Origin: Dehalococcoidia bacterium
GTDB taxonomy: Bacteria > Chloroflexota > Dehalococcoidia > SM23-28-2 > RBG-16-64-32
Assembly (NCBI GenBank): GCA_034408935.1
Contig: DAOUMV010000025.1
Span: 30,281 to 94,280 of the forward strand
Direction: 5' to 3'
DNA: 64,000 nt
Shown: positions 1-64,000 of the stretch, one piece after another
Numbering within the stretch: position 1 is the first letter of the stretch
Layout: every line of letters begins with the position of its first letter
The notes under the pieces: generated by a model
Seen by the model: the letters and a program-made list of their open reading frames with translations, nothing else
Database searches by the model: none
Told to the model about the DNA's origin: nothing
Position numbers and translations under genes: made by a program

Positions 1-2
1 AC

Positions 3-1220
3 GCAGCCGCGGTGATACGCAGCGTGCGGGCCCACAAGGACGAGATCGGCTGTATTCTCGAAGAAGATGTCCTTGCCGGCCGACTGAATTACGAAGACAT
101 GGAGCGCCTGCCACGTGAAGAGGAGGAGATCGTCCTGCGGGCCATGCACCAGACGTTTGTGGACCACGGTCTGTGCCTGCGAGAGCAGACGGAGGCCGGG
201 ACGCAGCTTGTGTTTCCTTCTTACTACCGCCGTGAACGTCCGGAGCTCGAAGGGCACCCTGCCGTGTTCGTCACCTACCAGTTTAGCGGTCAGCTCCACG
301 AGATATACGCGACGCTTATCGTGCGTCTGCACAACACAACCGCATTCGAAAAAGACCAGCTCTGGCGGTTCGCCGCCGACTTCAAGACCCCGTCCGGCAA
401 GCGTCTCGGGCTCAAGATGGCCAGAAGGGCCGAGGGGGCGGGAGAGATCAGCGTATACCTGGGCCCCGCTATTCCGGACGATGCTAAGGTGACGTTCATC
501 AAGTATGTGCATGAGCATATCTTGGGGAAGGATCCGGAGGTCGCGCGCATCCGGCATTACATCTGTCCAAATGACGAATGTGGTGAGCCTGTCGAAAGCG
601 TCCGCGCCATCAAGAGGGCTCTGGAACGAGGACAGCAGCAACTCCCTTGCCAGTTCTGCAACGGATCCATACCCTTGTGGGACCTGATCGAGGAGAAGTT
701 TGCCTCTGATGAGGCGCTGCAACGCGTTCGCGAAATGGAGGAGCAGTCTCGCGCCAGCATCGACAACGAGAGCCGTGAACTAATCCTCGTGGGCCACGCG
801 TTCGCCATCGCAGGCGAGGCCGGACAGATCTTCCGGCCCGTGCCCAATAGTGACTGGGGCATCGACGGCGAGATCGAGTTCAAGGACTACGACGGCAAGG
901 CCAGCGGCCGACGGGTCTACCTACAGCTCAAGTCAGGCGATTCCTACCTGTACAAACGACGCCACGATGGGGTAGAGGTGTTCACGATCAGGAATCCTCG
1001 CCACGCTGAATATTGGCAGCAGCAGGCCTACCCTGTGATGCTCGTCATCCGCACCTCGGACGGTGAAATCCGCTGGATGGATGTGAGTGCCTATCTGAAA
1101 GAGAAGACGAAAGGCCGGAAGCGGCCCGTGAAGCGAATCGTCTTCGAGGGCGAGGAGTTTAGCGCGCTAAGTCTTAGGCGTCTGCGCGACAGGGTAATTC
1201 CGTATCGGGAAGCTGCGTGA
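3..1220 (+). CDS. 5'-truncated ROCO-like protein: COR-like region, Zn ribbon and C-terminal DUF4365 (PD-(D/E)xK nuclease-fold) domain
   Basis: Frame is open from base 3. CPxxxC...CxxC Zn ribbon, then DWGIDGEIEF...YLQLKSG, the D-x-E...Q-x-K pattern typical of DUF4365. The COR assignment rests on remembered resemblance of the LVFPSYYRRERP region. Confidence 0.65.
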   Translation, partial: AAAVIRSVRAHKDEIGCILEEDVLAGRLNYEDMERLPREEEEIVLRAMHQTFVDHGLCLREQTEAGTQLVFPSYYRRERPELEGHPAVFVTYQFSGQLHEIYATLIVRLHNTTAFEKDQLWRFAADFKTPSGKRLGLKMARRAEGAGEISVYLGPAIPDDAKVTFIKYVHEHILGKDPEVARIRHYICPNDECGEPVESVRAIKRALERGQQQLPCQFCNGSIPLWDLIEEKFASDEALQRVREMEEQSRASIDNESRELILVGHAFAIAGEAGQIFRPVPNSDWGIDGEIEFKDYDGKASGRRVYLQLKSGDSYLYKRRHDGVEVFTIRNPRHAEYWQQQAYPVMLVIRTSDGEIRWMDVSAYLKEKTKGRKRPVKRIVFEGEEFSALSLRRLRDRVIPYREAA

Positions 1221-1253
1221 GACGGCTGGCCGCTCGCAGGCCTTGGCCCGCGT

Positions 1254-2816
1254 TTACTCTAGGTAGTCCTTCAGCTTCTTGCTACGTGAGGGGTGGCGGA
1301 GCTTGCGCAGCGCCTTCGCCTCTATCTGGCGGATGCGCTCCCGCGTAACGTTGAACTCCCGGCCCACTTCCTCCAGCGTCCGGCTACGCCCGTCATCGAG
1401 GCCGAAGCGCAACACCAGCACCTTCTTCTCCCGCGGCGTCAGCGAGTCTAGCACGTCCTGCACCTGCTCCTTCAGGAGCTGGTGGGAGGCCGCCTCCGCC
1501 GGAGCCATCGACCCCTGGTCCTCGATGAAGTCCCCTAGGTGGGAGTCCTCCTCCTCGCCGATGGGCGTCTCCAGCGACACGGGCTCCTGGGAGACCTTAA
1601 TGATCTCCCGCACCTTGTCCGACCCCACCTCCATCCCGCTCCCGATCTCCTCGCTGGTCGGCTCCCGCCCGTATTCCTGTACCAGCCGCCGGCTGATGCG
1701 CACTAGCTTGTTGATGGTCTCGACCATGTGAACCGGGATGCGGATTGTGCGCGCCTGGTCGGCGATGGCCCGCGTGATCGCCTGACGGATCCACCAGGTG
1801 GCGTATGTGCTGAACTTGTACCCTTTCCGATAGTCGAACTTCTCGACCGCCCGGATGAGCCCGATGTTTCCCTCCTGGATCAGATCCAGCAGGGACATTC
1901 CGCGGCCGATGTACTTCTTGGCCACGCTTACCACCAGCCGTAGATTGGCCTCCGTCAGACGCTTCTCGGAGCGAAACTCCTCCTCCTTCAGCCGCCTGAA
2001 GAAGGACTTGATCCTCTCCTCGTCCAGGAGGAGCTTGTCGGCCAGCCCGTCCACCGGCGGGAGGAGGGCCTTCTCCCCATCGGCCGCCCTGGCCGCCAGC
2101 GACACCAGCTCCGGCACCAGGATGTGTGTGATGATCGAGATCTCCATCAGTTGCTGCCTCGCCGCCTCCTCATCGCCCTTCAGCCGGGCAGCCAGCTTCT
2201 CGGCCATCTCCTCATCGATCTCGCCGTCCACAACTCGCCGGAACCCTTCGTCCATGACGAGTTCAGCCAGGGGGAGCTTCTGCAGCTTGAGCTCCCGCAC
2301 GATGAATCTCAGCGACCTGGAGAGCTCGTGCAGGTGGGCAATCAGCGCCGTCAGCACGTCCACGCCCCGGGCCCGTCGCCCGCTCTCCTCCAGGAAAGCG
2401 TCCTCGATCCGCTGTATGTGGTCGCTCTCCTCCATGAAGCGGGCCAGCCGCTTCTCGTCTGCCGCTGTCAGGAGGTGAACCTTGCCGATCTCCCGCAGGT
2501 ACATGCGGACCGGATCGTCAATCCCCTCCTCCAACTCGAGGCCGGCGACCTCCCGCTCCGCCTCCTCTTCCAGCTTCTCCGCCTTCGGCTCCCCCCACTC
2601 CTCCAGCTCTATCGCTGTGCGGGACGTGATGCGCGGCGGCACCACCGGGTCCTCCGTCCCCTCGTCCGTTCTAGCGGGCACGCTGCCCAGCTCCTCCACG
2701 GTCTCATCTTCGGCGTCGGTCTCTTCCCCGGTGTCCTCAAGCAGGTCATCGGCAAGCCGATTCCGTTTGCGCTCCCGCTCCAGGAGGTCTCGTTTCTCTG
2801 TGAATTCCCTAGCCAT
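1254..2816 (-). CDS. rpoD: Primary RNA polymerase sigma factor (sigma70/SigA)
   Basis: [12 protein letters not shown] (1.2), [43 protein letters not shown] (2.3-2.4), [29 protein letters not shown] (4.2); follows dnaG. Confidence 0.97.
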
Positions 2817-2836
2817 CGATATCCGTTTCGGCGGTC

Positions 2837-2854
2837 CTGCCTACCGTCAGGCAG
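2837..2854. repeat. Short palindrome CTGCCT-N6-AGGCAG overlapping the dnaG stop (REP-like or terminator)
   Basis: CTGCCTACCGTCAGGCAG read directly. Confidence 0.35.
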
Positions 2855-4736
2855 ACTCGCCGCCCTCTTCCTTTCTTTCCCCTGCGTGTAGTCTCAGTCC
2901 CGTCTCCATATCCCGGCGCTGAAGGACGACCGCTTCCTTCACCGGCTCCTCCGCCGACTCCGCGCCGGAGGCGGCGGCCTCCACCAGCGTTGAGGCGCCC
3001 ATCTCTTCCTCCTTGGCCGCCAGCAGCGCCGCCATCGCATGCTTCTCCGCTCGGAGCTGACGCTCCTCCAGCCGTCGCAGGCAATCCGCCAGGGCAGCCT
3101 CCGCCGCCTGCGCAGTGAAGTCGGGGAGCCTCCCATTTACTAGACGCTCCAAGTGCCCCTTCAGTTCCTCCGGCAGCGACTCCTTTACCGTATCTAACTC
3201 AGGAGACTGCTTCCAGGCTGCCAGCACCTCGCGGTTAGTGCTCTCCCAGAACAGCTCAGCCGGCACCTCCAGCCCCGCTTGTCGCAGGTGTGGAAAGCGC
3301 AGCAGCAGCGCCAGCAGGAACCCCTCCGGCCCTTTCTCGCCCCGCGTATCTCCTAACGATGAAGCCGTCGCCTCAGGTTCGCCCGCCCGTCCGGAACGGC
3401 GCCGGCGCCTCACCATCCGCGACAACTCCTCCTCCTTCACCAGAGACAGCCGCGACAGCCGCTGCAGGTAGTGGGCCCGCATCACCGGGTCGCTCACCGG
3501 CTCCAGCAGCGGCAGCAGCTCCTGCACCGCCTCCGACCTCCCTTGGGGGGCCGAGAGGTCGTGCCGGGACGCCGCGGCCTCGAACCGGTAGTCCAGCACC
3601 GGCCGCGCCGAGGCGATGAGCTGTTGCCAGACCTCGGGATCGGCGCGGATCACATCGTCGGGGTCACGCCCCGTGGGCAGGATCGCAACCCGCAGGTCTA
3701 CCGCCGCGGCGTCCTGATAGTGGACCAGACCCCGCCATGTCACCACCGGCACCGTCTGCCGGTCCTCGTCCCCTCTCATCGCTTCTTCCACCACCTCGTG
3801 CCCGCGCAGGGCTGCCTCGCTGCCCGCGGCGTCGGCGTCCAGCGCCAGGATGATGTTCCGCGCCTGCCGCTTCAGCAGGCGCACCTGCCGCTCCGTCAGC
3901 GACGTCCCCATCGTCGCCACCACGTTGTCAAACCCGCTCTGGTGAGCGGCGATGACGTCCATGTATCCCTCTACGATTACGGCGCAGCCCTCCCTACGGA
4001 TGCCCTCGTTGGCGCGATCCAGGGCATACAGCATACCACCCTTGTCAAACACCGCCGTCTGCGCCGTGTTCAGGTACTTCGGCATGCTGTCGTCCAGGGC
4101 ACGCGCTCCGAACCCGACGAAGCGGCCTCGCCTATCGCGTATTGGGAACATCAGCCGCCCCCGGAAGCGGTCGTGCAACCCCCGCTCCCCTTCCACCAGG
4201 AGCCCCGCCGCCAGCAGCTCGGCCTCCGTGTAGCCACGCTGCCGCAACTGTTCCCCGGTGGCTTCCCAGGACGCCGGGCTGTACCCCAGGAGGAACGCCT
4301 CCGCTGTGGGCCTGTCGATGCCGCGGCCCTCTACGTACTGCCACGCCTGCCCGCCCGCCTCACTTTCCAGCAGCAGCTCGTGGTACCAGCGAGCGGCCGC
4401 CTCATTCGCCGCGAACGTCCGCTCCCGCTGTCGCACCTCTTCCGGGGACCGGCGTTCCGCTAGGGTCACGCCAGCGCGGGCGGCGAGCACTCTCAGCGCT
4501 TCCCCGAACTCGATCCCCTCTCTGCGCATGACGAACGAGAAAACGTCGCCTCCGGTGCCGCAGGCACCGAAACAGTGCCAGCTCTGCCTCTCCGGCGACA
4601 CGATGAAGGAGGGCGTCTTCTCGCTGTGGAACGGGCAGAGCGCCTTGAAGCTTCGGCCCGACCGCTGGAGCTGGACGTGCTGGCCTACGACGTCGACTAT
4701 GTCCAGCCGCGCCTTGATCTCTTCGATTTCGTTCAT
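2847..4736 (-). CDS. dnaG: DNA primase
   Basis: CPFHSEKTPSF...WHCFGAC Zn-binding domain, FRGRLMFPI, KYLNT, EGYMDV and DADAAG TOPRIM motifs. Confidence 0.97.
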   Translation of the reverse strand: MNEIEEIKARLDIVDVVGQHVQLQRSGRSFKALCPFHSEKTPSFIVSPERQSWHCFGACGTGGDVFSFVMRREGIEFGEALRVLAARAGVTLAERRSPEEVRQRERTFAANEAAARWYHELLLESEAGGQAWQYVEGRGIDRPTAEAFLLGYSPASWEATGEQLRQRGYTEAELLAAGLLVEGERGLHDRFRGRLMFPIRDRRGRFVGFGARALDDSMPKYLNTAQTAVFDKGGMLYALDRANEGIRREGCAVIVEGYMDVIAAHQSGFDNVVATMGTSLTERQVRLLKRQARNIILALDADAAGSEAALRGHEVVEEAMRGDEDRQTVPVVTWRGLVHYQDAAAVDLRVAILPTGRDPDDVIRADPEVWQQLIASARPVLDYRFEAAASRHDLSAPQGRSEAVQELLPLLEPVSDPVMRAHYLQRLSRLSLVKEEELSRMVRRRRRSGRAGEPEATASSLGDTRGEKGPEGFLLALLLRFPHLRQAGLEVPAELFWESTNREVLAAWKQSPELDTVKESLPEELKGHLERLVNGRLPDFTAQAAEAALADCLRRLEERQLRAEKHAMAALLAAKEEEMGASTLVEAAASGAESAEEPVKEAVVLQRRDMETGLRLHAGERKEEGGESA

Positions 4737-4924
4737 CGCCCTGGCGTCTGCCCTACCTCTTGGTAGAAAACCGACCGGTCAGTACGCTGGGCCGGCGCGG
4801 CGCTCGAGCCCGCTGGTTACGGGATATATCTCTGCCCACCCATTGACACCCATATTATAAACAACCGATCTCGTCAAAGGTTACGCCCTCTCGAAAAGAT
4901 GTTCCGAAATTCCCGTTGGGACGC

Positions 4925-5950
4925 CTACAGCCGGTGCCCGAGCCGCTCCGCTGCGGCCAGGGCGAAGCCGTCCGTCATGCCCGCGACGTAGTCGGCTGCC
5001 CGTCGCCACGCCGCGTCCGACGCGATCACGAAGTCGCTCTCCATCTCCTCCGGCTGCGCGATGTAGTACCGGAAGAGGAAGCGCACCACCTGCTTCGCCC
5101 GCTCCGCCTCCTCACGCCGTCCCTCCCACATGTACACCCGCTGGAACATGAACTCTCGCAGGGCGTTCGCTGCCGCTAGCACCTCCTCGCTCATGCCGAT
5201 GTCCGGTGGCCCCTCACCCTCGCCCGTCGCTGCCCACGAATGCTCTACGATGTCTGTCACCAGGGTATCGATGCGCTGAGAGTGGCTCCTACCCAGCGTC
5301 TGCATCACCTCGGGGGGTAGTTCCTCCTCACTGATCAGCCCCGCCCGCGTCGCGTCGCCGATGTCGTGGTTGAGATAGGCCACCGCGTCGGCCAGCTTCA
5401 CGATCTGCCCCTCCAGGGTGGCTGGCGTCCCGTACCCCTCGGCGAGGATGTCCTCCAGCACCTTGGAGCTGTTGACGATCGCATCGCGCACCTCCCACGT
5501 CAGGTTCAGCTCCTCCAGCTTGTCCACCACCCGCAGGCTCTGCTCGGCGTGCCGGAAACCCGCCGGCAGCAGGTCCGACAAGGCCTGCTCCCCGGCGTGG
5601 CCGAAGGGCGGGTGTCCTAGGTCGTGTCCCAGAGCCGCCGCCTCCGCCAGATCCTCGTTCAGGTTCAGCGCCCGCGCGATCGTCCGTGCGATCTGCGCCA
5701 CCTCCAGCGTGTGCGTCAGCCGCGTTACGAAGTGATCCCCCACCGGCGCGATGAACACCTGCGTCTTGTGCTTCAGCCGCCGGAACGCCTTTGAGTGGAT
5801 GATTCGGTCCCGGTCCCGCTGGAACTCCGTCCGCAGCGGCGAGGGCTCCTCCGGCACCTCCCGGCCGCGGCTCTCGAAGCTCCTGGCCGCGTACGGCGAG
5901 AGCAGCCGCTCTCGCTCCTCCAGTCGCTGCCGGACGACGCTCAAGTCCAT
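4925..5950 (-). CDS. dgt: dGTP triphosphohydrolase-like HD protein
   Basis: FQRDRDRIIHSKAFRRLKHKTQVF, RLTHTLEV, GHDLGHPPFGHAGE, DYVAGMTD. Confidence 0.93.
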   Translation of the reverse strand: MDLSVVRQRLEERERLLSPYAARSFESRGREVPEEPSPLRTEFQRDRDRIIHSKAFRRLKHKTQVFIAPVGDHFVTRLTHTLEVAQIARTIARALNLNEDLAEAAALGHDLGHPPFGHAGEQALSDLLPAGFRHAEQSLRVVDKLEELNLTWEVRDAIVNSSKVLEDILAEGYGTPATLEGQIVKLADAVAYLNHDIGDATRAGLISEEELPPEVMQTLGRSHSQRIDTLVTDIVEHSWAATGEGEGPPDIGMSEEVLAAANALREFMFQRVYMWEGRREEAERAKQVVRFLFRYYIAQPEEMESDFVIASDAAWRRAADYVAGMTDGFALAAAERLGHRL

Positions 5951-6018
5951 ATCGAGGGCATTCTACACAAACGCCGCGTCGACGCGAAGGCCCCGGCGCA
6001 CCCGTTCCGACAGGCGTC

Positions 6019-6663
6019 CTACAGCGCCCGGCTCAGTGACCTGATCCCCGGGCACTTGTACACGGCTTCGAATTGGGGATCGCGCTTCTCGCCGATGACT
6101 TCGAACCCCGCCTTCTCGTACGCCCGTTGCGCTGGGTCGTTCCCGATCAGGACGCCAATGTCCGCCACGGTCGCCCCCCGTATTCGCCCTTCGTCGAGGA
6201 TCCTCACCATCAGTCGGTCCACCAGCCCTCTGCGGCGATACTCCGGCAGCGTCGCCACGTGCTCCACTATCCACACCCCAGGCTCGTGCTCCGGCGCGAC
6301 GCTGATGATCGAGCCGGCCCGCCCCCATCCCGCCGCGTGCTCCTCTTCGCTTCTGCCCACCGCCTCGTTCGCCTGCATCAGCCCTTCCCTCAGCGCTGGC
6401 GTCCCGCACTCCGCCTCGAAGTACCCGCACAGCGCCGACACCGTCCGCCCGTCCGCTTCCGCGACCAGGAACGTGGAGTAGTGCGCCCAATGGCGCTGCT
6501 CCGTCACCGCCAGCGCTTCGAGGTAGCGCAGGCAATCCCCCTCCGACCCTCCCACCACGAAGTCCCACAAACCATTATCGAGATGCGACCGATGCGCTGT
6601 CATCATCACCCATGCCAGAAACTTGGCGTCCTCCGGCCGGGCGTACTGGTATTGCACTTCCAT
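6019..6663 (-). CDS. GNAT-family N-acetyltransferase
   Basis: VATLPEYRRRGLV acetyl-CoA motif A; NDPAQRAYEKAGF motif B. Confidence 0.85.
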   Translation of the reverse strand: MEVQYQYARPEDAKFLAWVMMTAHRSHLDNGLWDFVVGGSEGDCLRYLEALAVTEQRHWAHYSTFLVAEADGRTVSALCGYFEAECGTPALREGLMQANEAVGRSEEEHAAGWGRAGSIISVAPEHEPGVWIVEHVATLPEYRRRGLVDRLMVRILDEGRIRGATVADIGVLIGNDPAQRAYEKAGFEVIGEKRDPQFEAVYKCPGIRSLSRAL

Positions 6664-6686
6664 TCCCGTTCGCTCCCGCTCCTCTG

Positions 6687-6725
6687 CGATACGTTGTCAG
6701 CCGCCCAGCCGCCATCCTATCTGGG
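6687..6725 (-). repeat. Copy 3 (diverged) of a promoter/leader repeat
   Basis: CGATACGTTGTCAGCCGCCCAGCCGCCATCCTATCTGGG matches the 10225/11463 repeat at 32 of 39 positions by manual alignment; lies just upstream of the GNAT start. Confidence 0.7.
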
Positions 6726-6782
6726 GAACTCGCCCAATGTCTAGCGGAAGCCGGCCGCTCTCGCTCCTCCGGCAAGAGAGCG

Positions 6783-7853
6783 TCAGAGGCAGGTGTGAAC
6801 TGCAGGTAGCATGGCGAGGCGGCATGAAGCGGGAGGTGGCGGAACTGCATTGACCTGCTTCTCCAGTTCAGAAGCGAAGACGTCCATGCGCGCTTTGGGC
6901 GTGCTCTCTGTATTGCTAATCAACAGATCGTTGGCGGTCATGCGCTGTGACATCGCGACTTGAAACGGGTGCTCATTCATCAGGTGGATGTGTCCGCAGA
7001 TTCGCGAGAGTTCGTGTATCCGGCTCGTACTTGCTACTCCGTTTACCAGAACCTCCCAACCCTCACCTATACCTTGAAAGAGACGCTGTAACCTGAGAAG
7101 CGCCCAGGGCCACTTCTCATCCGTTTCCAGTGTCGTCAGATCCACGGAGAAGGCTCTTATCCCCGGCCAGCGCTGTAGCTCTGTGACCCATGCATCCACA
7201 TCACGCCGCAACAAGTAGCAGGACACATGCGGGATTGTCGGCACGCCAGCTTCTACCAGCATCTCGAACATCCGTAGGGACCTGGCGATGTTGTAGCGGT
7301 GCTCCAAGGGTGGAGTCTTGTCCCAGAGCGAGAAGTTTGGAACCGTCACTAAGTCGTAGCCAGCGGAAGCGAGGGAGCCGACCAGCGGGCGGCGGTGACG
7401 CCAAGCTGTTTCCAGTACAGCGTCATCCTGAAAAGAAGAGACAATCACCACCGCCTCTCTGGGCAGACCTAAGTCCGCCTTTATCTCGGCAGCCGTCCTC
7501 ACTCGCCCTGACGGCCTGATGCGATCGAGCGGAACCGCAACGTCTCGATACCCTGTGGCCGAAAAGCCGGCTCGGACTTGCACCCTGGGGATGTACGCAG
7601 ACAGCGCTGGCAGTGGCTGCTGGGTCGCGCGCGTGTTGATCCGGATATCGAGGCCGCCGCATTCCCACAGCCGTTCTGTGAGATCGGGACGGAGTGGGTG
7701 CATAACATCCCGGCCTCCCATCCGTCCCCTCTGTGGCGGCGTGAACTCGTTGTCGCAGCCGAATTCAGTGGTGCCCTCGTCACAGAAATAGGACGCCGGA
7801 CACGTCGCACAGTGCTGACACGGCTGTAGTCGTAGCTGGATCCCTTCGGGCAT
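6783..7853 (-). CDS. DUF4417-like protein with a Cys-rich N-terminus
   Basis: PNFSLWDKTPPLEHRYNIARSLRMFEMLVEAGVPTIPHV resembles the DUF4417 PDFSLY...N..R...G..vIP pattern; N-terminal CQHCATC...C...C; more A/T-ending codons than flanking genes. Confidence 0.6.
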   Translation of the reverse strand: MPEGIQLRLQPCQHCATCPASYFCDEGTTEFGCDNEFTPPQRGRMGGRDVMHPLRPDLTERLWECGGLDIRINTRATQQPLPALSAYIPRVQVRAGFSATGYRDVAVPLDRIRPSGRVRTAAEIKADLGLPREAVVIVSSFQDDAVLETAWRHRRPLVGSLASAGYDLVTVPNFSLWDKTPPLEHRYNIARSLRMFEMLVEAGVPTIPHVSCYLLRRDVDAWVTELQRWPGIRAFSVDLTTLETDEKWPWALLRLQRLFQGIGEGWEVLVNGVASTSRIHELSRICGHIHLMNEHPFQVAMSQRMTANDLLISNTESTPKARMDVFASELEKQVNAVPPPPASCRLAMLPAVHTCL

Positions 7854-7867
7854 CGGCGGCTCTAGTT

Positions 7868-8206
7868 CTACCCACCTCTACTCAACGTCGCGCGAAAGCT
7901 GTCGGCCGAGATCTGAGCGACTTCCCCCAGGTACCTCTCGCCCTCTTCCAGACAACGCGTGACGCGAGCTGAACTGGTACTAATGTGTAGGATCTCAGCC
8001 ACTCGTCCCGCGACAACCAACTGCGGTCGGCCATCAGCCAGTGTCAAGGAGACGCGCTCCCCCACCGTTGGTGGCTCGGCTGCCCGTCCGGCAACTGCCA
8101 CTTCGTCGGGGCACCCTGCAGGAGGTCTCCCCGCTGCTTCGGTCGCCACCGGCGACTTGCGGACCGGCTGCGTGGACGCACGCCACCTTTTACTCTTCAC
8201 TCCCAT
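7868..8206 (-). CDS. Small hypothetical protein, predicted beta-rich (HIRAN-like?)
   Basis: AGGAGG upstream of the ATG; 14 bp gap to the DUF4417-like gene; alternating hydrophobic strands and two Cys (CPD, RCL..G..Y.G.V). Confidence 0.55.
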   Translation of the reverse strand: MGVKSKRWRASTQPVRKSPVATEAAGRPPAGCPDEVAVAGRAAEPPTVGERVSLTLADGRPQLVVAGRVAEILHISTSSARVTRCLEEGERYLGEVAQISADSFRATLSRGG

Positions 8207-8286
8207 TCTGGTTTCTTCCTCCTGAACGACTTGACAGTCAGGAGGATGTTCGCACCATCCCTGAGTTCAGCCGCGTTCGCTCCGGG

Positions 8287-8313
8287 TTAGCACTCCATCC
8301 TCTCGACTGCTAA
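8287..8313. promoter_or_regulatory. CIRCE element (HrcA operator)
   Basis: TTAGCACTC-catcctctc(N9)-GACTGCTAA; 17/18 match to TTAGCACTC-N9-GAGTGCTAA. Confidence 0.88.
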
Positions 8314-8329
8314 CCTATCTGCTGGCTGC

Positions 8330-8358
8330 ATTCTAGAACGGATGTGCGCGCATGTCAA
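8330..8358 (-). promoter_or_regulatory. sigma70-type promoter upstream of the CIRCE
   Basis: Minus strand TTGACA (8358-8353), 17 nt spacer, TAGAAT (8335-8330). Confidence 0.85.
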
Positions 8359-8439
8359 CCATCCCGCTGCCACCTCCCCATTCCACCTCTGCCCCCGTTC
8401 GCGCTACACTTGAGGCGCTCCCGTACCTTAATACCTGCT

Positions 8440-8664
8440 TTCCCTCCCCCTGGTGGGGTGGGGCCAAGTCTGAATAGAGTTAGGAGCCTGTCCGCCTCAG
8501 GCGGAGGTGGGTGGGCGAGTCAGATAACTCGGGGTGGGGTGGCCGCATTCTAAGGCGATGCCTTGGCGCCTCTCCGACTCAGACGGATGTCGAGGGCTGA
8601 GCGTGTCGTAGGGGCAACCTTCAGCCTGCCCGCCCCCTGTCACTCCTCCGGGCCGTTCCCCTAC
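8440..8664. repeat. Cluster of REP-like palindromic elements
   Basis: CCCTCCCCCTGGTGGGG; CCTGTCCGCC-TCA-GGCGGA (8487-8505); degenerate GTAGGGGC...CCCCTAC doublet (8608-8664). Confidence 0.55.
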
Positions 8665-8674
8665 CAGCCACCCC

Positions 8675-10213
8675 CTAGCCGCTGCCCGGTTCCTCTCCTG
8701 ACGGCGCCAAGGCCGAGGTACCGGCGGGGGCCTCCTTGGGCTGCGGCCCCCGCAGCGCCGAGGCCAGGATACCTACCAGCACCACCGCCATTGCGCCGTA
8801 CATAGCGAGGTGTATGCCGTGGAGGAAGATGGGCGTTACCTCACCCCTTGTCGCTGGGTTGCTGACCGCGGCCTGCAGGCTGCCTCCGAACCCCGCTGAC
8901 GTTAGTCGTGTGGTGACGATGGTGCCCCATAGGGTGATGCCCAGCGAACTGCCGGCCGTCCGCATGGTCGCGATGAAGCCGGAAGCCACGCCGTACTGCT
9001 CCCGCGGCACGGAGCCGAAGATGAAGCTGTTGTTCGGGGAGTGGAACATCCCGATGCCCAGCCCCAGGAGCATCAGCGCACCTATGATGGGAGCGTGACC
9101 CTGGTTGGCCGTGGTGACCTGCGAAAGAAGGAAGAGACCCGATAGCGTCGTCGTCAAGCCGGCCGTGGCGAGGATGCGCGAGCCGTAGCGGTCGGACAGG
9201 CGCCCGCTGATCGGCGCGACCAGAGCCATGGTGAAGGGCACCGTCGTCATCAGAGCGCCCGCCGTCCTGGTGCTGAGGGCCAGCGCTATCTGGAGGTAGA
9301 AGGGCATCAGGAACGTGCTCGCCTGCTGACCGACGAACGTCGAGAAGCTGGCGGTACAACCGGCGGAGAAACCCCAGATGCGGAAAAGGCTCAGCCGGAT
9401 GGTAGGGTAGGCGTTTCTCAGCTCGACAAACACGAAGACCACCACTAGGACGACGCTCGCGGAGAACAATCCAAACAGAGCGGGTGAACTCCAGCCCATG
9501 TCCGGACCACGGTTCAGCGCGAAGAGGAGCGTGAACAGGAAGGCCGCCCAAAGAGCTGCGCCCAGCCAGTCGAACGGTTCCCGCCTCGTCGCACGTGGCG
9601 CCGAGATGTGCCCTTCTCTCAAGACCAGAGACGCGAATGGAATGGCTAGCATCCCCACGGGGATGGCGGCGAAGAACACGGAGCGCCAACCCAGCGTATC
9701 GGTCAGCAGGCCGCCGATGGTGGGGCCGGTCACCAGCCCGGCGGCCACTATCGTCCCGTTCAGCCCAAGGGCCTTGCCTCGCTCTTCCGGCGGGAACACG
9801 GCCGCCGTGATGGCGGCGCCGTTGGCCTGGATCATGGCGCCGCCGACGCCCGTCAGGGCCCGCGCCATGATCAGCTCGGTGACGTTGTGCGAGAAGCCGG
9901 CCAGCAGGTTGCCCGCCGTGAATACCGCGAACCCCGCGATGTAGACCCGCTTGCGCCCCATGAGATCCGCCAGGCGCCCAAAGGTCAGGAGGAGGGAGCT
10001 GATCGTCAGCAGGTAGGCCAGCACGACCCACTGGATCGCGCCGAGGTTTGCGTTCAGGTCGCTCATGATGCGGGGCAGGGAGATGTTGACGATGCTGATG
10101 TCCAGGGTCGACATGAACACGCCGATAGAAACGGCGGCGAAAGCCCACCACTTGTGTTGCGGGCCCTCGGTAGCCCGCCCGAGCCTCGCGATCAAACTGC
10201 CAGGGTTTCGCAC
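8675..10213 (-). CDS. MFS transporter, DHA2 (EmrB/QacA) family
   Basis: MSTLDISIVNISLP, GRLADLMGRKR (motif A), GLVTGPTIGGLL (motif C), GRLSDRYGSR; about 14 hydrophobic segments. Confidence 0.92.
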   Translation of the reverse strand: MRNPGSLIARLGRATEGPQHKWWAFAAVSIGVFMSTLDISIVNISLPRIMSDLNANLGAIQWVVLAYLLTISSLLLTFGRLADLMGRKRVYIAGFAVFTAGNLLAGFSHNVTELIMARALTGVGGAMIQANGAAITAAVFPPEERGKALGLNGTIVAAGLVTGPTIGGLLTDTLGWRSVFFAAIPVGMLAIPFASLVLREGHISAPRATRREPFDWLGAALWAAFLFTLLFALNRGPDMGWSSPALFGLFSASVVLVVVFVFVELRNAYPTIRLSLFRIWGFSAGCTASFSTFVGQQASTFLMPFYLQIALALSTRTAGALMTTVPFTMALVAPISGRLSDRYGSRILATAGLTTTLSGLFLLSQVTTANQGHAPIIGALMLLGLGIGMFHSPNNSFIFGSVPREQYGVASGFIATMRTAGSSLGITLWGTIVTTRLTSAGFGGSLQAAVSNPATRGEVTPIFLHGIHLAMYGAMAVVLVGILASALRGPQPKEAPAGTSALAPSGEEPGSG

Positions 10214-10224
10214 CCGTGCCCCGT

Positions 10225-10272
10225 TCTGCTCCGATACCTTGTCAGGCGCCTTGCCGCCATGCTAGCGGGGCG
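10225..10272 (-). repeat. Copy 1 of a 48-bp promoter/leader repeat
   Basis: TCTGCTCCGATACCTTGTCAGGCGCCTTGCCGCCATGCTAGCGGGGCG; 47/48 identical to 11463-11510. Confidence 0.9.
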
Positions 10273-10296
10273 CGCCCTCCCGCTTTTCAGCGCATC

Positions 10297-11451
10297 CTAG
10301 GTGGCCGCTGCCTCAGCAGGCCGAGGCGGCGCCGGCCGTTCCTTCATCCCGAACAGGAACCGCACCACGCCCACGCGCTTCACTAACAGCTCGTAGAGCC
10401 CTAGCGTCGCCAGGAGCGAAAAGAGGAGCACCAGCGTGTACTCCGCTGGCACCCCTATTCCCCACTTCAGCACGTAGAAGCCGATCACGACGATCACCGT
10501 TTGATGCAGGATGTAGAAGGGGTAGGCGGCCTCGTTCGCGTAGCGCAGCGCGCGGTTGCTCACGCTCAGGAACTGCCGGCCGTAGCCGAGGATGGCGACG
10601 ATCCACAGCCAGCGGTCGAGCTGGTACAGGAACGTAACGCCGATCGCTTGCGGCGTGTAGTCCCCGCCGAAGTCGACATCCAACGCCCAAACGGCGTTCA
10701 GGGGCACTGCCGCCATGATCCCGAGCATCACGGCCGCGCCCTTGTGCCGGTCGATCGCCTCCTCGAATCGCTTGTCCGCAACAACGATGTACCCGAAGAC
10801 GAAGAACAGGAAGTAGCGGAAGGGGTTCGGTTCGACATCGCCTCCCAGGTATTCGGCGGCGAGCAGCGGCACGGCGAACAGGAAGATCGCACCGGGGTGT
10901 CGGCAGAGGCCGGCTGTTCGCGACAGAAACCGCGATCCGGATCCCCTCCGAAGGTAGAGCAGCAGCGCCAACCCCACGATCGAGAACACGAACAGGTAGA
11001 GGATGAACCACAGATGTGCCGGCGTGAACGTCCCCTTGTAGCCCTCGATGTCGCTCCAGTCGCTGAAGAAGTCAGCCCAGAAGCGGAGGTATGACTCGTC
11101 GTAGTGGAATTTCGACATACGTGCCATGAACCCCTGCGGCGGTATCACCACCAGCACGCCGAATACCAGCGGGATTAGCAGCCGCTTGAACCGCTCCGTC
11201 GCGTACTGTCCTGCCGTGCGGAAGCCGAGCGCGAACCACGACGCCGCTCCCGCCACCACGAACAGAAGCGGCATGTGCCAGGGCTCCACGAACTGGACGA
11301 AGTGCGAGAGCGGCCAGCTCAGCGCCTCGCTCTTCACGTAGAACGGCTCCGCCACGTTCGGCTCATCGATGTTGAACAGCCGCGCCGAGTGGAACGGCAC
11401 GAGGAGGAGGACCGCGAGTATGCGGATCCAATCGATGTCATGTCGCCTCAT
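10297..11451 (-). CDS. Membrane acyltransferase family 3 (OpgC/MdoC-like)
   Basis: RRHDIDWIRILAVLLLVPFH, WHMPLLFVVAG, HLWFILYLF, AYPFYILHQ. Confidence 0.88.
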   Translation of the reverse strand: MRRHDIDWIRILAVLLLVPFHSARLFNIDEPNVAEPFYVKSEALSWPLSHFVQFVEPWHMPLLFVVAGAASWFALGFRTAGQYATERFKRLLIPLVFGVLVVIPPQGFMARMSKFHYDESYLRFWADFFSDWSDIEGYKGTFTPAHLWFILYLFVFSIVGLALLLYLRRGSGSRFLSRTAGLCRHPGAIFLFAVPLLAAEYLGGDVEPNPFRYFLFFVFGYIVVADKRFEEAIDRHKGAAVMLGIMAAVPLNAVWALDVDFGGDYTPQAIGVTFLYQLDRWLWIVAILGYGRQFLSVSNRALRYANEAAYPFYILHQTVIVVIGFYVLKWGIGVPAEYTLVLLFSLLATLGLYELLVKRVGVVRFLFGMKERPAPPRPAEAAAT

Positions 11452-11462
11452 GCGTGTGCCGC

Positions 11463-11510
11463 TCTGCTCCGATACCTTGTCAGGCGCCTTGCCGTCATGC
11501 TAGCGGGGCG
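11463..11510 (-). repeat. Copy 2 of the 48-bp promoter/leader repeat
   Basis: 47/48 identical to 10225-10272; TAGCAT (-10-like) and GGAG on the minus strand. Confidence 0.9.
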
Positions 11511-11566
11511 TCTATCCCCCTGTCCACCCGAAGCGGCCGCTCCCGCGCGCGTGGTATTCTCACACC

Positions 11567-12469
11567 GTGAACCTCGCCCAGCGCCTAGGCTTCGCCGCCG
11601 ACGACCGCGTCCTCATCCTCCACGCCGACGACGTCGGCAGCTCACATGCCGCCAACGCCGCCGCCTTCGAGTGCCTGGAGCACGGCAGCCTCACCTCCGG
11701 TTCCGTCATCGTGCCCGCCCCCTGGTTCCCGGAGGCCGCCGCCTTCGCCCGCGACCACCCCGACGCCGACCTCGGCGTCCACCTGGCCCTGACCTGCGAG
11801 TACGACTCGTATCGCTGGCGTGCCCTCAGCGATCGCTCCGTCGCCCCCGGCCTCTACGACGACGAGGGCTACCTCTGGCGAACCGTCGCCGAGGCCGCCG
11901 CGCACATCTCCGTCGAGGAGGCCGGGAGGGAACTGCGCGCCCAGGTCGAGACGGCCCTCGCCGCCGGCATCGATGCCACCCACCTGGACACCCACATGGG
12001 CACCGTCGTCCACCCCAAGTTCATTGAGACTTACGTCTCGCTCGGCCTGGAGTACGGCATCCCCATCTTCGCCTACCGCCCCAACCCGGAGCGGCTGCGT
12101 CGATCCGGCCTGGGCGACTTCTGGGACGCCCTCGAGCCCCAGCTCAAGCGACTGGACGACGCCGGCTTCCCCGTCCTCGACAACGTCCTGGTCAGCACGC
12201 TGGAGCGCCCGCCGGAGGAGAAGGAGGCGTACTTCAAGCGCCTCTTCGCCGACCTCAGGCCTGGCCTTACCCATTTCCTCATCCACCCGGCCGTGGCCTC
12301 CGCCGAGGTCACCGCGATGGCTGACACCGCGCACATGCGCGCCAGGGAGTACGAGCTCTTCCGCGACCGCTCGATGGCGGACGAGCTGGCCGGGCTTGGC
12401 GTCAAGACAATCGGCTACCGCCGCATCCGCGACGCCTACCGCTCGGGCGCGCTCGAGAAGGGCGGCTGA
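11567..12469 (+). CDS. ChbG/YdjC/HpnK-family deacetylase
   Basis: LILHADDVG, LGVHL, ATHLDTHMG, FLIHP motifs. Confidence 0.88.
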   Translation: MNLAQRLGFAADDRVLILHADDVGSSHAANAAAFECLEHGSLTSGSVIVPAPWFPEAAAFARDHPDADLGVHLALTCEYDSYRWRALSDRSVAPGLYDDEGYLWRTVAEAAAHISVEEAGRELRAQVETALAAGIDATHLDTHMGTVVHPKFIETYVSLGLEYGIPIFAYRPNPERLRRSGLGDFWDALEPQLKRLDDAGFPVLDNVLVSTLERPPEEKEAYFKRLFADLRPGLTHFLIHPAVASAEVTAMADTAHMRAREYELFRDRSMADELAGLGVKTIGYRRIRDAYRSGALEKGG

Positions 12470-12640
12470 GCGGGAAGCCAGTCGACCGGGCGCTGCCGCG
12501 CGCCAGCCCCGCCTCTGGCAGCGCAGGCACTCTGGCGGGAGCCGCCCCGAAACGTCAACGCGCCTGAGCGCCCCAGGGAGGGGCGGAGCGCCCAGGCGCG
12601 ATCCGTCGTCCGTGCGGTGTCGCTCTAGTGGCCACTCACC

Positions 12641-15586
12641 CTACGGTGTGCACATGGAGCCGAAGTACGGTGGCAGCACCATGAACACGTCCCCCAGGTT
12701 AATGAAGCCGTTCGGCTGCAGGTCTCGCCGGACACTCCAGTCGGGAACGGTGTCACCATTCGTGTCGGGGATCCCTGGACTGGAGCCGAAGTACGGCGGT
12801 AGCACGTTGAAGACGTCCCCCAGGTTGATGAACGTGTTCATGTCAAAGTCGCACGGCCAGGCGTCGTCCGCCGGGTCATCCGGACAGTTGTCTGCGGTGT
12901 CGGTGCCGATCGTGCCCTCGTTCGCGTCCGTCCAGCCGTCGCAATCGCTGTCCCCCGGCGGCACCTGCCATGCGGTGGCTACCACCGGACAGTTGTCACA
13001 GACGTCCCCCCAGCCATCGCCATCCACATCATCCTGGCTGAGGTTGTAGTCGAGGGGACAGTTGTCGCAGGCGTCGCCGAATGTGTCACCGTCGGCGTCG
13101 TACTGGCCCGCGTTGGCAGTGTCCATGCAGTTATCGCAGGTGTCGCCAACGCCGTCGCCGTCGAGGTCCTCCTGGCCGGGGTTGACGTCACTGAGGCAGC
13201 TGTCGCAGACGTCAAGGATGCCGTCTCCATCCGAGTCCTGGGTTGGGCAGTCCTCGTTGATGGCCAGCATGGCCGCCTGAGGAAAGGTCAGGTGGCTCTC
13301 GTTGAGAGACGAGAACGCTTTTGCGAAGCCAAAAGCGAGGCAGGCGGGACCGCCGGAGATCGCGTCCAGGTCGATTCTAGTGATGGTCCCGTCCCCGTCA
13401 GTGCCGGGCCCTCCCATTGAGTAAAAGGCTCCAGCATTCAACCGGGACGTCTTCTTCTGAGTAACACTCACGGCGCCGGGAAGCTTGATGAGGTCATCCC
13501 AGCTTACCGGGTCTACCGAGTTGGGGTCGTAGTCCATCCACGCGTCGTAGCCGGTAGGGTCCTCAGTATCGCCGGTCACGTAGACGTCGATCGTGTGGTC
13601 CGCGACGCCGTCGCCTAGGTTCGCCGGGGCCACATCGACCCGCATGCACGACTCCAGGGTCCCCAGCGTGTTGGCGCTGTTGCCCGAGGTCTCGGGATCG
13701 ATGCCCATGATGACATCGCCACCCGGCGACCATAGAGGCGGGCCGGTGGGACCCCCGACGCATGTGGCTCCCCAATACCACATCAGGTTGTACTCAAGGT
13801 CGGACACTAAGGAGACGGCGCCGTCGCCGTTCAGGTCCAGGCGCTGTACTTCTGGGGTCCATCCCGGGTCGGTATACAGGAGGCCCACACCGGGATTGGG
13901 TGGCAGGTAGTGCATCACGTCAAGTAGGTTCACCAGGGTGTCGTGGTTCATGTCCGGCGGCCAGGCGTCGTGTTCCCCGGAGAACAGCGGGCAGAAACTG
14001 ACGGGGTCGGTACCGATGTACGTCCACTCCATCAGGTTGCTGTAGCCGTCGCCGTCGCTGTCCAGGGTGGGGTTGCCGACAGCGTCGATCATGACGTGGG
14101 TCATCTGGCCGGGGTCGTTGGCATCGCCGTCGTTCGGGTCGACGTCGCTGCCCCAGCCGTCACCGTCGTTGTCAACGACGCCGCCGCCGGTGATCGTCAC
14201 CGAGTCGACGTGGATGGCGTTGAAGTAGAGTCCGTCGCTCACGTAGTCGCTGCCGCCCTGCTCCGAGTCGCAGTCGTTACCGATCGCGTCCCCTTGAGGG
14301 CCGCCGTCGGGCGCGGCCGCCTTGTAGGTGACGGCCTCTTCGCTGTCGGTCTCACCGCCGGGAAGCGGGTTGGCGACCTGGGGGCAGAGGTCCTGGCTGT
14401 TCAAGTAGCCGTCGCCGTCCTCGTCGTCGTTCTTGATCCCCGGGTCCGGGTCACAGGCAGGGTCCAGCATGTCGGTGTCGACGCCGTTGGTGGTGTAGGG
14501 ATCGTCGGTGTTGGCGGTCCAGGCGCAGGTGTCGAAGTTGTTCTCGATGCCGTCCCCGTCGGCGTCGCGCAGGCTCTGGGTGCGGACCTGCGCCATGTGG
14601 GACGTGCTGGCTGGGGAGGTCAGGCGCGGCGTGTCGCCAACACCGTTGCCGGTGGTGTCTACCATGCCCAGGAGCATCTCTTGGCTGTTGAGCGGGGAGC
14701 AAAAATCCGAGATGGGTTCAGCGTGGATTATCCTGGCGGTGGGGTCGTTCCGGACGACGACAGTGGTGTAGCCCAGGTCGCTGATCAGCTTGGCGAAGGG
14801 GTGATTGAGGGTGTTCGGGTTGGAGGAGAAGGCGGCCTGGAGGTCTCCCGGCGCGAACACCACAGCCTGGAGCATCTGCCAGTCGCCGCCGGGCGGCACC
14901 TGGGTGAGACCTGCGTAGCGGGCGTGCGGCGTCACCGGCGAGAAGCCGCCGGTAGCGTCGCCGCTGCCGTCGGGGTCGAAGAACCTGTTCAGGGTGTGTG
15001 GGTAGCCCGTGACGATCGGAGAGTTGGCGTTGGCCTGGCCGAAGTAGGCATCGCCGCCGTCGATGGCCATGGTGGCGAAGCGGTCCGGTGTCCCCTCCGG
15101 CGAGACGCCGATCACGCTGGTGATGTTGTCGGTGGTGGAGTCCCACCAGATGAAATCGGGCGGGATGGTGTTGTCGCACGGGGTGGCCATCAGGCCAAAC
15201 GTGGCGGTGGTGCGCTCAACGCCGCCGGCGGCGGTGCCGTCCGGGATGGCGGCGTCCGCGGCCACGGTGAAGTCGGCTAGGCTGGTCACGTAATAGCCTT
15301 GGTCGTAGCTCATGTGGCCGTAGGGTATGTTGAATGTGATGGTGACGTCGGGGTTGCCGCTCGGCGTTGTGTCCGGCGTGCAGGCGCCGCCGGCGCCGGG
15401 CAGCGGCGCCGGGCCGCTGAAGCCGGGCGAGAGGTCGTTGCAGAGCTTGATGTCGAAAGTGGGCTGGAACTGGGGAGTGCCGGGGATCCACTGGGCGTAG
15501 GTATGGCCGGGCATCCCCCCGGACCCCAGCAATAAGAGAACCGTCAGGGGCAGCAGAAGAACCGCCGTTGGTCGGAACGTACTCAT
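12641..15586 (-). CDS. Large secreted acidic surface protein with thrombospondin type-3 repeats, two dockerin-like EF-hand pairs and a cohesin-like beta domain
   Basis: Signal peptide after a GGAGGGGG RBS; many DxDGDGxxDxCDxC repeats; DMNHDTLVNLLDV/DLNGDGAVSLVSDL and DFDMNTFINLGDVF/DLQPNGFINLGDVF pairs. Confidence 0.8.
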   Translation of the reverse strand: MSTFRPTAVLLLPLTVLLLLGSGGMPGHTYAQWIPGTPQFQPTFDIKLCNDLSPGFSGPAPLPGAGGACTPDTTPSGNPDVTITFNIPYGHMSYDQGYYVTSLADFTVAADAAIPDGTAAGGVERTTATFGLMATPCDNTIPPDFIWWDSTTDNITSVIGVSPEGTPDRFATMAIDGGDAYFGQANANSPIVTGYPHTLNRFFDPDGSGDATGGFSPVTPHARYAGLTQVPPGGDWQMLQAVVFAPGDLQAAFSSNPNTLNHPFAKLISDLGYTTVVVRNDPTARIIHAEPISDFCSPLNSQEMLLGMVDTTGNGVGDTPRLTSPASTSHMAQVRTQSLRDADGDGIENNFDTCAWTANTDDPYTTNGVDTDMLDPACDPDPGIKNDDEDGDGYLNSQDLCPQVANPLPGGETDSEEAVTYKAAAPDGGPQGDAIGNDCDSEQGGSDYVSDGLYFNAIHVDSVTITGGGVVDNDGDGWGSDVDPNDGDANDPGQMTHVMIDAVGNPTLDSDGDGYSNLMEWTYIGTDPVSFCPLFSGEHDAWPPDMNHDTLVNLLDVMHYLPPNPGVGLLYTDPGWTPEVQRLDLNGDGAVSLVSDLEYNLMWYWGATCVGGPTGPPLWSPGGDVIMGIDPETSGNSANTLGTLESCMRVDVAPANLGDGVADHTIDVYVTGDTEDPTGYDAWMDYDPNSVDPVSWDDLIKLPGAVSVTQKKTSRLNAGAFYSMGGPGTDGDGTITRIDLDAISGGPACLAFGFAKAFSSLNESHLTFPQAAMLAINEDCPTQDSDGDGILDVCDSCLSDVNPGQEDLDGDGVGDTCDNCMDTANAGQYDADGDTFGDACDNCPLDYNLSQDDVDGDGWGDVCDNCPVVATAWQVPPGDSDCDGWTDANEGTIGTDTADNCPDDPADDAWPCDFDMNTFINLGDVFNVLPPYFGSSPGIPDTNGDTVPDWSVRRDLQPNGFINLGDVFMVLPPYFGSMCTP

Positions 15587-16144
15587 CGGTCCCCCTCCCT
15601 TTGGGCACGATAGCGCGCGCATCGCGGCGCGTCGCAGCTATGTCAGCATGTTAGAGGGAAGAATTGGATCTATCGTAGGGAAGCCCCCTCCCTTCTGGCC
15701 TGCCGCCATCCAGGCCGACTCCGGCGCATCCTTCGCTGCTCCAGAAAACGGAGCAGCCAGCCTATAGTCGGCTCCGCCCCCACATGCGCCGCTGCGCCGC
15801 CTGAGGTGGCTCAATGTGTCATCAACTGCCTGAACAGTATCGCGTTGCCCAGAAGATGTCAATGCGTGAGATGACGTAGAGCATAGTGTGGCGAATATTG
15901 GCAAAGTACACAAGCACAGATAGGGGCGTGGGGACGAGATGTCGCTCAGGTTGACATGAAAAGTGCCCTCGGCAGGGCAAGCCCAGAGGGACGGGAGGCG
16001 CGGCCGCTGCTGCGTCTCTCTCTTACGTCTGCCCCCGTCACCGCGCCTTCCATGTAACAACCACCCATCAAACCGGTTCTTACTACATGAGCGGTGAGAG
16101 AAGTGCTGCGGTTGCTGCGGCTGCCGCTGAAGTGAGGCAAAGAC

Positions 16145-17260
16145 ATGGACTCTTGGAACGGTCTGCAACGAGACGATTGGGATCGCCCTCGCGGCAACAG
16201 CCATGACGAACCACCTCAGGAGAAGTATCTCGGCCTGACCGCCACCCAGTTCAACGTAACTGTCCTGGGCATCATCGGCGCCATCGCCATCGTCGTTGGC
16301 CTCTTCGTCCTCGGCGGCGCCGGCGCCGTGGGTGACTTCTTCAGCGGTGGCGACGACTCCTCATCGGAGAGCGCCGCGGTGGTGAAGACGGTCACCCCCT
16401 CCGACGCCGAAGCGACCCCGGACGCAACCCCCGCGCCGGTTCCCACCAGCGAGGGCGACGAGGGCACTGGCGACCGCGACAGCGGGGCCCCGACACCAAC
16501 CTCAGCGCCAACCCCAGCGCCGGCCCCCACCGTCGTCCCGGACGACATCGCTGACGAGGGCGACAGCGGCACCCCGGTTGAGCAGGTCCTCAACACGTTT
16601 GACCCGTTTACCCTGATGGGCGCCCTTGGAAGCTCCGGATCTCCTGCTGATATCAGCATCTCCGGGCCCGACGGCACCACGTTCGTCCCTTCCGACCAGG
16701 CAGACGATTCCCTCAAGGCGATAGTGGTCCAACAGGGCGACCTCCCGCCCGGCTTCTCCTCTCTGGGTGAGATGTCCTTCTCCGTCCCCACCGGGCAGGC
16801 GACCGCCGACATGGTGGCCAGCATGTTCGCCACCGGCGATCTTGACAGCGGCGACCTCGGGACGATGGTCATTTCGGCTGTGATGGTGGGCCCAGACGTC
16901 ACCGCGGAGTTGGGGAACTTCGACGAGCTGGAGGAGATGACCCAGGCTGACCTGGACGAAGCTGCCGCGGCCATGGAGGAGTTCGGGGTCACCCTCATCG
17001 AGATGGAGCTGCTCGACGCCTCGGGCTTGGGCGACGCGGGTATGGGCATGCACATGGTCATGGACTTCAGCGGCATGTTCGACGCTTTCGGCATGCCGCA
17101 AGATGAGTCCGTGCCTAGCGGCATCGCCTGGGACATGTACGCTTTCGCCCAAGGCGAACGCCTGCTCATGGTCATGGTGATGTGGCTGCCCGACGGCGTG
17201 TCAGGCGTGGATGCCCACGCCCTCGCCGAGATCATGGACGCCAGGGCCGCGGTGCAGTAG
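16145..17260 (+). CDS. Membrane-anchored acidic hypothetical protein (TM helix, Pro/Thr linker, extracellular domain)
   Basis: Hydrophobic stretch VTVLGIIGAIAIVVGLFVLGG; TPAPAPT linker; D/E-rich C-terminal domain. Confidence 0.75.
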   Translation: MDSWNGLQRDDWDRPRGNSHDEPPQEKYLGLTATQFNVTVLGIIGAIAIVVGLFVLGGAGAVGDFFSGGDDSSSESAAVVKTVTPSDAEATPDATPAPVPTSEGDEGTGDRDSGAPTPTSAPTPAPAPTVVPDDIADEGDSGTPVEQVLNTFDPFTLMGALGSSGSPADISISGPDGTTFVPSDQADDSLKAIVVQQGDLPPGFSSLGEMSFSVPTGQATADMVASMFATGDLDSGDLGTMVISAVMVGPDVTAELGNFDELEEMTQADLDEAAAAMEEFGVTLIEMELLDASGLGDAGMGMHMVMDFSGMFDAFGMPQDESVPSGIAWDMYAFAQGERLLMVMVMWLPDGVSGVDAHALAEIMDARAAVQ

Positions 17261-17295
17261 CTGGCGCCTCAAGCTCGGCTCGCAAGGCAAACGAA

Positions 17296-17323
17296 GGCGG
17301 CCCCGCCAAGCGGCGGGGCCGCC
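17296..17323. terminator. Perfect 12-bp hairpin between convergent genes
   Basis: GGCGGCCCCGCC-AAGC-GGCGGGGCCGCC; no U tract on either side. Confidence 0.6.
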
Positions 17324-17346
17324 CCTGATCTCGATTCGTCTGGCCC

Positions 17347-19641
17347 CTACGAGCCGCTGCCGCCTACGGTCGCCGGCTCCGCCTCCAGCGCCCCCTCCGC
17401 CTTGGCGATGATCTCCCTCGTCTTATCGATGACGTCCGGGTTCACCGACACTGACGTGATCCCCCACTCCACCAGCTTCTGCGTTATCTCCGGGTAGTCG
17501 CTTGGTGCCTGGCCGCAGATGGAGCTTGTGATCCCCCGCCTCTTGGCCGTCGTCACCAACTGCTCAAGAGCCAGCATCACCGCCTCGTTCCGCTCGTCGA
17601 ACTCCATTTGGAACGCGGCGTTGTCCCGGTCGATCCCCAGCGTCAACTGCGTCAGGTCGTTCGACCCGATGCTGATCCCGTCGATGCCAACGTCGATGAA
17701 CCGATCGAGGATGAACACGTTCGAGGGCACCTCCGCCATCATCCACAGCTTGAACTCGTCCGACCGTTGCAGCCCCTCGCGATCCAGGATCTCCTTCACC
17801 TCCGCCAGCTCCTCCGGCGTCCGCACGAAGGGGATCATCACCCACAGGTTGGGGTACTCGCTCCGCACCCGCTTGATCGCCTCTATCTCCAGCTTGAACG
17901 CTTCCTCGTCGCGCGCGTAGCGGGAGGCGCCCCGATACCCGATCATCGGGTTCTCTTCGTCGGGCTCGTACTTCGCGCCGCCCTTCAGGTTACTGTACTC
18001 GTTCGTCTTGAAGTCCGTCGTGCGGTAGACCACCGGCCGAGGGTGGAACGCCTTGGCGAAGGAGCGCAGGCCGTCGGCCAGCTTCTCGATAAACTCCTCC
18101 TGGCGCCCTTCCTCGATGACCAGGCTGGGGTGCTCCCCGATCTGCGCCACGATGAACTCCGCGCGCAGAAGGCCCACGCCGTCAACATGCTGCCTCGCCA
18201 CCCGATCCGCCAGCTCCGGTTCCGCAAGGTTGACGTACACCCTAGTACGAGTCTTGATGTCGGCAGCGACCGCGCGGCGCTTCTTCTCTTCTTCCGCCCA
18301 GGCCAGGCGGGCCTCGGCTCGCCCCTCGTAGACGCACCCGCCGGAGCCGTCCACAGTGATCGTCTGCCCGGTGCTCAGGCTCTTGGTGGCCTCTCCGGTG
18401 CCCACCACGCAGGGGATGCCCAGCTCGCGAGAGACGATGGCGGCGTGCGCGGTGCGGCCGCCCTTGTCGGTGACGATGGCCGCCGCCCGCTTCATCGCGG
18501 GCACGAAGTCCGGGGTAGTCATCTCGGCGACTAGGACGTCGCCGTTGACCACCTTGTCGATCTCCGATGGGCTGAGGACTATCTTCACCTCACCTACGGC
18601 TACGCCGGGACTGGCCGGTGAGCCTTGGAGGAGGACAGGCGCTGTCTCTTCCGGCAGATCCGCTCCCCTCGCCGCCTCAGCGGTGACCGTCACCGGCCGC
18701 GTCTGCACTATGTACAGATCGCCGTCGGTTTCCGCCCATTCGATGTCCTGGGGGAACCCGTAGTACTCCTCCACCCGCTTGCCGATCTCCGCCAGCGCCA
18801 CGACCTGCTCGTCCGAGAGCTTCTGGAGCTGCGCTTCCTCCTTGGGGATCTCCACCCAGTGGATGTTTTCCTCTGGGGAGGTGGCCGACTCCGGGTTGGC
18901 GACGAGCTGCTTCTCTTGGCTGGCCACCCTCCTCTCCACGATCGAGAGCGATTCCTTGTCCACAACGTACAAGTCGGGAGTAACAGCGCCGGACACGATC
19001 GCCTCTCCAAGGCCGTAGATGGCCTCAATCACTACCTTGCTCCTGTCTCCGCTCACCGGCTCCATGGTGAACATCACGCCGGAGTGCTGGGACTGAACCA
19101 TGCGCTGGACCGGTACCGCGATGCCCACCTTCATGTGCTCGAAGCCGCCCTCCGCACGGTAGAAGATCGCCCGCGCCTCGAACAACGAGGCCCAGCAGGC
19201 CTGCGTGGCAGTCACTACGTCGTCCTCGCCGATCACGTTGAGGAAGGTGCTCTGCTGTCCGGCGAAGGACGCCTCCGGCAGGTCCTCAGCTGTGGCCGAG
19301 CTGCGCACCGCTACTGGGCCTTCCCCCAGATCACGGTAAGCACGCTTGATTGCGGTTGCTGTCTCTGCCCCCATCTCCGCTTCCGTGATCATCTGTCTGA
19401 TCTCGGCGGCCACCTTCTGCAGTTGGGCGCTGTCGTTCGGGTCGATGGTTGAGAGGAACTGGGAGATCTTGGGCCGTAGTCCCGACTCATCGAGGAAGTG
19501 GAAGTAGGCCTGCGAGGTAACGATGAACCCCGGGGGTACGGGTATGCCAGCCTTCGTCATCTCCCCCAGGTTAGCTCCCTTTCCACCCACCATCCCGATG
19601 TCACCCTTGTCCACTTCCTGGAACCAGACCACTCGTTTCAT
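17347..19641 (-). CDS. ppsA: Phosphoenolpyruvate synthase
   Basis: VGGKGANLGEM, AVRSSATAEDLPEASFAGQQ, GGRTAHAAIVSRELG phospho-His, EENPMIGYRG, SIGSNDLTQ; start moved to MKRVVWF after an AGGAG RBS. Confidence 0.95.
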   Translation of the reverse strand: MKRVVWFQEVDKGDIGMVGGKGANLGEMTKAGIPVPPGFIVTSQAYFHFLDESGLRPKISQFLSTIDPNDSAQLQKVAAEIRQMITEAEMGAETATAIKRAYRDLGEGPVAVRSSATAEDLPEASFAGQQSTFLNVIGEDDVVTATQACWASLFEARAIFYRAEGGFEHMKVGIAVPVQRMVQSQHSGVMFTMEPVSGDRSKVVIEAIYGLGEAIVSGAVTPDLYVVDKESLSIVERRVASQEKQLVANPESATSPEENIHWVEIPKEEAQLQKLSDEQVVALAEIGKRVEEYYGFPQDIEWAETDGDLYIVQTRPVTVTAEAARGADLPEETAPVLLQGSPASPGVAVGEVKIVLSPSEIDKVVNGDVLVAEMTTPDFVPAMKRAAAIVTDKGGRTAHAAIVSRELGIPCVVGTGEATKSLSTGQTITVDGSGGCVYEGRAEARLAWAEEEKKRRAVAADIKTRTRVYVNLAEPELADRVARQHVDGVGLLRAEFIVAQIGEHPSLVIEEGRQEEFIEKLADGLRSFAKAFHPRPVVYRTTDFKTNEYSNLKGGAKYEPDEENPMIGYRGASRYARDEEAFKLEIEAIKRVRSEYPNLWVMIPFVRTPEELAEVKEILDREGLQRSDEFKLWMMAEVPSNVFILDRFIDVGIDGISIGSNDLTQLTLGIDRDNAAFQMEFDERNEAVMLALEQLVTTAKRRGITSSICGQAPSDYPEITQKLVEWGITSVSVNPDVIDKTREIIAKAEGALEAEPATVGGSGS

Positions 19642-19750
19642 GCCTGCGCTCCTCCTGTCAGAAGCCTCTCGGGCCCGCCTGTCTGAAGATCGCCAACACG
19701 TAATTATACATGGCCTGTGCTTATGACGCGGCAAGAGGGTGTGAGTGAAG

Positions 19751-21595
19751 CTATTCGACGGTGACCGTCTTGGCGAGGTTGCGCGGTTGGTCGACGTCGC
19801 AGCCGCGCCGCACGGCGATGTGGTAGGCGAAAATCTGAAGGGGGATAGCGGTGGAGATGGGCGACAGCAGAGACGACGCCTCCGGCACTCGGATGACATG
19901 GTCCGCCTTCTCCGCCAGCTGATCGTCTCCCTCTGAGCCCAGGGCGATGACCGTGCCCTCCCGCGCCTTCACCTGCTCGATGTTGCTCATCATCTTCTCG
20001 TACAGTTCATCCTTGGGGGCAATGGCGATGACCGGCATCTCCGGGTCTATCAGGGCGATCGGCCCGTGCTTCATCTCCCCGGCCGGGTAGCCTTCGGCGT
20101 GGATGTAGCTGACCTCCTTCAGCTTGAGAGCGCCTTCCATCGCTATGGGGAACTGGATACCGCGACCCAGGTAGAGGAAGTTGTTGTAGCGGAAGAACTG
20201 ATTGGCTAGCCGCTCGAACTCCTTTTCCCGCTTGGTGATCTCGCCGGCCAGGTAGGGCAGCCGTGCCAGCGGCTGCAGCAGCCCTCCCATCCGTTCGCGG
20301 TCGATCACGCCCCGAATCTGGCCCAGATAGCAGGCGAGTAGGTACAGCGCCGTCACCGAAGCGGTGAACGTCTTCGTGCTGCAGACGCCGATCTCCAGGC
20401 CGCAGCGAGTGTACACCACGCCGTCGGCAGCGCGGGTGGCCTGGCTGCCCACCACGTTGCAGATGGTGACTTGGGACGCCCCTTTCCGCCGCGCCTCTTC
20501 CATCGCCGCCAGGGTGTCCACCGTCTCTCCCGACTGCCCTACCGAGACCACCAGCGTGTCGGGCCCCATGATAGGGCCTCGATAGCGGTACTCGGAGGCG
20601 TTGTCCACCTCCGCCGGCAACCCGGCGATGCGCTCCATGTAGTGCCGGCCGATCATCGCAGCGTGGAGGCTCGTCCCCATGGCCACGAGGACCACCCGTC
20701 GCACCTGTGACAGTTGCTGCTTGCTCAGGGGGATATCCTCCAGCTCCACTACTGGCGAATCGAACTGGGCGCGGCCGCGGATCGTATTCAGGATCGACTC
20801 AGGCTGCTCCATGATCTCCTTGAGCATGAAGTGCTTGTAGGTACCCTTGGCCGCCGAGATCGGGTCGTAAGGGACCCCTTGCGGCTGCTTGTCCAAGGGC
20901 TGGCCGTCCCCGCTCCAGTAGGACACGCCAGTGGCGGTGACGCGCGCCACCTCTCGGTCGTCCAGGAACGCCACCCGGCGGGTGTGGGGGAGCAGGGCGG
21001 GGAGGTCGCTGGCCAGGAAGTTCTCGCCCCCGCCGCAGCCGACGACCACGCCGCCGGCGTTGCCCACGCGCGCCGCCACCAGCGTGCCCGGCTCCGAGCG
21101 GCTCATGGCCACGATGGCGTGCGCCCCTCGCAGGCGGGCGATCGTCTTTCCCAGGGCCCCCACCAGTTCCTCGTCCTCGCCGAGGTAGTGCTCTAGGAGA
21201 TGGGGGATCACCTCAGTGTCCGTCTCCGAGGCGAAGGTGTGCCCGGCGGCCACCAGCTCCGTCTTCAGATCCAGGTAATTCTCCACGATGCCGTTGTGGA
21301 TCACCACCACGTCACCTGTGCAGTCCGCGTGGGGGTGGGCGTTGACGTCGTTGGGCTTTCCATGGGTGGCCCAGCGTGTGTGGCCGATGCCTTCCTGCCC
21401 GCTGGGCCAGCGGCCGGCGACGGAGGCGGCTAGGCTCTCCAGCTTGCCCACTCGCTTATGGATCGACAGGTCGCCCTTCGTCTCCAGGATGGCGATGCCT
21501 GCGCTGTCGTAGCCGCGGTACTCTAGCCGTTTCAGCCCATCGATGAGGATGGGGCCTGCGGGCCGCGACCCCACGTATCCCATGATGCCGCACAT
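19751..21595 (-). CDS. glmS: Glutamine--fructose-6-phosphate aminotransferase
   Basis: MCGIMGY, RLEYRGYDSAG, GHTRWATHG, EGALKLKE, PRNLAKTVTVE. Confidence 0.98.
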   Translation of the reverse strand: MCGIMGYVGSRPAGPILIDGLKRLEYRGYDSAGIAILETKGDLSIHKRVGKLESLAASVAGRWPSGQEGIGHTRWATHGKPNDVNAHPHADCTGDVVVIHNGIVENYLDLKTELVAAGHTFASETDTEVIPHLLEHYLGEDEELVGALGKTIARLRGAHAIVAMSRSEPGTLVAARVGNAGGVVVGCGGGENFLASDLPALLPHTRRVAFLDDREVARVTATGVSYWSGDGQPLDKQPQGVPYDPISAAKGTYKHFMLKEIMEQPESILNTIRGRAQFDSPVVELEDIPLSKQQLSQVRRVVLVAMGTSLHAAMIGRHYMERIAGLPAEVDNASEYRYRGPIMGPDTLVVSVGQSGETVDTLAAMEEARRKGASQVTICNVVGSQATRAADGVVYTRCGLEIGVCSTKTFTASVTALYLLACYLGQIRGVIDRERMGGLLQPLARLPYLAGEITKREKEFERLANQFFRYNNFLYLGRGIQFPIAMEGALKLKEVSYIHAEGYPAGEMKHGPIALIDPEMPVIAIAPKDELYEKMMSNIEQVKAREGTVIALGSEGDDQLAEKADHVIRVPEASSLLSPISTAIPLQIFAYHIAVRRGCDVDQPRNLAKTVTVE

Positions 21596-21673
21596 AGATG
21601 AAGTCCCTTGCTGCTGGCCGTTCTTTCACTGTAAGTAACGTCTCCCGAGGTTCTGAGTTATGCCGCCTCGGGA

Positions 21674-22546
21674 TCAGTTAGCGCTGGTCGTACTTGCCAG
21701 CTCCTGGGCGATCTCCTGGACGCGGCGGACCACTGCCTCCACCGCGGACTCCGGCGTTGAGGCGCCCGCTGTGACGCCAACCCGCTGGCAGTCCTGGAGC
21801 CACTCCGTCTCCAGTTCCTCCGCCGACTCCACCTGGTGGGCGGTCGTGCCCTCCTCCCGGCAGACTGCCAGCAGGTGTCTGGTGTTAGCGCTGCTTCGGC
21901 CGCCGACCACCAGCATCACGTCCACTTCCTGGGCCAGCTCCCGAGCCGCTGCCTGGTGACTCGACGTAACGTTGCACAGTGTGTTGATGACTCGCAGTTC
22001 GCTGATGTCGCTTACGCGGTTCTGTATCAGCTTGGAGACGAAGAGAGCGAACTGCTCCGGGGTCTGCGTGGTCTGCGATATAACGGCCAGACGGGTGGGG
22101 AGGTCGTCCGGGATGTCGTCATCGTCCGCCAGGGCCAGGGCGTTTCCCCCGGCCCAGGCCAGTACGCCTCTGACCTCGCGGTGGTTGGGGTCGCCGAAGA
22201 CGACCACTGTGAAGCCAGCATCGGCCATCTTCTTGGCCCATCGCTGGGAACGAGTGACGATTGGACAGGTGGCATCGACCACTTCCGAACTCCTCGCCCG
22301 TGCCTCCTCCAGTGTCTGGGGGCCTACACCGTGGGCGGTGATGGCCACCGGACCCCCTGCGCCGTCCAGGGGTTCACTGCTGACGCACACGCCCTTGCTC
22401 TCAAGATCACGTACGACCTGCGGGTTGTGTACGATCGGCCCCAGGCTTATGATCTCCCCGTTCTCCGCTGCCGCTTTCTCCATGATGTCGATCGCGCGGC
22501 GTACGCCCCAGCAGAAGCCCATATCCCTCGCCAGCAGTATCTCCAT
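21674..22546 (-). CDS. ispH: 4-hydroxy-3-methylbut-2-enyl diphosphate reductase
   Basis: GFCWGVRRA, IVHN, DATCP, NTLC, VGGRSSANT, GVTAGASTP; start reassigned to MEILLA. Confidence 0.95.
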   Translation of the reverse strand: MEILLARDMGFCWGVRRAIDIMEKAAAENGEIISLGPIVHNPQVVRDLESKGVCVSSEPLDGAGGPVAITAHGVGPQTLEEARARSSEVVDATCPIVTRSQRWAKKMADAGFTVVVFGDPNHREVRGVLAWAGGNALALADDDDIPDDLPTRLAVISQTTQTPEQFALFVSKLIQNRVSDISELRVINTLCNVTSSHQAAARELAQEVDVMLVVGGRSSANTRHLLAVCREEGTTAHQVESAEELETEWLQDCQRVGVTAGASTPESAVEAVVRRVQEIAQELASTTSAN

Positions 22547-22548
22547 AC

Positions 22549-23238
22549 CTACCTCGCTCCACCTTTCGTCTCCAGCGCCTGCGGCTGCCCGGCGGCGTAC
22601 ACGCCGCGGTATCGTTCCGGCAGCAGCTCGGCTATCCGCCTCATGATGAGGTCGGTGCCATGCTCCACCGCCTCTTTGGTAAGCCGTTGCGGCTTTGGCA
22701 GGTAAAACGGCTCGCCGAATACTACGTGCACCGATGTCCAGGGCGGGAAGAATGCACGCGGCAGCTTGACCCCCTCCGTGCCCCATATCGCCACGGGCAT
22801 GACCGGCGTGTTGGCGCGCATGGCCAGCAGCGCCGTGCCGGGCTCGCCCCGCCCCAGTCCGCTCTCGCCGGTGCGGGTGCCCTCCGGGAACATCCCCAGC
22901 ACCAGACCTCGCTGGAGCGTTTCCTTGGATCGCCTCAACGCCCGCAGGTCGCCCTCGAAGCGCCGCACCGGGATGCATCCGAACAAGTGGTACAGGAGCC
23001 CGAACACCGGAATATCGAACAGCTCTTGCTTGCCCATCCAGACGACGCGTCGGGGCATGACCACGGTGAGGATCGGTGGATCCGCCAAGTTCAGGTGGTT
23101 GCTGGCCAGGATTAGCGCCCCTTTCCGGGGGATGCGTTCCCGTCCCTTAACGTCGCGGCGGGTGACCAGCAAGATCAGCGCCGACGCCCAGCTTCTGACG
23201 TTGATCCAGTAGAACACCGCGTGGAACAGGTTCCTCAC
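22549..23238 (-). CDS. plsC: 1-acyl-sn-glycerol-3-phosphate acyltransferase
   Basis: NHLNLAD (HX4D) and FPEGTR motifs. Confidence 0.9.
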   Translation of the reverse strand: MRNLFHAVFYWINVRSWASALILLVTRRDVKGRERIPRKGALILASNHLNLADPPILTVVMPRRVVWMGKQELFDIPVFGLLYHLFGCIPVRRFEGDLRALRRSKETLQRGLVLGMFPEGTRTGESGLGRGEPGTALLAMRANTPVMPVAIWGTEGVKLPRAFFPPWTSVHVVFGEPFYLPKPQRLTKEAVEHGTDLIMRRIAELLPERYRGVYAAGQPQALETKGGAR

Positions 23239-23975
23239 GCTGAGCCCTCCACCAGCTCCAGCACCCGCTGCACGACCTCCTCTAGCGTCAGTCCATCCGT
23301 ATCGATGACGATGGCCTCCTCTGCCGGCCGGAGCGGCGATACTGAGCGCTCCGAGTCGATCCGGTCCCGCCGCCGCAGGTCCCGCAGCACCGCCTCCTCC
23401 GTCAGGTCCATGCCCAGCGCCGACAGCTCAGCGAACCGTCGGCTTGCCCTCTCCTCCACGGACGCGTCCAGGTACACCTTCAGGTCCGCCTGCGGGAGAA
23501 CCACAGTGCCGATGTCGCGACCGGCCATTACCACGGGGTTCCTTCCCGCCAGCTCTCGCTGCACCTTCAGCAGCGCTTCCCGCACCCCCGCCACCCGAGA
23601 GACCAGCGAGACCGCCGCCTCCACCCCCGGCTGGCGCAGGTTGCGCGTCACGTCCTCCCCGTCGACGAAGATCGTGCACGGCTCGATGCTGTCCGAGGTG
23701 GGAGGGCCGATGTCTATGCTGATGGAGGCGGCCAACTCGCTGAGGGCGTCCTCGTCGCTGAGGTCTTCGCCGCGGCGCAGCGCCGCCCACGTCATCGCCC
23801 GATAAATAGCGCCCGTGTCCAGAAACGGGTATCCAAGGTGGCAGCCCGTCTGGCGCCCGACGGTGGTCTTGCCCGCCGCCGCTGGGCCGTCTATGGCGAT
23901 GACCCGCGGGACTCTCGGATTGCGCCGCGAGGCCGTTGCCTGCCTTGATCCGGCTGCGGCTGCCCCATCACTCAT
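23235..23975 (-). CDS. cmk: Cytidylate kinase
   Basis: IAIDGPAAAGKTT, LDTGAIYRA, GRDIGTVV, RDRIDSER. Confidence 0.95.
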   Translation of the reverse strand: MSDGAAAAGSRQATASRRNPRVPRVIAIDGPAAAGKTTVGRQTGCHLGYPFLDTGAIYRAMTWAALRRGEDLSDEDALSELAASISIDIGPPTSDSIEPCTIFVDGEDVTRNLRQPGVEAAVSLVSRVAGVREALLKVQRELAGRNPVVMAGRDIGTVVLPQADLKVYLDASVEERASRRFAELSALGMDLTEEAVLRDLRRRDRIDSERSVSPLRPAEEAIVIDTDGLTLEEVVQRVLELVEGSA

Positions 23976-24031
23976 CGATATCGATTATAGGTGACGACTG
24001 TTTCGCCCAGCAAGGCGAGCCCTCCACCAGG
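23973..24031 (+). repeat. Junction repeat R, copy D
   Basis: CATCGATATCGATTATAGGTGAC...TTTCGCCCAGCAAGGCGAGCCCTCCACCAGG; shares blocks with copies at 24679, 25558 and 26862. Confidence 0.85.
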
Positions 24032-24055
24032 TCAGGCGGCTACAGGCGGCCGAGG

Positions 24056-24079
24056 CCGCCGCGATTGTGCGCCTGGGCT
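24056..24079 (-). repeat. Promoter module P, partial copy (-10 half, no -35)
   Basis: CCGCCGCGATTGTGCGCCTGGGCT; 23/24 identical to 24600-24623. Confidence 0.8.
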
Positions 24080-24092
24080 GGGCGTAGGGGCC

Positions 24093-24575
24093 TCAGAGGC
24101 AGGTGCCGACTTGCAACGGGCTTTCCCAGAGACAGACATTCACCTCAATCCATCGGCAGACTTCACCTGGCGGGCAGCCAATATGTGCCTCGTCGCAGTG
24201 CACCCACCAGTGGCCTTTCTCCCACGTCGCCGTGCATGACGAGGGGTGTACGACCCAGAGCCCAGCATACGGAAACGTCAGCATGCCGTTCCGGAGCTCG
24301 CCTCTTTCGAGTGCCTTCACAACCAAGGTCACGACTTCCGCTGTGGTAAGGGTTGGAGGCGTCGGCTCTGGTGACGGGGTCGGTGTCGGTGACGCTTCAG
24401 GGGTTGCCGTGGAGCGAGGGCCTTGGGCGGCTTCGCTGTCCCCCATGCCATCGTCCCCGCCAGTGGCGATGACCACGGTGAGTGTCACGGCCAGCGCTAT
24501 GACAACGGCCACGACGCCGAGCAACGGCCCCTTCAGGTTCCAGGGCAGGTTCCAGACTGCTTTGAGCCAGCCCAC
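24093..24575 (-). CDS. Membrane-anchored hypothetical protein (TM helix, Pro/Thr linker, 6-Cys domain)
   Basis: GAGGTAGG RBS and GTG start; TM LLGVVAVVIALAVTLTVVIA; TPTPSPEPTP; Cys/Trp-rich C-terminus. Confidence 0.7.
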   Translation of the reverse strand: MGWLKAVWNLPWNLKGPLLGVVAVVIALAVTLTVVIATGGDDGMGDSEAAQGPRSTATPEASPTPTPSPEPTPPTLTTAEVVTLVVKALERGELRNGMLTFPYAGLWVVHPSSCTATWEKGHWWVHCDEAHIGCPPGEVCRWIEVNVCLWESPLQVGTCL

Positions 24576-24599
24576 GTTGTCCTACCTCGCTTCCCCTTC

Positions 24600-24636
24600 C
24601 CGCCGCGATTGTGCTCCTGGGCTCGGTGGGTGTCAA
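24600..24636 (-). promoter_or_regulatory. Promoter module P (TTGACA-N17-CACAAT)
   Basis: Minus strand TTGACA 24636-24631, 17 nt, CACAAT 24613-24608, upstream of the 24575 start. Confidence 0.75.
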
Positions 24637-24678
24637 CGGGAGCATCTATCACCGCACAGCGCTGAGGCTGGGACAGTA

Positions 24679-24742
24679 CATCGATATCGATTACTCGTTA
24701 CGGCCCTTTCGCCCGGCAAGGTGAGCCCTCCACCAGGCGTGG
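24679..24742 (+). repeat. Junction repeat R, copy C
   Basis: CATCGATATCGATTA (15 nt identical to 23973-23987), then TTTCGCCCGGCAAGGTGAGCCCTCCACCAGGCGTGG. Confidence 0.85.
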
Positions 24743-24752
24743 ATAGGCCTCG

Positions 24753-24789
24753 TTGACGCCCGTCCCGGCCAGGCGCACAATCACGGTGG
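24753..24789 (+). promoter_or_regulatory. Promoter module P (TTGACG-N17-CACAAT)
   Basis: TTGACG 24753-24758, 17 nt, CACAAT 24776-24781, upstream of the 24818 start. Confidence 0.75.
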
Positions 24790-24817
24790 GTGGGTTGGAA
24801 GGTACGAAGGAGACACG

Positions 24818-25453
24818 ATGAGGATTCTTGCGGTTGTCGCCATCGCGGTTCCCGTTCTGTTGGCTTTCGCAGTCGCCTGTGGGGACGATAACAAGGGGGT
24901 ACAGGTGTTTCCCAGCCCCGCGGGCGAGTCTGAAGGCGAGGCAGACGAAGCGGATGGGGTGGAGGACGTAGGCGAAGCGGGAGAGGAAGGCGCGGATGAG
25001 GTGGAGGCCACCTCGACTCCGGAGTCCACGCCTGAGCCCACCGTCACGGCGGAGGCCACGTCAACCCCGGAAGCGACGCCCGCAGGAGAGGAAGCCTGCC
25101 CGGATGCAGACGGAGACGACGTGTGTGACGACGATGACCTGTGTCCCGACACCGCTGACGGGAGCGTGGTGGATGACGTGGGCTGCTCCGATGCTCAGGT
25201 GGACCAGGACAACGACGGCATCTGCGACCCGGCCGCGGCGAGTGATGGCCCAGGCGACTGCGATCTAGTCGACGACAACTGCCCGCTCGCGCCCAACCCC
25301 GACCAGGACGATTTCGACGGCGACCTCGAAGGCGACGAGTGTGACGACGACGACGACAACGATGGCTTCACCGATGCCGAAGAGATAGACGCTGGCTCGG
25401 ACCCCCTCGATCCGGCCAGCTTTCCCCCAGTGGGCTGGGGGCCCGGTGCTTGA
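24818..25453 (+). CDS. Lipoprotein with an acidic Pro/Thr linker and thrombospondin type-3 repeats
   Basis: AAGGAG RBS; signal peptide ending AVA-C (lipobox); DADGDDVCDDDDLCP and DNCPLAPNPDQDDFDGD repeats. Confidence 0.82.
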   Translation: MRILAVVAIAVPVLLAFAVACGDDNKGVQVFPSPAGESEGEADEADGVEDVGEAGEEGADEVEATSTPESTPEPTVTAEATSTPEATPAGEEACPDADGDDVCDDDDLCPDTADGSVVDDVGCSDAQVDQDNDGICDPAAASDGPGDCDLVDDNCPLAPNPDQDDFDGDLEGDECDDDDDNDGFTDAEEIDAGSDPLDPASFPPVGWGPGA

Positions 25454-25557
25454 GGGAAGACGCCAACACCGGTAGCAGCATCGACGACGTGGACGGCGAT
25501 GGCCTCACCGACGGCGTCGACCCAGGCTGTCCCTACGACCGCCTCGCGGATTCGTCG

Positions 25558-25628
25558 TTTCGCCCACCGAGGCGAGCCCTCCACCAGGCGTGGCCGGCGA
25601 GCGTGCCCAGGGCCACCCCCGGCACGCC
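25558..25628 (+). repeat. Junction repeat R, copy B
   Basis: 25573-25628 is a 56-nt exact copy of 26891-26946 (3' end of the 26857-28767 gene). Confidence 0.92.
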
Positions 25629-25659
25629 TGCTGCCAATCGCAGTATATCCACTCCATGA

Positions 25660-25845
25660 CTAGCTTCCCACTGCCTTCTCGTGAAGGTGCTCATGGTTGT
25701 GGGGGGCGTCGCTTCGGTGAGTGTGCTCATGCTTGTGTCGGTAGGGGTAGGGCTTGACATCGGCGTGGTGGTGGGTGTGAGGGTAAGGATCAAGGTCAGT
25801 TCCAATGTCGCCATTTTCCTTTGCCCGCTCTTGCTCAGCACTCAT
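25660..25845 (-). CDS. His-rich miniprotein (61 aa, putative metal-binding)
   Basis: AAAGGAG RBS then ATG; 12 His in HxHxHxH arrays (HTHHH, HKHEHTH, HNHEHLH). Confidence 0.7.
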   Translation of the reverse strand: MSAEQERAKENGDIGTDLDPYPHTHHHADVKPYPYRHKHEHTHRSDAPHNHEHLHEKAVGS

Positions 25846-25966
25846 AGTGTCTCCTTTCGTCAGCGCCGTGGGCCCCACCTATGCCACGATAGAATTTACT
25901 CCGAATCGCCACCCTGTCAATAGGGAAAGATACGAAACTGCCGCCGTCGAAACGGGTCGAGCACCG

Positions 25967-26001
25967 TTGACACCCGCTCGGCCCAGGCCCACAATCGCGG
26001 C
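25967..26001 (+). promoter_or_regulatory. Promoter module P (TTGACA-N17-CACAAT), antisense to the HEPN gene
   Basis: TTGACA 25967-25972, 17 nt, CACAAT 25990-25995; spacer homologous to the other P copies. Confidence 0.7.
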
Positions 26002-26015
26002 TGTTGCCAGGGCTG

Positions 26016-26723
26016 TCAGTCGGTAAGCTGCTTGGCGACGCTATTGAGGATGTTGTTGCTGGCCTCTAGCAGCGTCCTTGTGAGGCTGATCATGTCCTCT
26101 TTGCGCCGGGGATACCGATTCCGGTTCTTCTGCTTGAAGTCAATATCCATCTCGTGGATCACTTGATTTCGGCGGTGGAACACCTCCTGCAAGTCATCCT
26201 TCATAACACCGAGGCTGCTGGGACTCAGCCCGAGGTACTCAACAACATTGTAAAGCTGGTCGACCGATTGCAGACTTTTGGCGGTGAGATCCTCCACGAG
26301 CAGCTCAACCATGCCAGCGCGCGTACTCTCAGCGAGCAGTAGTTTGATGAGAAGTTTGGAGCTGATTGTGCGTGGCGCAGTGTCGTCGCCCTCTGAATCA
26401 CCACCTGAGCGCCGGAGGTGACGCAAACCCAACCTCTCAATTCGCTTTCTGATCTCTGGCAACCTCTCCACCATCTCAGGGAGTGCATCTTGTACGAGCT
26501 GCTTGGTCATCGAGTCGATGCCCGCCCCGGCGAACACAACCATTGCGCGGAGCAGATCCTGCTCCTCGTCGCGGGGAGTACCCTTTGCTCTTCGCGCTGT
26601 GCGCACCTGCACGAACGTGTCTAGAAGTGACTCTGCAGTGTCGTGGGCGTATTTCAGGATCAGGTAGGAGTTCTCCGTGGCTCCGCACTTCGGATCATCT
26701 GGTGGCACGAATCCCTTGGGCAT
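26016..26723 (-). CDS. Stand-alone HEPN-domain protein (putative RNase)
   Basis: R-N-Q-V-I-H (RX4H) in FHRRNQVIHEMD; helical; upstream DLLRAMVVFAGAGID segment; more A/T-rich codons. Confidence 0.72.
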   Translation of the reverse strand: MPKGFVPPDDPKCGATENSYLILKYAHDTAESLLDTFVQVRTARRAKGTPRDEEQDLLRAMVVFAGAGIDSMTKQLVQDALPEMVERLPEIRKRIERLGLRHLRRSGGDSEGDDTAPRTISSKLLIKLLLAESTRAGMVELLVEDLTAKSLQSVDQLYNVVEYLGLSPSSLGVMKDDLQEVFHRRNQVIHEMDIDFKQKNRNRYPRRKEDMISLTRTLLEASNNILNSVAKQLTD

Positions 26724-26856
26724 AACGACCCCCTTTCGGTAGCTCGGGTCGATTATACGCTAGTCCCGCTCACCGTCGGCGTCTCAGGCCCCTCCGCATC
26801 TGTGCAAGCGAGTCGTCCCCGGTTTGTGCCTCCCGTCGGAGGTACCTCATCGCTAT

Positions 26857-28767
26857 TCATGATAGGTGACCCGGCTTTCGCCCAGTAAGACGAGCCCTCC
26901 ACCAGGCGTGGCCGGCGAGCGTGCCCAGGGCCACCCCCGGCACGCCGAACGCCAGCAGCAGCGGCCACAGGGGGCGGCCGCCCTCAGCGTCGGAAGCGGC
27001 TTCCGGTGCTGATTCGTGCCTGACGTTGGCCAGCGTCGTCGGTTTCCTCGAGGCGCCCAGGGCCGCTGCCTCGACCTGCCGTGCTTCAGGGGACCAGCCT
27101 GCTGCGGCCGATATGCTTCTTCCTGCAGAGGGCCGCTCTGTCTGCTCGCTGCCGCCGGCGCTTGTCGCTGTCTGCGTGTCCATCACGGTCGGCGTGTCGG
27201 TCGCTGCCGGTGCCCCCGTCTTGTCGAATCGCACGTCGTCGAAGTAGACGGCCGCCGACGCCGCCGATGTCGGCCGCATCAGCAGACGGACCTTCGCCGA
27301 GCGCGCCTCCAGCGGCGCCTGTACGGGGTCCGTGTCAAGCGTGACGAAGTCCGCCGAGTCCTCCGCCAGTGCCGGGGAGTCCGCCACGGCGATCTGGCTA
27401 CCGCTGCCGTCGGCGCTCTCGTACCACGAGACGCGCAGAAGCGCCTCCCGTACCCCCGGGTCATTCTTCAGGGCTGCCGCCTGCAGGCGGTAGAAGGCTC
27501 CTCCCTGTATGCTCACCGTCTGATAGATCCACTTGGTGGAGGCCGTGCGGCTGACCAGCGCCGCCGACCGTCCTCCTTCTGCATGGAATGCGTTGCTGGC
27601 GCTCATCTCGCCGCCTATCTTGCGCCAGCCATACGGCGTGTCGTCCTCTCGCACGTCCTCGAACCCACCGTTGACCAGCGAGGGGAAAACCCTGGGCTCC
27701 GCTGCCTCGGTCGTGGGGACGGGTTCTGGGGGAGATGGGTCAGGGGAGGCCGCTTGCCCCGGTGTAGACGCCGGCGAGGGTGTCAAGACGGCTGTGGGTG
27801 TGGGCGCGTCCACCTGGCCGAACTGCACGGCGTCGAAGTAGACCACCGCGGATGCTGCCGATGCGGGCCTGAGCAGCAGACGGACCTTGGCTGAACCCGC
27901 CTGCGGTGGGGCCTGCACCGGGCCCGTGTCCAGCATCACGAACGCTGGCGAGCCCTCCACCAGCGCCGGGGAGTCCCCTGTGCCGATCTGGCTTCCGCTG
28001 CCATCGGCACTCTCGTACCAGGAGACGCGCAGCAGCGCCTCTCGCACCGCAGGGTCGTTCTTCAGTGCTGCCGCCCGCAGGCGGTAGAAAGCTCCTCCCT
28101 GCACGCTTACCGTCTGATAGATCCACTTGGTGGAGGCCGTGCGGCTGACCAGCGCTGCCGACCGTCCTCCTTCCGCATGGAATGCGTTGCTGGCGCTCAT
28201 CTCGCCGCCTATCTTGCGCCAGCCATACGGCGTGCCGTCCTCGCGCACGTCCTCGAACCCGCCGTTGACCAGCGAGGGGAAGACCGTCGGTTCCATCGGC
28301 GTGGCAGTGGGACTCGGCGGCTTGGTGGGGCAGGCGATGGGCGTCGCGTTCGGCTCAGCGGAGAACTGGAGGGTCGGGCTATCGACTGAGACGGCGCCGG
28401 TGTCCCCCTTGACCAGCACGCCGTAGCGGGCAGAGCGTGCCGCGCAGGGGGCGTCGGTGGTCAGGGAAAGGCACTGCTTCCCTACCCGCCAGACGTCTGC
28501 ATGCGCGTCATCCTGGTAGAGCGTCGCCCCGAACCCACCCGGCTGCTCATACCAGGCCACGCTCAATGATATCGACATGACGCCCGTCCCGGTGACGGTG
28601 AGGCAGCCGTCGAGGCGGTAGGTCTGGCCGGGGGTGACTTCTTGAACGTACTGCTCGACCCAGCCCAACTGGTTCGTGTCGGGTGTGGCCTCACCGCGGA
28701 CGGCCGCGAGGCCGCCGGTCAGGAGGGCTGCCCCAAGCCCGGCCAGGAGCACGATAGTGCGCTGCAA
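26857..28767 (-). CDS. Secreted/anchored surface protein with two tandem carbohydrate-binding (CBM4/9-like) domains and a C-terminal TM helix
   Basis: Signal-like N-terminus; two LVNGGFED...W...YFDxVxF domains; PT linkers; C-terminal PLWPLLLAFGVPGVALGTLAGHAWWRAR. Confidence 0.75.
   Translation of the reverse strand: MQRTIVLLAGLGAALLTGGLAAVRGEATPDTNQLGWVEQYVQEVTPGQTYRLDGCLTVTGTGVMSISLSVAWYEQPGGFGATLYQDDAHADVWRVGKQCLSLTTDAPCAARSARYGVLVKGDTGAVSVDSPTLQFSAEPNATPIACPTKPPSPTATPMEPTVFPSLVNGGFEDVREDGTPYGWRKIGGEMSASNAFHAEGGRSAALVSRTASTKWIYQTVSVQGGAFYRLRAAALKNDPAVREALLRVSWYESADGSGSQIGTGDSPALVEGSPAFVMLDTGPVQAPPQAGSAKVRLLLRPASAASAVVYFDAVQFGQVDAPTPTAVLTPSPASTPGQAASPDPSPPEPVPTTEAAEPRVFPSLVNGGFEDVREDDTPYGWRKIGGEMSASNAFHAEGGRSAALVSRTASTKWIYQTVSIQGGAFYRLQAAALKNDPGVREALLRVSWYESADGSGSQIAVADSPALAEDSADFVTLDTDPVQAPLEARSAKVRLLMRPTSAASAAVYFDDVRFDKTGAPAATDTPTVMDTQTATSAGGSEQTERPSAGRSISAAAGWSPEARQVEAAALGASRKPTTLANVRHESAPEAASDAEGGRPLWPLLLAFGVPGVALGTLAGHAWWRARLTGRKPGHLS
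26862..26946 (+). repeat. Junction repeat R, copy A (3' end of the surface-protein gene)
   Basis: ATAGGTGACCCGGCTTTCGCCCAGTAAGACGAGCCCTCCACCAGGCGTGG...GGCACGCC. Confidence 0.9.
27229..28284. repeat. Intragenic tandem duplication, period 594 bp
   Basis: About 27229-27690 repeats at about 27823-28284 with long identical nucleotide runs (offset confirmed at two anchors). Confidence 0.9.
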
Positions 28768-28854
28768 GCCAGCGTCCGCGGGTAGCCGGTGAGGTGGCCA
28801 CGCCTATTCTCAGGCGGCCCGTGGGTTTTGTCAACGATGTGTGAAGACAGAGGG

Positions 28855-29769
28855 CTAGATCAGCCGTTTGAGTCTCGGGTTGTCGGTGACGCCGGGGATG
28901 CGCCCCCGCTTGGCGATCGGTTTCCCCTCCACCTCCTTCAGGTCGGCCGTGAAGTCGTTGGGCTGGGCGGAGGTGATGTAGCTGCCAACCCCGAAGCCGT
29001 CTACCGACGCGCCTGTCGCCAGGAACTGGCGGATGCGCTCCGGCGTCACGCCCCCACGCTCGCCGGGAGTGTCCAGACGCACGCCCTGCAACCTCTCCCC
29101 CAGCGTCTCGGCCACCCGCAGCGCCTCCTGGGGCTCGTCCAGGAACGTGTCCACCAGGACGATGCGAGGCACCTCCGGCTCCACGTGCTTGTCGAAGGCG
29201 ACCGCCGCCTTCACCGTGTCCCCGAAGCAGATGATCATGGCGTGAGGCATCGTGCCCGAGGGCTCCTTTCCGGCCATGGCGGCCCCCGGCGTCGTAGAGG
29301 CGCTCGCGCAGCCGCCGACGATGGCCGCGTAGTCCATGTACGGCGCTACCAGCGGATGGACGTGGCGGGCACCGAAGCTCACCACGGGGACGCCCTCCGC
29401 CGCCTCCACGCACTCCTGCGCCGCCTGCGCCCAGCCGCTCTCCTGGGCTAAGATGCCCAAGATCGCCGTCTCGTAGACGGCATAGGATAGGTACTGGGCC
29501 TTGACGCGCAGCACCACCTCGTGAGCGGAGATGGGCTCGCCATCCTCCAGCCCCCAGACCTCGGCGCCCTGGGGCAGCGCCTTCCCCAGCAGGGCCCCCA
29601 CCTCGCGCATGCCGCATATGAGCCCATCGCGGTGGGGGAATATCTCCATCGCCGCCGTGGGGTTGACACCCTCGGCCTCCATCACTCGATGGGCGCGCAG
29701 GAAGTAGATGTCAGCGGTGTCACCCGCGAGGACATGCGGGGCCGGTTGGAACAGCTCCTCGCTCACCAA
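28855..29769 (-). CDS. pncB: Nicotinate phosphoribosyltransferase, apparently with an internal in-frame deletion
   Basis: DIYFLR, SFGARHVHP, GTMPHA, LVDTF, GVRLDTP, DGFGVG, AKRGR; the usual SGG loop between RLDTP and DGFGVG is absent. Confidence 0.85.
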   Translation of the reverse strand: MVSEELFQPAPHVLAGDTADIYFLRAHRVMEAEGVNPTAAMEIFPHRDGLICGMREVGALLGKALPQGAEVWGLEDGEPISAHEVVLRVKAQYLSYAVYETAILGILAQESGWAQAAQECVEAAEGVPVVSFGARHVHPLVAPYMDYAAIVGGCASASTTPGAAMAGKEPSGTMPHAMIICFGDTVKAAVAFDKHVEPEVPRIVLVDTFLDEPQEALRVAETLGERLQGVRLDTPGERGGVTPERIRQFLATGASVDGFGVGSYITSAQPNDFTADLKEVEGKPIAKRGRIPGVTDNPRLKRLI

Positions 29770-29772
29770 CGC

Positions 29773-30303
29773 CTATCCGACCGGGGCGCCGATCACTTCC
29801 GCTCCCAGCACCGTCTTGAGCTGGTTGAGGGCGAACCTGTGCGCCTCGGGGTCGAAGGTGGCTACGCAGTCCGCCGGCACCTCCACGGTGTAGTCGCGGT
29901 TGCGTGCGTCGGCGACGGTGTACAGCACGCAGATGTTCGTGCAATCGCCCACGACGATGATCTTGTCCGGCTTCAGCTCCTTGAGCCGCTGGTCCAGGTT
30001 CGTCTCGAAGAAGCCCGAGTAGCGCTGCTTGGGGATCACCTCCCCGGCGAACTCCTGTAGCTCGGGGATGATCTCCGTCTCTTCGCTGCCGCGAATGCAG
30101 TGGGGCGGAAACATCTTGAACTCCAGGTCGTCCGGGTCATGCATATCGCAGAGGAAGATGATGTGGGAACCCCTGGCCCTCTCCTCTCGCAGGAGCTCCC
30201 GGACGCGAGGGATGATCTCGCGTATCGTGGGGCCGACGTAGAGGTTGTGGCCCTCCTCGCAGAAGCCGCGCACCATGTCCACCACCAGCACGACGTTGGA
30301 CAT
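29773..30303 (-). CDS. pncA: Nicotinamidase / isochorismatase-family hydrolase
   Basis: VVDMVRGF, DMHDPDD, PPHC, KQRYSGF, GDCTNICV; adjacent to pncB. Confidence 0.85.
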   Translation of the reverse strand: MSNVVLVVDMVRGFCEEGHNLYVGPTIREIIPRVRELLREERARGSHIIFLCDMHDPDDLEFKMFPPHCIRGSEETEIIPELQEFAGEVIPKQRYSGFFETNLDQRLKELKPDKIIVVGDCTNICVLYTVADARNRDYTVEVPADCVATFDPEAHRFALNQLKTVLGAEVIGAPVG

Positions 30304-30317
30304 CGGCCGCCACCCTT

Positions 30318-30695
30318 CTAGCGCCGGAGGGTCACCCGCCGCATCACCACCGTCTCGCTGACGGCGTAGGTGCCCTCGGGTATCTCCCCGTTGCGCCGGG
30401 CGGGAAGCTTGCTGTTCGCCGACCGCCGCCTTGGCAGCCGCAGCGCCCCCTTAGCCAGCGTGGTGAGCGCGATCTCCACGGCCACTCCAAGCGCCACCAG
30501 CCCGACGCCCCGGGCTAGGACGGGCGCAGCTTGTTTCCAAAGCGTGGGTGGCGCCGGCTCCCGCTTTACCGGCAGGCGGAGGCTTCTCAAGTCCGCGCCG
30601 CATTTGCGGCAGCGGCTGTCAGTCGAGGAAGCGTAGGCGCCGCACCTCTCACATCGCATGGGGACCTCCAACGGCAACAGTGCCTTCGCCGTCAT
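30318..30695 (-). CDS. Zn-ribbon hypothetical protein
   Basis: CERCG...CRKCG plus one hydrophobic helix. Confidence 0.65.
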   Translation of the reverse strand: MTAKALLPLEVPMRCERCGAYASSTDSRCRKCGADLRSLRLPVKREPAPPTLWKQAAPVLARGVGLVALGVAVEIALTTLAKGALRLPRRRSANSKLPARRNGEIPEGTYAVSETVVMRRVTLRR

Positions 30696-30730
30696 TATAG
30701 CAAGCTACTGCATCGCCTCAAACCCGCCCG

Positions 30731-30799
30731 ACATTCTCCGCGGAGTTTATACCGAGCGAGCTCCAGATTCTTCTCCGCCTCCGGCGGATCAGAATGACA
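30731..30799. repeat. REP-like element with a nested TCCGCC-N3-GGCGGA palindrome
   Basis: AGATTCTTC-TCCGCC-TCC-GGCGGA-TCAGAATGACA (30765-30799); the core also occurs at 8491-8505 and 44251-44265. Confidence 0.6.
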
Positions 30800-30834
30800 G
30801 AGCGCTTAGGGTTCAACAATGACACATCACGTTT

Positions 30835-30885
30835 GTAGGTCGAGGCCCCAGCCTCGACCGGGGCAGGGCTGGGGCCCTGCCCTAC
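30835..30885. repeat. GTAG-type REP doublet (REPIN/BIME-like)
   Basis: GTAG-GTCGAGGC-CCCA-GCCTCGACC followed by the inverted GGGCAGGGC-TGGG-GCCCTGCC-CTAC. Confidence 0.8.
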
Positions 30886-30890
30886 GTGCA

Positions 30891-31718
30891 CTAGCTCTTC
30901 GCCCGCGCGACGATGCGCTCGATCTCAGGCGTCAGGTCCTGGCCCGCAATCTCCCGTCCCTGCGCATCCACCACCCGCTTGTCGCGCACGTGCACTCGCC
31001 CCTCGGCGAAGGCCCGCAGCGTCTCCACCACCAGCGGGAGCTCGCGCGTTACCCCCTGGCGGCGGATCTCCTGGAAGAGAGCATTCTCATCTCCATCTTC
31101 CTCCTTGACTGCCGCCACGCCTCGCCGCTCCACATCTCGCCAAAGCTCGTCGAGGGCAGGGCCGCGGATGGGGTAGGTGCAGTAGGCGACGGGCGGCCCC
31201 ATGTCCAAGTCCGTCGTCGCCAGGTGCATGCGCACCCCGGAGTGGTCGAGACCCTGCTCCATGAGCCACCAGATGACCCCCTGCCACGTGCCGGGCGGTC
31301 CGTCAGGGGCCGCCGGATGCAGGTTCAGCAGATCGAAGCGTTGGCACATGACGTCGGTCGCGATGAGCATGTAGCCGGCCAGAACGCCGAGATCGAACGG
31401 GTAGGGCTCCAGCAGCCGGATCACCTCCCGGTCGAAGTCGCGCCGCCATTCAGGGAGGGCCTCGCCCGCCTTGGCCGGGCTCTCGCCCCGCTCGCGTCGA
31501 AACCGCACTGTAGAGAGGTGCACCACCGGCAGGCCGTACCCGCGCGCCTGCTCGAAGAGCTGATCCGTCTGCGGATCCTGGCCCGGTTCGCGATTGCAGA
31601 ACACCACCACGATCTCGGCATCCAGTCGCTCGGCGGCGATCTCATCGTGGACGGTGGCCAGCAGGCCCCTCGAGCCGGGGCCGCGGCCAGTGGTGAACCA
31701 GCCTAGCCTAAGAGCCAT
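30891..31718 (-). CDS. purN: Phosphoribosylglycinamide formyltransferase-like protein
   Basis: GWFTTGRG, LAGYMLI, LNLHPA, SGVRMHL, DMGP. Confidence 0.72.
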   Translation of the reverse strand: MALRLGWFTTGRGPGSRGLLATVHDEIAAERLDAEIVVVFCNREPGQDPQTDQLFEQARGYGLPVVHLSTVRFRRERGESPAKAGEALPEWRRDFDREVIRLLEPYPFDLGVLAGYMLIATDVMCQRFDLLNLHPAAPDGPPGTWQGVIWWLMEQGLDHSGVRMHLATTDLDMGPPVAYCTYPIRGPALDELWRDVERRGVAAVKEEDGDENALFQEIRRQGVTRELPLVVETLRAFAEGRVHVRDKRVVDAQGREIAGQDLTPEIERIVARAKS

Positions 31719-31763
31719 CTCGCCAACCCTCCATTGCCGTCTGTCTCAAGCTGAAGGGCATAC

Positions 31764-32465
31764 TTACGATGTCTGCCGCCGCCCAGTCCTATCATCAGGA
31801 GGCTTCCAGCCTAGCTTGCGCCGCAGGGTGGCGTAGCGGCTGATGAGGTGCACCAGCGGCGTCGCCGGACGGCCCGCCAGCGTCCCCCAGCGCAGCGCTT
31901 CTAAGAATTCCTGCGGCCCCTCGAACGCGGGAGCTTCCACATAGGCCCGCCCCATCTCCCACGGCGAATGGGCGTCGGTCACTGCCACGCCCACCAGACC
32001 GTTCTCCTCGGCCGCTCGGGCTGCCCTGTCGTTGTCTCCCTTGGCAGTCGTGCGTGCGTTCATCACCTCGATGATGTCTACCTCCGCGGCCAGGTCCGCC
32101 AGGCCTTCGGCGCCGACGCCGCCGCGGAACCGGTCCAGCGGGTGCGGCAGTGAGACCAGCCCCGACTGGGCGCGGATGCGCTCCACTGTCTCCCGCGCGC
32201 TCAGTCCAGGCGGCACCTCCTCCGTTAGGAACAGGCCGATGACCTCGCCCTCCCGGGAGCATATCTCCTCGCCTAGGATCACTCGGAAGGGCGCGATCTC
32301 TTGCACCGCCAGGGCCCCGCGCATGGTGTCGTGGTCGGTCACGGCCACGCAGGTGATCCCCTTGCGCAGGCAGGCCTCGATGAAGCGCTGGGGCGAGGTT
32401 ATCGCGTCCGGCGAGTAGTGGGTATGGGTGTGCAGGTCGATGCGCAGGGGCTGGTCGTCGCTCAT
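31764..32465 (-). CDS. PHP-domain metallophosphoesterase
   Basis: DLHTHTHYSPD, VTDHD, GEE, HP, TDAH. Confidence 0.88.
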   Translation of the reverse strand: MSDDQPLRIDLHTHTHYSPDAITSPQRFIEACLRKGITCVAVTDHDTMRGALAVQEIAPFRVILGEEICSREGEVIGLFLTEEVPPGLSARETVERIRAQSGLVSLPHPLDRFRGGVGAEGLADLAAEVDIIEVMNARTTAKGDNDRAARAAEENGLVGVAVTDAHSPWEMGRAYVEAPAFEGPQEFLEALRWGTLAGRPATPLVHLISRYATLRRKLGWKPPDDRTGRRQTS

Positions 32466-32731
32466 TCGGGCGGGATCTCCCCCTCTTCGTCCAGCGGGTA
32501 CGGCTCCGGCTCCTCGCGCAGGGCAGCGAAATCCTCCTGGAGCTTCGTGACCTTCAGCTCCGCCTGCTGGAGCAGCTCCTGGCAGCGCTGGGCCAGCTTC
32601 ATCCCCTCTTCGTACAGGGCCAGCGACTCCTCCAGCGTGAGGCCGCCCTCCTCGAGGCGGGCCACCGTCTCCTCCAGCCGCCTGTGCAGGGATTCGAACC
32701 CCTCCCGCTCGGACTTCTTCCTAGAACCCAT
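32462..32731 (-). CDS. xseB: Exodeoxyribonuclease VII small subunit
   Basis: FE...LEETVARLEEGGLTLEESLALYEEG. Confidence 0.92.
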   Translation of the reverse strand: MGSRKKSEREGFESLHRRLEETVARLEEGGLTLEESLALYEEGMKLAQRCQELLQQAELKVTKLQEDFAALREEPEPYPLDEEGEIPPE

Positions 32732-33944
32732 ACTGCCTCGACACCTCGGCCGGGAACTTCCCGTCGTGCACGTGCACCGTCAGCCGGTCGCGTCCCCGCA
32801 CCTGTTGGACGCTCGTCACCACCCGCTTGTCTTCCCGCATCTGGACGACGGCGTAGCCGCGGGCCAGGGTGCGCCGGGGGTCCAGTGACCTGAGCTGGGC
32901 GGCGAAGCTGCTCACCCTTTCGCCCCGCCGCGCCGTGGCCCGCTCCATCGCCACCTCCACCGCCAGCACCAGCCCGCTGAGGCGTTGTCGCCACTGCCCG
33001 GCGTCGGGCTGGGCCAGGCGCAGGCGATGGACCACCTGCCCGATGGCGGCGCGCCCCTGGCTCACCTGCCCCCCTGTCCAGGCCTGGAGGGACAGAGCCA
33101 GACCTTCCACCCTGCGCCAGACATCGGCGTGGTTCGGCACCGCCATCTCCGCCGCCGCCGACGGCGTCGGCGCTCGCATATCCGCCACGTAGTCGGCGAT
33201 GGTGTAGTCCGTTTCGTGGCCGACGCCGCACACGACCGGCGCGCGGCTCCCGTAGACCGCCCGCGCCACGGCCTCCTCGTTGAACGCCCATAGCTCTTCC
33301 ATCGAGCCGCCGCCGCGGGCGAGGATGATGACATCGACGTCGCGCTCCGCGTTCAGCCCGCGCAGCGCCGCCACGATCCCCGGTACCGCCTCCGGGCCCT
33401 GCACCGCCGTCGGCGCCAGGACGATCTCGGCCGCTGGCCAGCGTCGGCCGACAACCTGACAGATATCGTGGAGCACGGCCCCCGTCGGCGACGTGACCAC
33501 GCCTAGGCGACGCGGGAACTGCGGCAGCGGCCGCTTGCGGGCCGGGTCGAACAGCCCCTCGCCTTCGAGTTGCTCCTTCAGCCGCTCGAACTGGGCCTGC
33601 CACACGCCCACGCCCGCTGGCTGCACGAAGTCCACGATGAGCTGGAGATCGCCGCGCGCCTCGTAGAAGGAGACGTTCCCGTGGGCGAGCACCTGCGCCC
33701 CGTTCTCGATCGGTGCGCCGCCGTGGGAACGGCGGAACATCACGCAGCGGAGCTGGGCCTCCTCATCCTTAAGGGTGAAGTACAGGTGGCCGGCGCTAGA
33801 GCGGGTCAGGTTGGACACCTCTCCCTCCACCCAGATGTTGGACAGGCGGAGGTCGCTCTCGATGAGCTCGCTGAGGTAGCGGGCCAGCCAAGAGACGCGA
33901 TACGCCTCGATCAAGTGTTGCTCATCCTCGCCCAAGGTACTCAC
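32721..33944 (-). CDS. xseA: Exodeoxyribonuclease VII large subunit
   Basis: WVEGEVSN, GHLYFTLKD, GVVTSPTGAVLHDI, RGGGSMEELWAFNEE, VGHETD, APTPSAAAE. Confidence 0.96.
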   Translation of the reverse strand: MSTLGEDEQHLIEAYRVSWLARYLSELIESDLRLSNIWVEGEVSNLTRSSAGHLYFTLKDEEAQLRCVMFRRSHGGAPIENGAQVLAHGNVSFYEARGDLQLIVDFVQPAGVGVWQAQFERLKEQLEGEGLFDPARKRPLPQFPRRLGVVTSPTGAVLHDICQVVGRRWPAAEIVLAPTAVQGPEAVPGIVAALRGLNAERDVDVIILARGGGSMEELWAFNEEAVARAVYGSRAPVVCGVGHETDYTIADYVADMRAPTPSAAAEMAVPNHADVWRRVEGLALSLQAWTGGQVSQGRAAIGQVVHRLRLAQPDAGQWRQRLSGLVLAVEVAMERATARRGERVSSFAAQLRSLDPRRTLARGYAVVQMREDKRVVTSVQQVRGRDRLTVHVHDGKFPAEVSRQYGF

Positions 33945-34479
33945 CGGAACGCGTATCCACCTTCACCGTATCGCCGACGTTGATGAACAGCGGCACCTGC
34001 ACCGTGATACCGGTCTCCAGCTTGGCGGGCTTCGTCCCCCCCTGCGCCGTGTCTCCCTTCACCCAGGGGTCGGTCTCCGCCACCGTCAGCTCCACCGCCG
34101 CCGGTAGCTCCAGCCCCACCGCCTCGTCGCCGTACATCAAGACGTCGCAGGTGGCGTTCTCCTTCAGGTAGTCCAGTGCGTCGCCCAGCCGCTCCCGACT
34201 GAGGGGGAACTGATCGTACGTCTCCGTGTTCATGAAGTGATGCAGGTCGCCGTCGCTGTACAGGTACTGCGAGGGCTGGCGCTCCACCCGCGCCCGCTGG
34301 AAGCGAGCTCCCGCCATCACCGTCCGCTCGATGGTATGGCCGCCGCGGATGTCCCGCAGCTTCATGCGTACCTGGGCGGTGCCCCTCCCCAGCTTGATGT
34401 GTGCCACGTCCAGCACCTGATACAGCGTGCCGTCCATCTCCAGCGCTATGCCTTTTCTCAGGTCACCCGTCTCGATCAT
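33922..34479 (-). CDS. efp: Elongation factor P
   Basis: YQFLYxDG-like YLYSDG, GDTAQGGTKPAKLETG, VPLFI, KVDTRSGEY; tip loop reads KLGRG. Confidence 0.95.
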   Translation of the reverse strand: MIETGDLRKGIALEMDGTLYQVLDVAHIKLGRGTAQVRMKLRDIRGGHTIERTVMAGARFQRARVERQPSQYLYSDGDLHHFMNTETYDQFPLSRERLGDALDYLKENATCDVLMYGDEAVGLELPAAVELTVAETDPWVKGDTAQGGTKPAKLETGITVQVPLFINVGDTVKVDTRSGEYLGRG

Positions 34480-34491
34480 CCAGTCCTCTCC

Positions 34492-35856
34492 CTACTGCGT
34501 AAGCGAGCTGGCCAGCACACCGGCCGCCAAAAGTAGCCCGTAGACCATCGATAGCTGCGCCGTCTGCTGCGGTAGCAGAGCGATGGCTGGCCGCAGTTGC
34601 TCCTTTCGTACCCTCACCGGCTGCAGCGCTTTCCAGGCCAGGGGTATGGTGACGATGGGCAAGAGCATCCAGGGCGATACTGCCGCTCCGAAGCCTGCGA
34701 CGAAAGCGTAAGGGGCCAGCACCAGGGCAGCGTAGACCCAGCGCGACAGGTCGTCGCCCAGGAGCTGGGCCAGCGTCAGGGCGCCGCTGCGACGGTCGGC
34801 CTGAACGTCGCGCAGGTTGTTGGCGTGCAGGATGGCGTCGACGATGAGCCCCAGCGGCACCGCGAACAGCAACGGCAGCAGGTCCATCTCTTCTGTCTGT
34901 ACCATGTACGCCCCGAGGACCAACAGCGGCCCGAAGGCGGCGAAGATGCCCAGATCTCCCAGCGCCCTGTACTTGTAGCCCAGCGGGTCCGCTGTGTAGA
35001 ACAACCCTAGGGCCAGGCCGATGCCGCCCAGGGCGAGAATGGCGAACCCGGCCTGCGAGACCAGGAACCCGCCGATCGCGCCGCCCACCGCGAAGGCCGC
35101 CAATCCTCCCATCACCACGTCCCTGGGTCGCAGGATGGCGTCCACCAGCGTCCGGTCATCTGCGTCGGCGGAGCTGTCCACGCCGCGTCGGAAGTCGAAA
35201 TACGTGTTGAACAGGTTGGCACCTATGTGGAACAGCAGCCCACCCACGAGCGTGAGCACGAATAGGCCGCCCCCGAACTCGCCCGCCCGGTGGGCCAGCG
35301 CTCCTCCCACCAGCATCGGTACGATGGACGCCGGGAACGACCATGGCCTCGTCGCCAGCAGCCACGCCTTGGGCCGGTCCAGGGGGCCCATCTCCTCCTT
35401 CGTCAGCCACTCCTCGCCCCGACGGTACAGGGTCACCCGAGGGAAGATCCCCGCTGTCATGTCGGACAGCGAGAGGCGCTCCGAGATGATGCGGACGATG
35501 GTCAGCCCGGGCACCGCCTCCACGAACCCCTCCAACTCTGGAACCTTCTGGGACATGCGAGCGAACAGCTCTCGATGCTCCGCTGGCGGGCCAACGACCG
35601 TCGCCAGCCCCGTCCCCTGCACGAACCGATCCGGAATCTGCCGGTTCATGGTGAAGGCCAGCCGCGGATTGCGCTTCAGGTTGACTATCGTCTGCGATGT
35701 GGCCTCTACCAGACAGAGGATGTCGAACCCATCCTCGACGAAGAACATCGTCGCGCACCAGGGGCTCGACTCCCCCTCGCTGGCCAGGTTCATGACCTGG
35801 TTTTCGGCCAGTACCTGAGCGATGCGTCTCTTCAGACCCTCCTTCTCTTGGGCCAT
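34492..35856 (-). CDS. menA: Fusion of a flavin-binding split-barrel (PNPOx-like) domain and a MenA/UbiA prenyltransferase
   Basis: C-terminal ATRPWSFPAS, NTYFDFRRGVD, NNLRDVQADRRSG and multiple TMs; N-terminal 150 aa with a MNLAS...PW...NL..NPR.A split-barrel pattern. Confidence 0.8.
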   Translation of the reverse strand: MAQEKEGLKRRIAQVLAENQVMNLASEGESSPWCATMFFVEDGFDILCLVEATSQTIVNLKRNPRLAFTMNRQIPDRFVQGTGLATVVGPPAEHRELFARMSQKVPELEGFVEAVPGLTIVRIISERLSLSDMTAGIFPRVTLYRRGEEWLTKEEMGPLDRPKAWLLATRPWSFPASIVPMLVGGALAHRAGEFGGGLFVLTLVGGLLFHIGANLFNTYFDFRRGVDSSADADDRTLVDAILRPRDVVMGGLAAFAVGGAIGGFLVSQAGFAILALGGIGLALGLFYTADPLGYKYRALGDLGIFAAFGPLLVLGAYMVQTEEMDLLPLLFAVPLGLIVDAILHANNLRDVQADRRSGALTLAQLLGDDLSRWVYAALVLAPYAFVAGFGAAVSPWMLLPIVTIPLAWKALQPVRVRKEQLRPAIALLPQQTAQLSMVYGLLLAAGVLASSLTQ

Positions 35857-35873
35857 ACGTCCCTCCTCTTAGG

Positions 35874-36995
35874 CTATCGCTCGTCCGGCAGCTTGGGCGC
35901 GCGGCTCATCACCCGCGCCTTTCCCTCCTCGATGACTATCATGTCCTCGATGCGCACGCCACCCCAACCGCTAATGTATATCCCTGGCTCGATGGTGGCT
36001 ACCATCCCGTCCTTGATCTCGTCTTTCGATGTCTTGGCCAGTCGTGGCGACTCATGGACTAGCAGCCCGACGCCGTGGCCCAGGCCGTGCCCGAAGTTCT
36101 CGCCGTAGCCCGCTTCGGCGATGGCGCTGTGGGCCAGCATATGTGCCTCCTCCCCACTCATGCCCGCCTTCACCAGCTCCTCCGCCGCCAGTTGGGCCGT
36201 CAGCACGATGTCGTAGATCTCGCGCAAACGGCCGTCTCTCTCCTCGCCCACCACTATAGTGCGGGCGAGGTCGGAGCAGTAGCCGCCTACCCGTACGCCC
36301 ATGTCGATGATTACGGGCTCGCCCGCGCGGATGGGGTGGTCGCGGGGCTGGGCGTGCGGCATCGCCCCCCACGGACCCGACGCCACGATCGTCTCGAACG
36401 AGAGGCCGTCGGCCTCGTGCTCACGGGCGTACTTCTCGATCTCCCAGGCCGCCTGGCGCTCCGTCCACCCCGGCTCGATGCGCTCAGTGACAGCTTGGAA
36501 CACCTCGTCGCCCAGGTCCACCGCCCGCTGGATGGCGGCGATCTCCTCCGGCTCCTTGATGGCCCGCAGCTCCTCCACCAGCGGCGGTGCCGCCAGCAGC
36601 TTCGGCCGCTCCCGCGGCTGTATCTTCTCCAACGCCTTCTTCATCTCTTGGTAGGCGCTCACGGTAGCGCCTGTCGGCTCAAAGCCGATGCGCTTCCCCA
36701 TCAGCCCCGCCTCTCCCACCAGGCCGCCGAACCAGCTCCGTAGGCCGTCTTCGGTGCGGAACAGGATGAACTCGGGCGCCTCTCGCTCCGCCTGCTCGAC
36801 ATAGCGAAAGTCTACGGCGATGTAGGCGGAATCGCTGGTGATGAGGAGCCAGCCCGTGGAGCCGCTGAAGCCGGACAGGTAGCGTCGGTTGGCCGCATGG
36901 GTGTGGAAGGTGTCCTCCACCGGGGCCCCCACAAGGAACCCGTCCAGCCCGACATCTGCCATCCTCTCCCTCAGCCGCTGCAATCGTGCGCTCAT
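35874..36995 (-). CDS. Xaa-Pro peptidase (M24 family)
   Basis: [47 protein letters not shown]. Confidence 0.93.
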
Positions 36996-37435
36996 GCGCT
37001 TCGCTCTTTCAAGATGCCGACCAGCGACTCCAGCGCCGCCAGGTAGCCCCGCCAGCCCAGTCCGCTCACCTGGCCTACTGCCAGATCGGCGAGGACGGAG
37101 TGGTGCCGGAACTCCTCCCGTGCATAGATGTTGGAGATGTGCACCTCCACGAATGGCAGCTTGGACGCCGCCAGGGCATCGCGCAGGGCCAGGCTGTAGT
37201 GCGTCAGGGCACCGGGGTTGATCAGGGCTCCGTCGGCGCCTTCCGCCTGATCTTGTAGGAAGCCAATGATTCCCCCCTCGCTGTTCGACTGGAAGGCGCT
37301 GATCTCCGCCCCTAGCTCGGCGGCGCGCCGGCGCACCCTCTCTTCGATCTGCGACAGGGTGACGGAGCCGTAGACGTCGGGCTCCCTCTGGCCCAGGGCG
37401 TTCAGGTTAGGGCCGTTGATCAGCAGTATGCGCAC
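36992..37435 (-). CDS. aroQ: Type II 3-dehydroquinate dehydratase
   Basis: [45 protein letters not shown]; start set at GTG (VRILLI). Confidence 0.96.
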
Positions 37436-37524
37436 GCCGCTTATACCCGTCCGTCCCAAGCAATGGAGCAAAGAGAATATCGGCGCGGAATGCGGACAGT
37501 CGCTTGCTCCATTGCTCCTTTGCT

Positions 37525-38436
37525 CTATTGCTTCTCTCTTGCCTTCAGCCGTACTTGATTATAGAATGCTCGCTCATATGCGCGCCTCTGCTGCTCCTCC
37601 GTCACGTGCGTGTATATCTGCGTCGTGTTGGCGCTGGCGTGTCCCAGCAGCTCCTGCACCACCCGCAGCTCGGCGCCTCCGTCCAGCAGGTGGGTAGCGA
37701 AGGAGTGCCGCAGCAGGTGAGGAAACACCCGCTGGTCCAGGCCGGCCTTGAGCGCGTGGCTGCGCACGATCTTCTGGATGGAGCGGCCGGAGAGCCGCCG
37801 CCCGTCTCGGTTCACGAAGAGCGCCGTCTCCCCCGCCCGGCTGAGCTTGTGTCGACCCTCTCGCAGGTAGCGCCGCAGCGCCTCCGCCGCTGGCCGGCCG
37901 ATGACCACGACCCGTTCCTTGTTCCCCTTGCCACGCACGCGCACGAGCTGTTCGCGCAGATCTACCCCGGCGGCGTCCAGTGCCACCACCTCGGCCAGGC
38001 GTAGCCCCGCCGCGTACATCAGCTCCAGGATGGCGCGGTCGCGCAGCCCCTGGGGCGCATCGGAGTCGGCCACCTCGATGATCGCCGTGAGCTGCTCTTT
38101 CCCCAGAACCTCCGGCAGGCGCCGCTCTCGCTTGGGGCTGCTCACGCCAAGGAGAGGGTCGCGCTGCAGAATGCCCTCCCGCGTCAGGAAGCGGTAGAAG
38201 GTGTGGATGGTGCTCACCTTGCGTCCGACGCTGGCCGGTGCCGTCCCGATCTCCCGCAGGTGGGCCAGGTAGCGTCGGAACGCCTGCCGGTCGACCTCCA
38301 GAGGGCCGACATCCTCCTCGGCTTCCAGATAGCGCCCGAAGTCGCTCAGGTCGGCGCGATAGTTCCTGAGGGTGTAGGAGGAGAGGTTGCGCTCCGCTGT
38401 CAGGTAGCGGAGGTAGACCTCAATGAGCTCTTTCAT
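37525..38436 (-). CDS. xerC: Chromosomal tyrosine recombinase XerC/XerD
   Basis: [48 protein letters not shown]; dprA-topA-xer synteny. Confidence 0.88.
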
Positions 38437-40745
38437 CAGGCTATGGTGGGTGCCGGCTCCTCCTCCGTCACCTCACCCCGCCAGTTGCAGGAGGAGCAGC
38501 GTGCCCTGGGCTTGCCGTCCTCTTCCTGCCGCTCGGTCGTGAGCAGGCCGCCACACTGAGGGCAGGCCTGGGCCAGCGGCCTGCTCCACACGACGAAGTC
38601 GCACTTCGGGTAGTTGGCGCACCCGTAGAAGACGCGCCCCTTGCGTGAGCGCCTCTCCACGAGGTCGCCGCCGCAGCGCGGGCAGCTAACCCCTACCTTC
38701 GTCAGCAGCGGCCGGCGGCCCTTGCACTCCGGGTAGCGTGTGCAGGCCAAGAACTGACCGAAGCGGCCCGTGCGGATGACCATCTGCGCCCCGCACTCGT
38801 CGCACTTCTCGTCCGTCGGCTCCGGCTGGGGCTCCTCCTCGCCCTCTAGGGGGCGGCTGCTGCGACACTCGGGGAAGCCGGAGCAAGCAAGGAAGCGGCC
38901 CCGTCGTCCCCAGCGCACCACCATCGGACGTCCGCACTTATCGCACTTCTCCTCGGTCATCTGTCGCTGCGGCGTCGCTTCCTTGGCGGCGTCGAGGGCG
39001 CGTTCCAGGGGGCGGTAGAACTGCTCCACCACGGGCTCCCAGGACCGCTCCCCGCTGGCGATCTCGTCCAGTTCCTCCTCCATCTCCGCTGTGAAGCCTT
39101 CGTCCACGAACTCCGGGAAGTGCTCCACCAGCAGGTCGTTCACCACGAAGCCAAGGTCCGTGGGGCGCAGGTAGCGACCGTCCTTCGTTGCGTAGTCTCG
39201 CTCCTGGATGGTCGCCATCGTCGGCGCGTAGGTGCTGGGCCGGCCGATCCCCTTCTCCTCCAGCGTCCTCACCAGGCTCGCCTCCGTGTACCGCGGCGGC
39301 GGTTCCGTGAAGCGCTGCTCTGGAAGCAGCTCCAGCAGGGCCAACGCATCGTTTGCGGTCAGGTCAGGGAGTGGGTTCTTGCCCTCGTCCTCCTCCTCGC
39401 CGTTGTCCCTGCTCTCCTGGTAGAGCTGGCGGTAGCCCGAGAACCGGAGCTGCGTGTTGACGGCGCGCAAGAGAAGGGCGTTGGGCTCGTTTTCGGAAGC
39501 GGCCTCGATCTCCACCGTCGTCTGGTCGAAACGGGCATCGGCCATCTGGCTGGCCAGGAACCGCTGCCAGATGAGGGCGTACAGCCGGTATTGATCGCTT
39601 TTCAGGTGGCGACGGATCGTCTCGGGCTCACGTGTCACGGAGGTCGGGCGGATCGCCTCGTGCGCCTCCTGGGCTCCCTTTACCTTCTTGCGATACTCCC
39701 GTGGAGACGGCGGGATGAACTCCTGGCCGAACTTGTCGGTGATGTAGCCGCGGGCCTCCGTTCGCGCCGTCTCCGTCACCTGGGTGGAGTCCGTGCGCAT
39801 ATAGGTGATGAGGCCCACTTCACCCTCCGGGCCCGACGACAAGCCCTCGTAGAGCTGCTGAGCGACGGCCATCGTGCGTTTGGGGGAGAACCCCAGCCGT
39901 CGGGAGGCTTCCTGCTGTAGGGTGCTGGTGATGAACGGCGGCGCTGGTCGACGGGACTGCACCTTCTGCTGGACGGTGAGCACCCGGTAGGCGGCCGCCT
40001 TGAGCAGGGCGATCAGCCGCTCCGCCTCTATCTGGCTCCCGATCTCGAGTTTGCCCTTCTTGTCTCCCGCGTAACCCGCGAGCTTGGCCCTGAAGCTGGG
40101 CGGGACGTTCTCCTTCTCCAGCACCGCCTCGATGGTCCAGTATTCCTGGGGAACGAAGTTCTGGATTTCCCGCTCGCGCTCCACCACCAGGCGCACCGCC
40201 ACCGATTGCACCCGGCCCGCGGATAGGCCCCGCCTGACTTGCCGCCAGAGGAAGGGGCTCAGCCGGTAGCCCACAAGGCGGTCGAGGACGCGGCGAGCCT
40301 GCTGGGCGTCCACTAACTGCATATCGATGTCGCGGGGGTGGTCGAAAGCCTCACGCACTGCCTCGGGCGTGATCGCGTGGAACACGACGCGGTGGTGAGG
40401 CGTGGTCTCCAGGTCGGCGGCCTTTATCAGGTGCCAGGCGATGGCCTCGCCCTCGCGGTCCGGGTCGGTGGCCAGGTAGACGGCGGGGGCGCGACCAGCC
40501 GCTTCCCGGATATCCTTGACGGCTTTGCGTTTCTCGACAGGAACGACGTACTTGGGGGCGAACCCCTTCTCCACATCGACGCCGAGCTCCCTCTTCGGCA
40601 GGTCCCGCACGTGGCCCACGGAAGCCCGCACCGCATATTCGCGGCCCAGTATGCCGGATATCGTCCGCGCCTTCGCTGGCGACTCCACTACCACCAGGGC
40701 CTGGCCTGAGCTTGTCGAAGGTCTCTTGTCTTTTCCCTTCCTCAC
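38436..40745 (-). CDS. topA: DNA topoisomerase I
   Basis: VESPAKA, ATDPDREGE, SAGRVQS, ITYMRTDS, GIGRPSTY, C-terminal Zn ribbons. Confidence 0.97.
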   Translation of the reverse strand: MRKGKDKRPSTSSGQALVVVESPAKARTISGILGREYAVRASVGHVRDLPKRELGVDVEKGFAPKYVVPVEKRKAVKDIREAAGRAPAVYLATDPDREGEAIAWHLIKAADLETTPHHRVVFHAITPEAVREAFDHPRDIDMQLVDAQQARRVLDRLVGYRLSPFLWRQVRRGLSAGRVQSVAVRLVVEREREIQNFVPQEYWTIEAVLEKENVPPSFRAKLAGYAGDKKGKLEIGSQIEAERLIALLKAAAYRVLTVQQKVQSRRPAPPFITSTLQQEASRRLGFSPKRTMAVAQQLYEGLSSGPEGEVGLITYMRTDSTQVTETARTEARGYITDKFGQEFIPPSPREYRKKVKGAQEAHEAIRPTSVTREPETIRRHLKSDQYRLYALIWQRFLASQMADARFDQTTVEIEAASENEPNALLLRAVNTQLRFSGYRQLYQESRDNGEEEDEGKNPLPDLTANDALALLELLPEQRFTEPPPRYTEASLVRTLEEKGIGRPSTYAPTMATIQERDYATKDGRYLRPTDLGFVVNDLLVEHFPEFVDEGFTAEMEEELDEIASGERSWEPVVEQFYRPLERALDAAKEATPQRQMTEEKCDKCGRPMVVRWGRRGRFLACSGFPECRSSRPLEGEEEPQPEPTDEKCDECGAQMVIRTGRFGQFLACTRYPECKGRRPLLTKVGVSCPRCGGDLVERRSRKGRVFYGCANYPKCDFVVWSRPLAQACPQCGGLLTTERQEEDGKPRARCSSCNWRGEVTEEEPAPTIA
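40705..40721 (-). repeat. REP-like motif CCTTCGACAAGCTCAGG within the topA 5' coding region
   Basis: Encodes PSTSSG ahead of the TOPRIM start; matches a widespread short repeat remembered from other genomes. Confidence 0.5.
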
Positions 40746-40747
40746 CC

Positions 40748-41866
40748 TCAGCTCCCTCCGTAGCTGGCCTGGGTCTCCCTGGCCCGCACGTAGGACATCG
40801 GTCCCATTTGACGGACCAGCCCCTTCAATTCCAGCATCGCTAGGACGCTACTCACCGTGGCTATGGGGAGGCCGCTGTTCCGGCACACCTCATCGATATG
40901 CGCTGGCTCCCTGCTTATATGACGCAGCAACGCAGCCTCCGTATCAGTGGCTGCGATGGTTTCTTTCATCTCTATCTGCTGGGGCACCATCGTCAGGTTC
41001 AGCTCCTCCAGCACGTCCTCTACCCTCTGTACGAGCTTGGCGCCCTCCTTGATCAGAGAGTTGGCACCGCGGCTCTGCACCGAGAAGACACTCCCCGGCA
41101 CCGCGAACACCTCCCGGTTCTGCTCCAGGGCGAGGCGGGCCGTGATCATCGCCCCGCTCGTGATGTCGCCCTCGACCACGAGGACGCCGAGGCTGAGGCC
41201 GGACATGATGCGGTTGCGCCGGGGGAAGTACTCGCCCCGGGGCCGCGTGCCCAGCGGGTAGTCGCTCACCAGCGCCCCCCGCTCCGTCACCTCCACGGCC
41301 AGGCGGGCGTGCTCCGGCGGGTACACGATGTCGAGGCCGCAGGCCAGTACCGCCATCGTGCGGCCGCCCGTGTCCAGCGCCGCCCGGTGCGTGATGGAGT
41401 CGATTCCTCGTGCCAGCCCGCTCACCAGGCAGATCCCGCTCTGGGCCAGCCCGTAGCTGAGCTCCTCTGCTGCCTGCCTCCCGTATGGCGTCGGTCGGCG
41501 GGTGCCCACCACGGCCACGCACCATTCGTCGGTCGCCGTCAACTGGCCCCGCACGTAGAGGACCGGCGGCAGATCGTATATCTCTTTCAGCCGCGCCGGG
41601 TAGGCCGGATCGTGCCACGTCAGGGCCGTAACCTTGTGCTTGGCCAGCCGCTCTATCTCGGCATCAGGCGAGATACCGGCCCGCTCCGAGACGATGCGCG
41701 ATACGAGCCTGCCGTCCAGCCCTGCCACCTTGAGTTCCGAGGCGCCAGCATGCCACGCTTCCTCCATGGTCGGGAAATGGCTTTCCAGGAGGGAGTAGCG
41801 GACACGGCCCAGCCCCGCGATGCGGTTGAGGGCGATCCAGTACTTAAGTTCGTCCGGCGCTGTCAT
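40748..41866 (-). CDS. dprA: DNA-processing protein A
   Basis: YPARLKEIYDLPPVLY, VVGTR, SGLARGID, FPRRNRIMSG, SGAMITA, C-terminal winged helix. Confidence 0.96.
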   Translation of the reverse strand: MTAPDELKYWIALNRIAGLGRVRYSLLESHFPTMEEAWHAGASELKVAGLDGRLVSRIVSERAGISPDAEIERLAKHKVTALTWHDPAYPARLKEIYDLPPVLYVRGQLTATDEWCVAVVGTRRPTPYGRQAAEELSYGLAQSGICLVSGLARGIDSITHRAALDTGGRTMAVLACGLDIVYPPEHARLAVEVTERGALVSDYPLGTRPRGEYFPRRNRIMSGLSLGVLVVEGDITSGAMITARLALEQNREVFAVPGSVFSVQSRGANSLIKEGAKLVQRVEDVLEELNLTMVPQQIEMKETIAATDTEAALLRHISREPAHIDEVCRNSGLPIATVSSVLAMLELKGLVRQMGPMSYVRARETQASYGGS

Positions 41867-41921
41867 GAGCGTCAGGCCATTCTAGCACAGCCCTGACCGT
41901 GCGCCAAAACGGGGGCGCCCT

Positions 41922-43205
41922 CTAGGCCGTCTTGCCTTCGCTCTCCCGCTCCTCCGCGGCCCCGTCTACCTTGGTGACGCGCACCTTCTTGATGCGCCGC
42001 CCCATCACCGTCAGCACCCTCATCACCAGACCGTCCACCTGCACCTCGTCACCCACGCTCGGCATGCGTCCCAGGCTGGTGACGATGAAGCCCCCCACGC
42101 TATCGAAGTCCTCTTTCTCGATGCCCAGGTCGAACATTTCGTTCAAGTCATCGATGCCCACCCGCGCGTCCACGATCGCCTCGGTGGGCGTGACGAGCTG
42201 CACCTCCTGCTCCTGCGTGTCGAACTCGTCCTCGATCTCGCCCACGATCTCCTCTACCAGGTCTTCCACCGTCACCAGACCGGCCGTGCCTCCGTACTCG
42301 TCCACCACGATGGCGATGGACACCCGCTGCTGCCGCATCTCCGTCAACAGATCGTCCACCTTCTTGCTCTCGGGTACGAAGTAGCCCGGTCTGGCCAGCT
42401 CACGAATGCTCATAGGGCAGGTGCCCCGCGCCAGGTGCTTGAGCGCCTCCTTGGCATGCACCACCCCAACGATGTTGTCTACCGTGTCCTCGTACACCGG
42501 TAGCCGGCTGTAGCCCTTCTCCACCATCAGCTGTGTCACTTCCGCGAATCCATCCTCCACGTTGGCGGCAACGACATCGATGCGGGGCACCATCACCTCC
42601 CTCACGGCGGTCTGCTCCATCTCGACGATGCCGCGGATCATCTGTCTCTCCGCTTCGTCGATGCCCCCCTCGGCCTCCTCGCTCTGCACTAGGCGAGCCA
42701 GTTCCTCGGCATCCGACGCAGCCTGCGGGTGCCGCTTCCGCCGCCAGTTCAGGAAAGCCTCCGCTGGTAAGTCCGTGAGTCGCGCCGGTCCCCCGAAAAG
42801 CACGCGAAGCACTTCCACAAACGGCTCCAGGAACCGTCGCCAGCGCTCCGGGTTCTGCGAGACCAGCAGTGCGGGCACAGATCGGAGTAACATAAGGGCG
42901 GCCAGCGTGGCCAGGGCGGCGATGGCCACGGCGCCCCAGCTATGGCCGCTCTCTTCCAGAACCAGCGCCACCGTGATGGCAGTGATGCCTATCAGGGTGA
43001 GATTACGGGCTAGGGCCAACGCCGAGAGGGTGACATGTCGTTCCTGGGTGAACCGTCGCAGGGCCTCGAGGCGCGAAGTGGGCGGCGCGCTCAGTGCGCG
43101 CGCGCGTACGCCGGCGACCACGCCCGCCTCCGCGGCCACCACGAACAGAAAGGCGATGACGGCCAGGGCCAGCAGGCCAACCCCGGCCCAGCTATCGCTA
43201 TCCAC
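41922..43205 (-). CDS. Hemolysin/CNNM (HlyC/CorC) family protein with CBS domains
   Basis: N-terminal TMs; [45 protein letters not shown]; CorC_HlyC tail. Confidence 0.92.
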
Positions 43206-43911
43206 TCTGCTTTCGCACCCGCCTTCTCGTCCGCCCCCGCAGGGAGCGCGCCGGCATTCCCACTACCGTCGCCCCGTCCGGCACGTCCTTCGTCACGACG
43301 GAGCCAGCACCCGTCCTGGCGCCTCTGCCCAGCCGCACCGGCGCCACCAGCATAGTATCGCTGCCCACGAAGGCGCGGTCACCGATGATCGTCACGTTCT
43401 TGCTCTCGCCGTCGTAGTTGCACGTCACCGTGCCGGCGCCGATGTTCACCTCTTCCCCCACCTCGGCGTCGCCCACATAGCTGAAGTGCCCCACCTTGGT
43501 GCCCTGCCCCAGGCGTGAAGCCTTGACTTCAACGAAGTTGCCGACGTGCACGTCGGCCTCCAGATGGCTGCCCGCCCGCAGGTGGCTGAACGGGCCCACG
43601 TCCACCCTTGACTCCAGCACCGCCTGCTCCACCAACGAGGCCACCACCGCGCAGTCGTCGCCGATGTGCGAGTCCGTGATGACGGCATTCGGCCCGATAG
43701 TGCAGCGGGCGCCGATGACGCTGCTCCCGGCGATCGTCGTGTTGGGCCTGATCTCCGTGCCCGGGCCGACCTCCACCCCTGGCTCCACGTACGTTGTCGC
43801 CGGGTCGGTGATGCTCACTCCGGCCTCGAGCAGCCGCACGCAGGACAGGAGTCTCTGATGCGCTTGGGCTCGGAGCGCCTCCAGAGTATCGCCGGTGGCC
43901 GTCTCGGCCAC
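43198..43911 (-). CDS. GlmU C-terminal acetyltransferase (left-handed beta-helix) domain only
   Basis: [58 protein letters not shown]; no N-terminal uridyltransferase domain. Confidence 0.85.
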
Positions 43912-44246
43912 GACTATAGCCTCCCGCCGGCGCCCCGCCTTGCGCGGGCCGGCTGTTCGCGCTTCATCTTCAACCTAGTCTACTGGGGGAATGATGAGGA
44001 CACCGTTCATACGGTGAGACGTGAAAGAGCCGCCGTTTGTTGGCGAGCAAGGGAAGATAACGAGGCAGGAGCTGCGGCTACTATCTGGAGGGTCGTCGCT
44101 ACTCAACGTCGTAATCAGCCCGTTTCTCGATGACTATTTCGTGAAACTATCCTATCGGGGAAGCCGGTAGACTGTCAAGCGATGGGCGGTTGTTGAACAG
44201 GACCACACCCTGAAGCCTGCCTGCCGCTGGGCCTAGCCGCCCGCGC

Positions 44247-44265
44247 CCTGTCCGCCATTGGCGGA
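44247..44265. repeat. REP-like palindrome in the alaS promoter region
   Basis: CCTGTCCGCC-ATT-GGCGGA, same as 8487-8505 except the 3-nt loop; TATAAT follows at 44271-44276. Confidence 0.6.
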
Positions 44266-44315
44266 TACGCTATAATTCCCTCGAACCTGCCAGGTTTGAC
44301 GCGTACACTACGGGT

Positions 44316-47330
<3,015 letters not shown>

Positions 47331-47331
47331 A

Positions 47332-47778
47332 ATGACGCCGCAATCCCGCAGCGGACGCATCCTGGCCATAGACCCCGGCGAAAAGCGCATCGGCGTGGCG
47401 ACTGCCGACCTCCGCACCCGCGTGGCGGTCCCCTTGACCACCATCGAGGCCGGAGCCGACCCCGTGGAGGCCGTGGCCCGCGTCGCCGAGGGGGAGAGCG
47501 CCGAAGCCATCGTTGTCGGCCTGGCCCTCTCCCTCAGCGGTGCCCTGGGCCCCCAGGCGCAGGGTGCCCAGTCCTTGGCCGACGCCCTCGCCCGGCGCCT
47601 CGATATCCCTGTCCACACCTGGGACGAGCGCCTCACCTCCGCTGAGGCCCAGCACCGCCTGCCCCGCGATAGACGGGGCTCTCGCGGAAAGCGCCGCCGC
47701 GGCGACGTGGACGCCCTGGCGGCGGCCATCATCCTCCAGGCCTACCTCGATAGTCAGCGCGGGCCGGCCGGCGGATAG
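47332..47778 (+). CDS. ruvX: Holliday junction resolvase-like / pre-16S rRNA nuclease YqgF
   Basis: LAIDPGEKRIGVA, WDERLTS, VDALAAAIILQAYLD. Confidence 0.92.
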   Translation: MTPQSRSGRILAIDPGEKRIGVATADLRTRVAVPLTTIEAGADPVEAVARVAEGESAEAIVVGLALSLSGALGPQAQGAQSLADALARRLDIPVHTWDERLTSAEAQHRLPRDRRGSRGKRRRGDVDALAAAIILQAYLDSQRGPAGG

Positions 47779-47781
47779 AAC

Positions 47782-48855
47782 GTGCGCTTCCTTCCTGTCC
47801 TCGCCGTCGTCCTCGTGTTGGGAATGACCGCCGCCACCGTCTGGATCATCACCGGCTCCGCGGGCATGATAAACGACATCCCGCCCACTCAGCTCCCCGC
47901 GCCGCCCACGGTGGCGCCCGAGCCCATCTCCGTTTCGGTGAGACAAAACGAGGCCGTCCAGGACATCGCCGAAACGCTGGAGGACCAGGGCATTATCGAC
48001 TCCGCCATCCAGTTCCGCGTCCTGGCGGAGCTGCTGGGCTACGAGGGCATGCTCCAGGCCGGGGAGTATGAGTTTGACCCGGACACCCCGGCCCTGGAGG
48101 TTGTCTACCGCATGCGCCGCGGCATCGTCTCACCCTTGTTCGTCACCGTGATCGAGGGCTGGCGCCTGGAGGAGATCGCCGACGCCCTAGACGAGCAGGG
48201 CGTCATCTCCCGAGAGGAGTTCCTGGAAGCGGCAGTGGCCGGCAACTTTGACCTCGACTTCGATTTCCTCGGTCGTCTGGGGCCCGCCACGCCTCTGGAA
48301 GGCTATCTCTTCCCCGCCACCTACTTCTACCGCCGCGATGACACCGCTGAGGACGTCATCCGCCAAATGCTGGAGAAACTGGACGCTAGCTTCACCCAGG
48401 ATCTGCGCAGCCAGGCTCTGGAGCAGGGCCTGACCATGCACGCCGCCCTCACCCTCGCCTCCATTATTGAAAGAGAAGCGAGAGTGCCGGAGGAGCGGCC
48501 CATTATGGCCCAGGTCTTCCTCACGCGGCTGCGGCGGGGCATACCCCTGGAGGCCGACCCGACCGTCCAGTACGCCCTGGCGGAGGACCCGGAGAGCGTG
48601 GCGCAGTTCGGCTACTGGAAGGCGCGGCTCACCGACGGTGACCTGGAGATCGACTCCCCCTACAATACGTACCGTGAGGCGGGCCTCCCGCCGACGCCTA
48701 TCGCCGCTCCCCGCCTCGACTCCATCATGGCCGTCATCGAGCCTGCCGACACCAACTACCTCTACTTCGTCGCTACTGGGGACGAAGAAGGCTCCCACGC
48801 CTTTGCCGAGACGTTGGAGGAGCACGAGGCCAACATCGAGGAGTACCAACGATGA
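47782..48855 (+). CDS. mltG: Endolytic transglycosylase
   Basis: LQAGEY, EGW, LEGYLFPATY, LASIIERE, LEADPTVQY, SPYNTY...GLPPTPI, YLYFV. Confidence 0.93.
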   Translation: MRFLPVLAVVLVLGMTAATVWIITGSAGMINDIPPTQLPAPPTVAPEPISVSVRQNEAVQDIAETLEDQGIIDSAIQFRVLAELLGYEGMLQAGEYEFDPDTPALEVVYRMRRGIVSPLFVTVIEGWRLEEIADALDEQGVISREEFLEAAVAGNFDLDFDFLGRLGPATPLEGYLFPATYFYRRDDTAEDVIRQMLEKLDASFTQDLRSQALEQGLTMHAALTLASIIEREARVPEERPIMAQVFLTRLRRGIPLEADPTVQYALAEDPESVAQFGYWKARLTDGDLEIDSPYNTYREAGLPPTPIAAPRLDSIMAVIEPADTNYLYFVATGDEEGSHAFAETLEEHEANIEEYQR

Positions 48856-49715
48856 CCAAGTACGCGGGTGTCATCGGCTATCCCCTCAAGCAGACCCTCT
48901 CGCCTGCTTTCCAGCAGGCCGCCTTCGACCACGTTGGCCTGGACGTGCGCTACGAGGCCTGGCCCACGCCAGACGACAGGCTCGCCGACACGATCCAGGG
49001 CCTGCGAGCGCCCGACCGCCTAGGTGCCAACGTCACCATCCCCCACAAGGAGGCTGTCGTCGCCCTCCTGGACGAGGTGGATGACCTCGCCCGCCGCGTC
49101 GGCGCCGTCAACACCATCGTCAATCGCGATGGCAGACTGCATGGCCACAATACCGACGTTGGCGGCTTCCTGCGCGCCCTGCGCGAGGACGGTGGCTTGG
49201 ACCCGGCCGGCGCCCGCGTGCTCGTGGCCGGCGCGGGCGGAGCCGCTCGCGCCGTCGCCGTCGCCCTCATCGAGGCCGAGGCTGGCTCCGTGACCTTCAT
49301 CAACCCGCCCTTTCCCCTCGCCACCAAGCTCGTCGAGGATCTGTCGCCACACGCGGGCCGCACCAGCCTCCACGCCCTGCCCGATGTCTACGCCTCTTGG
49401 ATGTCGGCCGCGATGGGCTGCCGCCTTCTGATAAACTGTACGCCGGTCGGAATGGCCGGCACGAAGGAAGAGAAGGAGTCGCCGGTGGCCAACGAAGTCA
49501 TCCCGCCAGACGCACTCGTCTTCGACCTCGTCTATCACCCGGCGAAGACGCCGCTGATGGCCGCTGCTGAACAGCGCGGCGCCAAGATCCTAGGCGGGCT
49601 GCCAATGCTTGTCTACCAGGGCGCGGAGTCCTTCCGTCTGTGGACCGGCCGCGACGCGCCCCTGGACGTGATGCTCAAGGCCGCGCGAGAGGCCCTCGAC
49701 CTCGGGAAGGGATAG
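48852..49715 (+). CDS. aroE: Shikimate dehydrogenase
   Basis: GYPLKQTLSP, GANVTIPHKE, GAVNT, NTDVGGF, GAGGAARA, DLVY, MLVYQG. Confidence 0.95.
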   Translation: MTKYAGVIGYPLKQTLSPAFQQAAFDHVGLDVRYEAWPTPDDRLADTIQGLRAPDRLGANVTIPHKEAVVALLDEVDDLARRVGAVNTIVNRDGRLHGHNTDVGGFLRALREDGGLDPAGARVLVAGAGGAARAVAVALIEAEAGSVTFINPPFPLATKLVEDLSPHAGRTSLHALPDVYASWMSAAMGCRLLINCTPVGMAGTKEEKESPVANEVIPPDALVFDLVYHPAKTPLMAAAEQRGAKILGGLPMLVYQGAESFRLWTGRDAPLDVMLKAAREALDLGKG

Positions 49716-49720
49716 GGACG

Positions 49721-50365
49721 ATGGAGTGGGGAATCCTGGCCGTCGTCCTTATCTTCATCCTCGTCGCCTACATCGTGCTCCAGGGGACGCGGGCCTCTAT
49801 GGCCTGGCGCAAGGCCGCCGCCGGCGGCGACCTGGAAGTCATTCGTCAACTGCTAGAGGAGGGTATCGGCGGATGGCGCTCCATGAAGCGTCCCAAGGAG
49901 ATCGCCCCGGACATCTGGCGCGGCGTCCAGAGCGTGGACCTCCTCGATGTGGGGCCGGACAGCGCCCGTGTCTCCTGCCAAGTGGAGAGCGAGTACCGCA
50001 TGATGGGGGGCCGCTGGGTGGAGGTGGCGAACGCCCTCGAACAGGGGATGGCCGTCACCGCCCGCCTCGCCGATATGCTGCTGTACGACGTGCCCAACCT
50101 GCGCCTCGGCTCCGCCCGCATCGACGTCTACACCAGCTTCCGCGACCCGGCGGCTGGCTCTCAGCGGCTCTGCATCCTTACCACCACTGCCAGCAGGGAG
50201 GCCGCTCGCCAGGTGGACTGGGAGGCCTGGACGCCCGCCGAGATCGTCGACGCCTTCGACGGCCGCTACCGCCGAGGCGAACGCGGCGACGCCCTACCCA
50301 TCGAAGTCGAGGATGAGACCGGAACGCCGAATCCCCGCAACCTCTGCCTGGAGTCGCCGCCATGA
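49721..50365 (+). CDS. Membrane-anchored hypothetical protein
   Basis: ATG with an N-terminal TM; tightly packed in the aroE-aroC operon (overlaps the aroC start). Confidence 0.75.
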   Translation: MEWGILAVVLIFILVAYIVLQGTRASMAWRKAAAGGDLEVIRQLLEEGIGGWRSMKRPKEIAPDIWRGVQSVDLLDVGPDSARVSCQVESEYRMMGGRWVEVANALEQGMAVTARLADMLLYDVPNLRLGSARIDVYTSFRDPAAGSQRLCILTTTASREAARQVDWEAWTPAEIVDAFDGRYRRGERGDALPIEVEDETGTPNPRNLCLESPP

Positions 50366-51537
50366 GCGAGCTTCGCTTCCTCACCGCCGGAGAGTCTCAC
50401 GGCAAAGGCCTCACCGTCATCGTAGAAGGCCTGCCCGCCGCTCTTCCCCTGACCGAGCAATACCTGGAGGGCGACCTGCGCCGCCGCCAGGGCGGCTTCG
50501 GTCGGTCCCAGCGACAGCAGATCGAGCACGACCGCGCCGAGATCACCGCTGGCGTCCGCCACGGCCTCACCCTCGGCACCCCTCTCGCGCTGTTCATCCG
50601 CAACCGCGATTGGCAGAACTGGGGCGAGGTGATGCAGGCCGAGCCGTTCGACGGCGAAGTGGAGCGCGTCACTCGCCTCCGCCCCGGCCACGCAGACCTC
50701 GCTGGCGCCGTGAAGTACGGCTTCGACGATGTGCGCAACGTCCTAGAGCGCGCCTCCGCCCGCGAGACGGCCGCTCGCGTCGCCGTCGGTGCAATCTGCC
50801 GCCGTCTGTTGGAGGAGTTCGCCGTGGCCGTCCACTCCCACACCGTCTCCATCGGCGATGTGGACGCCTCCGTCGATGGCGAGCCGGACTGGGCCGCCGT
50901 CGAGGACTCGCCCGTCCGCTGCGTCGACCCCGAGGCGTCCGAGCGCATGGTCCGCACCGTCGACGCTGCCGGCGGGGCCGGTGAGACCCTCGGCGGTGTC
51001 TTCGAAGTCTGGGCCACGGGTGTGCCCATCGGCCTCGGCTCCCACGTCATGTGGGACCGCAAGCTGGACGGCCTCCTGGCCCAGGCTGTGATGAGCATCC
51101 ACGCCGTCAAGGGCGTCGAGATCGGCTACGGCTTCGCCCTCACCTCCACCCTCGGCTCCCAGGCCCACGACATCATCCTGCCGCCCGATCAGTGGCGGGG
51201 CCGACCCTGGCGTCGCGACACCAACCGCGCCGGCGGCCTCGAGGGTGGCATCACCAACGGCGAGCCGGTCGTCGTCCGCGCTGCCCTCAAGCCAATCTCC
51301 ACCCTCGGCGAACCCCTGCCCTCCGTCGACCTCATGACGGGCGAGAAGGTAGAGGCTCACCACGAACGCTCCGACGTGTGCGTCGTCCCCGCCGCCGGCG
51401 TCGTCGGCGAGGCGATGGTGGCCATCGTCCTCGCCCGCGCCATGCTGGAGAAGTTCGGCGGCGACTCCCTGGCGGAGACAAAGCGCAACCACGAGGCGTA
51501 CGTCAAGACGGTTGGGCCGCGCGATCGGAAGGAATAG
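50362..51537 (+). CDS. aroC: Chorismate synthase
   Basis: TAGESHG, RPGHAD, RASARETAARVA, NRAGGLEGGITNG, RSDVC. Confidence 0.97.
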   Translation: MSELRFLTAGESHGKGLTVIVEGLPAALPLTEQYLEGDLRRRQGGFGRSQRQQIEHDRAEITAGVRHGLTLGTPLALFIRNRDWQNWGEVMQAEPFDGEVERVTRLRPGHADLAGAVKYGFDDVRNVLERASARETAARVAVGAICRRLLEEFAVAVHSHTVSIGDVDASVDGEPDWAAVEDSPVRCVDPEASERMVRTVDAAGGAGETLGGVFEVWATGVPIGLGSHVMWDRKLDGLLAQAVMSIHAVKGVEIGYGFALTSTLGSQAHDIILPPDQWRGRPWRRDTNRAGGLEGGITNGEPVVVRAALKPISTLGEPLPSVDLMTGEKVEAHHERSDVCVVPAAGVVGEAMVAIVLARAMLEKFGGDSLAETKRNHEAYVKTVGPRDRKE

Positions 51538-51546
51538 GGGCCCCAA

Positions 51547-52701
51547 ATGAAGCTATCAGTACCATTGATAGCTACGTTGACGGTATTCGCGGCTTTGGTG
51601 GCCTGCGGCGACGGGGGAGGAGAACCCACAGCTACACCCACAGCCGCGCCGACGGTGGCAACGACTCCCAGCCCGACTCCGGAGCCCACCGCTGCTCCAT
51701 CGCCCACCGCTACGGTGCGTCCGGCCGCTGCGGGCAAGATCGCCTTCCACTTCCCGGCCCCGGACGGCAACTACGAGATCTACGTCATGAACGCTGACGG
51801 CACAGGTCTGACCAACCTTACCAACAACACCCACGGCGGCGATTACGATCCCGCCTGGTCGCCGGACGGCTCCCGGATCGCCTTCCGCTCCAACCGCGAC
51901 GGCTTGGACGAGATCTACGTCATGAACGCTGACGGCACAGGCTTGACCAACCTTACCAACAGCAGCCAAGCCCACAATCGCTCTCCCGCCTGGTCGCCCG
52001 ACGGCAGCCGCATCGCCTTCTCCTCCAACCGCGACGGCCTGCTCAACGATATCTACGTCGTGAACGCCGACGGCTCCGGCGTGACCAACCTCACCGACGA
52101 CCCCAACGGCGGCGATTACGATCCCACCTGGTCGCCCGACGGTTCTCGCATCGCCTTCCGCTCCAACCGCGACGGCAACGACGATGTCTACGTCGTGAAC
52201 GCCGACGGCTCCGGCGTGACCAACCTCACTGACGACCCCCGCGAGGACATCGACCCCGCCTGGTCGCCCGGCGGCAGCCGCATCGCCTTCCGCTCCAACC
52301 CGGACCGCACCTGGAGCATCTATGTGATGAAAGCCGACGGCTCCGGCGTGACCCGGCTTACCGACAACCCCTACGGCGACTTCGAATTCGCCTGGTCCCC
52401 CGACGGCGGCCGTATCGCCTTCAACAGGGACCAACCAGGTATTGACTACGAGGTCTACGTGATGAACGCCGACGGCTCCGGCGTGACCAACCTCACTGAC
52501 GACCCCCGCGATGACATCCACCCCGCCTGGTCGCCCGACGGCACGAAAATCGCCTTTGTCTCCAGCCGCGACGGCACCTGGAACATCTACGTCATGAACG
52601 CCGATGGCTCCGGCATCACGAAGCTCACTAACAACACCGCCGCGGACACCGCCGAGGACACCTTCCCTGTTTGGTCGCCGGACTCAGGAGTGACCCCTTG
52701 A
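51547..52701 (+). CDS. Lipoprotein with a TolB-like beta-propeller (7 PD40 repeats)
   Basis: Lipobox LVA-C; PT linker; seven IAF.S.RDG..IYVMNADG...LT......PAWSPDG repeats. Confidence 0.9.
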   Translation: MKLSVPLIATLTVFAALVACGDGGGEPTATPTAAPTVATTPSPTPEPTAAPSPTATVRPAAAGKIAFHFPAPDGNYEIYVMNADGTGLTNLTNNTHGGDYDPAWSPDGSRIAFRSNRDGLDEIYVMNADGTGLTNLTNSSQAHNRSPAWSPDGSRIAFSSNRDGLLNDIYVVNADGSGVTNLTDDPNGGDYDPTWSPDGSRIAFRSNRDGNDDVYVVNADGSGVTNLTDDPREDIDPAWSPGGSRIAFRSNPDRTWSIYVMKADGSGVTRLTDNPYGDFEFAWSPDGGRIAFNRDQPGIDYEVYVMNADGSGVTNLTDDPRDDIHPAWSPDGTKIAFVSSRDGTWNIYVMNADGSGITKLTNNTAADTAEDTFPVWSPDSGVTP

Positions 52702-53537
52702 CGGCGGAGCAGCCGCCCATCGCCGCCATCGACGCCTGGGCCCAGCCGGGCACGGCAAAACTGATCAACGACCCGATGTTCGCCAGCCTCTGGCGGGCCA
52801 CCGGCACCACCCCTCTTCCCGCGGGCATCCCCATCGATCATCTCATCGGCGAGATGGACGCCGCCAACATCGAGCGCGCGGTCATCCGTGCCTGGGCCTC
52901 CCCCGACGGCTGGATCATCACCAACGACGAGATCGCCGACCTCGTCCAGCGCTTCCCCGATCGATTCCTCGGCCTCGCCACCGTCGACCTCAGGCGGCCC
53001 GTCGAGGCGGTCAACGAGCTGCGCAGGGCCGTCAACGACCTCGGCCTGCGCGGGCTGCACATGCTGCCCTGGATATGGAACCTCCCCCCCAACGACAAGC
53101 ACTACTACCCTCTCTACGTCGCCTGCATCGATCTGGGCATCCCCTTCTGCCTCCAGGTCGGGCACACCGGGCCTCTCCGCCCTTCGGACCCGGGTCGGCC
53201 CATCCCCTACGTCGACGAGGTGGCCCTCACCTTCCCCGATCTGACCATCATCGGCGGCCACATCGGCTACCCCTGGACCGACGAGATGATCGGCCTCGCC
53301 TGGAAGTACCCCAACGTCTACATCGAGACCTCCGCCTACCTGCCGCGATTCTACCCGCCCACCTTCCGCACGTTCATGAATGGCCAGGGCAAGAACAAGG
53401 TCATGTTCGGCACCAACTACCCCATGCTCTCTCCCTCCCGCTGCCGCGCCCAACTCAAGGAACTGGGCCTGAAGCCGGAGGTCGAGGAGAAGTTCCTCCG
53501 CCTCAACGCCCTCAAGGCCTTCGGTCTCACGGAGTGA
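52698..53537 (+). CDS. Amidohydrolase_2 family protein
   Basis: HTG, IIGGHIGYPW, NVYIETSA, MFGTNYP; probable TTG start overlapping the upstream stop. Confidence 0.85.
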   Translation: MTAEQPPIAAIDAWAQPGTAKLINDPMFASLWRATGTTPLPAGIPIDHLIGEMDAANIERAVIRAWASPDGWIITNDEIADLVQRFPDRFLGLATVDLRRPVEAVNELRRAVNDLGLRGLHMLPWIWNLPPNDKHYYPLYVACIDLGIPFCLQVGHTGPLRPSDPGRPIPYVDEVALTFPDLTIIGGHIGYPWTDEMIGLAWKYPNVYIETSAYLPRFYPPTFRTFMNGQGKNKVMFGTNYPMLSPSRCRAQLKELGLKPEVEEKFLRLNALKAFGLTE

Positions 53538-53538
53538 C

Positions 53539-55251
53539 GTGGTAGCCCGTCGTCCCCTCCGCATAATCCTCACCGGCTTCTCCGGCACCGGCAAGAGCCT
53601 CGTCGCCCCCCTCGTGGCCGACCGACTCCACTGGCAGGCCGTCGACACCGATTCCCATGTCGAGAAGGCTGCCGGCAAGCCCATCACCGATATCTTCGAG
53701 CAGGATAGCGAGCCCCGCTTCCGCGAGCTGGAGGCGGACGCCGTCCGCGATGCCTGCGCGCGCGAGCGGGCTGTCGTCTCCGTCGGCGGCGGCGCCATCC
53801 TCCGCCCCGACAACCGCCGCCTCCTCGCCGACGGTGGCTTCGTCGTCTGCCTGGAGGCGCGGCCGGAGACGATCCTCCGTCGCCTCAGAGAGGCTGCCCC
53901 CGCGGACGAGCCGCTGGATCGGCCCCTTCTCGTCGGCCCCGATCCCATCTCCCGCATCCGCGAGTTGAAGGAGCGTCGTCAGCCCTTCTACGCCTTGGCC
54001 GACCACACTGTCCACACCGACGGCCTGACGCTCGATCTCGTTGCGGAGGAGGTAGTCCGTGCCTGGCGCCGCCACTCTGTCTCAGCCCTGGCTGAGCCCG
54101 ATCGGCTTGGGGCCTTCGCCGACTCGCTCGTCACCGCCGCCCCGGGCCATGCAGCCCCCTCGGGCGCCGCCTGCGTCGTGCGCGCTTCCTCCGCTACCTA
54201 CCCCGTGTACGTGGACTGGAACGCGTTGTTCGACCTCGGCCTGCGACTGCGAGAGGCCGGGCTGACCACCCAGGCGTACGTTATCAGCGACGAGACTGTC
54301 TTCACGCGCTACGGCAAGCAGGTAGAGGCTGCCCTGACCCAGGCCGATATCCCTGTCGCCTCGTACGCCGTTCCCCCTGGCGAGGCGAGCAAGTCGCTGG
54401 ACACGGCCGCTGCCATCTACGATTGGCTCATCGGGCAGCGGGCGGAGCGCGGCCACGCCATCGTCGCTCTGGGAGGCGGCATGGTCACCGACCTGGCGGG
54501 CTGCGTCGCCGCCACCTACCTCCGCGGCCTGCCCCTCGTCCACGTCCCCACTAGCCTGCTGGCGATGGTGGACGCCGCCGTCGGCGGCAAGGTGGCGGTG
54601 AACCACCCGCAGGCCAAGAACGTCATCGGCGCCTTCTACCAGCCCCGTCTCGTCCTGGCGGACGTCTCGACGCTGCGCACGCTGCCTCCGCGGGAGCTCA
54701 CCTCCGGCTGGGCGGAGCTCATCAAGCATGCCCTGATCCTGGAACCCTATCTGTTGGCCTTCCTGGAGGAGCACGCCGACGCCATCCTGGGGCTTGAGCC
54801 CGAACCCACCACGGAGGCGATTTGTCGCAGCGTCGCCATCAAAGCGGCGGTGGTCAGCGAGGACGAGCGGGAGGAGACCGGCCGTCGCACCGTCCTCAAC
54901 TACGGCCACACCCTGGCCCACGCCATCGAGGCCGCCACCGAGTACGATCGGTTCCTCCACGGCGAGGCCGTGGCGATCGGGATGACGGCGGCCGCTGCCA
55001 TCAGCCGGCGCCTGGGGCTCCTCTCCCTGGACGTGGAACGGCGCCAGCGCGACCTGCTGGAGCGGTTCGGTCTGCCCACTCGCGCTCAGGGGTTGGACCG
55101 GGCGGCCCTTCTCTCGGCCATGGCCCTGGACAAGAAGGTCCGCGACAGGGCCATCCGTTGGGTGCTCCTGGAGGACATCGGCCGCACCGTCCTCCGCGAC
55201 GACGTATCCCAGGCCGTGGTCGAGCAGGCGCTGGACGAGGTGCTCGGCTAG
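53539..55251 (+). CDS. aroKB: Fused shikimate kinase / 3-dehydroquinate synthase
   Basis: GFSGTGKS, DTD, FRELE, GGG (AroK); GEASK, GGGMVTDLAG, PTSLLAMVDAAVGGK, LNYGHT..HAIE, HGEAVA (AroB). Confidence 0.95.
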   Translation: MVARRPLRIILTGFSGTGKSLVAPLVADRLHWQAVDTDSHVEKAAGKPITDIFEQDSEPRFRELEADAVRDACARERAVVSVGGGAILRPDNRRLLADGGFVVCLEARPETILRRLREAAPADEPLDRPLLVGPDPISRIRELKERRQPFYALADHTVHTDGLTLDLVAEEVVRAWRRHSVSALAEPDRLGAFADSLVTAAPGHAAPSGAACVVRASSATYPVYVDWNALFDLGLRLREAGLTTQAYVISDETVFTRYGKQVEAALTQADIPVASYAVPPGEASKSLDTAAAIYDWLIGQRAERGHAIVALGGGMVTDLAGCVAATYLRGLPLVHVPTSLLAMVDAAVGGKVAVNHPQAKNVIGAFYQPRLVLADVSTLRTLPPRELTSGWAELIKHALILEPYLLAFLEEHADAILGLEPEPTTEAICRSVAIKAAVVSEDEREETGRRTVLNYGHTLAHAIEAATEYDRFLHGEAVAIGMTAAAAISRRLGLLSLDVERRQRDLLERFGLPTRAQGLDRAALLSAMALDKKVRDRAIRWVLLEDIGRTVLRDDVSQAVVEQALDEVLG

Positions 55252-55255
55252 GGCG

Positions 55256-55546
55256 ATGGCCGAACCCTCTGCCGCGGCCCTCCGCGCTGTCGTCCGCGGC
55301 CGCGTCCAGGGCGTCAATTTCCGCGAGTACGTCCTGACCCGCGCCCGTTTCCTCGGCCTAGCGGGCTACGTCCGCAACCTGCCCGACGGCCGCTCGGTGG
55401 AGGTCGTCGCCGAGGGCCCGCGCCCAGACCTGGAGCAGCTCGTCGAGCACCTGCACGAGGGGCCCCGCATGTCCCGCGTGGACGCCGTCGATGTCGAGTG
55501 GGGTGAGCCGAGCGGCGACTACAGCCACTTCGGGGTAGGGTACTAG
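55256..55546 (+). CDS. acyP: Acylphosphatase
   Basis: GRVQGVNFR, GYVRNLPDGRSVEVVAEG. Confidence 0.93.
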   Translation: MAEPSAAALRAVVRGRVQGVNFREYVLTRARFLGLAGYVRNLPDGRSVEVVAEGPRPDLEQLVEHLHEGPRMSRVDAVDVEWGEPSGDYSHFGVGY

Positions 55547-55613
55547 GCCTCGACCCTGCGCCTGGAAGGCTATCAGGGGCTGGCTCTGGCTGTGGTGGGG
55601 ACGCGCGCCGATG

Positions 55614-56012
55614 TCAGCTTTCGCCGAGGCTGCTGGAGCCTTCCGGTCGAAAGGTGCGTCGCCAGGTTTCGAGGCCGACGGAGGCCCTGGCCACGCCTGC
55701 CGCCGGGATCAGCAGCTCGATGGTCTCGAGGATCTCCTCGGGAGTCGCCCCTTCCCTTTGCGCTCGCTCCATGTGCGCCCTGACGTGCGCCTCTGCCGCG
55801 CCGAGTGCCACAAGCACACCTATGTAGATGAGCTCCTTGGTCTTGCCGTCCAGTCGACGCCCTTTCAAGTACAGGGCGTTCATCATCTCCTCGTACGCGG
55901 CCAGGACATCCGTGTCCTCGCGAGCGAGCACTGAGTGGAGGGGGAGCGAGTAGCCGCGAGCCCTTCGTGCGGCGTCCAGGATCTCCTCGCCTCGTTTGGG
56001 GTCAGCGCTCAT
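55614..56012 (-). CDS. Carboxymuconolactone decarboxylase/AhpD-fold protein (no CxxC)
   Basis: LDGKTKELIYIGVLVALG, HVRAHMERA...GAT.EEI.E; ATGA overlap with the upstream stop. Confidence 0.8.
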   Translation of the reverse strand: MSADPKRGEEILDAARRARGYSLPLHSVLAREDTDVLAAYEEMMNALYLKGRRLDGKTKELIYIGVLVALGAAEAHVRAHMERAQREGATPEEILETIELLIPAAGVARASVGLETWRRTFRPEGSSSLGES

Positions 56013-57337
56013 ACGGCCACGGCCTTGCCGCCAGCGGGGAGGCTCTCCATCGCTGCGACCACTGCGCACCCGAAGGCATCGACCGCGAAATCGATGTCTT
56101 CCTCGCTGTGAACGGTCGAGACGTAGAACCTGGTCTGCAGCTGGGCGAGGACCTGCCGCCGGATCAGCTCCCGGTTCACGGCAGCCTTCAGCGCGCGCCC
56201 CGTCCCTGGCTCGCGCGGGTCCGAAAACTCCACCGCGGCGATAGGCCCGCTGCCTGTCACGGATCCCGCCACTCCCTGCTTGTTGAGCTCCCCTGTTAGG
56301 CCGGTTCGCAAGCGCCTCCCCAGTTCGTGGAGGTGTTCGTATGTCCCTGGCTGCTCCAGTTCGGCCAGCGTCGCCAGCCCCGCCACCGCCGAGATCGGGT
56401 TCCCGCTCAGCGTCCCGCTCACGTGGACGAAGCTGGCGCTTGACGCCCGCGCGGGATCCATCAGTCCCATGATCTTCCCCCGGCCCGCAACGGCCGACAA
56501 GGGGAACCCGCCGCCCAGGATCTTGCCGTAGCACAGCAGGTCGGGCTCCACGCCGTAGTACTCCTGCGCTCCCCCGAAGGCGAGGCGGAAGCCCGTCATC
56601 ACCTCATCGAAGATCAAAATGGTTCCCTCGGCCCGGCACATATCCGCCAGTCGCTCCAGGAAGCCGGGCACGGGGTCGATGGAGCGTTGCTGGGGCTCCA
56701 CGAGGACTGCGGCGAGGGAGGGCCCGTGGAGGGCAAAGGCTGCCTCCACGCTGGCGATATCGTTGAATTGGGCGACGGCTGTGTCCTCGATAACGCCGCG
56801 CGGAACGCCCCCGCTCTCGGCCCTCGCTGCTCCCCGATGGCCAACGAGCGATACCTCGTGGCTGCCGTGGTAGGAGCCGGCAAACACAAGCACCTTGTCT
56901 CGTCCCGTGTACGCGCGTGCCAGTCGCACGGAATGAAGCGTCGCCTCCGTGCCCGTGGAGGCGAAGCGAACCGTCTCCACACAGCCGGGGATCTCCGCCA
57001 CGCGCTCCGCCAATTCCACGATGGGCCGACTGGTTGCGCAGAACGTCGAACCCCTTTCCAACTGTCGCGCCACAGCCTCAGACACCCGCGGGTGGGCGTG
57101 TCCGAGGATGAGAGGACCGGAGCCCAGGAGGAAGTCCACGTACTCGCGTCCGCTGTCGTCCCAGACGCGGCAGCCAGAGCCTCGTTCTAGGCAGGCGTCG
57201 AGCGGCAACGGGAAGGCGGAGTTGGAGCCCCCAACGAGAACACCCGGTGCTGCCCGAGCCTCAGACGAGGCCACCGCCACGGCGGGCCCCCGCCTCGTTG
57301 CCACCCCGCTCTTGATATCTACCGCAACCTGTATCAT
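56009..57337 (-). CDS. Class-III PLP aminotransferase (GSA-aminomutase / beta-amino-acid transaminase-like)
   Basis: GCRVWDDSGREYVDF, GHAHP, STGTEA, YHG, LIFDEVMTGFR, YGKILGGG (PLP Lys), GTLSGNP. Confidence 0.88.
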   Translation of the reverse strand: MIQVAVDIKSGVATRRGPAVAVASSEARAAPGVLVGGSNSAFPLPLDACLERGSGCRVWDDSGREYVDFLLGSGPLILGHAHPRVSEAVARQLERGSTFCATSRPIVELAERVAEIPGCVETVRFASTGTEATLHSVRLARAYTGRDKVLVFAGSYHGSHEVSLVGHRGAARAESGGVPRGVIEDTAVAQFNDIASVEAAFALHGPSLAAVLVEPQQRSIDPVPGFLERLADMCRAEGTILIFDEVMTGFRLAFGGAQEYYGVEPDLLCYGKILGGGFPLSAVAGRGKIMGLMDPARASSASFVHVSGTLSGNPISAVAGLATLAELEQPGTYEHLHELGRRLRTGLTGELNKQGVAGSVTGSGPIAAVEFSDPREPGTGRALKAAVNRELIRRQVLAQLQTRFYVSTVHSEEDIDFAVDAFGCAVVAAMESLPAGGKAVAV

Positions 57338-57369
57338 CCCGGATCTCCCTGTCTCTGCCGGTGGGCATC

Positions 57370-57402
57370 AAAAAAGACCCCACCACTATCGGCTGTGAGG
57401 CC
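57370..57402 (-). terminator. Intrinsic terminator (riboswitch expression platform)
   Basis: Minus strand GGCCTCAC-N11-GTGGGGTC-TTTTTT directly after the aptamer. Confidence 0.8.
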
Positions 57403-57522
57403 TTTCCCCCGCCTGCGGGCTTAGCTTAGCGGTTCGGGCTGAAAGGCTAGCCCTACTCGCCTACGCGAGACTCACCGCGAGATCCGGGTCGCCCGCTTCC
57501 TTACGGAGATTCGGCGGCTGAG
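57401..57522 (-). ncRNA. c-di-AMP (ydaO-yuaA) riboswitch, leftward
   Basis: Minus strand CCGAATC...GGGCGACCC...GCGGTGAGTC...GTAGGGCT...AGCCCGAACC..AAGCTAAGCCCGCAGGC matches the ydaO conserved blocks. Confidence 0.85.
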
Positions 57523-57789
57523 CGTGTTCTCACCAATGGTAACGCCTGAAACGGCCATCGCGCTACGTGTCAAGACTGCCAGCGCGGAGGAAATTTCATA
57601 ATTTGTTGCGCGCCTCTAGATTGCCCGGTGGGCTTGACAGGATACCTGTGGCCTAGGGTAACATTGGCGGCCGATGCTCGTCTGTATCTACGGACGAAGT
57701 AGGCGATCGGTGGACGTTGGCTGCAGGGAGATGATCTCTAGTGTCGGGGGTCCACCGGTGATGTATAATATATAGGAAAACAGAATACA

Positions 57790-57918
57790 TGCGGCCGAAC
57801 CCCGGCGAATGCGCCGGGGACGGGGGACCCGACCGATTGGGGTGAATCTCGCCTGAGGCGAGTAGGCGATCTCCTTCCGCCGAACCCGACAGCTAACCTC
57901 GTAGGCACCAAGGAGAGG
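57790..57918 (+). ncRNA. c-di-AMP (ydaO-yuaA) riboswitch, rightward
   Basis: CCGAACCCC...GGGGACGGGGGACCC...TTGGGGTGAATC...GTAGGCG...CGCCGAACCCGACAGCTAACCTCGTAGGC...GGAGAG; TATAAT at 57764-57769 upstream. Confidence 0.92.
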
Positions 57919-57933
57919 ATAGTCCGGAGAGCA

Positions 57934-57962
57934 AGAGACCCGGGGCTATGCCTCGGGTCTCT
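57934..57962 (+). terminator. 13-bp hairpin downstream of the aptamer (candidate expression platform, weak U tract)
   Basis: AGAGACCCGGGGC-TAT-GCCTCGGGTCTCT. Confidence 0.55.
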
Positions 57963-58010
57963 CTGCACTTAAAGGAGGGCTGTCTTCTCCGGAGGAAAGG
58001 AGGGACGTCC

Positions 58011-59576
58011 ATGACGAAACACTGGCACAGCAAATGGCGAGATGCCGTCGGGGACGTCTCCGAGCTCACGAACTACATAGACCTGAACCCGCGTGAGCTC
58101 ACCAAGCTCAGGGAGATGCACAGGCTTGGGGAGAGGGATGTAGGGTACCCTTCCCTCTCATGCATTGAGGAGGGCTCCGAGAGTCCCCCCAAGTACCGCG
58201 CGTTCACTCTCAGCAACTTCCGCGAGCTTCCACAGGTTCAGCGGCTCTCGAAGGAGGAACAGTTCGCCATCGAGGTCGTCGCCCAGGTTCTCCCGTTCAA
58301 GACCAACAGCTACGTGGTGGAGCAGCTCATCGACTGGGGCCACGTCCCGAACGATCCCATGTTCGTGCTGAACTTCCCGCAGAGGGAGATGCTCCTGCCG
58401 CGTCACTTCGATGAGGTAGCTGCCCTCCTCCGCCGCGAGGCAGACCGGCGCGAGATCGAGGCAGTCGTCAACCGCATCCGCCTGGAGCTCAACCCGCATC
58501 CCGCCGGCCAACTCGACCACAACGTCCCCACCCTCGGCACAACCAAGCTCACCGGCATGCAGCATAAGTACCGCGAGACCGTGCTCTTCTTCCCCAGCAA
58601 CGGCCAGACCTGCCACGCCTTCTGTACCTTCTGCTTCCGTTGGCCGCAGTTCGTTGGCATGAACGACCTCAAGTTCGCCATGCAGGAAGCGGAACTTCTC
58701 ATCCAATACCTTCGTGCTCACCCTGAGGTGTCCGACGTGCTGTTCACGGGCGGCGACCCGATGATCATGCGCGCGGGGACCCTCGAACGCTACATCGCGC
58801 CGCTGCTGAAGGCTCGCCTCCCCAACCTGCGCACCATCCGCATCGGTACCAAGGCCCTCAGCTACTGGCCATATCGTTTCCTCACGGACGAAGACGCCGA
58901 TGACGTGATGCATCTGTTCCAGCGGATTACGGCTTCGGGGCTTCACCTTGCGCTCATGGCCCAGTTCAACCATCCGCGGGAGCTGAGCACGGACGCTGTC
59001 AAGGTGGCCATCGCTCGCATCAGGGACACTGGTGCCGAAATACGCACCCAGTCGCCCTTGATGCGAAACATCAATGACAGCGCCGAAGTGTGGGCGGACA
59101 TGTGGCGCCAGCAGGTGCAACTGGGCTGCGTTCCGTACTACATGTTCGTGGCGCGGGACACCGGCGCCCAGCACTACTTCAGCGTGCCCCTGGTGCGCGC
59201 CTCGGAGATCTTCACAGAGGCCCACAACTCTGTCAGTGGACTCGCTCGCACCGTCCGTGGGCCGAGCATGTCCGCTGACCCCGGCAAGGTGCAGGTGCTG
59301 GGCGTCACCGAGATCGGCGGCGATAAGGTGATCGCCCTACGCATGCTCCAGGGCCGCAACCCCGATTGGGCGATGCGCCTGTTCTTCGCCGAGTACGACG
59401 AGGACGCGGTCTGGCTGAGCGACCTGCGGCCCGCCTTCGGCGACAAGCACTTCTTCTTCGAGGCGGAACTGGAGCGCTTGTACCTCAGGAACACGGCAAG
59501 GGGGCGTGGACGGCGCCACAACGGCCGTAATGGAGCCCGGGACGAAGACGAGCCTCTGGCCACTACCCCGACCTAG
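58011..59576 (+). CDS. KamA-family radical-SAM/PLP aminomutase-like protein
   Basis: HKYRETVL..P...TCHAFCTFCFR (CxxxCxxC), VLFTGGDP, IRIGTK, QFNHPREL, QSPL, PYYMF, DPGK; GGAGG RBS at the 58011 ATG. Confidence 0.88.
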   Translation: MTKHWHSKWRDAVGDVSELTNYIDLNPRELTKLREMHRLGERDVGYPSLSCIEEGSESPPKYRAFTLSNFRELPQVQRLSKEEQFAIEVVAQVLPFKTNSYVVEQLIDWGHVPNDPMFVLNFPQREMLLPRHFDEVAALLRREADRREIEAVVNRIRLELNPHPAGQLDHNVPTLGTTKLTGMQHKYRETVLFFPSNGQTCHAFCTFCFRWPQFVGMNDLKFAMQEAELLIQYLRAHPEVSDVLFTGGDPMIMRAGTLERYIAPLLKARLPNLRTIRIGTKALSYWPYRFLTDEDADDVMHLFQRITASGLHLALMAQFNHPRELSTDAVKVAIARIRDTGAEIRTQSPLMRNINDSAEVWADMWRQQVQLGCVPYYMFVARDTGAQHYFSVPLVRASEIFTEAHNSVSGLARTVRGPSMSADPGKVQVLGVTEIGGDKVIALRMLQGRNPDWAMRLFFAEYDEDAVWLSDLRPAFGDKHFFFEAELERLYLRNTARGRGRRHNGRNGARDEDEPLATTPT

Positions 59577-59675
59577 AGCGCGCCCACCCCGCGGTGCCGG
59601 ATAGCCGCCCCGGCGCGCAGCAGACCACCCTCGCGGCCAGGCATGGAAGCTGCCGCGGACGATTTTCAGGTCACC

Positions 59676-60953
59676 CTACGTGCCCCACTCCTCACCCTGG
59701 CTCCAGTCCAGCATGATGATCTCTATCTCTTCCCCGGGCTGCACCTCGTCCATGTCCGGCGGGATCACCGTCAGCCCGTTGGCGTGCACCATTGACGTCA
59801 GCATCCCCGAGCCCTGCGGCCCCGTCGGCGAGGCGTAGTAGCGCCCCTCCTTCTCCCGCACGATGCAGCGGGCGTAGAACCGCCGAGGGTCGTTCCTGTT
59901 GACGAAGCGTTCCTCGGCCACCGCCCTCACCATCGGCTTTCCCCAGTTCGTCTTCCCCATCATCTTCATCAACGCTGGCCGCCCGAACAGCTCGAACGTC
60001 ACCATGGAGCTCACCGGGTTCCCAGGCAGCCCGATGTGGGGTACTGTCCGGTCGCCCTGCCGGAAGCAGCCGAACGCCAGCGGCTTGCCGGGCTTCATCG
60101 CCACTGTCCAGAAGTCGATATCGCCCTCCCGCGCCAGCACCTCCTTCACCACGTCGTAGTCGCCGCGAGAGACCCCGGCGGACGTGATCAGCATATCGGC
60201 GTCTAGGCCCTCGTGGATCTTCGCGGTCAGCGCCTCGACCGTGTCCTTAGCGATGCCCAGCAGCCGCGGCACGCCCCCGTACCGCCGCACCAGGGCTCCC
60301 ACGCTATGGGCGTTCGCGTCGTAGATCTTCGCCGGTGGCCGCGGTTGTCCCGCCTCCACCAGTTCGTCTCCCGTTGACAGGACCGCCACCGCAGGCCGCC
60401 GGATCACCAGCGCTGTGACCCGTCCCAACGAGGCCAGCACGCCGATCTCCGAAGGCCTCAACACTCGGCCCTTGCTCATCACTGGCTGCCCGGAGCGCAC
60501 GTCTTCGCCTGCTTTCCTGACGTTCTTTCCCACTCCGACCTCTTTGAGCACCCGCACCGCCGCGTCCACGTGCTGCGAGCGCTCCGGTGCCTTCTCGAAC
60601 GGCTCGTCCGTGTCTTCGAACCGGACGACCGCGTCGGCCCCGGCGGGTACCGCCGCCCCCGTCATGATGCGCACCGCTGTCCCGGACCTCACTTCGCCTT
60701 CAAACACGTAGCCCGCCGCCACCTCGCCCACAACCTGCAGTTTCACCGGTGAGTCCGGCGACGCCCCACGCGTGTCCTCTGCCCGCACCGCGTACCCGTC
60801 CATCGCCGTGTTATCCAGGGGCGGTATGTCGAACGCTGCGGCGACGTCTTCGGCCAGGACTTGGCCCAGTGCCTCCAGCAGGGGCTTCTCCTCCGGCTCC
60901 AGCACCTCCACGTAGCCGAGGATGCGTTCCAGCGCCTCGTCAACAGTGATCAC
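59676..60953 (-). CDS. moeA: Molybdopterin molybdenumtransferase
   Basis: NTAMDGYA, RIMTGA, STGDEL, SAGVSRGDYD, KPGKP, GLPGNPVSS, QGSG. Confidence 0.95.
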   Translation of the reverse strand: MITVDEALERILGYVEVLEPEEKPLLEALGQVLAEDVAAAFDIPPLDNTAMDGYAVRAEDTRGASPDSPVKLQVVGEVAAGYVFEGEVRSGTAVRIMTGAAVPAGADAVVRFEDTDEPFEKAPERSQHVDAAVRVLKEVGVGKNVRKAGEDVRSGQPVMSKGRVLRPSEIGVLASLGRVTALVIRRPAVAVLSTGDELVEAGQPRPPAKIYDANAHSVGALVRRYGGVPRLLGIAKDTVEALTAKIHEGLDADMLITSAGVSRGDYDVVKEVLAREGDIDFWTVAMKPGKPLAFGCFRQGDRTVPHIGLPGNPVSSMVTFELFGRPALMKMMGKTNWGKPMVRAVAEERFVNRNDPRRFYARCIVREKEGRYYASPTGPQGSGMLTSMVHANGLTVIPPDMDEVQPGEEIEIIMLDWSQGEEWGT

Positions 60954-60964
60954 GACGGTTCACC

Positions 60965-63134
<2,170 letters not shown>

Positions 63135-63226
63135 CCGTCTTTCTCCTCTGGGTTCCGGTTCCGACACGAAGACGAAACGGTGGCGCCTGGGCGCCACCAC
63201 TCTAGCACTGTCGCTTGTCGCTATTG

Positions 63227-63475
63227 CTAGCTCAGGTGGATCACCAGACAGGTCGTCGTACGCTGGACTCCGTCCACCTGCTGGATGGCGTCCGTTATCG
63301 CCCGGCCCACCTTGTCCAGGTCGTCCGATTCCAACAGGGCGATGACGTCGAAGGGGCCCGTTACCGCATCCACCGATACGACCTGTGCGTCGGAGAACTG
63401 GAGCTTCTGCAAACCCTCGGCCACACTCTTGGCCTTGCCTACCGCCGATTCTATCAACACGTAGGCTCGCGTCAT
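63227..63475 (-). CDS. Stand-alone Lrp/AsnC ligand-binding domain protein
   Basis: AYVLI, VTGPFDVIA, GVQRTTTC. Confidence 0.85.
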   Translation of the reverse strand: MTRAYVLIESAVGKAKSVAEGLQKLQFSDAQVVSVDAVTGPFDVIALLESDDLDKVGRAITDAIQQVDGVQRTTTCLVIHLS

Positions 63476-63609
63476 GCTCACCCTCCTTTCCGCCACTGGC
63501 CTGACTGCCGAAATCATACCGCCTGGGGCCTCCCTGTCAAGGTGGGCCTCTCGTTGCCCCTGCCCACGCTAGGCTCTATAATGGCCGCATCCCTGACCCC
63601 GCCCTACTC

Positions 63610-64000
63610 ATGCCTTCTGATAACGAGTCGCTCACGCAGATAGAGGCCCAGGCCCGCAGCCAGCTCGATGCCGCGTCTGATGAGGACGCCCTGGAGCGCT
63701 GGCGGGTCGCCTTCCTGGGACGCCGCGGCCGCCTCACCCTGGTGCTCCGCGGCCTGGCCGATCTCCCCGTAGACGAGCGCAAGACCGTGGGCGCCCAGGC
63801 GAACCGCCTCAAGCGGGAGCTCGAGGCTGCTCTTCAGGAGAAGAAGGCGCGCCTCGCTCAGTCCGCCACCGAGGCCCTCGTCGAGGATCGGATCGATGTC
63901 ACCCTCCCCGGCCCTCCCATACCTCGCGGCCGCCTGCACCCGACGACCCAGACGCTGCGCGACGTGCTGGACTGCTTCGTCAGCGTGGGCTTCCAGGTCG
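63610..64000 (+). CDS. pheS: Phenylalanine--tRNA ligase alpha subunit (3'-truncated by the window)
   Basis: Translates MPSDNES...FLGRRGRLT...GAQAN...IDVTLPG...GRLHPTTQ...GF. Confidence 0.92.
   Translation, partial: MPSDNESLTQIEAQARSQLDAASDEDALERWRVAFLGRRGRLTLVLRGLADLPVDERKTVGAQANRLKRELEAALQEKKARLAQSATEALVEDRIDVTLPGPPIPRGRLHPTTQTLRDVLDCFVSVGFQV

Follow-up and report, generated by a model that had tools for sequence, protein, structure and literature searches.

A small gene-exchange hotspot between a surface-protein gene and cmk in an uncultured Chloroflexota genome

Based on the analysis reported here, the site between a surface-protein gene and cmk in an uncultured Chloroflexota (Dehalococcoidia-like) genome is a genuine small gene-exchange hotspot. 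In the 64-kb stretch of DNA analysed (the window), three packets of foreign genes lie between these two genes, and each of the three cassettes is flanked by a partial copy of the junction that the cassettes split. We regard the hotspot as real because the site is empty or differently filled in related genomes. The units span 0.65-1.3 kb with one or two genes each, and their cargo is unremarkable: accessory genes whose products are surface, defence-type and metal-binding-type proteins.

Junction copies around each cassette

The genes and junction copies (R) at the site are as follows:

23235-23975, minus strand: cmk (cytidylate kinase; PF02224, E 7e-70), the essential, conserved gene on one side
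23973-24031, minus: R copy D, the native junction adjoining cmk, which holds the putative cmk promoter
24093-24575, minus: cassette 1, gene for a 160-aa protein, Cys-rich in its C-terminal part and with a TM segment at the N terminus
24679-24742, minus: R copy C, starting 5 nt before the core and reaching to the cmk ATG
24818-25535, plus: cassette 2, TSP3-repeat lipoprotein gene (PF18884, E 8e-8)
25533-25643, minus: R copy B, the core with 40 nt ahead of it and an alternative tail after it; its extent as a repeat is 25558-25643
25660-25878, minus: cassette 3a, small His-rich ORF of 72 aa with its own promoter at 25893-25920
26016-26723, minus: cassette 3b, 235-aa RiboL-PSP-type HEPN protein, with a TATAAT box upstream
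26848-26961, minus: R copy A, in use as the 3' end of the surface gene and encoding ...AWWRARLTGRKPGHLS*
26857-28767, minus: surface-protein gene on the other side of the site, 636 aa, with two CBM_4_9/NTTRR-F1-like modules and a C-terminal TM anchor

R is a direct copy of the junction between the 3' end of the surface gene and the start of cmk and was searched for with the pattern TTTCGCCC-N4-AG-N2-GAGCCCTCCACCAGG. This pattern has exactly four matches in the 64 kb (starting at 24001, 24707, 25558 and 26876, all on the plus strand) against 0 in 100 shuffles. The four direct copies bracketing three cassettes that the initial annotation had described are therefore borne out, and all of them lie in this region. 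That the repeats are real and confined to the region counts for recombination at junction copies.

Over 59 nt, identity to copy D is 85% for C and 81% for A. Copies A and B are 87% identical over 86 nt, and alignment confirms the 56-nt exact repeat noted earlier between the surface-gene end (A) and the copy at 25558 (B); beyond this stretch without mismatch, A and B differ at 4 of the next 15 or 16 positions. As also noted, C and D have in common CATCGATATCGATTA, including the cmk start codon (CAT on the plus strand), of which A has a diverged version, CATCGCTATTCATGA. In A, the surface-gene end leads into a diverged version of the -10 box, the spacer and ATGAG. Copy C would encode ...HAWWRAHLAGRKGRNE*, and the alternative tail of B reads ...AWWRARLGGRNDESARRS*. 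In A, B and C, the right part encodes a short basic tail closed by an in-frame stop, as if each of these copies had at some time terminated the surface gene, and copy B has the appearance of a fossil gene end. Within the 31 nt common to the four copies, all differences fall in an 8-nt stretch between the invariant blocks CCTGGTGGAGGGCTC and GGGCGAAA, and this central stretch is different in every pair of copies. The duplicated lengths at the three repeat-boundary pairs are about 59, 36 and 116 nt, and the left edges of the copies differ (0, 50 and 55 on the junction scale); at the cmk ATG, the ends of A and C are no more than 2 nt apart.

In the undivided junction, as four relatives show, roughly the last 15 codons of the surface gene and its stop overlap the putative promoter and the start codon of cmk. 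R is a copy of this overlap, and cmk is predicted to be leaderless. The putative promoter in copy D has a -35 box TTGCTG (24008-24013) and a -10 box TATAAT (23984-23989), with the ATG 8 nt downstream. The arrangement TATAAT-N7/8-start is kept in all relatives, and, as read from the alignment by eye, D and the undivided junction of the relative L082 agree at all but 2 of 59 positions. The -35 box is kept in four of five aligned cmk-proximal copies (L083 differs) and in L002, and is changed in the three other copies of the window (A, B and C). The small hairpin previously ascribed to each copy stands in part: B and D have an intact TCGCC-N6-GGCGA and A and C a version with one change, but single-stranded DNA folding of the copies does not exceed that of shuffles (z +0.1 to -2.2) and revealed no long hairpin common to them. 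The supposed variable loop of this hairpin was rejected, as it coincides with the codons R-L-A/T/G-G and the putative cmk -35 box.

Cassette genes and portable promoter modules

The cassettes hold the genes that had been listed for them, in mixed orientation, namely a Cys-rich anchored protein, a TSP3 lipoprotein, and a His-rich protein with the 235-aa HEPN-type protein. No known family was found for the 160-aa protein; its gene recurs together with its promoter and 17 nt in an unrelated context, contig L162, at 85% mean column identity over the whole alignment. The TSP3 ORF stops at 25453, and because the TSP3-like stretch goes on out of frame to about 25535, the gene is probably shortened relative to the intact 213-aa gene of the relative L177. 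The His-rich ORF, for which no family match was found, would have 61 aa with the ATG at 25845, which follows AAAGGAGA, as its start. The 235-aa protein on its own has no Pfam match; in an alignment of this protein with 19 homologues, 14 of the 20 sequences match PF18735 (HEPN_RiboL-PSP), and the motif R-N-x3-H is invariant (R185, N186, H190). Elsewhere, the homologues are encoded by solitary genes in varied contexts. The G+C content of the cassette 3b part of the region is 54-59% compared to 65-70% in the flanks; together with the 56-nt perfect match between A and B, this low G+C fits a recent event beside the surface gene.

No similarity is left between the cassettes except for a second repeat family, P, that the initial annotation had missed. 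P is a sigma-70-like promoter module of about 45 nt present in all three cassettes:

24032-24092, minus: P1, a module at 24056-24084 without its -35 half, plus a 5' UTR remnant, reading toward D and cmk
24599-24640, minus: P2, promoter module of the 160-aa gene, TTGACA-17-CACAAT
24749-24795, plus: P3, promoter module of the TSP3 gene, matching parts of two P copies of L177
25960-26001, plus: P4, an orphan module reading antisense into the HEPN gene from its 3' end

By its score, P is a promoter of the sigma-70 type with a spacer of 17 nt, and it lies 30-110 nt ahead of gene starts. Contig L176 has 14 copies in 9 kb in a single orientation, also before called minus-strand genes (the copies at 3294 and 2837 precede 3411-3902 and 2936-3157, respectively), and has P-only units without genes. 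P with the TSP3 gene was found in at least five contexts. Thus, these occurrences, together with P and the 160-aa gene in L162, indicate that the modules are portable, and P ties the cassettes of the window to promoter-module arrays elsewhere. A near-identical promoter of about 45 nt ahead of unrelated genes in different genomes resembles reused or "mobile" promoters (PMC3575422); unlike such scattered reuse, the P copies of L176 point one way even before inverted genes and include gene-less units, which is more array-like.

The initial annotation had also raised an integron-like system. In such a reading, R or P would act as an attC-type folded single-stranded site for an IntI-type integrase in trans, and the array would be CALIN-like. 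As in integron arrays and CALINs, where the integrase is sometimes far away, the units are small, mostly carry a single gene, are separated by a repeated element and have no integrase nearby; the P copies of L176 share one orientation regardless of gene orientation, and some units are empty. However, R, P, and P with its neighbouring motif fold no better than shuffles and are without paired inverted core sites, P scores as a promoter, the units of the window are in mixed orientation with their own promoters, and R merely copies the host junction. IntI, attI and Pc were not found among the window ORFs checked or, by eye, in the rest. Because neither an integrase nor an attC-like fold nor a uniform orientation was found, this reading is unsupported and close to refuted.

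Empty and differently filled sites in relatives

The junction is undivided in four relatives, L082, L083, L001 and L002 (cmk amino acid identity to the window 89%, 82%, 80% and 66%, respectively), with the same neighbouring genes as far as the contigs reach, while in a fifth, L177 (91%), a different array occupies the site. The cmk orthologues flank the junction in all five, and surface-protein orthologues are present in L082, L083, L177 and L002. The comparison that had been proposed thus yielded both empty and differently filled sites, in keeping with a hotspot for insertions where every unit is bracketed by duplicated target sequence. The L177 array encodes a 187-aa lipoprotein, an FN3-like lipoprotein and TSP3, is without the HEPN/His cassette and the 160-aa gene, and has only the TSP3 cassette in common with the window.

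Two presence/absence differences between the two arrays end inside repeats, which supports the earlier suggestion of repeat-mediated shuffling. The real surface-gene end of L177 (...AWWRARLAGRKGGPARRP*) is collinear with copy B of the window; in other words, the B-type tail is in use there. The stretch from P3 through TSP3 to B is collinear with P, TSP3 and the real gene end of L177 up to GGCACGCC, where B breaks off. As a consequence, the presence/absence difference for cassette 3 falls exactly between copies A and B. The window lacks the FN3 block of L177, and this difference ends between P copies: the left flank of P3 corresponds to the first P copy of L177 and its right part to the P copy adjoining TSP3, and P3 looks like a recombinant of the two copies flanking the FN3 block. 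Between C and D, the content differs while about 25 nt adjoining C are shared. The D copy of L177 extends about 20 nt beyond that of the window, and this cmk-proximal copy is changed at 3 of 15 core positions, with an intact -35 box and a -10 box reading TTATAAT.

These data bear on a scenario in which a single, rare founding insertion duplicated the junction once and unequal crossing-over between the two copies then multiplied the unit of R and cassette, after which P-module DNA replaced the contents and the R edges eroded. Ends of A and C within 2 nt at the cmk ATG are easily obtained from one copy, the differing left edges and the longer D of L177 look like erosion, and the content between C and D changed next to a shared stretch. 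We nevertheless consider this scenario improbable: the B tail is tied to TSP3 and is a real gene end in L177, which a new entry at the gene end fits better; the cassettes have no residual similarity apart from P; and a low-G+C, apparently recent cassette beside a 56-nt perfect repeat is left unexplained.

Independent assemblies bear on whether cassette 3 might be an assembly artefact, i.e. whether the chromosome is L177-like (gene end followed by TSP3) and the assembler threaded in HEPN and His genes from a separate molecule or another strain that shares the 56-nt repeat. Logan contig L181 (k=31), which carries cassette 3, stops inside the 56-nt repeat at both ends, and such a graph is compatible with integration of cassette 3 as well as with a circle alongside an L177-like chromosome. 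Yet the junctions of cassette 3 with the right part of A and the left part of B are present in two samples (L181 and L182), so some molecule has cassette 3 with junction sequence on both sides. Moreover, contig L081 independently reproduces D, cassette 1, C and TSP3 at 100% identity, the contig from which the window was taken is long (these proteins lie on a contig of 222,805 nt), and a circular form would itself favour the recombination model. We consider an artefact at cassette 3 very improbable.

Routes of cassette entry and turnover

In Dehalococcoides, islands in tandem at ssrA have 20-bp repeats at their bounds, and 15 of 31 are without an integration module (PMC3146451). As in these islands and the ICE/IME/CIME tandems of streptococci (PMC5704250), direct repeats of a gene 3' end bound the units described here. 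Also as in accretion by ICEs, IMEs and CIMEs, the units are in tandem, some without integrase, the site is empty in relatives, and the newest unit is expected beside the gene. The window differs from such tandems in unit size (0.65-1.3 kb versus about 10 kb or more), in repeats of 36-116 nt and varying extent instead of a fixed short att core, in a target that is a protein-coding end overlapping the promoter of the next gene, and in that no integrase was found in the sequence examined and P marks end points of differences.

Accretion by site-specific recombination would make R an att site, with a recombinase of the serine or tyrosine type, its gene lying elsewhere or on decayed elements, having integrated successive elements, each with its own gene-end copy like an attP; the remnants would be tiny integrase-less cis-mobilizable units. 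The gene 3'-end repeats around every unit, the empty site, the precedent in the same class (PMC3146451) and the position of the apparently newest cassette (PMC5704250) argue for it, as does the right part tied to each cassette, which provides an in-frame tail and stop. Moreover, one 31-nt stretch occurs in all duplications, and confinement of the differences to 8 nt between invariant blocks resembles a protein-binding site, which favours a site-specific enzyme. Against it, no integrase was found in the cassettes and, in line with the initial annotation, no recombinase was found among the proteins encoded in or adjoining the array. The only recombinase-family match among array proteins and ten further ORFs was a Xer-type tyrosine recombinase (37525-38436), the other ORFs being judged by eye, as were its neighbours, read as topA and dprA. 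The units are far smaller than known IMEs or CIMEs. In the cmk-proximal copy of L177, core positions changed while the promoter boxes were largely kept, i.e. conservation tracks promoter use and not att function. As a crossover region, the 8-nt centre, differing in all pairs, would block tyrosine-recombinase exchange among the present copies, and the difference between P copies requires a second mechanism in any case. Overall, we hold accretion of this kind to be less likely than recombination at junction copies.

Islands of the Tycheposon type in Prochlorococcus (bioRxiv 10.1101/2020.12.28.424599) are reportedly built at a fixed gene-end site with partial target repeats between cargo modules; they are said to carry their own recombinases and to target mostly tRNA genes. 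The site described here resembles them in build-up at a gene end with partial target repeats, and differs in that no such recombinase gene was seen in its array and the target is a protein-coding end. Many hotspots of horizontal transfer lack mobile-element genes, and their turnover is thought to occur by homologous recombination (PMC5635113). The site shares with them accessory genes between two conserved genes, without mobility genes and with content that varies among close relatives; however, crossovers in flanking core genes, as in that model, involve no target duplication, while here partial junction copies bracket every unit.

The best reading, which we put forward tentatively, is reciprocal recombination at junction copies, with the newest cassette beside the surface gene and repeat-mediated turnover. 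As to the enzyme, we lean slightly towards host homologous or short-homology recombination, acting on DNA of relatives, over a dedicated recombinase. Besides the confinement of the differences to 8 nt between invariant blocks, three points count against this reading. Shared homology of only 31-116 nt at 75-100% identity is a poor RecA substrate; with three distinct boundary pairs, homologous recombination alone leaves the first linkage between cassette and junction unexplained; and A, though the same as B in its left part, deviates from native D at 9 of 28 positions in its right part, which calls for either gene conversion or import of a junction copy.

In this model of junction recombination, the site would be a small flexible islet at a junction that is costly to split, where the end of the surface gene overlaps the putative promoter and the start codon of cmk. 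Self-contained modules of promoter and gene, most with the portable P, would have arrived one by one, each entering by a reciprocal (Campbell-type) crossover of the junction on the chromosome with a similar stretch carried by the incoming DNA. As a result, at each entry one copy would still end the surface gene while the other drives cmk or the next unit, and the cassette beside the surface gene would be the newest. The direct repeats R and P may then serve as crossover points for the loss, gain and exchange of cassettes between related genomes.

The duplicated junction between cmk and the surface-protein gene

The pattern TTTCGCCC-N4-AG-N2-GAGCCCTCCACCAGG has four matches in the 64-kb window and none in 100 shuffles, and all four matches, the copies of the repeat R, are in one orientation and inside the cmk/surface-gene region. 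A second repeat, the ~45-nt module P, also has four copies in the window, all confined to the same region.

Features of the cmk/surface-gene region
23235-23975, minus strand, cmk (PF02224)
23973-24031, R copy D, next to cmk
24056-24084, minus strand, P1, -35 half lost, reads toward cmk
D-C interval, cassette 1, 160-aa TM/Cys-rich protein
24599-24640, minus strand, P2, precedes the 160-aa gene
24679-24742, R copy C
24749-24795, plus strand, P3, precedes the TSP3 gene
C-B interval, cassette 2, TSP3 lipoprotein, on the strand opposite to the cassette 1 gene
25558-25643, R copy B, with an alternative tail extending back to 25533
B-A interval, cassette 3, small His-rich ORF (own promoter) and the gene for a 235-aa protein
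25960-26001, plus strand, P4, antisense into the HEPN (235-aa) gene
26848-26961, R copy A, the actual surface-gene end
26857-28767, minus strand, 636-aa surface protein with CBM_4_9/NTTRR-F1-like modules and a C-terminal TM anchor

Re-examination of the window confirmed the R coordinates of the initial annotation and three of its further observations: 56 nt of exact identity between A and B, CATCGATATCGATTA as a shared sequence, and the short palindrome TCGCC-N6-GGCGA. In the gene sense, R codes for the anchor end (...AWWRARL-x-GR...), followed by a short basic tail and a stop. In four relatives with an undivided junction (L082, L083, L001 and L002), the R-equivalent sequence passes directly into cmk, with the stop TAA within CACCTATAATC and the cmk start 7-8 nt further on. 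On the cmk side, TATAAT leads into the start codon without an intervening Shine-Dalgarno sequence, and TTGCTG lies 18 nt upstream of TATAAT, inside the coding sequence. Because this arrangement is conserved, it reads as a predicted leaderless cmk promoter. Of the five aligned copies next to cmk, four have TTGCTG (window D, L082, L001 and L177, a relative with a different cassette set at the same site; L083 differs), as does L002, while the box is altered in the copies of the window away from cmk (TTACTG in A, TCGGTG in B and TTGCCG in C). In other words, what was initially described as the variable loop of a hairpin is a putative -35 box that also codes for R-L-A-G. The hairpin itself gained no structural support: folding of the R copies as single-stranded DNA gave z of +0.1 to -2.2 relative to shuffles with no common hairpin. 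Rfam gave no match at E <= 1 in 23000-29000.

The stretch common to all four R copies is 31 nt long and has two invariant blocks around a central 8 nt that differ among the copies. On a junction scale from 0 (left end of B) to 116 (cmk ATG), the duplicated stretches cover ~55-116, 50-86 and 0-116, and they overlap solely in these 31 nt. Copies A and B are identical over 56 nt and then show four differences within the following 15 or 16 nt (Fisher p ~0.008). The right parts of A and C give a mixed signal when compared with the junctions of relatives, as the A spacer AATAGCG is like that of L001 while tails of the GRK type place A and C with the gene end of L177; this affinity is too short for choosing between import and divergence in place.

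Within the surface-protein gene, a 594-nt segment is duplicated in tandem (27200-28093; 79% identity), which gives two CBM-like modules. Orthologs of this gene are shorter (457 aa in L177, 488 aa in L082 and 444 aa in L083), which fits a single module, and one region of the L177 protein matches both window copies in BLAST.

Cassette genes and P promoter modules

The cassette genes are oriented -, +, -, -. Promoter-like sites precede the 160-aa, TSP3 and His-rich genes, and a TATAAT box seen by eye precedes the HEPN gene. The window TSP3 gene is probably truncated or a pseudogene: the L177 version, intact at 213 aa, can be aligned through the window stop, a ~23-nt stretch within 25400-25540 differs from the intact gene and holds that stop (25451-25453), and an additional TSP3-like repeat runs on out of frame. 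Among 20 aligned sequences of the 235-aa family (the window protein and 19 homologs), 14 match PF18735 (HEPN_RiboL-PSP) and all have an invariant R-N-x3-H (R185, N186 and H190); the window protein itself has no Pfam match at E <= 0.01. Homologs are solitary genes in varied surroundings, for instance beside a WYL regulator or in a region that also holds an integrase and a transposase, and their loci carry neither R nor P and are, therefore, uninformative on cassette boundaries. Searches of the cassette proteins with PADLOC and NCBIfam gave no convincing match.

The TSP3 gene (AAGGAGACACGATGAG, 24807-24822) and the His-rich ORF (AAGGAGACACTATGAG, 25841-25856) have nearly identical ribosome-binding sites and starts; the two genes are unrelated and their promoters differ. 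In the stretch 25533-25878, the His-rich ORF stops 17 nt short of copy B, and the adjacent frame runs on into the anchor that B encodes (...GVPGVALGTLAGHAWWRARL...). With a shift of one base, the His-rich protein would hypothetically gain a tail anchor.

P has the consensus CCGTTGACACCCGCCCAGCCCAGGCGCACAATCGCGGCGG, and three of the four window copies score as predicted sigma-70-type promoters (TTGACA/TTGACG-17-CACAAT). P was also found in L177 and in three other contigs (L180, L179 and L162), and it is most abundant in the 12.9-kb metagenome contig L176 (JGI 3300067986, Ga0617944_0003687), where 14 copies occur in ~9 kb against 0.34 expected. In the L176 array (270-8500), the modules are near-identical, ~45-60 nt long and on one strand throughout; they precede unrelated small genes and called minus-strand genes and also occur in gene-less units (86-134 nt). 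The array genes include three TSP3 paralogs and two paralogs with 126-nt internal repeats, and a companion motif, CCCCTACCGCAGCC...GGCGTAAC, recurs after genes. A further P array lies at 290-1900 of L180. The unit formed by P, the 160-aa gene and 17 nt recurs in L162 behind an unrelated gene (85% mean column identity), and P with TSP3 occurs in at least five contexts. Such units recur elsewhere, and the cassettes are, therefore, portable modules of promoter and gene. Eight matches in viral contigs to a P pattern with 16 specified bases were set aside as being, by our own estimate, about chance level for the size of the collection.

Another shared promoter or 5' UTR module may be represented by a 58-nt repeat (10215-10272 and 11453-11510, 93% identical; weaker copy at 6670-6727) directly upstream of the adjacent minus-strand genes 8675-10213 and 10297-11451. 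The segment 6073-8206, with a DUF4417 protein and unassigned ORFs, has a third-position G+C of 0.64-0.71 compared with ~0.85 elsewhere and may be another acquired patch. Tandem ~135-nt coding repeats at 51773-52647, within the lipoprotein gene 51547-52701, correspond to PD40/WD40-like beta-propeller repeats.

Empty and alternative alleles in relatives

The comparison of the locus across relatives proposed in the initial annotation revealed four empty sites, in L082 (cmk 89% identical at the amino acid level), L083 (82%), L001 (80%) and L002 (66%), and a different cassette array in L177 (GCA_034411955.1; also a Logan contig from SRR14802573), which is 87% identical in nucleotide sequence across glmS-ispH-plsC-cmk. 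Starting from cmk, the L177 array has an R copy, then a 187-aa lipoprotein, a degenerate R core fused to P, ~400 nt, P with an FN3-like lipoprotein, P with TSP3 and then the real surface-gene end. Thus, accessory content varies among the window, L177 and L082 between conserved syntenic flanks and with no mobility genes. These empty and alternative alleles support both an insertion hotspot with target duplication and repeat-mediated shuffling, as initially proposed.

Two presence/absence differences end within repeats. The cassette with the HEPN and His-rich genes is present in the window and absent from L177 exactly between A and B, and the difference in the FN3 block lies between P copies; by sequence comparison, window P3 resembles a recombinant between the two P copies of L177. 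In the C-D interval, the window has the 160-aa gene and L177 the 187-aa gene, with ~25 nt beside C common to both. Window P3-TSP3-B is collinear with P-TSP3-gene end in L177 as far as GGCACGCC, and the L177 tail ...GRKGGPARRP* is the counterpart of the B tail ...GRNDESARRS*; copy B is, therefore, a fossil gene end. The shared TSP3 junction may reflect descent or exchange. Because the window, L177 and L082 are mutually about equidistant (cmk identity 89-91%), the empty L082 site may be ancestral or may have been left by R x R deletion.

The perfect 56-nt A/B identity followed by divergence, together with the low G+C of cassette 3 (54-59% versus 65-70% in the flanks), suggests that this cassette, which adjoins the surface gene, was the latest arrival. 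Two Logan contigs (L181 and L182) reproduce cassette 3 with both junctions; L181 ends within the 56-nt repeat on each side, as any k=31 graph would, and its graph fits either an integrated cassette or a circle plus an L177-like chromosome. An assembly or circle artifact is, in our judgment, very unlikely for cassette 3. D, cassette 1, C and the TSP3 start were independently assembled, since Logan contig L081 (SRR14802572) reproduces 20083-25319 at 100% identity.

Possible mechanisms and significance

Because the surface-gene end overlaps the cmk promoter, an insertion could preserve both functions only by duplicating the junction zone, and selection alone can, therefore, explain that duplications are seen. 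Yet every cassette, the first and the later ones alike, is bracketed by R; selection is insufficient for this, which argues that R is involved each time. Automatic duplication of the target would follow most simply from reciprocal recombination between the chromosomal junction and a junction-like stretch on incoming DNA. Two observations would fit such a process: A and C each carry, on the right, a diverged yet complete junction copy reaching the cmk ATG, and B has on its right a different in-frame tail, which is in actual use as the gene end in L177. A transposase-type target duplication was ruled out because the duplications are 36-116 nt and unequal in length. That one founding insertion was followed by unequal crossing-over that multiplied the units seems improbable to us.

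As for the enzyme, we tentatively favor host recombination at junction copies with repeat-mediated turnover, to which we give a little under an even chance. No site-specific recombinase for R was found in the cassettes, the checked window ORFs, L177 or L176; the P x P difference requires no special site; the R core has decayed in the cmk-proximal copy of L177, while its promoter boxes are largely retained; and hotspots free of mobile genetic elements (MGEs) are known (PMC5635113). Accretion at R by a site-specific recombinase acting in trans is a serious contender that we consider rather unlikely. It would account for two invariant blocks around a variable 8 nt, for cassette-borne tails that resemble gene ends supplied by attP sites and for three different boundary pairs, and it has precedents in the CIME/accretion model (PMC5704250) and in the tandem ssrA islands of Dehalococcoides, in which the integration module is absent in 15 of 31 (PMC3146451).

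The search in and beside the array (array proteins and ten further window ORFs by Pfam, remaining ORFs by eye) yielded no recombinase there, and the sole recombinase-family match among the Pfam-checked window ORFs is an Xer-type gene (37525-38436). It adjoins ORFs that, as read by eye, we take to be topA and dprA. A dif/Xer role of R was rejected by inspection only, as a dif-like AT-rich center is absent and the Xer-like gene is in a housekeeping context.

An integron-type mechanism, part of the initial reading, is extremely unlikely. In integrons, IntI, attI and Pc stand at the array head (they are absent in CALINs), whereas none of them was found in or beside the window array. The attC sites of integrons and CALINs are imperfect inverted repeats that fold as single-stranded hairpins, and R and P lack such a fold (z of +1.8 and 0.0 for P, and -1.2 to +0.7 for P with its neighboring motif); the attC idea was dropped when folding of R, P and P with the companion motif gave structure that was neither significant nor shared. 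Moreover, integron cassettes are mostly promoterless and in one orientation, while those of the window are in mixed orientation and carry their own promoters.

Two known kinds of system come nearest: tandem accretion at the 3' end of a gene, and hotspots of horizontal gene transfer (HGT) that are free of MGEs. The locus shares with the former units bounded by direct repeats of the target gene 3' end (four R copies) and an unoccupied site in relatives, and with the latter variable content between conserved flanks without mobility genes. It differs from both in its very small units, in a repeat with a double role as gene end and promoter, in the varying extent of this repeat and in the accompanying P modules.

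We speculate, as an unlikely idea, that R and P are what is visible of a cassette-exchange system not yet described in Dehalococcoidia-like Chloroflexota. If so, P together with its companion motif would make up single-orientation arrays of small genes like that of L176, from which pieces would be moved into specific gene-end/promoter junctions by a trans-acting recombinase or a dedicated short-homology mechanism. Such a system would be integron-like in function, with a promoter-type repeat and without a folded attC or a linked integrase. Something new is most likely to be concealed in the P arrays, which may merit their own study as a means by which genes for surface and defense-type proteins would come with a promoter already attached.

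With repeats of 31-116 nt, cassettes of ~1 kb and, from sister samples, naturally occurring alleles of the empty, alternative and filled kinds, the locus is a small test case for which enzyme works at HGT hotspots without mobile-element genes. It offers a nucleotide-level view of how a compact genome may add genes where a gene end overlaps the promoter of the next gene: each surviving insertion would bring a spare copy of the junction, and the spare copies would become crossover points for later gain and loss.

Follow-up and report, generated by a model that had tools for sequence, protein, structure and literature searches.

A near-invariant 45-bp promoter-like box recurs in polar arrays and at gene-unit borders in Dehalococcoidia

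The window, that is, the whole 64-kb stretch of DNA analysed here, contains a variable island between the cytidylate kinase gene cmk and a gene for a 636-aa surface-type protein, in which four copies of a short promoter-like module, or box, are interspersed with four open reading frames and several related non-module segments (R2-1 to R2-4). In the order of the forward coordinates, these features are:

23235–23975, minus strand: cmk (cytidylate kinase, PF02224), a conserved flank of the island
23973–24036, minus strand: R2-1, the native cmk upstream segment, with a remnant of C-terminal tail coding sequence (WWRARL, then a stop)
24054–24084, minus strand: module copy A, 5'-truncated and without a -35 hexamer, retaining CGCCCAGCCCAGGCG-CACAAT-CGCGGCGG and facing cmk
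24093–24575, minus strand: ORF1, 160 aa, with an N-terminal membrane helix, a Pro/Thr linker and a Cys-rich domain; headed by copy B
24599–24641, minus strand: module copy B, TTGACA-17-CACAAT, with the ORF1 start 32 nt on
24679–24742, minus strand: R2-2, a duplicate of the tail/cmk-promoter segment, 85% identical to R2-1, between the divergent copies B and C
24747–24791, plus strand: module copy C, TTGACG-17-CACAAT, with the ORF2 start 36 nt on
24818–25453, plus strand: ORF2, 211 aa, with a lipoprotein-type signal and TSP3_bac repeats (PF18884, E=7.8e-8); headed by copy C
25558–25643, minus strand: R2-3, an 86-nt partial duplicate of the tail coding sequence, 87% identical to R2-4, which ends a 102-aa chimeric ORF
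25660–25845, minus strand: ORF3, 61 aa, His-rich, with its own non-module promoter (TTGACA-16-TAAATT, 25920..25893)
25961–26005, plus strand: module copy D, TTGACA-17-CACAAT, directed at the 3' end of the convergent ORF4
26016–26723, minus strand: ORF4, 235 aa, of lower G+C, with its own TATAAT promoter; convergent with copy D
26848–26961, minus strand: R2-4, the authentic 3' end of the 636-aa gene (membrane helix and WWRARL tail) and the sequence just downstream
26857–28767, minus strand: the 636-aa surface-type protein gene, with two CBM-like repeat domains and an anchor at the C terminus; conserved flank on the other side

The flanks of the island are stable and its interior is not. The cmk product shares 86% amino-acid identity, and the gene its surrounding order, with the related loci L049 and L055; its promoter (TTGCTG-18-TATAAT, the -10 being placed 8 nt before the ATG) lies within R2-1, which is conserved in L049, and a homologue of the 636-aa protein is present in L048. 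The interval between the two flanking genes measures 2.9 kb with four ORFs in the window and 7.4 kb with other genes in a syntenic relative; modules occur in both intervals, and none accompanies the adjoining housekeeping genes. The locus has one further assembly, L001, which does not differ from it. Within the island, ORF3 is conserved together with its non-module promoter in L021, ORF1 gave no family above the cut-off in Pfam, and ORF4 matched nothing in Pfam and PADLOC and gave, in NCBIfam, just a match below threshold. A known RNA family was discarded as an explanation, Rfam having returned no relevant match at E<=1 for window positions 22000–30000 and five array-rich loci.

The module has an approximate 45-bp consensus of CCCCG-TTGACA-CCCGCCCNGCCCAGGCG-CACAAT-CGCGGCGG. 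A search of the window for GCCCAGGNNCACAATCRCGG with up to three mismatches returned four matches, exactly copies A–D, against a shuffle expectation of 0.26 (none of 100 shuffles reached four), and TTGAC-N18-CACAAT with up to one mismatch likewise returned four (0.27 expected), among which are the three full copies. A profile derived from 96 related copies ranked copies A–D with E-values of 1.8e-11 (B), 2.8e-11 (D), 4.4e-9 (C), and 2.2e-7 (A), and at a threshold of E<=1 it found no fifth module in the whole 64 kb; all four lie within the 2.9-kb island, with none in the remaining 61 kb. Homology extends over ~38–45 nt in the full copies B, C, and D and over ~31 nt in copy A, which covers profile positions 17–47 only, and the flanks are not homologous. 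The hexamers are kept in the window copies, and the spacers carry two to four changes each.

The preliminary description of this DNA had placed four homologous modules at these sites and had regarded them as copies instead of independent promoters. Pattern and profile searches confirm the former, and the latter is upheld by the homologous spacers, the profile E-values, and the hundreds of copies in relatives; the wider module search that it suggested extends the count from four in 64 kb to at least ~470 in relatives. Its statement that two copies sit directly before cassette genes and that the partial copy faces cmk also proved accurate. The -10 of copy B ends at 24608, and the GTG of ORF1, preceded by GAGGT, is at 24575; the -10 of copy C ends at 24781, and the ATG of ORF2, preceded by GAAGGAGA, is at 24818. 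Sigma70-type hexamers and spacing are present in B, C, and D and incomplete in A, which has no -35, and a co-directional gene follows at a 5'UTR-like distance after B (32 nt) and C (36 nt), not after D. Copy D heads no gene: the stop codon of ORF4 lies 20 nt downstream, and the copy stands back-to-back with the ORF3 promoter, a divergent layout of module and ORF3 homologue that recurs in L021.

Comparison with individual relatives adds depth to this picture. Copy A is orthologous to a -35-degenerate copy upstream of cmk in L049, with 27 of 28 core bases identical, and is, on this sequence evidence, an old remnant with an orthologous counterpart before cmk in another species. The ORF1 homologue in L141 is likewise headed by a module. 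Copy C and ORF2 match a unit of L150 with a canonical module in the module, the 5'UTR, and the signal-peptide region alike, which indicates that the three travel or are inherited together. Elsewhere in the window, an Lrp-like gene (63227–63475) that has a canonical box before it in relatives is preceded by TTGACA-17-ATGATT; this site was considered as a diverged box and set aside, as only CCCAGGCG is in common, too little for such an assignment.

The module is widespread among related genomes. An exact-pattern scan of GTDB species genomes returned 84 loci, of which ~75 belong to Chloroflexota/Dehalococcoidia MAGs with near-identical spacers, and the nine matches in other phyla lack the module spacer; a metagenome scan added at least 120 loci. 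Among the matches listed, the profile counted 218 copies in the genome loci (427 kb) and 259 in the metagenome loci (341 kb), for a family of at least ~470 copies on ~190 contigs from related Chloroflexota/Dehalococcoidia MAGs and marine-sediment metagenomes. To judge by these matches, the module is a lineage-specific family of hundreds of copies and not a peculiarity of the window locus, and related Dehalococcoidia, seen mostly as fragmented MAG and metagenome contigs, carry at least tens of boxes per genome and probably hundreds. Papers in which the accession prefixes of the metagenomes appear deal with marine or deep-sea sediments, and a sponge-symbiont origin, suggested by isolate names, was dropped. 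One copy of the family abuts a terminase gene. A phage origin was rejected as a general explanation, with no exact match to the box in IMG/VR and with copies lying within conserved chromosomal gene order. No paper on the motif came up in a full-text literature search.

Promoters in bacteria usually differ from one another and are degenerate. The box is best read as a complete, putative sigma70-type promoter, composed of a C-run, TTGACA, a fixed 17-bp G+C-rich spacer, CACAAT, and a G+C-rich discriminator. It has a perfect -35 and 17-bp spacing, its -10 retains A2 and T6, and the first -10 position is an invariant, non-consensus C. Conservation runs from ~5 bp before the -35 to ~10 bp after the -10, and information content falls to zero outside ~-6 to +37 (counted from the first base of the -35), a span that matches the one expected of a promoter. 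This conservation is kept over the whole length of the box in several species, even as the neighbouring UTRs diverge. In decayed copies the spacer (0.87) is as well conserved as the -35 (0.87) and the -10 (0.80), the upstream CCCCG is equally kept, and the one free spacer position is polymorphic for A and C, at comparable frequency, in two species (two MAGs). A plain sigma70 promoter is therefore insufficient, and something else would appear to recognise or constrain the spacer. Concerted evolution within genomes was rejected on the same polymorphism, since no genome-specific variant was seen. Half-modules also occur, some without the -35 and others without the -10. On the template strand, canonical copies carry a G-run, GGG-CN-GGG-C-GGG-TGTCAAC-GGGG, that conforms to a G-quadruplex motif; the copies of the window do not conform to it.

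The genomic context of the copies agrees only in part with a promoter. Of 100 exact copies, 97 are intergenic. The next gene is co-directional in 44 cases versus convergent in 19, and in a larger set in 147 versus 62 (~70%), and start codons, preceded by Shine-Dalgarno sequences, cluster 32–63 nt after the -10. The remaining ~30% of copies, D included, meet a convergent gene at its 3' end, which suggests that the module bounds units and is not always the driver of the adjacent gene. The genes that it heads vary widely, their 128 proteins representing 116 Pfam families, and many are small stress-type or accessory genes, such as those for DinB, glyoxalase, dodecin, PEBP, CDGSH, cupin, and SRPBCC proteins.

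The arrangement of neighbouring copies is more regular than that of the genes. Among the matches listed, 263 of 269 neighbouring pairs no more than 3 kb apart are direct and six are inverted, whereas adjacent genes lie on the same strand in only 65% of pairs; array polarity so far in excess of gene polarity is not predicted by promoter function alone. The median spacing is 652 bp, with one small gene per unit, and genes within units point either way, the reversed ones having their own promoters; in L115, plus-strand boxes flank a 4.7-kb run of minus-strand genes. Replication-linked polarity was found unsupported, as GC skew on the module-sense strand was positive at 51 loci and negative at 49, a weak test on short contigs, and module orientation flips within single contigs. 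The boxes also coincide with the limits of shared sequence: 183 of 480 internal homology-block ends (38%) fall in modules, which make up 3.2% of the sequence. Module-bounded units recur in unrelated contexts among relatives, including a 337-nt module-to-module unit that is essentially identical in two contigs with unrelated flanks, along with further units alike, and copies have one flank in common and the other distinct. In five pairs of units, differences in the left box lie in the part up to the -10 and those in the right box begin just beyond the -35; a crossover confined to one fixed point was rejected, as the two boxes that enclose a shared unit vary on opposite sides of the spacer.

Given the observed homology, abundance, intergenic position, orientation bias, and array polarity of the copies and their coincidence with homology-block ends, we hold with moderate confidence that the box is a standard sigma70-type promoter that serves at the same time as portable homology for the shuffling of gene units, a reading that joins a putative promoter to a presumed recombination. 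Transcription would start ~7 nt after CACAAT and express the following co-directional gene, in the window ORF1 from copy B and ORF2 from copy C. Because the boxes are near-identical, recombination between them, in the simplest case of the RecA-type homologous kind by way of excised circles or double crossovers, would delete, duplicate, and re-insert the intervening units; direct arrays and mosaic islands, the interval from cmk to the 636-aa gene among them, would be the outcome. The copies in the window lineage may since have been drifting, with A having lost its -35 and D left facing an unrelated inserted gene. The half-modules speak against shuffling by homologous recombination, as they would not be a product of exchange between full copies.

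These considerations also bear on how the cassettes of the window obtained their promoters. The preliminary description had cassettes acquiring or duplicating a standard promoter on insertion. The association itself stands, the module being tied to variable, cassette-like genes and to units that recur in unrelated contexts. Acquisition upon insertion at this locus does not, given a lineage-wide family that heads diverse genes, a copy A that is evidently an old remnant, and the ~30% of copies that face gene ends. Inversion between the inverted copies, also envisaged there, found no support: inverted neighbours make up 6 of 269 in relatives among the matches listed, and L001 is identical to the window.

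An unlikely alternative is that the box is mainly the recombination site of a dedicated integron-like cassette system, whose recombinase reads the spacer and for which the promoter is a bonus or a coincidence. Were cassettes excised as circles and inserted at a box, direct arrays would follow automatically, and the 263:6 co-orientation of neighbours (among the matches listed), independent of gene orientation as in L115, fits well, as do the ~650-bp median spacing with a single small gene per unit, the unit genes in both orientations with reversed ones having their own promoters, a spacer as strongly conserved as the hexamers, the half-sites, and the homology-block ends located in boxes. Against this, the hairpin potential of the box is not above that of its composition (z = -0.55, +0.21, +1.09, +0.91, and +1.50 for the consensus on both strands and copies B, C, and D), and a drawing of an attC- or REP-like hairpin with arms CCCGCC(CN)GCC and GGCGGCGGG around the -10 was discarded, as it folds no better than shuffles and its right arm is poorly conserved. 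Nor does the consensus contain GTTRRRY/RYYYAAC cores (its sole GTT, in GTTGACA, does not match GTTRRRY, and there is no inverse core) or evident inverted binding arms, and the box differences in the five unit pairs misfit one fixed crossover point. No recombinase or integron integrase was found among the 10 larger proteins of two long arrays or in the 25 most frequent families of the 128 module-led proteins, a small sample from contigs that are mostly short and showed no array end. The specific form in which the box is the attachment site of a hitherto undescribed chromosomal gene-cassette system of marine Dehalococcoidia, with a spacer-reading protein catalysing excision and polar insertion of single-gene units, we judge improbable. 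If true, exchange within the spacer would equip each inserted unit with a promoter, one partner contributing the -35 and the other the -10, and such cassettes would be functionally the reverse of the promoterless ones of integrons.

Improbable, too, is that the box is the promoter and operator of a very large regulon, with a transcription factor or specialised sigma factor contacting the spacer and discriminator, and with the arrays and block ends as side effects of many identical sites. The full-length conservation over several species despite diverging UTRs, its end near the expected transcription start, the invariant non-consensus C of the -10, and the many small stress-type or accessory genes headed by the box are as such a regulon would have them. 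Operators, however, are normally degenerate, whereas the box keeps >90% identity across its 45 bp through hundreds of copies, the 116 Pfam families among the headed genes have no common theme, the 98% co-orientation of neighbours and the 30% of copies facing gene ends are left unexplained, and no candidate regulator was identified.

It is very improbable that the box belongs with REP, MITE, or Correia elements as a selfish or neutral repeat that disperses by itself through intergenic DNA and whose likeness to a promoter has little or no function, despite its high copy number, its intergenic location, its short and sharply bounded extent, the many decayed or truncated copies, and the sizeable minority that no co-directional gene follows. 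The box is not palindromic, and its edges in the alignments have neither terminal inverted repeats nor target duplications; its orientation is biased toward gene starts at fixed UTR-like distances; independent insertion predicts unique flanks on both sides, and the observed flanks are common on one side and differ on the other; and the position of copy A is orthologous between species. That the four sites are independent ordinary promoters, alike by chance or convergent selection in a G+C-rich genome, is refuted for practical purposes, good hexamers at 17-bp spacing notwithstanding, by four observed matches against 0.26 in shuffles, profile E-values down to 2e-11, hundreds of homologues in relatives, and the promoters of cmk, ORF3, ORF4, and the 636-aa gene, none of which resembles the box in its spacer.

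The reading of the box as both promoter and portable homology describes one near-invariant 45-bp promoter box that is reused hundreds of times, in polar arrays, and at the borders of reshuffled single-gene units, and suggests a simple route by which uncultured sediment bacteria could turn over accessory genes with immediate expression. If active, the box would offer a testable case in which a regulatory sequence is also the recombination substrate. It would further be of practical help in locating variable islands in such MAGs, and might serve as a standard promoter in a phylum for which genetic tools are scarce. A further protein partner or mechanism is suggested by the invariant spacer and by the 98% array polarity.

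Several known systems share some of these features. In integrons, attC sites are imperfect palindromes (R''-L''/L'-R') with RYYYAAC/GTTRRRY cores that recombine as folded single strands, and the cassettes are typically promoterless, the Vibrio cholerae repeats being an example of attC sites in a chromosomal integron. The likeness lies in co-oriented repeat arrays in variable regions, single small ORFs of diverse or unassigned function between repeats, occasional reversed genes with their own promoters, and a repeat at a short, regular distance before the next ORF. Unlike attC, the box is non-palindromic and without attC cores, each unit boundary is promoter-like, and no integrase, attI, or common Pc was seen in the sampled arrays, mostly on short contigs. 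Correia, REP/BIME, and ERIC elements have terminal inverted repeats or palindromes and occur in either orientation, Correia elements also with a TA target duplication. They too are short, high-copy intergenic repeats able to supply or modify adjacent promoters and to act as recombination hot spots, but the box has no inverted repeat, palindrome, or target duplication and has a strong local polarity. The stoperators and start-associated sequences of mycobacteriophages are 13–17-bp repressor-binding or translation-associated sites. Like the box, they are short and asymmetric, repeated dozens of times between genes, and almost all in one orientation relative to transcription; they differ in not being complete promoters, and the box has no known binding protein.

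To our knowledge, reuse of a promoter box as a unit border has so far been documented mainly in T4-type phages, in the promoter-early stem-loops (PeSLs), and in a different form in integrons. PeSLs are mobile regulatory cassettes of T4-type phages, composites of a promoter and a terminator stem-loop for which promoter activity and mini-circles have been demonstrated (Arbiol et al. 2010, PMC2839356; Comeau et al. 2014, PMC4122927). The box differs in having no stem-loop and no conserved sequence beyond its own limits, in belonging to a bacterial chromosome lineage and not a phage genome (IMG/VR being without a match), and in its invariant spacer and nearly strictly co-oriented arrays. PeSL and box alike carry a short, conserved sigma70-like promoter motif in many repeats, are concentrated in variable ("hyperplastic") regions with many small, dispensable ORFs, and lie at junctions of exchanged, unrelated modules, for which excision and re-insertion by recombination between copies have been proposed. 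By this analogy, the box is best read as a candidate bacterial analogue of the phage PeSLs.

All four copies (A-D) of a ~45-bp box resembling a sigma70-type promoter lie within the 2.9-kb island that separates cmk from the gene of a 636-aa surface-type protein, as seen on reading both strands of 23.9-27.0 kb.

Features of the island and its flanks
23235-23975, minus: cmk, island flank
23973-24036: R2 copy
24054-24084, minus: box A, CGCCCAGCCCAGGCG-CACAAT-CGCGGCGG kept, without -35; faces cmk
24599-24641, minus: box B, TTGACA-17-CACAAT, 32 nt before ORF1, with Shine-Dalgarno sequence
24679-24742: R2 copy
24747-24791, plus: box C, TTGACG-17-CACAAT, 36 nt before ORF2, with Shine-Dalgarno sequence
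25558-25643: R2 copy
25961-26005, plus: box D, TTGACA-17-CACAAT, directed into the 3' end of convergent ORF4
26016-26723, minus: ORF4, 235 aa, own TATAAT promoter, motif R-x4-H (RRNQVIH)
26848-26961: R2 copy
26857-28767, minus: gene of the 636-aa surface-type protein, other island flank
Island, ORF1: membrane helix and Cys-rich domain
Island, ORF2: TSP3-repeat lipoprotein, PF18884
Island, ORF3: 61 aa, His-rich, own promoter TTGACA-16-TAAATT

A 20-nt core pattern with at most three mismatches matches only A-D in the window, versus 0.26 matches expected, and a profile built from related copies retrieves the same four from the 64 kb at E values of 2e-11 to 2e-7, with no further box at E<=1. The homology among them ends at the box edges. 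Their likeness is far above chance, which confirms the preliminary description in treating them as homologous copies.

The box is a lineage-wide standard element. Scanning one genome per GTDB species for the exact pattern TTGACNCCCN7CCAGGNNCACAAT returned 84 loci, nine of which, in unrelated phyla, were set aside as chance matches with the spacer absent; the others are Chloroflexota/Dehalococcoidia MAGs with near-identical copies (ccccgTTGACACCCGCCCnGCCCAGGCGCACAATCGCGGCGgcgg). The exact pattern occurs at at least 120 loci on metagenome contigs, and papers mentioning two of the accession prefixes concern deep-sea or marine sediments. Profile searches found 218 copies in 427 kb of genome loci, a single MAG contributing 88 in 219 kb of its sequence, and, among the matches listed, 259 copies in 341 kb of metagenome loci. 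IMG/VR had no match to the box, Rfam no matching family, and a full-text literature search no mention of the motif. The box is a striking feature of genome architecture that seems not to have been described before, and the window has only a small outpost of it, with somewhat decayed copies. With so wide a distribution, and with copy A inherited vertically, the idea that the box was acquired at this locus falls.

Several further sequences were seen in the related loci (L numbers, from related MAGs and marine-sediment metagenomes). Some 8% of boxes are followed by a ~35-nt string, CTACCGCAGCCAGCGCCTCCTGGCGTACCAGCC (L002, L071 at 2325, L084, L083, L009, L104, L182, L201 and others), whose reverse strand encodes the basic C-terminal tail GWYARRRWLR and stop; often this is followed by a second, TACAAT promoter and the opening 20-30 codons (MEPRIQY..) of a hydrolase/adenylate-cyclase gene, complete only in L071 and elsewhere a repeated 5' fragment. 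In about 5%, GGCGGGCAGTGAGGTCGCC directly follows the discriminator (L012, L013, L021, L037, L047, L070, L118, L165 and others); these may be a longer-box sub-family or boxes with a leader in common. Related MAGs also contain a distinct family of ~200-nt repeats, 91-95% identical, that boxes do not bound (L066 7736-7941; L067 2733-2921; L042 336-546; L062 708-917; L010 5840-6049). In the window, an 82-aa Lrp/AsnC-like gene (63227-63475) has the promoter TTGACA-17-ATGATT (63476-63560, minus), whose spacer has only CCCAGGCG in common with the box; homologues in L072, L046 and L015 have canonical boxes, and the window's promoter may have diverged strongly from a box or be of independent origin.

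That the box acts as a promoter is what we infer from its form and placement. Positional information falls to zero beyond ~5 bp before the -35 and ~10 bp after the -10, the span expected of a promoter, and 97 of 100 exact copies are intergenic. The gene that follows is co-directional in 44 cases versus 19 among confident genes and in 147 versus 62 in an enlarged set, with start codons clustering 32-63 nt past the -10 behind Shine-Dalgarno sequences. The genes so headed are ordinary and very diverse (128 proteins, 116 Pfam families), among them beta-propeller, TPR, PEBP, glyoxalase, DinB, dodecin and CDGSH proteins, ABC ATPases, kinases and lipoproteins. One ORF1 homologue is box-headed (L141) and another has a different promoter (L172), and a unit with a canonical box in L150 is homologous to box C, the 5'UTR and the signal-peptide region of ORF2. 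The proposed tie to cassette-like genes with their own promoter holds, B heading ORF1 and C heading ORF2, but the box bounds units and would not in every case drive its neighbour, as D shows. The refuting result named in advance, a module equally common upstream of ordinary genes, applies only in part: it heads ordinary accessory genes of all kinds, and core operons are without it.

A plain promoter does not explain five further features. Among 117 copies failing the exact pattern, the spacer is conserved at 0.87, versus 0.87 for the -35 and 0.80 for the -10; GCCCAGGCG persists in copies with a ruined hexamer, and the single free spacer position carries an A/C polymorphism common to two species. 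Adjacent boxes less than 3 kb apart are direct in 263 cases and inverted in six, while gene neighbours lie on a common strand in 65% of pairs only. Orientation is mixed at seven of the 124 loci with two or more boxes, each with one switch point; polarity continues across stretches of opposite-strand genes, is local in that it flips within contigs, and has no link to GC skew that we found. The window's - - + + layout is itself a rare divergent switch point. For about 30% of boxes, a real convergent gene (for example an exonuclease, RRM protein, thioredoxin or terminase) lies ahead with its 3' end towards the box, and genes reversed within units are served by promoters of their own. Boxes cover 3.2% of the sequence, yet 183 of the 480 internal homology-block ends between loci fall inside them, and many locus pairs match over hundreds of bases up to a box and not at all beyond it. 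Finally, half-boxes lacking the -35 or -10 are common, as are short 5' or 3' gene fragments stranded beside boxes.

The most economical account combines a promoter with recombination between its copies. The box would be a working sigma70-type promoter of fixed sequence, and recombination between near-identical boxes, for which hundreds of copies offer the substrate, would excise, duplicate and re-insert the units they bound. An excised circle integrating at another box would necessarily yield direct repeats, which would explain array polarity, block boundaries and units with a gene in either orientation. In the cleanest case, two contigs of one MAG share, amid unrelated flanks, an essentially identical 337-nt unit made up of a box, an Lrp-like gene and the following box, and further box-to-box units recur in two MAGs, bearing out the description of the module as portable. 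Crossover positions deduced for five unit pairs have no single fixed point, and the box has neither hairpin nor inverted arms, which favours homologous over site-specific recombination. The suggested inversion between inverted copies finds no footing: inverted neighbours are almost absent in relatives, and the one other assembly of the locus is identical. Recombination between boxes does not account for the invariant spacer, the conserved C-run upstream or the half-boxes, and a protein that binds the spacer, whether regulator or recombinase, is therefore a live alternative. Among the limited number of array genes covered, no recombinase turned up. In canonical boxes the complement of CCCCG-TTGACA-CCCGCCCNGCCC on the template strand, GGG-CN-GGG-C-GGG-TGTCAAC-GGGG, fits a textbook G-quadruplex motif over the -35, which could explain why C-run and spacer are conserved; the window copies have only two or three G-runs and do not keep the motif.

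The history of the island can be read against a syntenic relative, contig CAZYOV010000055 (L049 and L048), which carries the housekeeping genes of window 17-24 kb at 71-86% amino-acid identity, without a box among them, and a homologue of the 636-aa protein. Its cmk-to-homologue interval spans 7.4 kb and holds other genes (MBL-fold, PAS-like, PEBP, lipoprotein, enoyl-CoA hydratase) with five boxes on one common strand, flanked by a duplicated tail segment of 125 nt, 91% identical (L048 4739-4863, L049 5515-5638). Just upstream of cmk in L049, a box with a degenerate -35 (TTCCCA) aligns to copy A at 27 of 28 core bases. By this comparison, copy A is an old remnant, inherited vertically, and the interval has long been a hot spot where genes turn over.

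A second repeat, R2, recurs through the island in four direct copies of 60-115 nt. On the minus strand it comprises the 636-aa protein's C-terminal membrane-anchor tail (..GVPGVALGTLAGHAWWRARL.. to the stop; AWWRARL), then the cmk promoter and ATG. Its duplicates look like traces left behind by insertions into the 636-aa gene at its 3' end. The cmk promoter (23975-24000, minus; TTGCTG-18-TATAAT-CGATATCG-ATG) has a perfect TATAAT with the ATG 8 nt on, so that the transcript would be leaderless or nearly so, and the arrangement is identical base for base in L049. A 102-aa ORF (25533-25841, minus) with an anchor-tail copy (..AAGVPGVALGTLAGHAWWRARLGGRNDE..) at its end overlaps ORF3 in another frame and is more likely a chimeric remnant than a gene. 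The 636-aa protein has two near-identical ~190-aa repeats (..VFPSLVNGGFEDVREDGTPYGWRKIGGEMSAS..) with weak similarity to CBM_4_9 and NTTRR-F1; in L048 and L008, a canonical box is immediately preceded by a stranded piece of this repeat (..LVNGGFEDVREDGTPYG). ORF4, which had no significant match in Pfam, NCBIfam or PADLOC, sits in the region's lowest-G+C kilobase (0.597) and may be a recently inserted foreign gene, which box D would transcribe antisense. The divergent D/ORF3 arrangement is kept in L021, pointing to a later arrival of ORF4 downstream of D.

Among known systems, integron arrays have the same polar architecture of repeat plus ORF. attC sites are defined by a hairpin and core sites, neither of which was found on testing the box, and REP, MITE and Correia-type elements are recognized by palindromes, terminal repeats and target duplication, none of which it displays. 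The closest analogue is the PeSL of T4-type phages, described as a conserved sigma70-like promoter motif that occurs in hyperplastic regions, mediates the shuffling of modules and gives rise to mini-circles (PMC2839356, PMC4122927). Measured against these descriptions, the box resembles a PeSL in its promoter, variable-region location and role at junctions, but differs in being chromosomal and strictly polar and in having no terminator stem-loop.

Follow-up and report, generated by a model that had tools for sequence, protein, structure and literature searches.

A divergent Chloroflexota locus with a KamA-like radical-SAM enzyme and a predicted transaminase, each preceded by its own c-di-AMP riboswitch aptamer

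Why a homologue of radical-SAM aminomutases and a class-III PLP enzyme should each be placed behind a c-di-AMP riboswitch of their own is the question raised by a divergent locus in Dehalococcoidia DNA. The locus occupies positions 55614-59576 of the stretch analyzed (64,000 nt in full length, hereafter the window), exactly the limits that an earlier note on this DNA had set. A KamA-like arm on the plus strand and a GSAM-like/CMD arm on the minus strand diverge, each with its own RF00379 aptamer, and the following features were assigned:

57783-57922, plus strand: c-di-AMP riboswitch aptamer RF00379, KamA-arm type (97.8 bits, full model)
57927-57970 (core stem 57931-57966), plus strand: terminator-like GC-rich hairpin directly 3' of the KamA-arm aptamer (RNAfold)
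58011-59576, plus strand: KamA-like PLP/radical-SAM 2,3-aminomutase homologue of an orphan clade (521 aa)
57397-57526, minus strand: c-di-AMP riboswitch aptamer RF00379, GSAM-arm type (72.8 bits)
57370-57408, minus strand: GSAM-arm intrinsic terminator with a U6 run (RNAfold and conservation)
56009-57337, minus strand: GSAM-like class-III PLP enzyme, predicted transaminase (442 aa, PF00202)
55614-56012, minus strand: CMD (carboxymuconolactone decarboxylase/AhpD-fold) protein (132 aa, PF02627)

The start of the KamA-like gene at 58011 is the same as in the public gene call; the start given before, an in-frame upstream ATG at 57948, falls within the terminator hairpin of this arm. The gene is monocistronic and convergent with moeA. 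On the other arm, the GSAM-like stop and the CMD start share an ATGA overlap, so that the overlap behind the earlier claim of translational coupling is present and the coupling itself is plausible. Further neighbors are genes for tyrosine phenol-lyase and acylphosphatase and aroK/aroB. No gene for a beta-lysine acetyltransferase (GNAT, ablB-type) was found among the locus neighbors, which argues against an AblA/AblB system, and a promoter consensus scan of the locus returned no match.

To what extent the two leaders resemble c-di-AMP riboswitches can be read from score, covariation and downstream structure. Rfam cmscan of the 64-kb window yielded two matches in all, both to RF00379 and both covering model positions 1-134. 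With 97.8 bits (E 6e-22) on the KamA arm and 72.8 bits (E 6e-15) on the GSAM arm at a gathering score of 38, the two ydaO-type aptamers described as lying back to back were recovered, divergent and with 256 nt between them. Orthologues of the KamA-arm aptamer scored 94-102 bits (L001, L002, L047, L048, L050, L053, L055) and those of the GSAM-arm aptamer 46-68 bits (L001, L047, L048, L050, L051, L053, L055). Among 16 aptamers from 9 loci, compensatory double changes that keep the pair were seen at 11 of 22 predicted pairs, and two helix pairs are flipped from G-C to C-G between the KamA-arm and GSAM-arm lineages. Both aptamers thus belong to RF00379 by score as well as by compensated helices. 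Since the GSAM-arm aptamers (46-73 bits) score lower and do not keep all of the conserved positions (GUGAGU, AAGCUAAG), their binding of c-di-AMP is only predicted.

Every aptamer is followed on its 3' side by a conserved hairpin in all orthologous loci, with U-runs in most of them. The KamA-arm hairpin (RNAfold -33.5 kcal/mol, z -4.35) is kept with its loop CUAUG in all orthologous leaders. Its U-tail in the window is degenerate (CUCUGCACUU), and the hairpin of the window was not called by a simple terminator consensus scan; a clear U-run follows it in L001, L050 and L053. On the GSAM arm, the terminator is formed by the stem GGGAAAGGCCUCAC/GUGGGGUCUUUUUU and a U6 run, its 5' arm overlapping the 3' tail of the aptamer. 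RNAfold of 57355-57420 (minus strand) gave -30.4 kcal/mol, and the hairpin with a U6-7 run is kept in L001, L047, L048, L050, L051 and L053. The combination of aptamer and terminator suggests that both riboswitches respond to the ligand with OFF polarity, so that the genes of both arms should be expressed when c-di-AMP is low.

The plus-strand gene had been proposed to encode a KamA-type radical-SAM enzyme, and fold and cofactor residues agree with this. The CxxxCxxC motif is present as C201/C205/C208, R210 is equivalent to LAM R134 and K426 to the PLP-binding Lys337 of LAM, as mapped on a verified LAM reference sequence. Across 160 clade members, the three cysteines and R210 show no exception and K426 a single one (159/160), and the best PDB match of the AF2 model was 2A5H (Foldseek E 1.4e-15), other radical-SAM folds reaching E 2.5e-5 or weaker. 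Motif, PLP lysine, carboxylate arginine and fold place the protein in the LAM-like PLP/radical-SAM subgroup. Its best family match, TIGR00238 (KamA family radical SAM), scored 120.5 bits and thus below the cut-off of 199.2; every NCBIfam KamA-family model gave 92-120 bits, all below cut-off, the equivalog models remaining far below theirs. The orphan clade of this enzyme is large and highly conserved, with members in Chloroflexota, Bacteroidota, Nitrosopumilaceae and others.

Substrate specificity in this family is marked by two positions, at which Asp/Asp stands for lysine and Lys/Asn for glutamate (PMC3965090, SFLD paper). In the KamA-like protein, LAM D293 is replaced by R382 (Arg in 160/160 clade sequences) and D330 by S419 (Ser in 151/160). 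An invariant Asp directly follows the arginine (R382-D383) and could alter the charge of the substrate pocket; the zinc-site cysteines of LAM are absent. Because both lysine-binding aspartates are replaced by Arg/Ser, lysine is unlikely as substrate. Assignment as lysine 2,3-aminomutase AblA/KamA was rejected on these residues and on TIGR03820 (110 bits against 525), and assignment as glutamate 2,3-aminomutase Eam on TIGR04368 (93.9 against 650) and on the presence of Arg/Ser at the Lys/Asn positions. By analogy with the positions in LAM and Eam, the substrate is likely to be an acidic or neutral amino acid; the best guess is glutamate, which would give beta-glutamate, with 2-aminoadipate and glutamine as alternatives.

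The GSAM-like protein has the class-III aminotransferase fold (PF00202, 1.7e-61, 208.6 bits against 30.5), and the lysine of its GK motif aligns with the PLP lysine of HemL. HemL itself was rejected, as TIGR00713 gave 326 against 527 and NF000818 345 against 398; a true HemL in L018, taken for comparison, reached 618 with TIGR00713. In 85 clade members the HemL motif GGVNSPVRAF is changed to GGSNSAFPLP, the QFE(G/A)LF segment to T--RFY, and the gating loop is shorter by three or more residues. Where class-III enzymes place the alpha-carboxylate, the GSAM-like enzyme carries Arg. The expectation that this class-III enzyme is something other than HemL was therefore borne out. Its best non-HemL PDB match was 6K8H (224 bits), a beta/gamma-amino-acid omega-transaminase from Sphaerobacter, and the GSAM-lineage beta-amino-acid transaminases among the PDB matches were 4AO9, 2YKU and 6K8H. 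The enzyme is predicted from its sequence to be a transaminase derived from the GSAM/HemL lineage.

These results also bear on the ordinary annotation, since relatives of the two enzymes carry the public names 'L-lysine 2,3-aminomutase' and 'glutamate-1-semialdehyde 2,1-aminomutase' and riboswitch control of ablA is known. That both names are right is nevertheless highly improbable: both proteins stay far from the respective equivalog cut-offs, the lysine-binding aspartates are replaced across the whole KamA-like clade, changes affect the HemL motif as well as the QFE segment and the gating loop, and the locus lacks an ablB-type acetyltransferase.

The third protein is a member of the CMD/AhpD-like family (PF02627, 58.6 bits against 23, E 6e-16). 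Its 132 residues include no cysteine and hence no AhpD CxxC redox motif, and its best PDB match is 2Q0T, a protein whose function is not known. Assignment as the decarboxylase PcaC was rejected (TIGR02425, 24 against 155.7). The GSAM-like/CMD pair is kept in L047, L048, L049 and L055 and, at 51% identity, in L052.

How firmly the genes belong together was judged from their linkage elsewhere. Twelve distinct Chloroflexota loci, with protein identities of 61-85%, combine a riboswitch with a KamA-like gene, and in 8 of the 12 a GSAM-like gene is linked to it, each gene with its own riboswitch. The order is divergent in the window, L001, L047, L048, L055 and L058 and tandem in L050 and L053, and in either arrangement the KamA-like and the GSAM-like gene are each preceded by an aptamer of their own lineage. 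CMD accompanies the divergent order, is missing from the two tandem loci and is thus dispensable. Conserved linkage, which the earlier note had named as a check, therefore holds for the KamA-like gene, the GSAM-like gene and the riboswitches in 8 Chloroflexota loci, while an obligatory trio with CMD does not. Nor are the two enzymes always linked: the KamA-like gene stands alone with a riboswitch in L002, L138, L139 and L140, with no transaminase within 6-8 kb, and the GSAM-like gene does so in L051. As such single-gene riboswitch loci exist, the two enzymes can work apart. L052 carries GSAM-like and CMD genes next to a peptide ABC transporter, with neither a KamA-like gene nor a riboswitch. 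In L053, the module adjoins BON-domain, GT4 and MGH1-like glycosidase genes, a setting that was counted in favor of the solute interpretation set out below. Outside Chloroflexota, genes of the KamA-like clade lack the riboswitch and have varied other neighbors; of 45 such loci, 10 have an adjoining class I/II aminotransferase that is unclassified, and the pairing of aminomutase and transaminase thus recurs with a different transaminase fold.

The solitary genes, the composition of L052 and the many different neighbors outside Chloroflexota would all fit two arms that share a c-di-AMP regulon and are biochemically independent, riboswitch-controlled stress genes merely tending to cluster. We regard such independence as unlikely, as adjacency is kept in 8 of the 12 loci over the range of 61-85% protein identity, linkage outlasted the rearrangement from divergent to tandem with both aptamers kept, and in other phyla members of the KamA-like clade are found beside an aminotransferase of unrelated fold.

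The preferred reading, to which we give a probability of about 50%, takes the locus for a small module of the c-di-AMP regulon in a Dehalococcoidia-type Chloroflexota genome, in which both arms serve one process around a beta-amino-acid solute. In other bacteria, c-di-AMP drops on osmotic upshift or K+ limitation. Two divergent promoters would each transcribe an aptamer and then an intrinsic terminator, so that both arms terminate when c-di-AMP is high and are read through when it falls. On the first arm, the PLP/radical-SAM 2,3-aminomutase would take an acidic or neutral alpha-amino acid and shift its amino group to C3, and the resulting beta-amino acid may be a compatible solute or the precursor of one; both beta-glutamate and N-epsilon-acetyl-beta-lysine are well known as osmolytes (PMC1224877). 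On the second arm, a genuine transaminase with its small CMD-fold partner would contribute to the same adaptation, by delivering the alpha-amino acid on which the aminomutase works or by processing its beta-amino-acid product further. Against this reading stand the reliance of the Arg/Ser signature on analogy, the missing obvious biosynthetic transaminase step after beta-glutamate and the poor U-tail of the KamA-arm terminator in the window, as do the dispensable CMD gene, the single-gene riboswitch loci, the weaker scores of the GSAM-arm aptamers and the lack of a promoter match.

The same enzymes could also be arranged in a catabolic route, a new branch of amino-acid fermentation or assimilation under c-di-AMP control, in which for example glutamate is converted to a beta-amino acid, this to 3-oxoglutarate by the GSAM-like enzyme and the latter to acetoacetate by CMD. 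Each of the three proteins would be given a chemically sensible step, the GSAM lineage includes the beta-amino-acid transaminases named above, and CMD is nominally a decarboxylase family. The depth to which the GSAM-like/CMD pair is kept and the peptide transporter beside it in L052 would be in line with this, as would the kamA operon of B. subtilis, which includes the class-III aminotransferase gene yodT. The CMD protein is, however, no PcaC equivalog, and we know of no beta-keto-acid decarboxylase of the CMD fold. Moreover, low c-di-AMP is the time of solute accumulation rather than degradation, as judged from the behavior of the riboswitch class (PMC9337991). As CMD is also missing from the tandem loci, a catabolic role appears doubtful.

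Comparison with known systems places the solute interpretation among related arrangements. In B. subtilis, the yodT-yodS-yodR-yodQ-yodP-kamA operon links a KamA-family aminomutase to a class-III aminotransferase and is regarded as catabolic. Its KamA is a true lysine 2,3-aminomutase, sporulation-controlled and not known to have a riboswitch; the operon also encodes CoA-transferase subunits, a deacetylase and an acetyltransferase. The GSAM-like enzyme is about 40% identical to HemLs and has the class-III fold and the PLP lysine in common with them; unlike HemL, it lacks the substrate-binding Arg motif and the Glu segment, has a shortened gating loop and carries Arg where the alpha-carboxylate is usually placed in class-III transaminases. 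Other members of the GSAM lineage have become true transaminases of beta- or gamma-amino acids (Sphaerobacter StoTA, 6K8H), but the GSAM-like enzyme is close to none of the characterized beta-transaminases (224 bits to 6K8H). The KamA-like protein resembles KamA/AblA (2A5H) in the LAM fold, CxxxCxxC, the PLP-binding lysine and the alpha-carboxylate arginine (Arg134 in LAM), whereas it is only about 22% identical to LAM and lacks the zinc-site cysteines. As in Eam (TIGR04368), the two lysine-binding aspartates have given way to one basic and one small polar residue, these being Arg/Ser here and Lys/Asn in Eam. From both KamA/AblA and Eam it differs in its C-terminal domain and by an additional conserved N-terminal region (residues ~60-180).

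The principle of the regulation is known already: in Dehalobacter sp. CF, ablA was shown by experiment to be switched off through a c-di-AMP riboswitch (White et al., 2022, PMC9337991); Na+ riboswitches on ablA and eam were described as well (PMC9337991). Common to both systems are the RF00379 class, a terminator-type OFF platform, a gene of the KamA superfamily and a proposed role in which beta-amino-acid osmolyte synthesis is off at high c-di-AMP. In contrast to Dehalobacter ablA, the present locus has no tandem Na+ riboswitch and carries two c-di-AMP aptamers of distinct lineages on two arms. Its aminomutase has Arg/Ser instead of Asp/Asp and lies far below the AblA equivalog cut-off, and in place of ablB the partners are a GSAM-like predicted transaminase and a CMD-fold protein.

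The earlier note placed two ydaO-type aptamers back to back at the head of a candidate c-di-AMP-controlled gene trio. When the window was searched with Rfam cmscan, both aptamers matched the full RF00379 model (97.8 bits, E 6e-22 and 72.8 bits, E 6e-15; gathering score 38), and these were the only two Rfam matches at gathering threshold in the whole 64 kb. They point apart across a spacer of 256 nt, and each heads one arm of the locus, named after the KamA-like radical-SAM protein or the GSAM-like class-III PLP enzyme that it encodes. The features, from left to right, are:

55256-55546, acylphosphatase gene, convergent with the GSAM arm
55614-56012, minus strand, CMD-fold protein of 132 aa, start overlapping the class-III stop as ATGA
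56009-57337, minus strand, class-III PLP enzyme of 442 aa, 3' of the minus-strand aptamer
57370-57408, minus strand, GSAM-arm terminator of the classical A-tract/U-tract type, stem GGGAAAGGCCUCAC/GUGGGGUCUUUUUU
57397-57526, minus strand, GSAM-arm c-di-AMP aptamer (72.8 bits)
57783-57922, plus strand, KamA-arm c-di-AMP aptamer (97.8 bits)
57931-57966, plus strand, core stem of the KamA-arm hairpin, -33.5 kcal/mol, z -4.35
58011-59576, plus strand, KamA-like ORF of 521 aa, 3' of the plus-strand aptamer, starting MTKHWHSK with GGAAAGGAGGG just before
59676-60953, moeA, convergent with the KamA arm

Both arms stop at convergent genes (moeA and the acylphosphatase gene) and therefore comprise one and two genes, respectively. 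The start first suggested for the KamA-like gene, ATG 57948, is in frame but lies within the terminator hairpin and was rejected; 58011, the MTKHW position, is the start used in the public gene call and in the orthologues. The window has a G+C content of ~64-68%, and its nearest relatives are Dehalococcoidia/Chloroflexota MAGs. Further out, a tyrosine phenol-lyase gene is found at 60965-62554 on the minus strand (TIGR02618, 789 bits, passing the cut-off), whose true start is probably further in, as the longest ORF has ~73 additional N-terminal residues. A fused shikimate kinase/3-dehydroquinate synthase gene (AroK-AroB) lies at 53539-55251 on the plus strand, and long overlapping antisense ORFs without family matches (e.g. 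54082-55317 and 52587-53957) resemble high-GC artefacts.

RNA folding revealed a strong hairpin directly 3' of each aptamer. The KamA-arm hairpin with its loop CUAUG is kept in eight orthologous leaders; its U-run is clear in three of the related loci from other genomes (L001, L050 and L053), and the tail is only degenerate in the window. The 5' arm of the GSAM-arm terminator overlaps the 3' tail of the aptamer, and this terminator is kept in six orthologues. The terminators were established from folding and conservation and not from a consensus scan: a promoter/terminator scan of 57250-58100 missed both hairpins and returned no sigma-70 promoter. TATAAT at 57764-57769 on the plus strand is a candidate only, no convincing sigma-70 promoter having been identified. 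MFE folding of the full leaders revealed no clear antiterminator. From their architecture and from how this class is known to behave (PMC9337991), both leaders are predicted to be OFF switches acting by transcription termination. In the KamA arm, the 3' tail of the aptamer, AGGAGAGGAUAGUCC (57910-57925), is also complementary to GGGCUGUCUUCUCC (57980-57994, plus strand), which lies downstream of the terminator and right before the Shine-Dalgarno sequence. A like complementarity 3' of the terminator is present in L050 and L053 (CUAUCCCUG / UGUCUCUGG), and this pairing could provide a second layer of control, translational or on stability.

Rfam, or a model derived from 16 aptamers, was used to scan related loci. 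The pairing of riboswitch and KamA-like gene was recovered in 12 distinct Chloroflexota loci (protein identity 61-85%). These and the related GSAM-like units are arranged as follows:

Divergent, aptamers back to back: window/L046, L001, L047, L048, L055, L058
Tandem aptamer-GSAM-like-aptamer-KamA-like on one strand, without CMD: L050 (complete genome CP070630.1), L053/L054
Aptamer and KamA-like gene only: L002, L138, L139, L140
Aptamer and GSAM-like gene only: L051
GSAM-like and CMD genes at 51% identity, without riboswitch or KamA-like gene: L052

The GSAM-like gene therefore adjoins the KamA-like gene in 8 of the 12 loci. The CMD gene is present in divergent loci wherever the contig extends far enough (window, L047, L048, L055) and missing from the tandem ones. 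KamA-like genes without any aptamer were found in three Chloroflexota loci (L004, L006, L008) and in 31 loci of other phyla. CMD-family genes occur less than 2 kb from riboswitch-KamA-like units without a GSAM-like gene in L139 (4105-4422) and L140 (7551-8099); tblastn detected no similarity of these to the window CMD. In L051 (4800-6442), the riboswitch-GSAM-like unit adjoins two tRNA genes, a serine recombinase and phage-like genes (terminase, integrase), and sits at the border of an integrated element. The tandem module of L053 (1158-6537) adjoins genes for a BON-domain protein, two GT4 glycosyltransferases and an MGH1-like/GDE glycoside hydrolase, a set suggestive of glycoside compatible-solute metabolism.

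The 16 aptamers form two lineages that track the gene and not the position. KamA-type aptamers score 94-102 bits and GSAM-type aptamers 46-73 bits. Two helix pairs separate the types: each of the eight KamA-type copies has G-C at both, and C-G is found in eight GSAM-type copies at one and in seven at the other. The switches are therefore old paralogues, each tied to its own gene through the change of gene order. This is good evidence that both switches are functional and that co-regulation of both genes is under selection; the case for a pathway shared by the proteins of both arms is weaker. That the arms are co-regulated without a common pathway is a third possibility, which we consider unlikely. 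The locus provides a clean natural case in which paralogous aptamers that sense one ligand co-regulate two transcription units, an arrangement that survived a change of gene order.

The KamA-like protein was compared with family models, structures and aligned relatives. Every KamA-family NCBIfam model gave 92-120 bits and none was passed (TIGR00238 120.5 against a cut-off of 199.2; the lysine 2,3-aminomutase model AblA 110 against 525; the glutamate 2,3-aminomutase model Eam 94 against 650). The sole PDB sequence match was lysine 2,3-aminomutase (LAM, 2A5H), which was also by far the top structural match of the AlphaFold model (pLDDT 79.8; E 1.4e-15, other radical-SAM enzymes 2.5e-5 or weaker). 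An alignment of 160 clade members to the 2A5H sequence, checked residue by residue, showed that the CxxxCxxC motif of the Fe-S cluster and Arg134 (alpha-carboxylate binding) are invariant and that the PLP-binding Lys337 is kept in 159 members. The residues contacting the lysine epsilon-amine are replaced, Asp293 by Arg in 160/160 and Asp330 by Ser in 151/160, and the four zinc-site cysteines are absent. At positions 293 and 330, lysine enzymes carry Asp/Asp and glutamate 2,3-aminomutases Lys/Asn, which tells the two apart (PMC3965090). By this rule, retention of the cofactor residues together with replacement of both aspartates argues that the clade very likely represents PLP/radical-SAM aminomutases with a substrate other than lysine; by analogy, the side chain that it binds would be anionic or a hydrogen-bond acceptor.

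The clade has at least 357 representatives (50% clustering, E <= 1e-30), with 57-66% identity among Chloroflexota, Bacteroidota, Ignavibacteriota, Planctomycetota, Nitrosopumilaceae and Thermoplasmatota. A literature search found no characterised member, and searches on c-di-AMP riboswitches in Chloroflexi and on aminomutases in Nitrosopumilus returned nothing relevant. In L056 (6337-8985), the 882-aa protein P0245 fuses an L-lysine/L-ornithine N-monooxygenase domain (PF13434) to a KamA-like domain with 51% identity to the window protein, Arg at LAM position 293 and Val at 330; its neighbours form a natural-product-like cluster (cupin, ATP-grasp ligase, FemAB-like protein, RamC-like lanthionine synthetase).

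Outside Chloroflexota, an unclassified class I/II aminotransferase gene adjoins the KamA-like gene in 10 of 45 loci (L007, L011, L014, L018, L019, L021-L023, L045, L003) from Bacteroidota, Ignavibacteriota and Calditrichota. The aminotransferase (~431 aa) matched no NCBIfam equivalog (top score 197 against 550), and the pairing is an independent hint of a shared aminomutase-transaminase pathway. A common non-transaminase partner was sought in other phyla, where contexts were heterogeneous. The following neighbours were rejected as pathway evidence, the first three each occurring at one locus: aspartate 1-decarboxylase PanD, 22 nt upstream of the KamA-like gene in Thermodesulfovibrio (L040, 6102-6452); an HMGL/homocitrate-synthase-like gene overlapping the KamA-like start in Dehalococcoidales (L006, 4829-6022); glutamine synthetase (GlnA) downstream in Nitrosopumilaceae (L016, 5781-7292); and arg and parAB operons in Dysgonomonadaceae.

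The GSAM-like enzyme shares ~40% identity with glutamate-1-semialdehyde 2,1-aminomutase (HemL) and stays below the cut-offs of TIGR00713 (326 against 527) and NF000818 (345 against 398); the genuine HemL in L018 scores 618. Across 85 aligned clade members, the HemL motif GGVNSPVRAF reads GG.NSAF..P with loss of the arginine, EPxAGNMGVV reads EP---QQRSxDP, QFE(G/A)LF reads T--RFY with the glutamate gone, and the gating-loop region is shortened. The PLP lysine is retained, and on our reading of the alignment the T--RFY arginine would occupy the usual alpha-carboxylate-binding position of class-III transaminases. A true HemL, which the earlier note had held against its own proposal, is thus dismissed by sequence criteria. 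The top non-HemL structure match was 6K8H, an omega-transaminase of Sphaerobacter thermophilus that acts on beta- and gamma-amino acids. In a metagenome contig search with the GSAM-like protein, matches were mostly due to the universal FDEVMTGF peptide; the search returned true HemLs at 36-46% identity, and L058 was the sole relevant locus. The CMD protein passes Pfam PF02627 and fails the PcaC equivalog (24 against 155.7); it has no cysteine, which rules out an AhpD-type redox protein. In the main rival explanation, the locus is catabolic: a beta-amino acid is converted to a beta-keto acid, which the CMD protein decarboxylates. This finds a neat use for all three proteins but fits an OFF switch more poorly, and seems improbable to us.

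The most far-reaching reading, to which we give a tentative probability of about 0.35, takes the KamA-like clade as radical-SAM 2,3-aminomutases of a new substrate class. Together with a transaminase of its own (GSAM-like in Chloroflexota, unclassified class I/II elsewhere), the clade would form an undescribed two- or three-step pathway, wired to c-di-AMP in Dehalococcoidia via two separately evolved aptamers. The product would be a new beta-amino-acid-derived compatible solute, or the pathway a new glutamate-to-beta-keto-acid route. In the mechanism that we consider most likely, both leaders would be read through at low c-di-AMP, the aminomutase would turn an alpha-amino acid of acidic or neutral character into the beta-isomer, and the transaminase, at times with the CMD protein, would supply its substrate or process its product. 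Glutamate to beta-glutamate is the leading guess for the reaction; alternatives are glutamine and 2-aminoadipate, the latter idea resting on one locus, L006, with its translationally coupled HMGL-like synthase. As precedents, c-di-AMP control of ablA was shown by experiment, Na+ riboswitches occur on ablA and eam (PMC9337991), and beta-glutamate and N-epsilon-acetyl-beta-lysine act as osmolytes (PMC1224877); we count with these the osmotically flavoured BON, GT4 and MGH1-like glycosidase neighbourhood of L053.

For orphan enzymes of uncultured bacteria, riboswitch context is among the few functional clues. Here, it points a large conserved clade, mis-named "lysine 2,3-aminomutase", to osmotic/K+ physiology and not lysine, and offers a tangible starting point for testing a large mis-annotated family. 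Were glutamate or a related compound the substrate, the clade would supply beta-glutamate-type solutes by a second widespread route, present also in abundant sediment Chloroflexota and in marine ammonia-oxidising archaea, and thousands of database names of KamA-like and "HemL" proteins would be corrected. The biochemistry of the locus is what we infer. The aptamer class and the logic of its terminators are already known, as is the idea that riboswitches control KamA-type aminomutases for osmoadaptation; new are the orphan, non-lysine, widely distributed enzyme clade, the GSAM-derived transaminase with its CMD partner, and the pair of paralogous aptamers with one on each arm.
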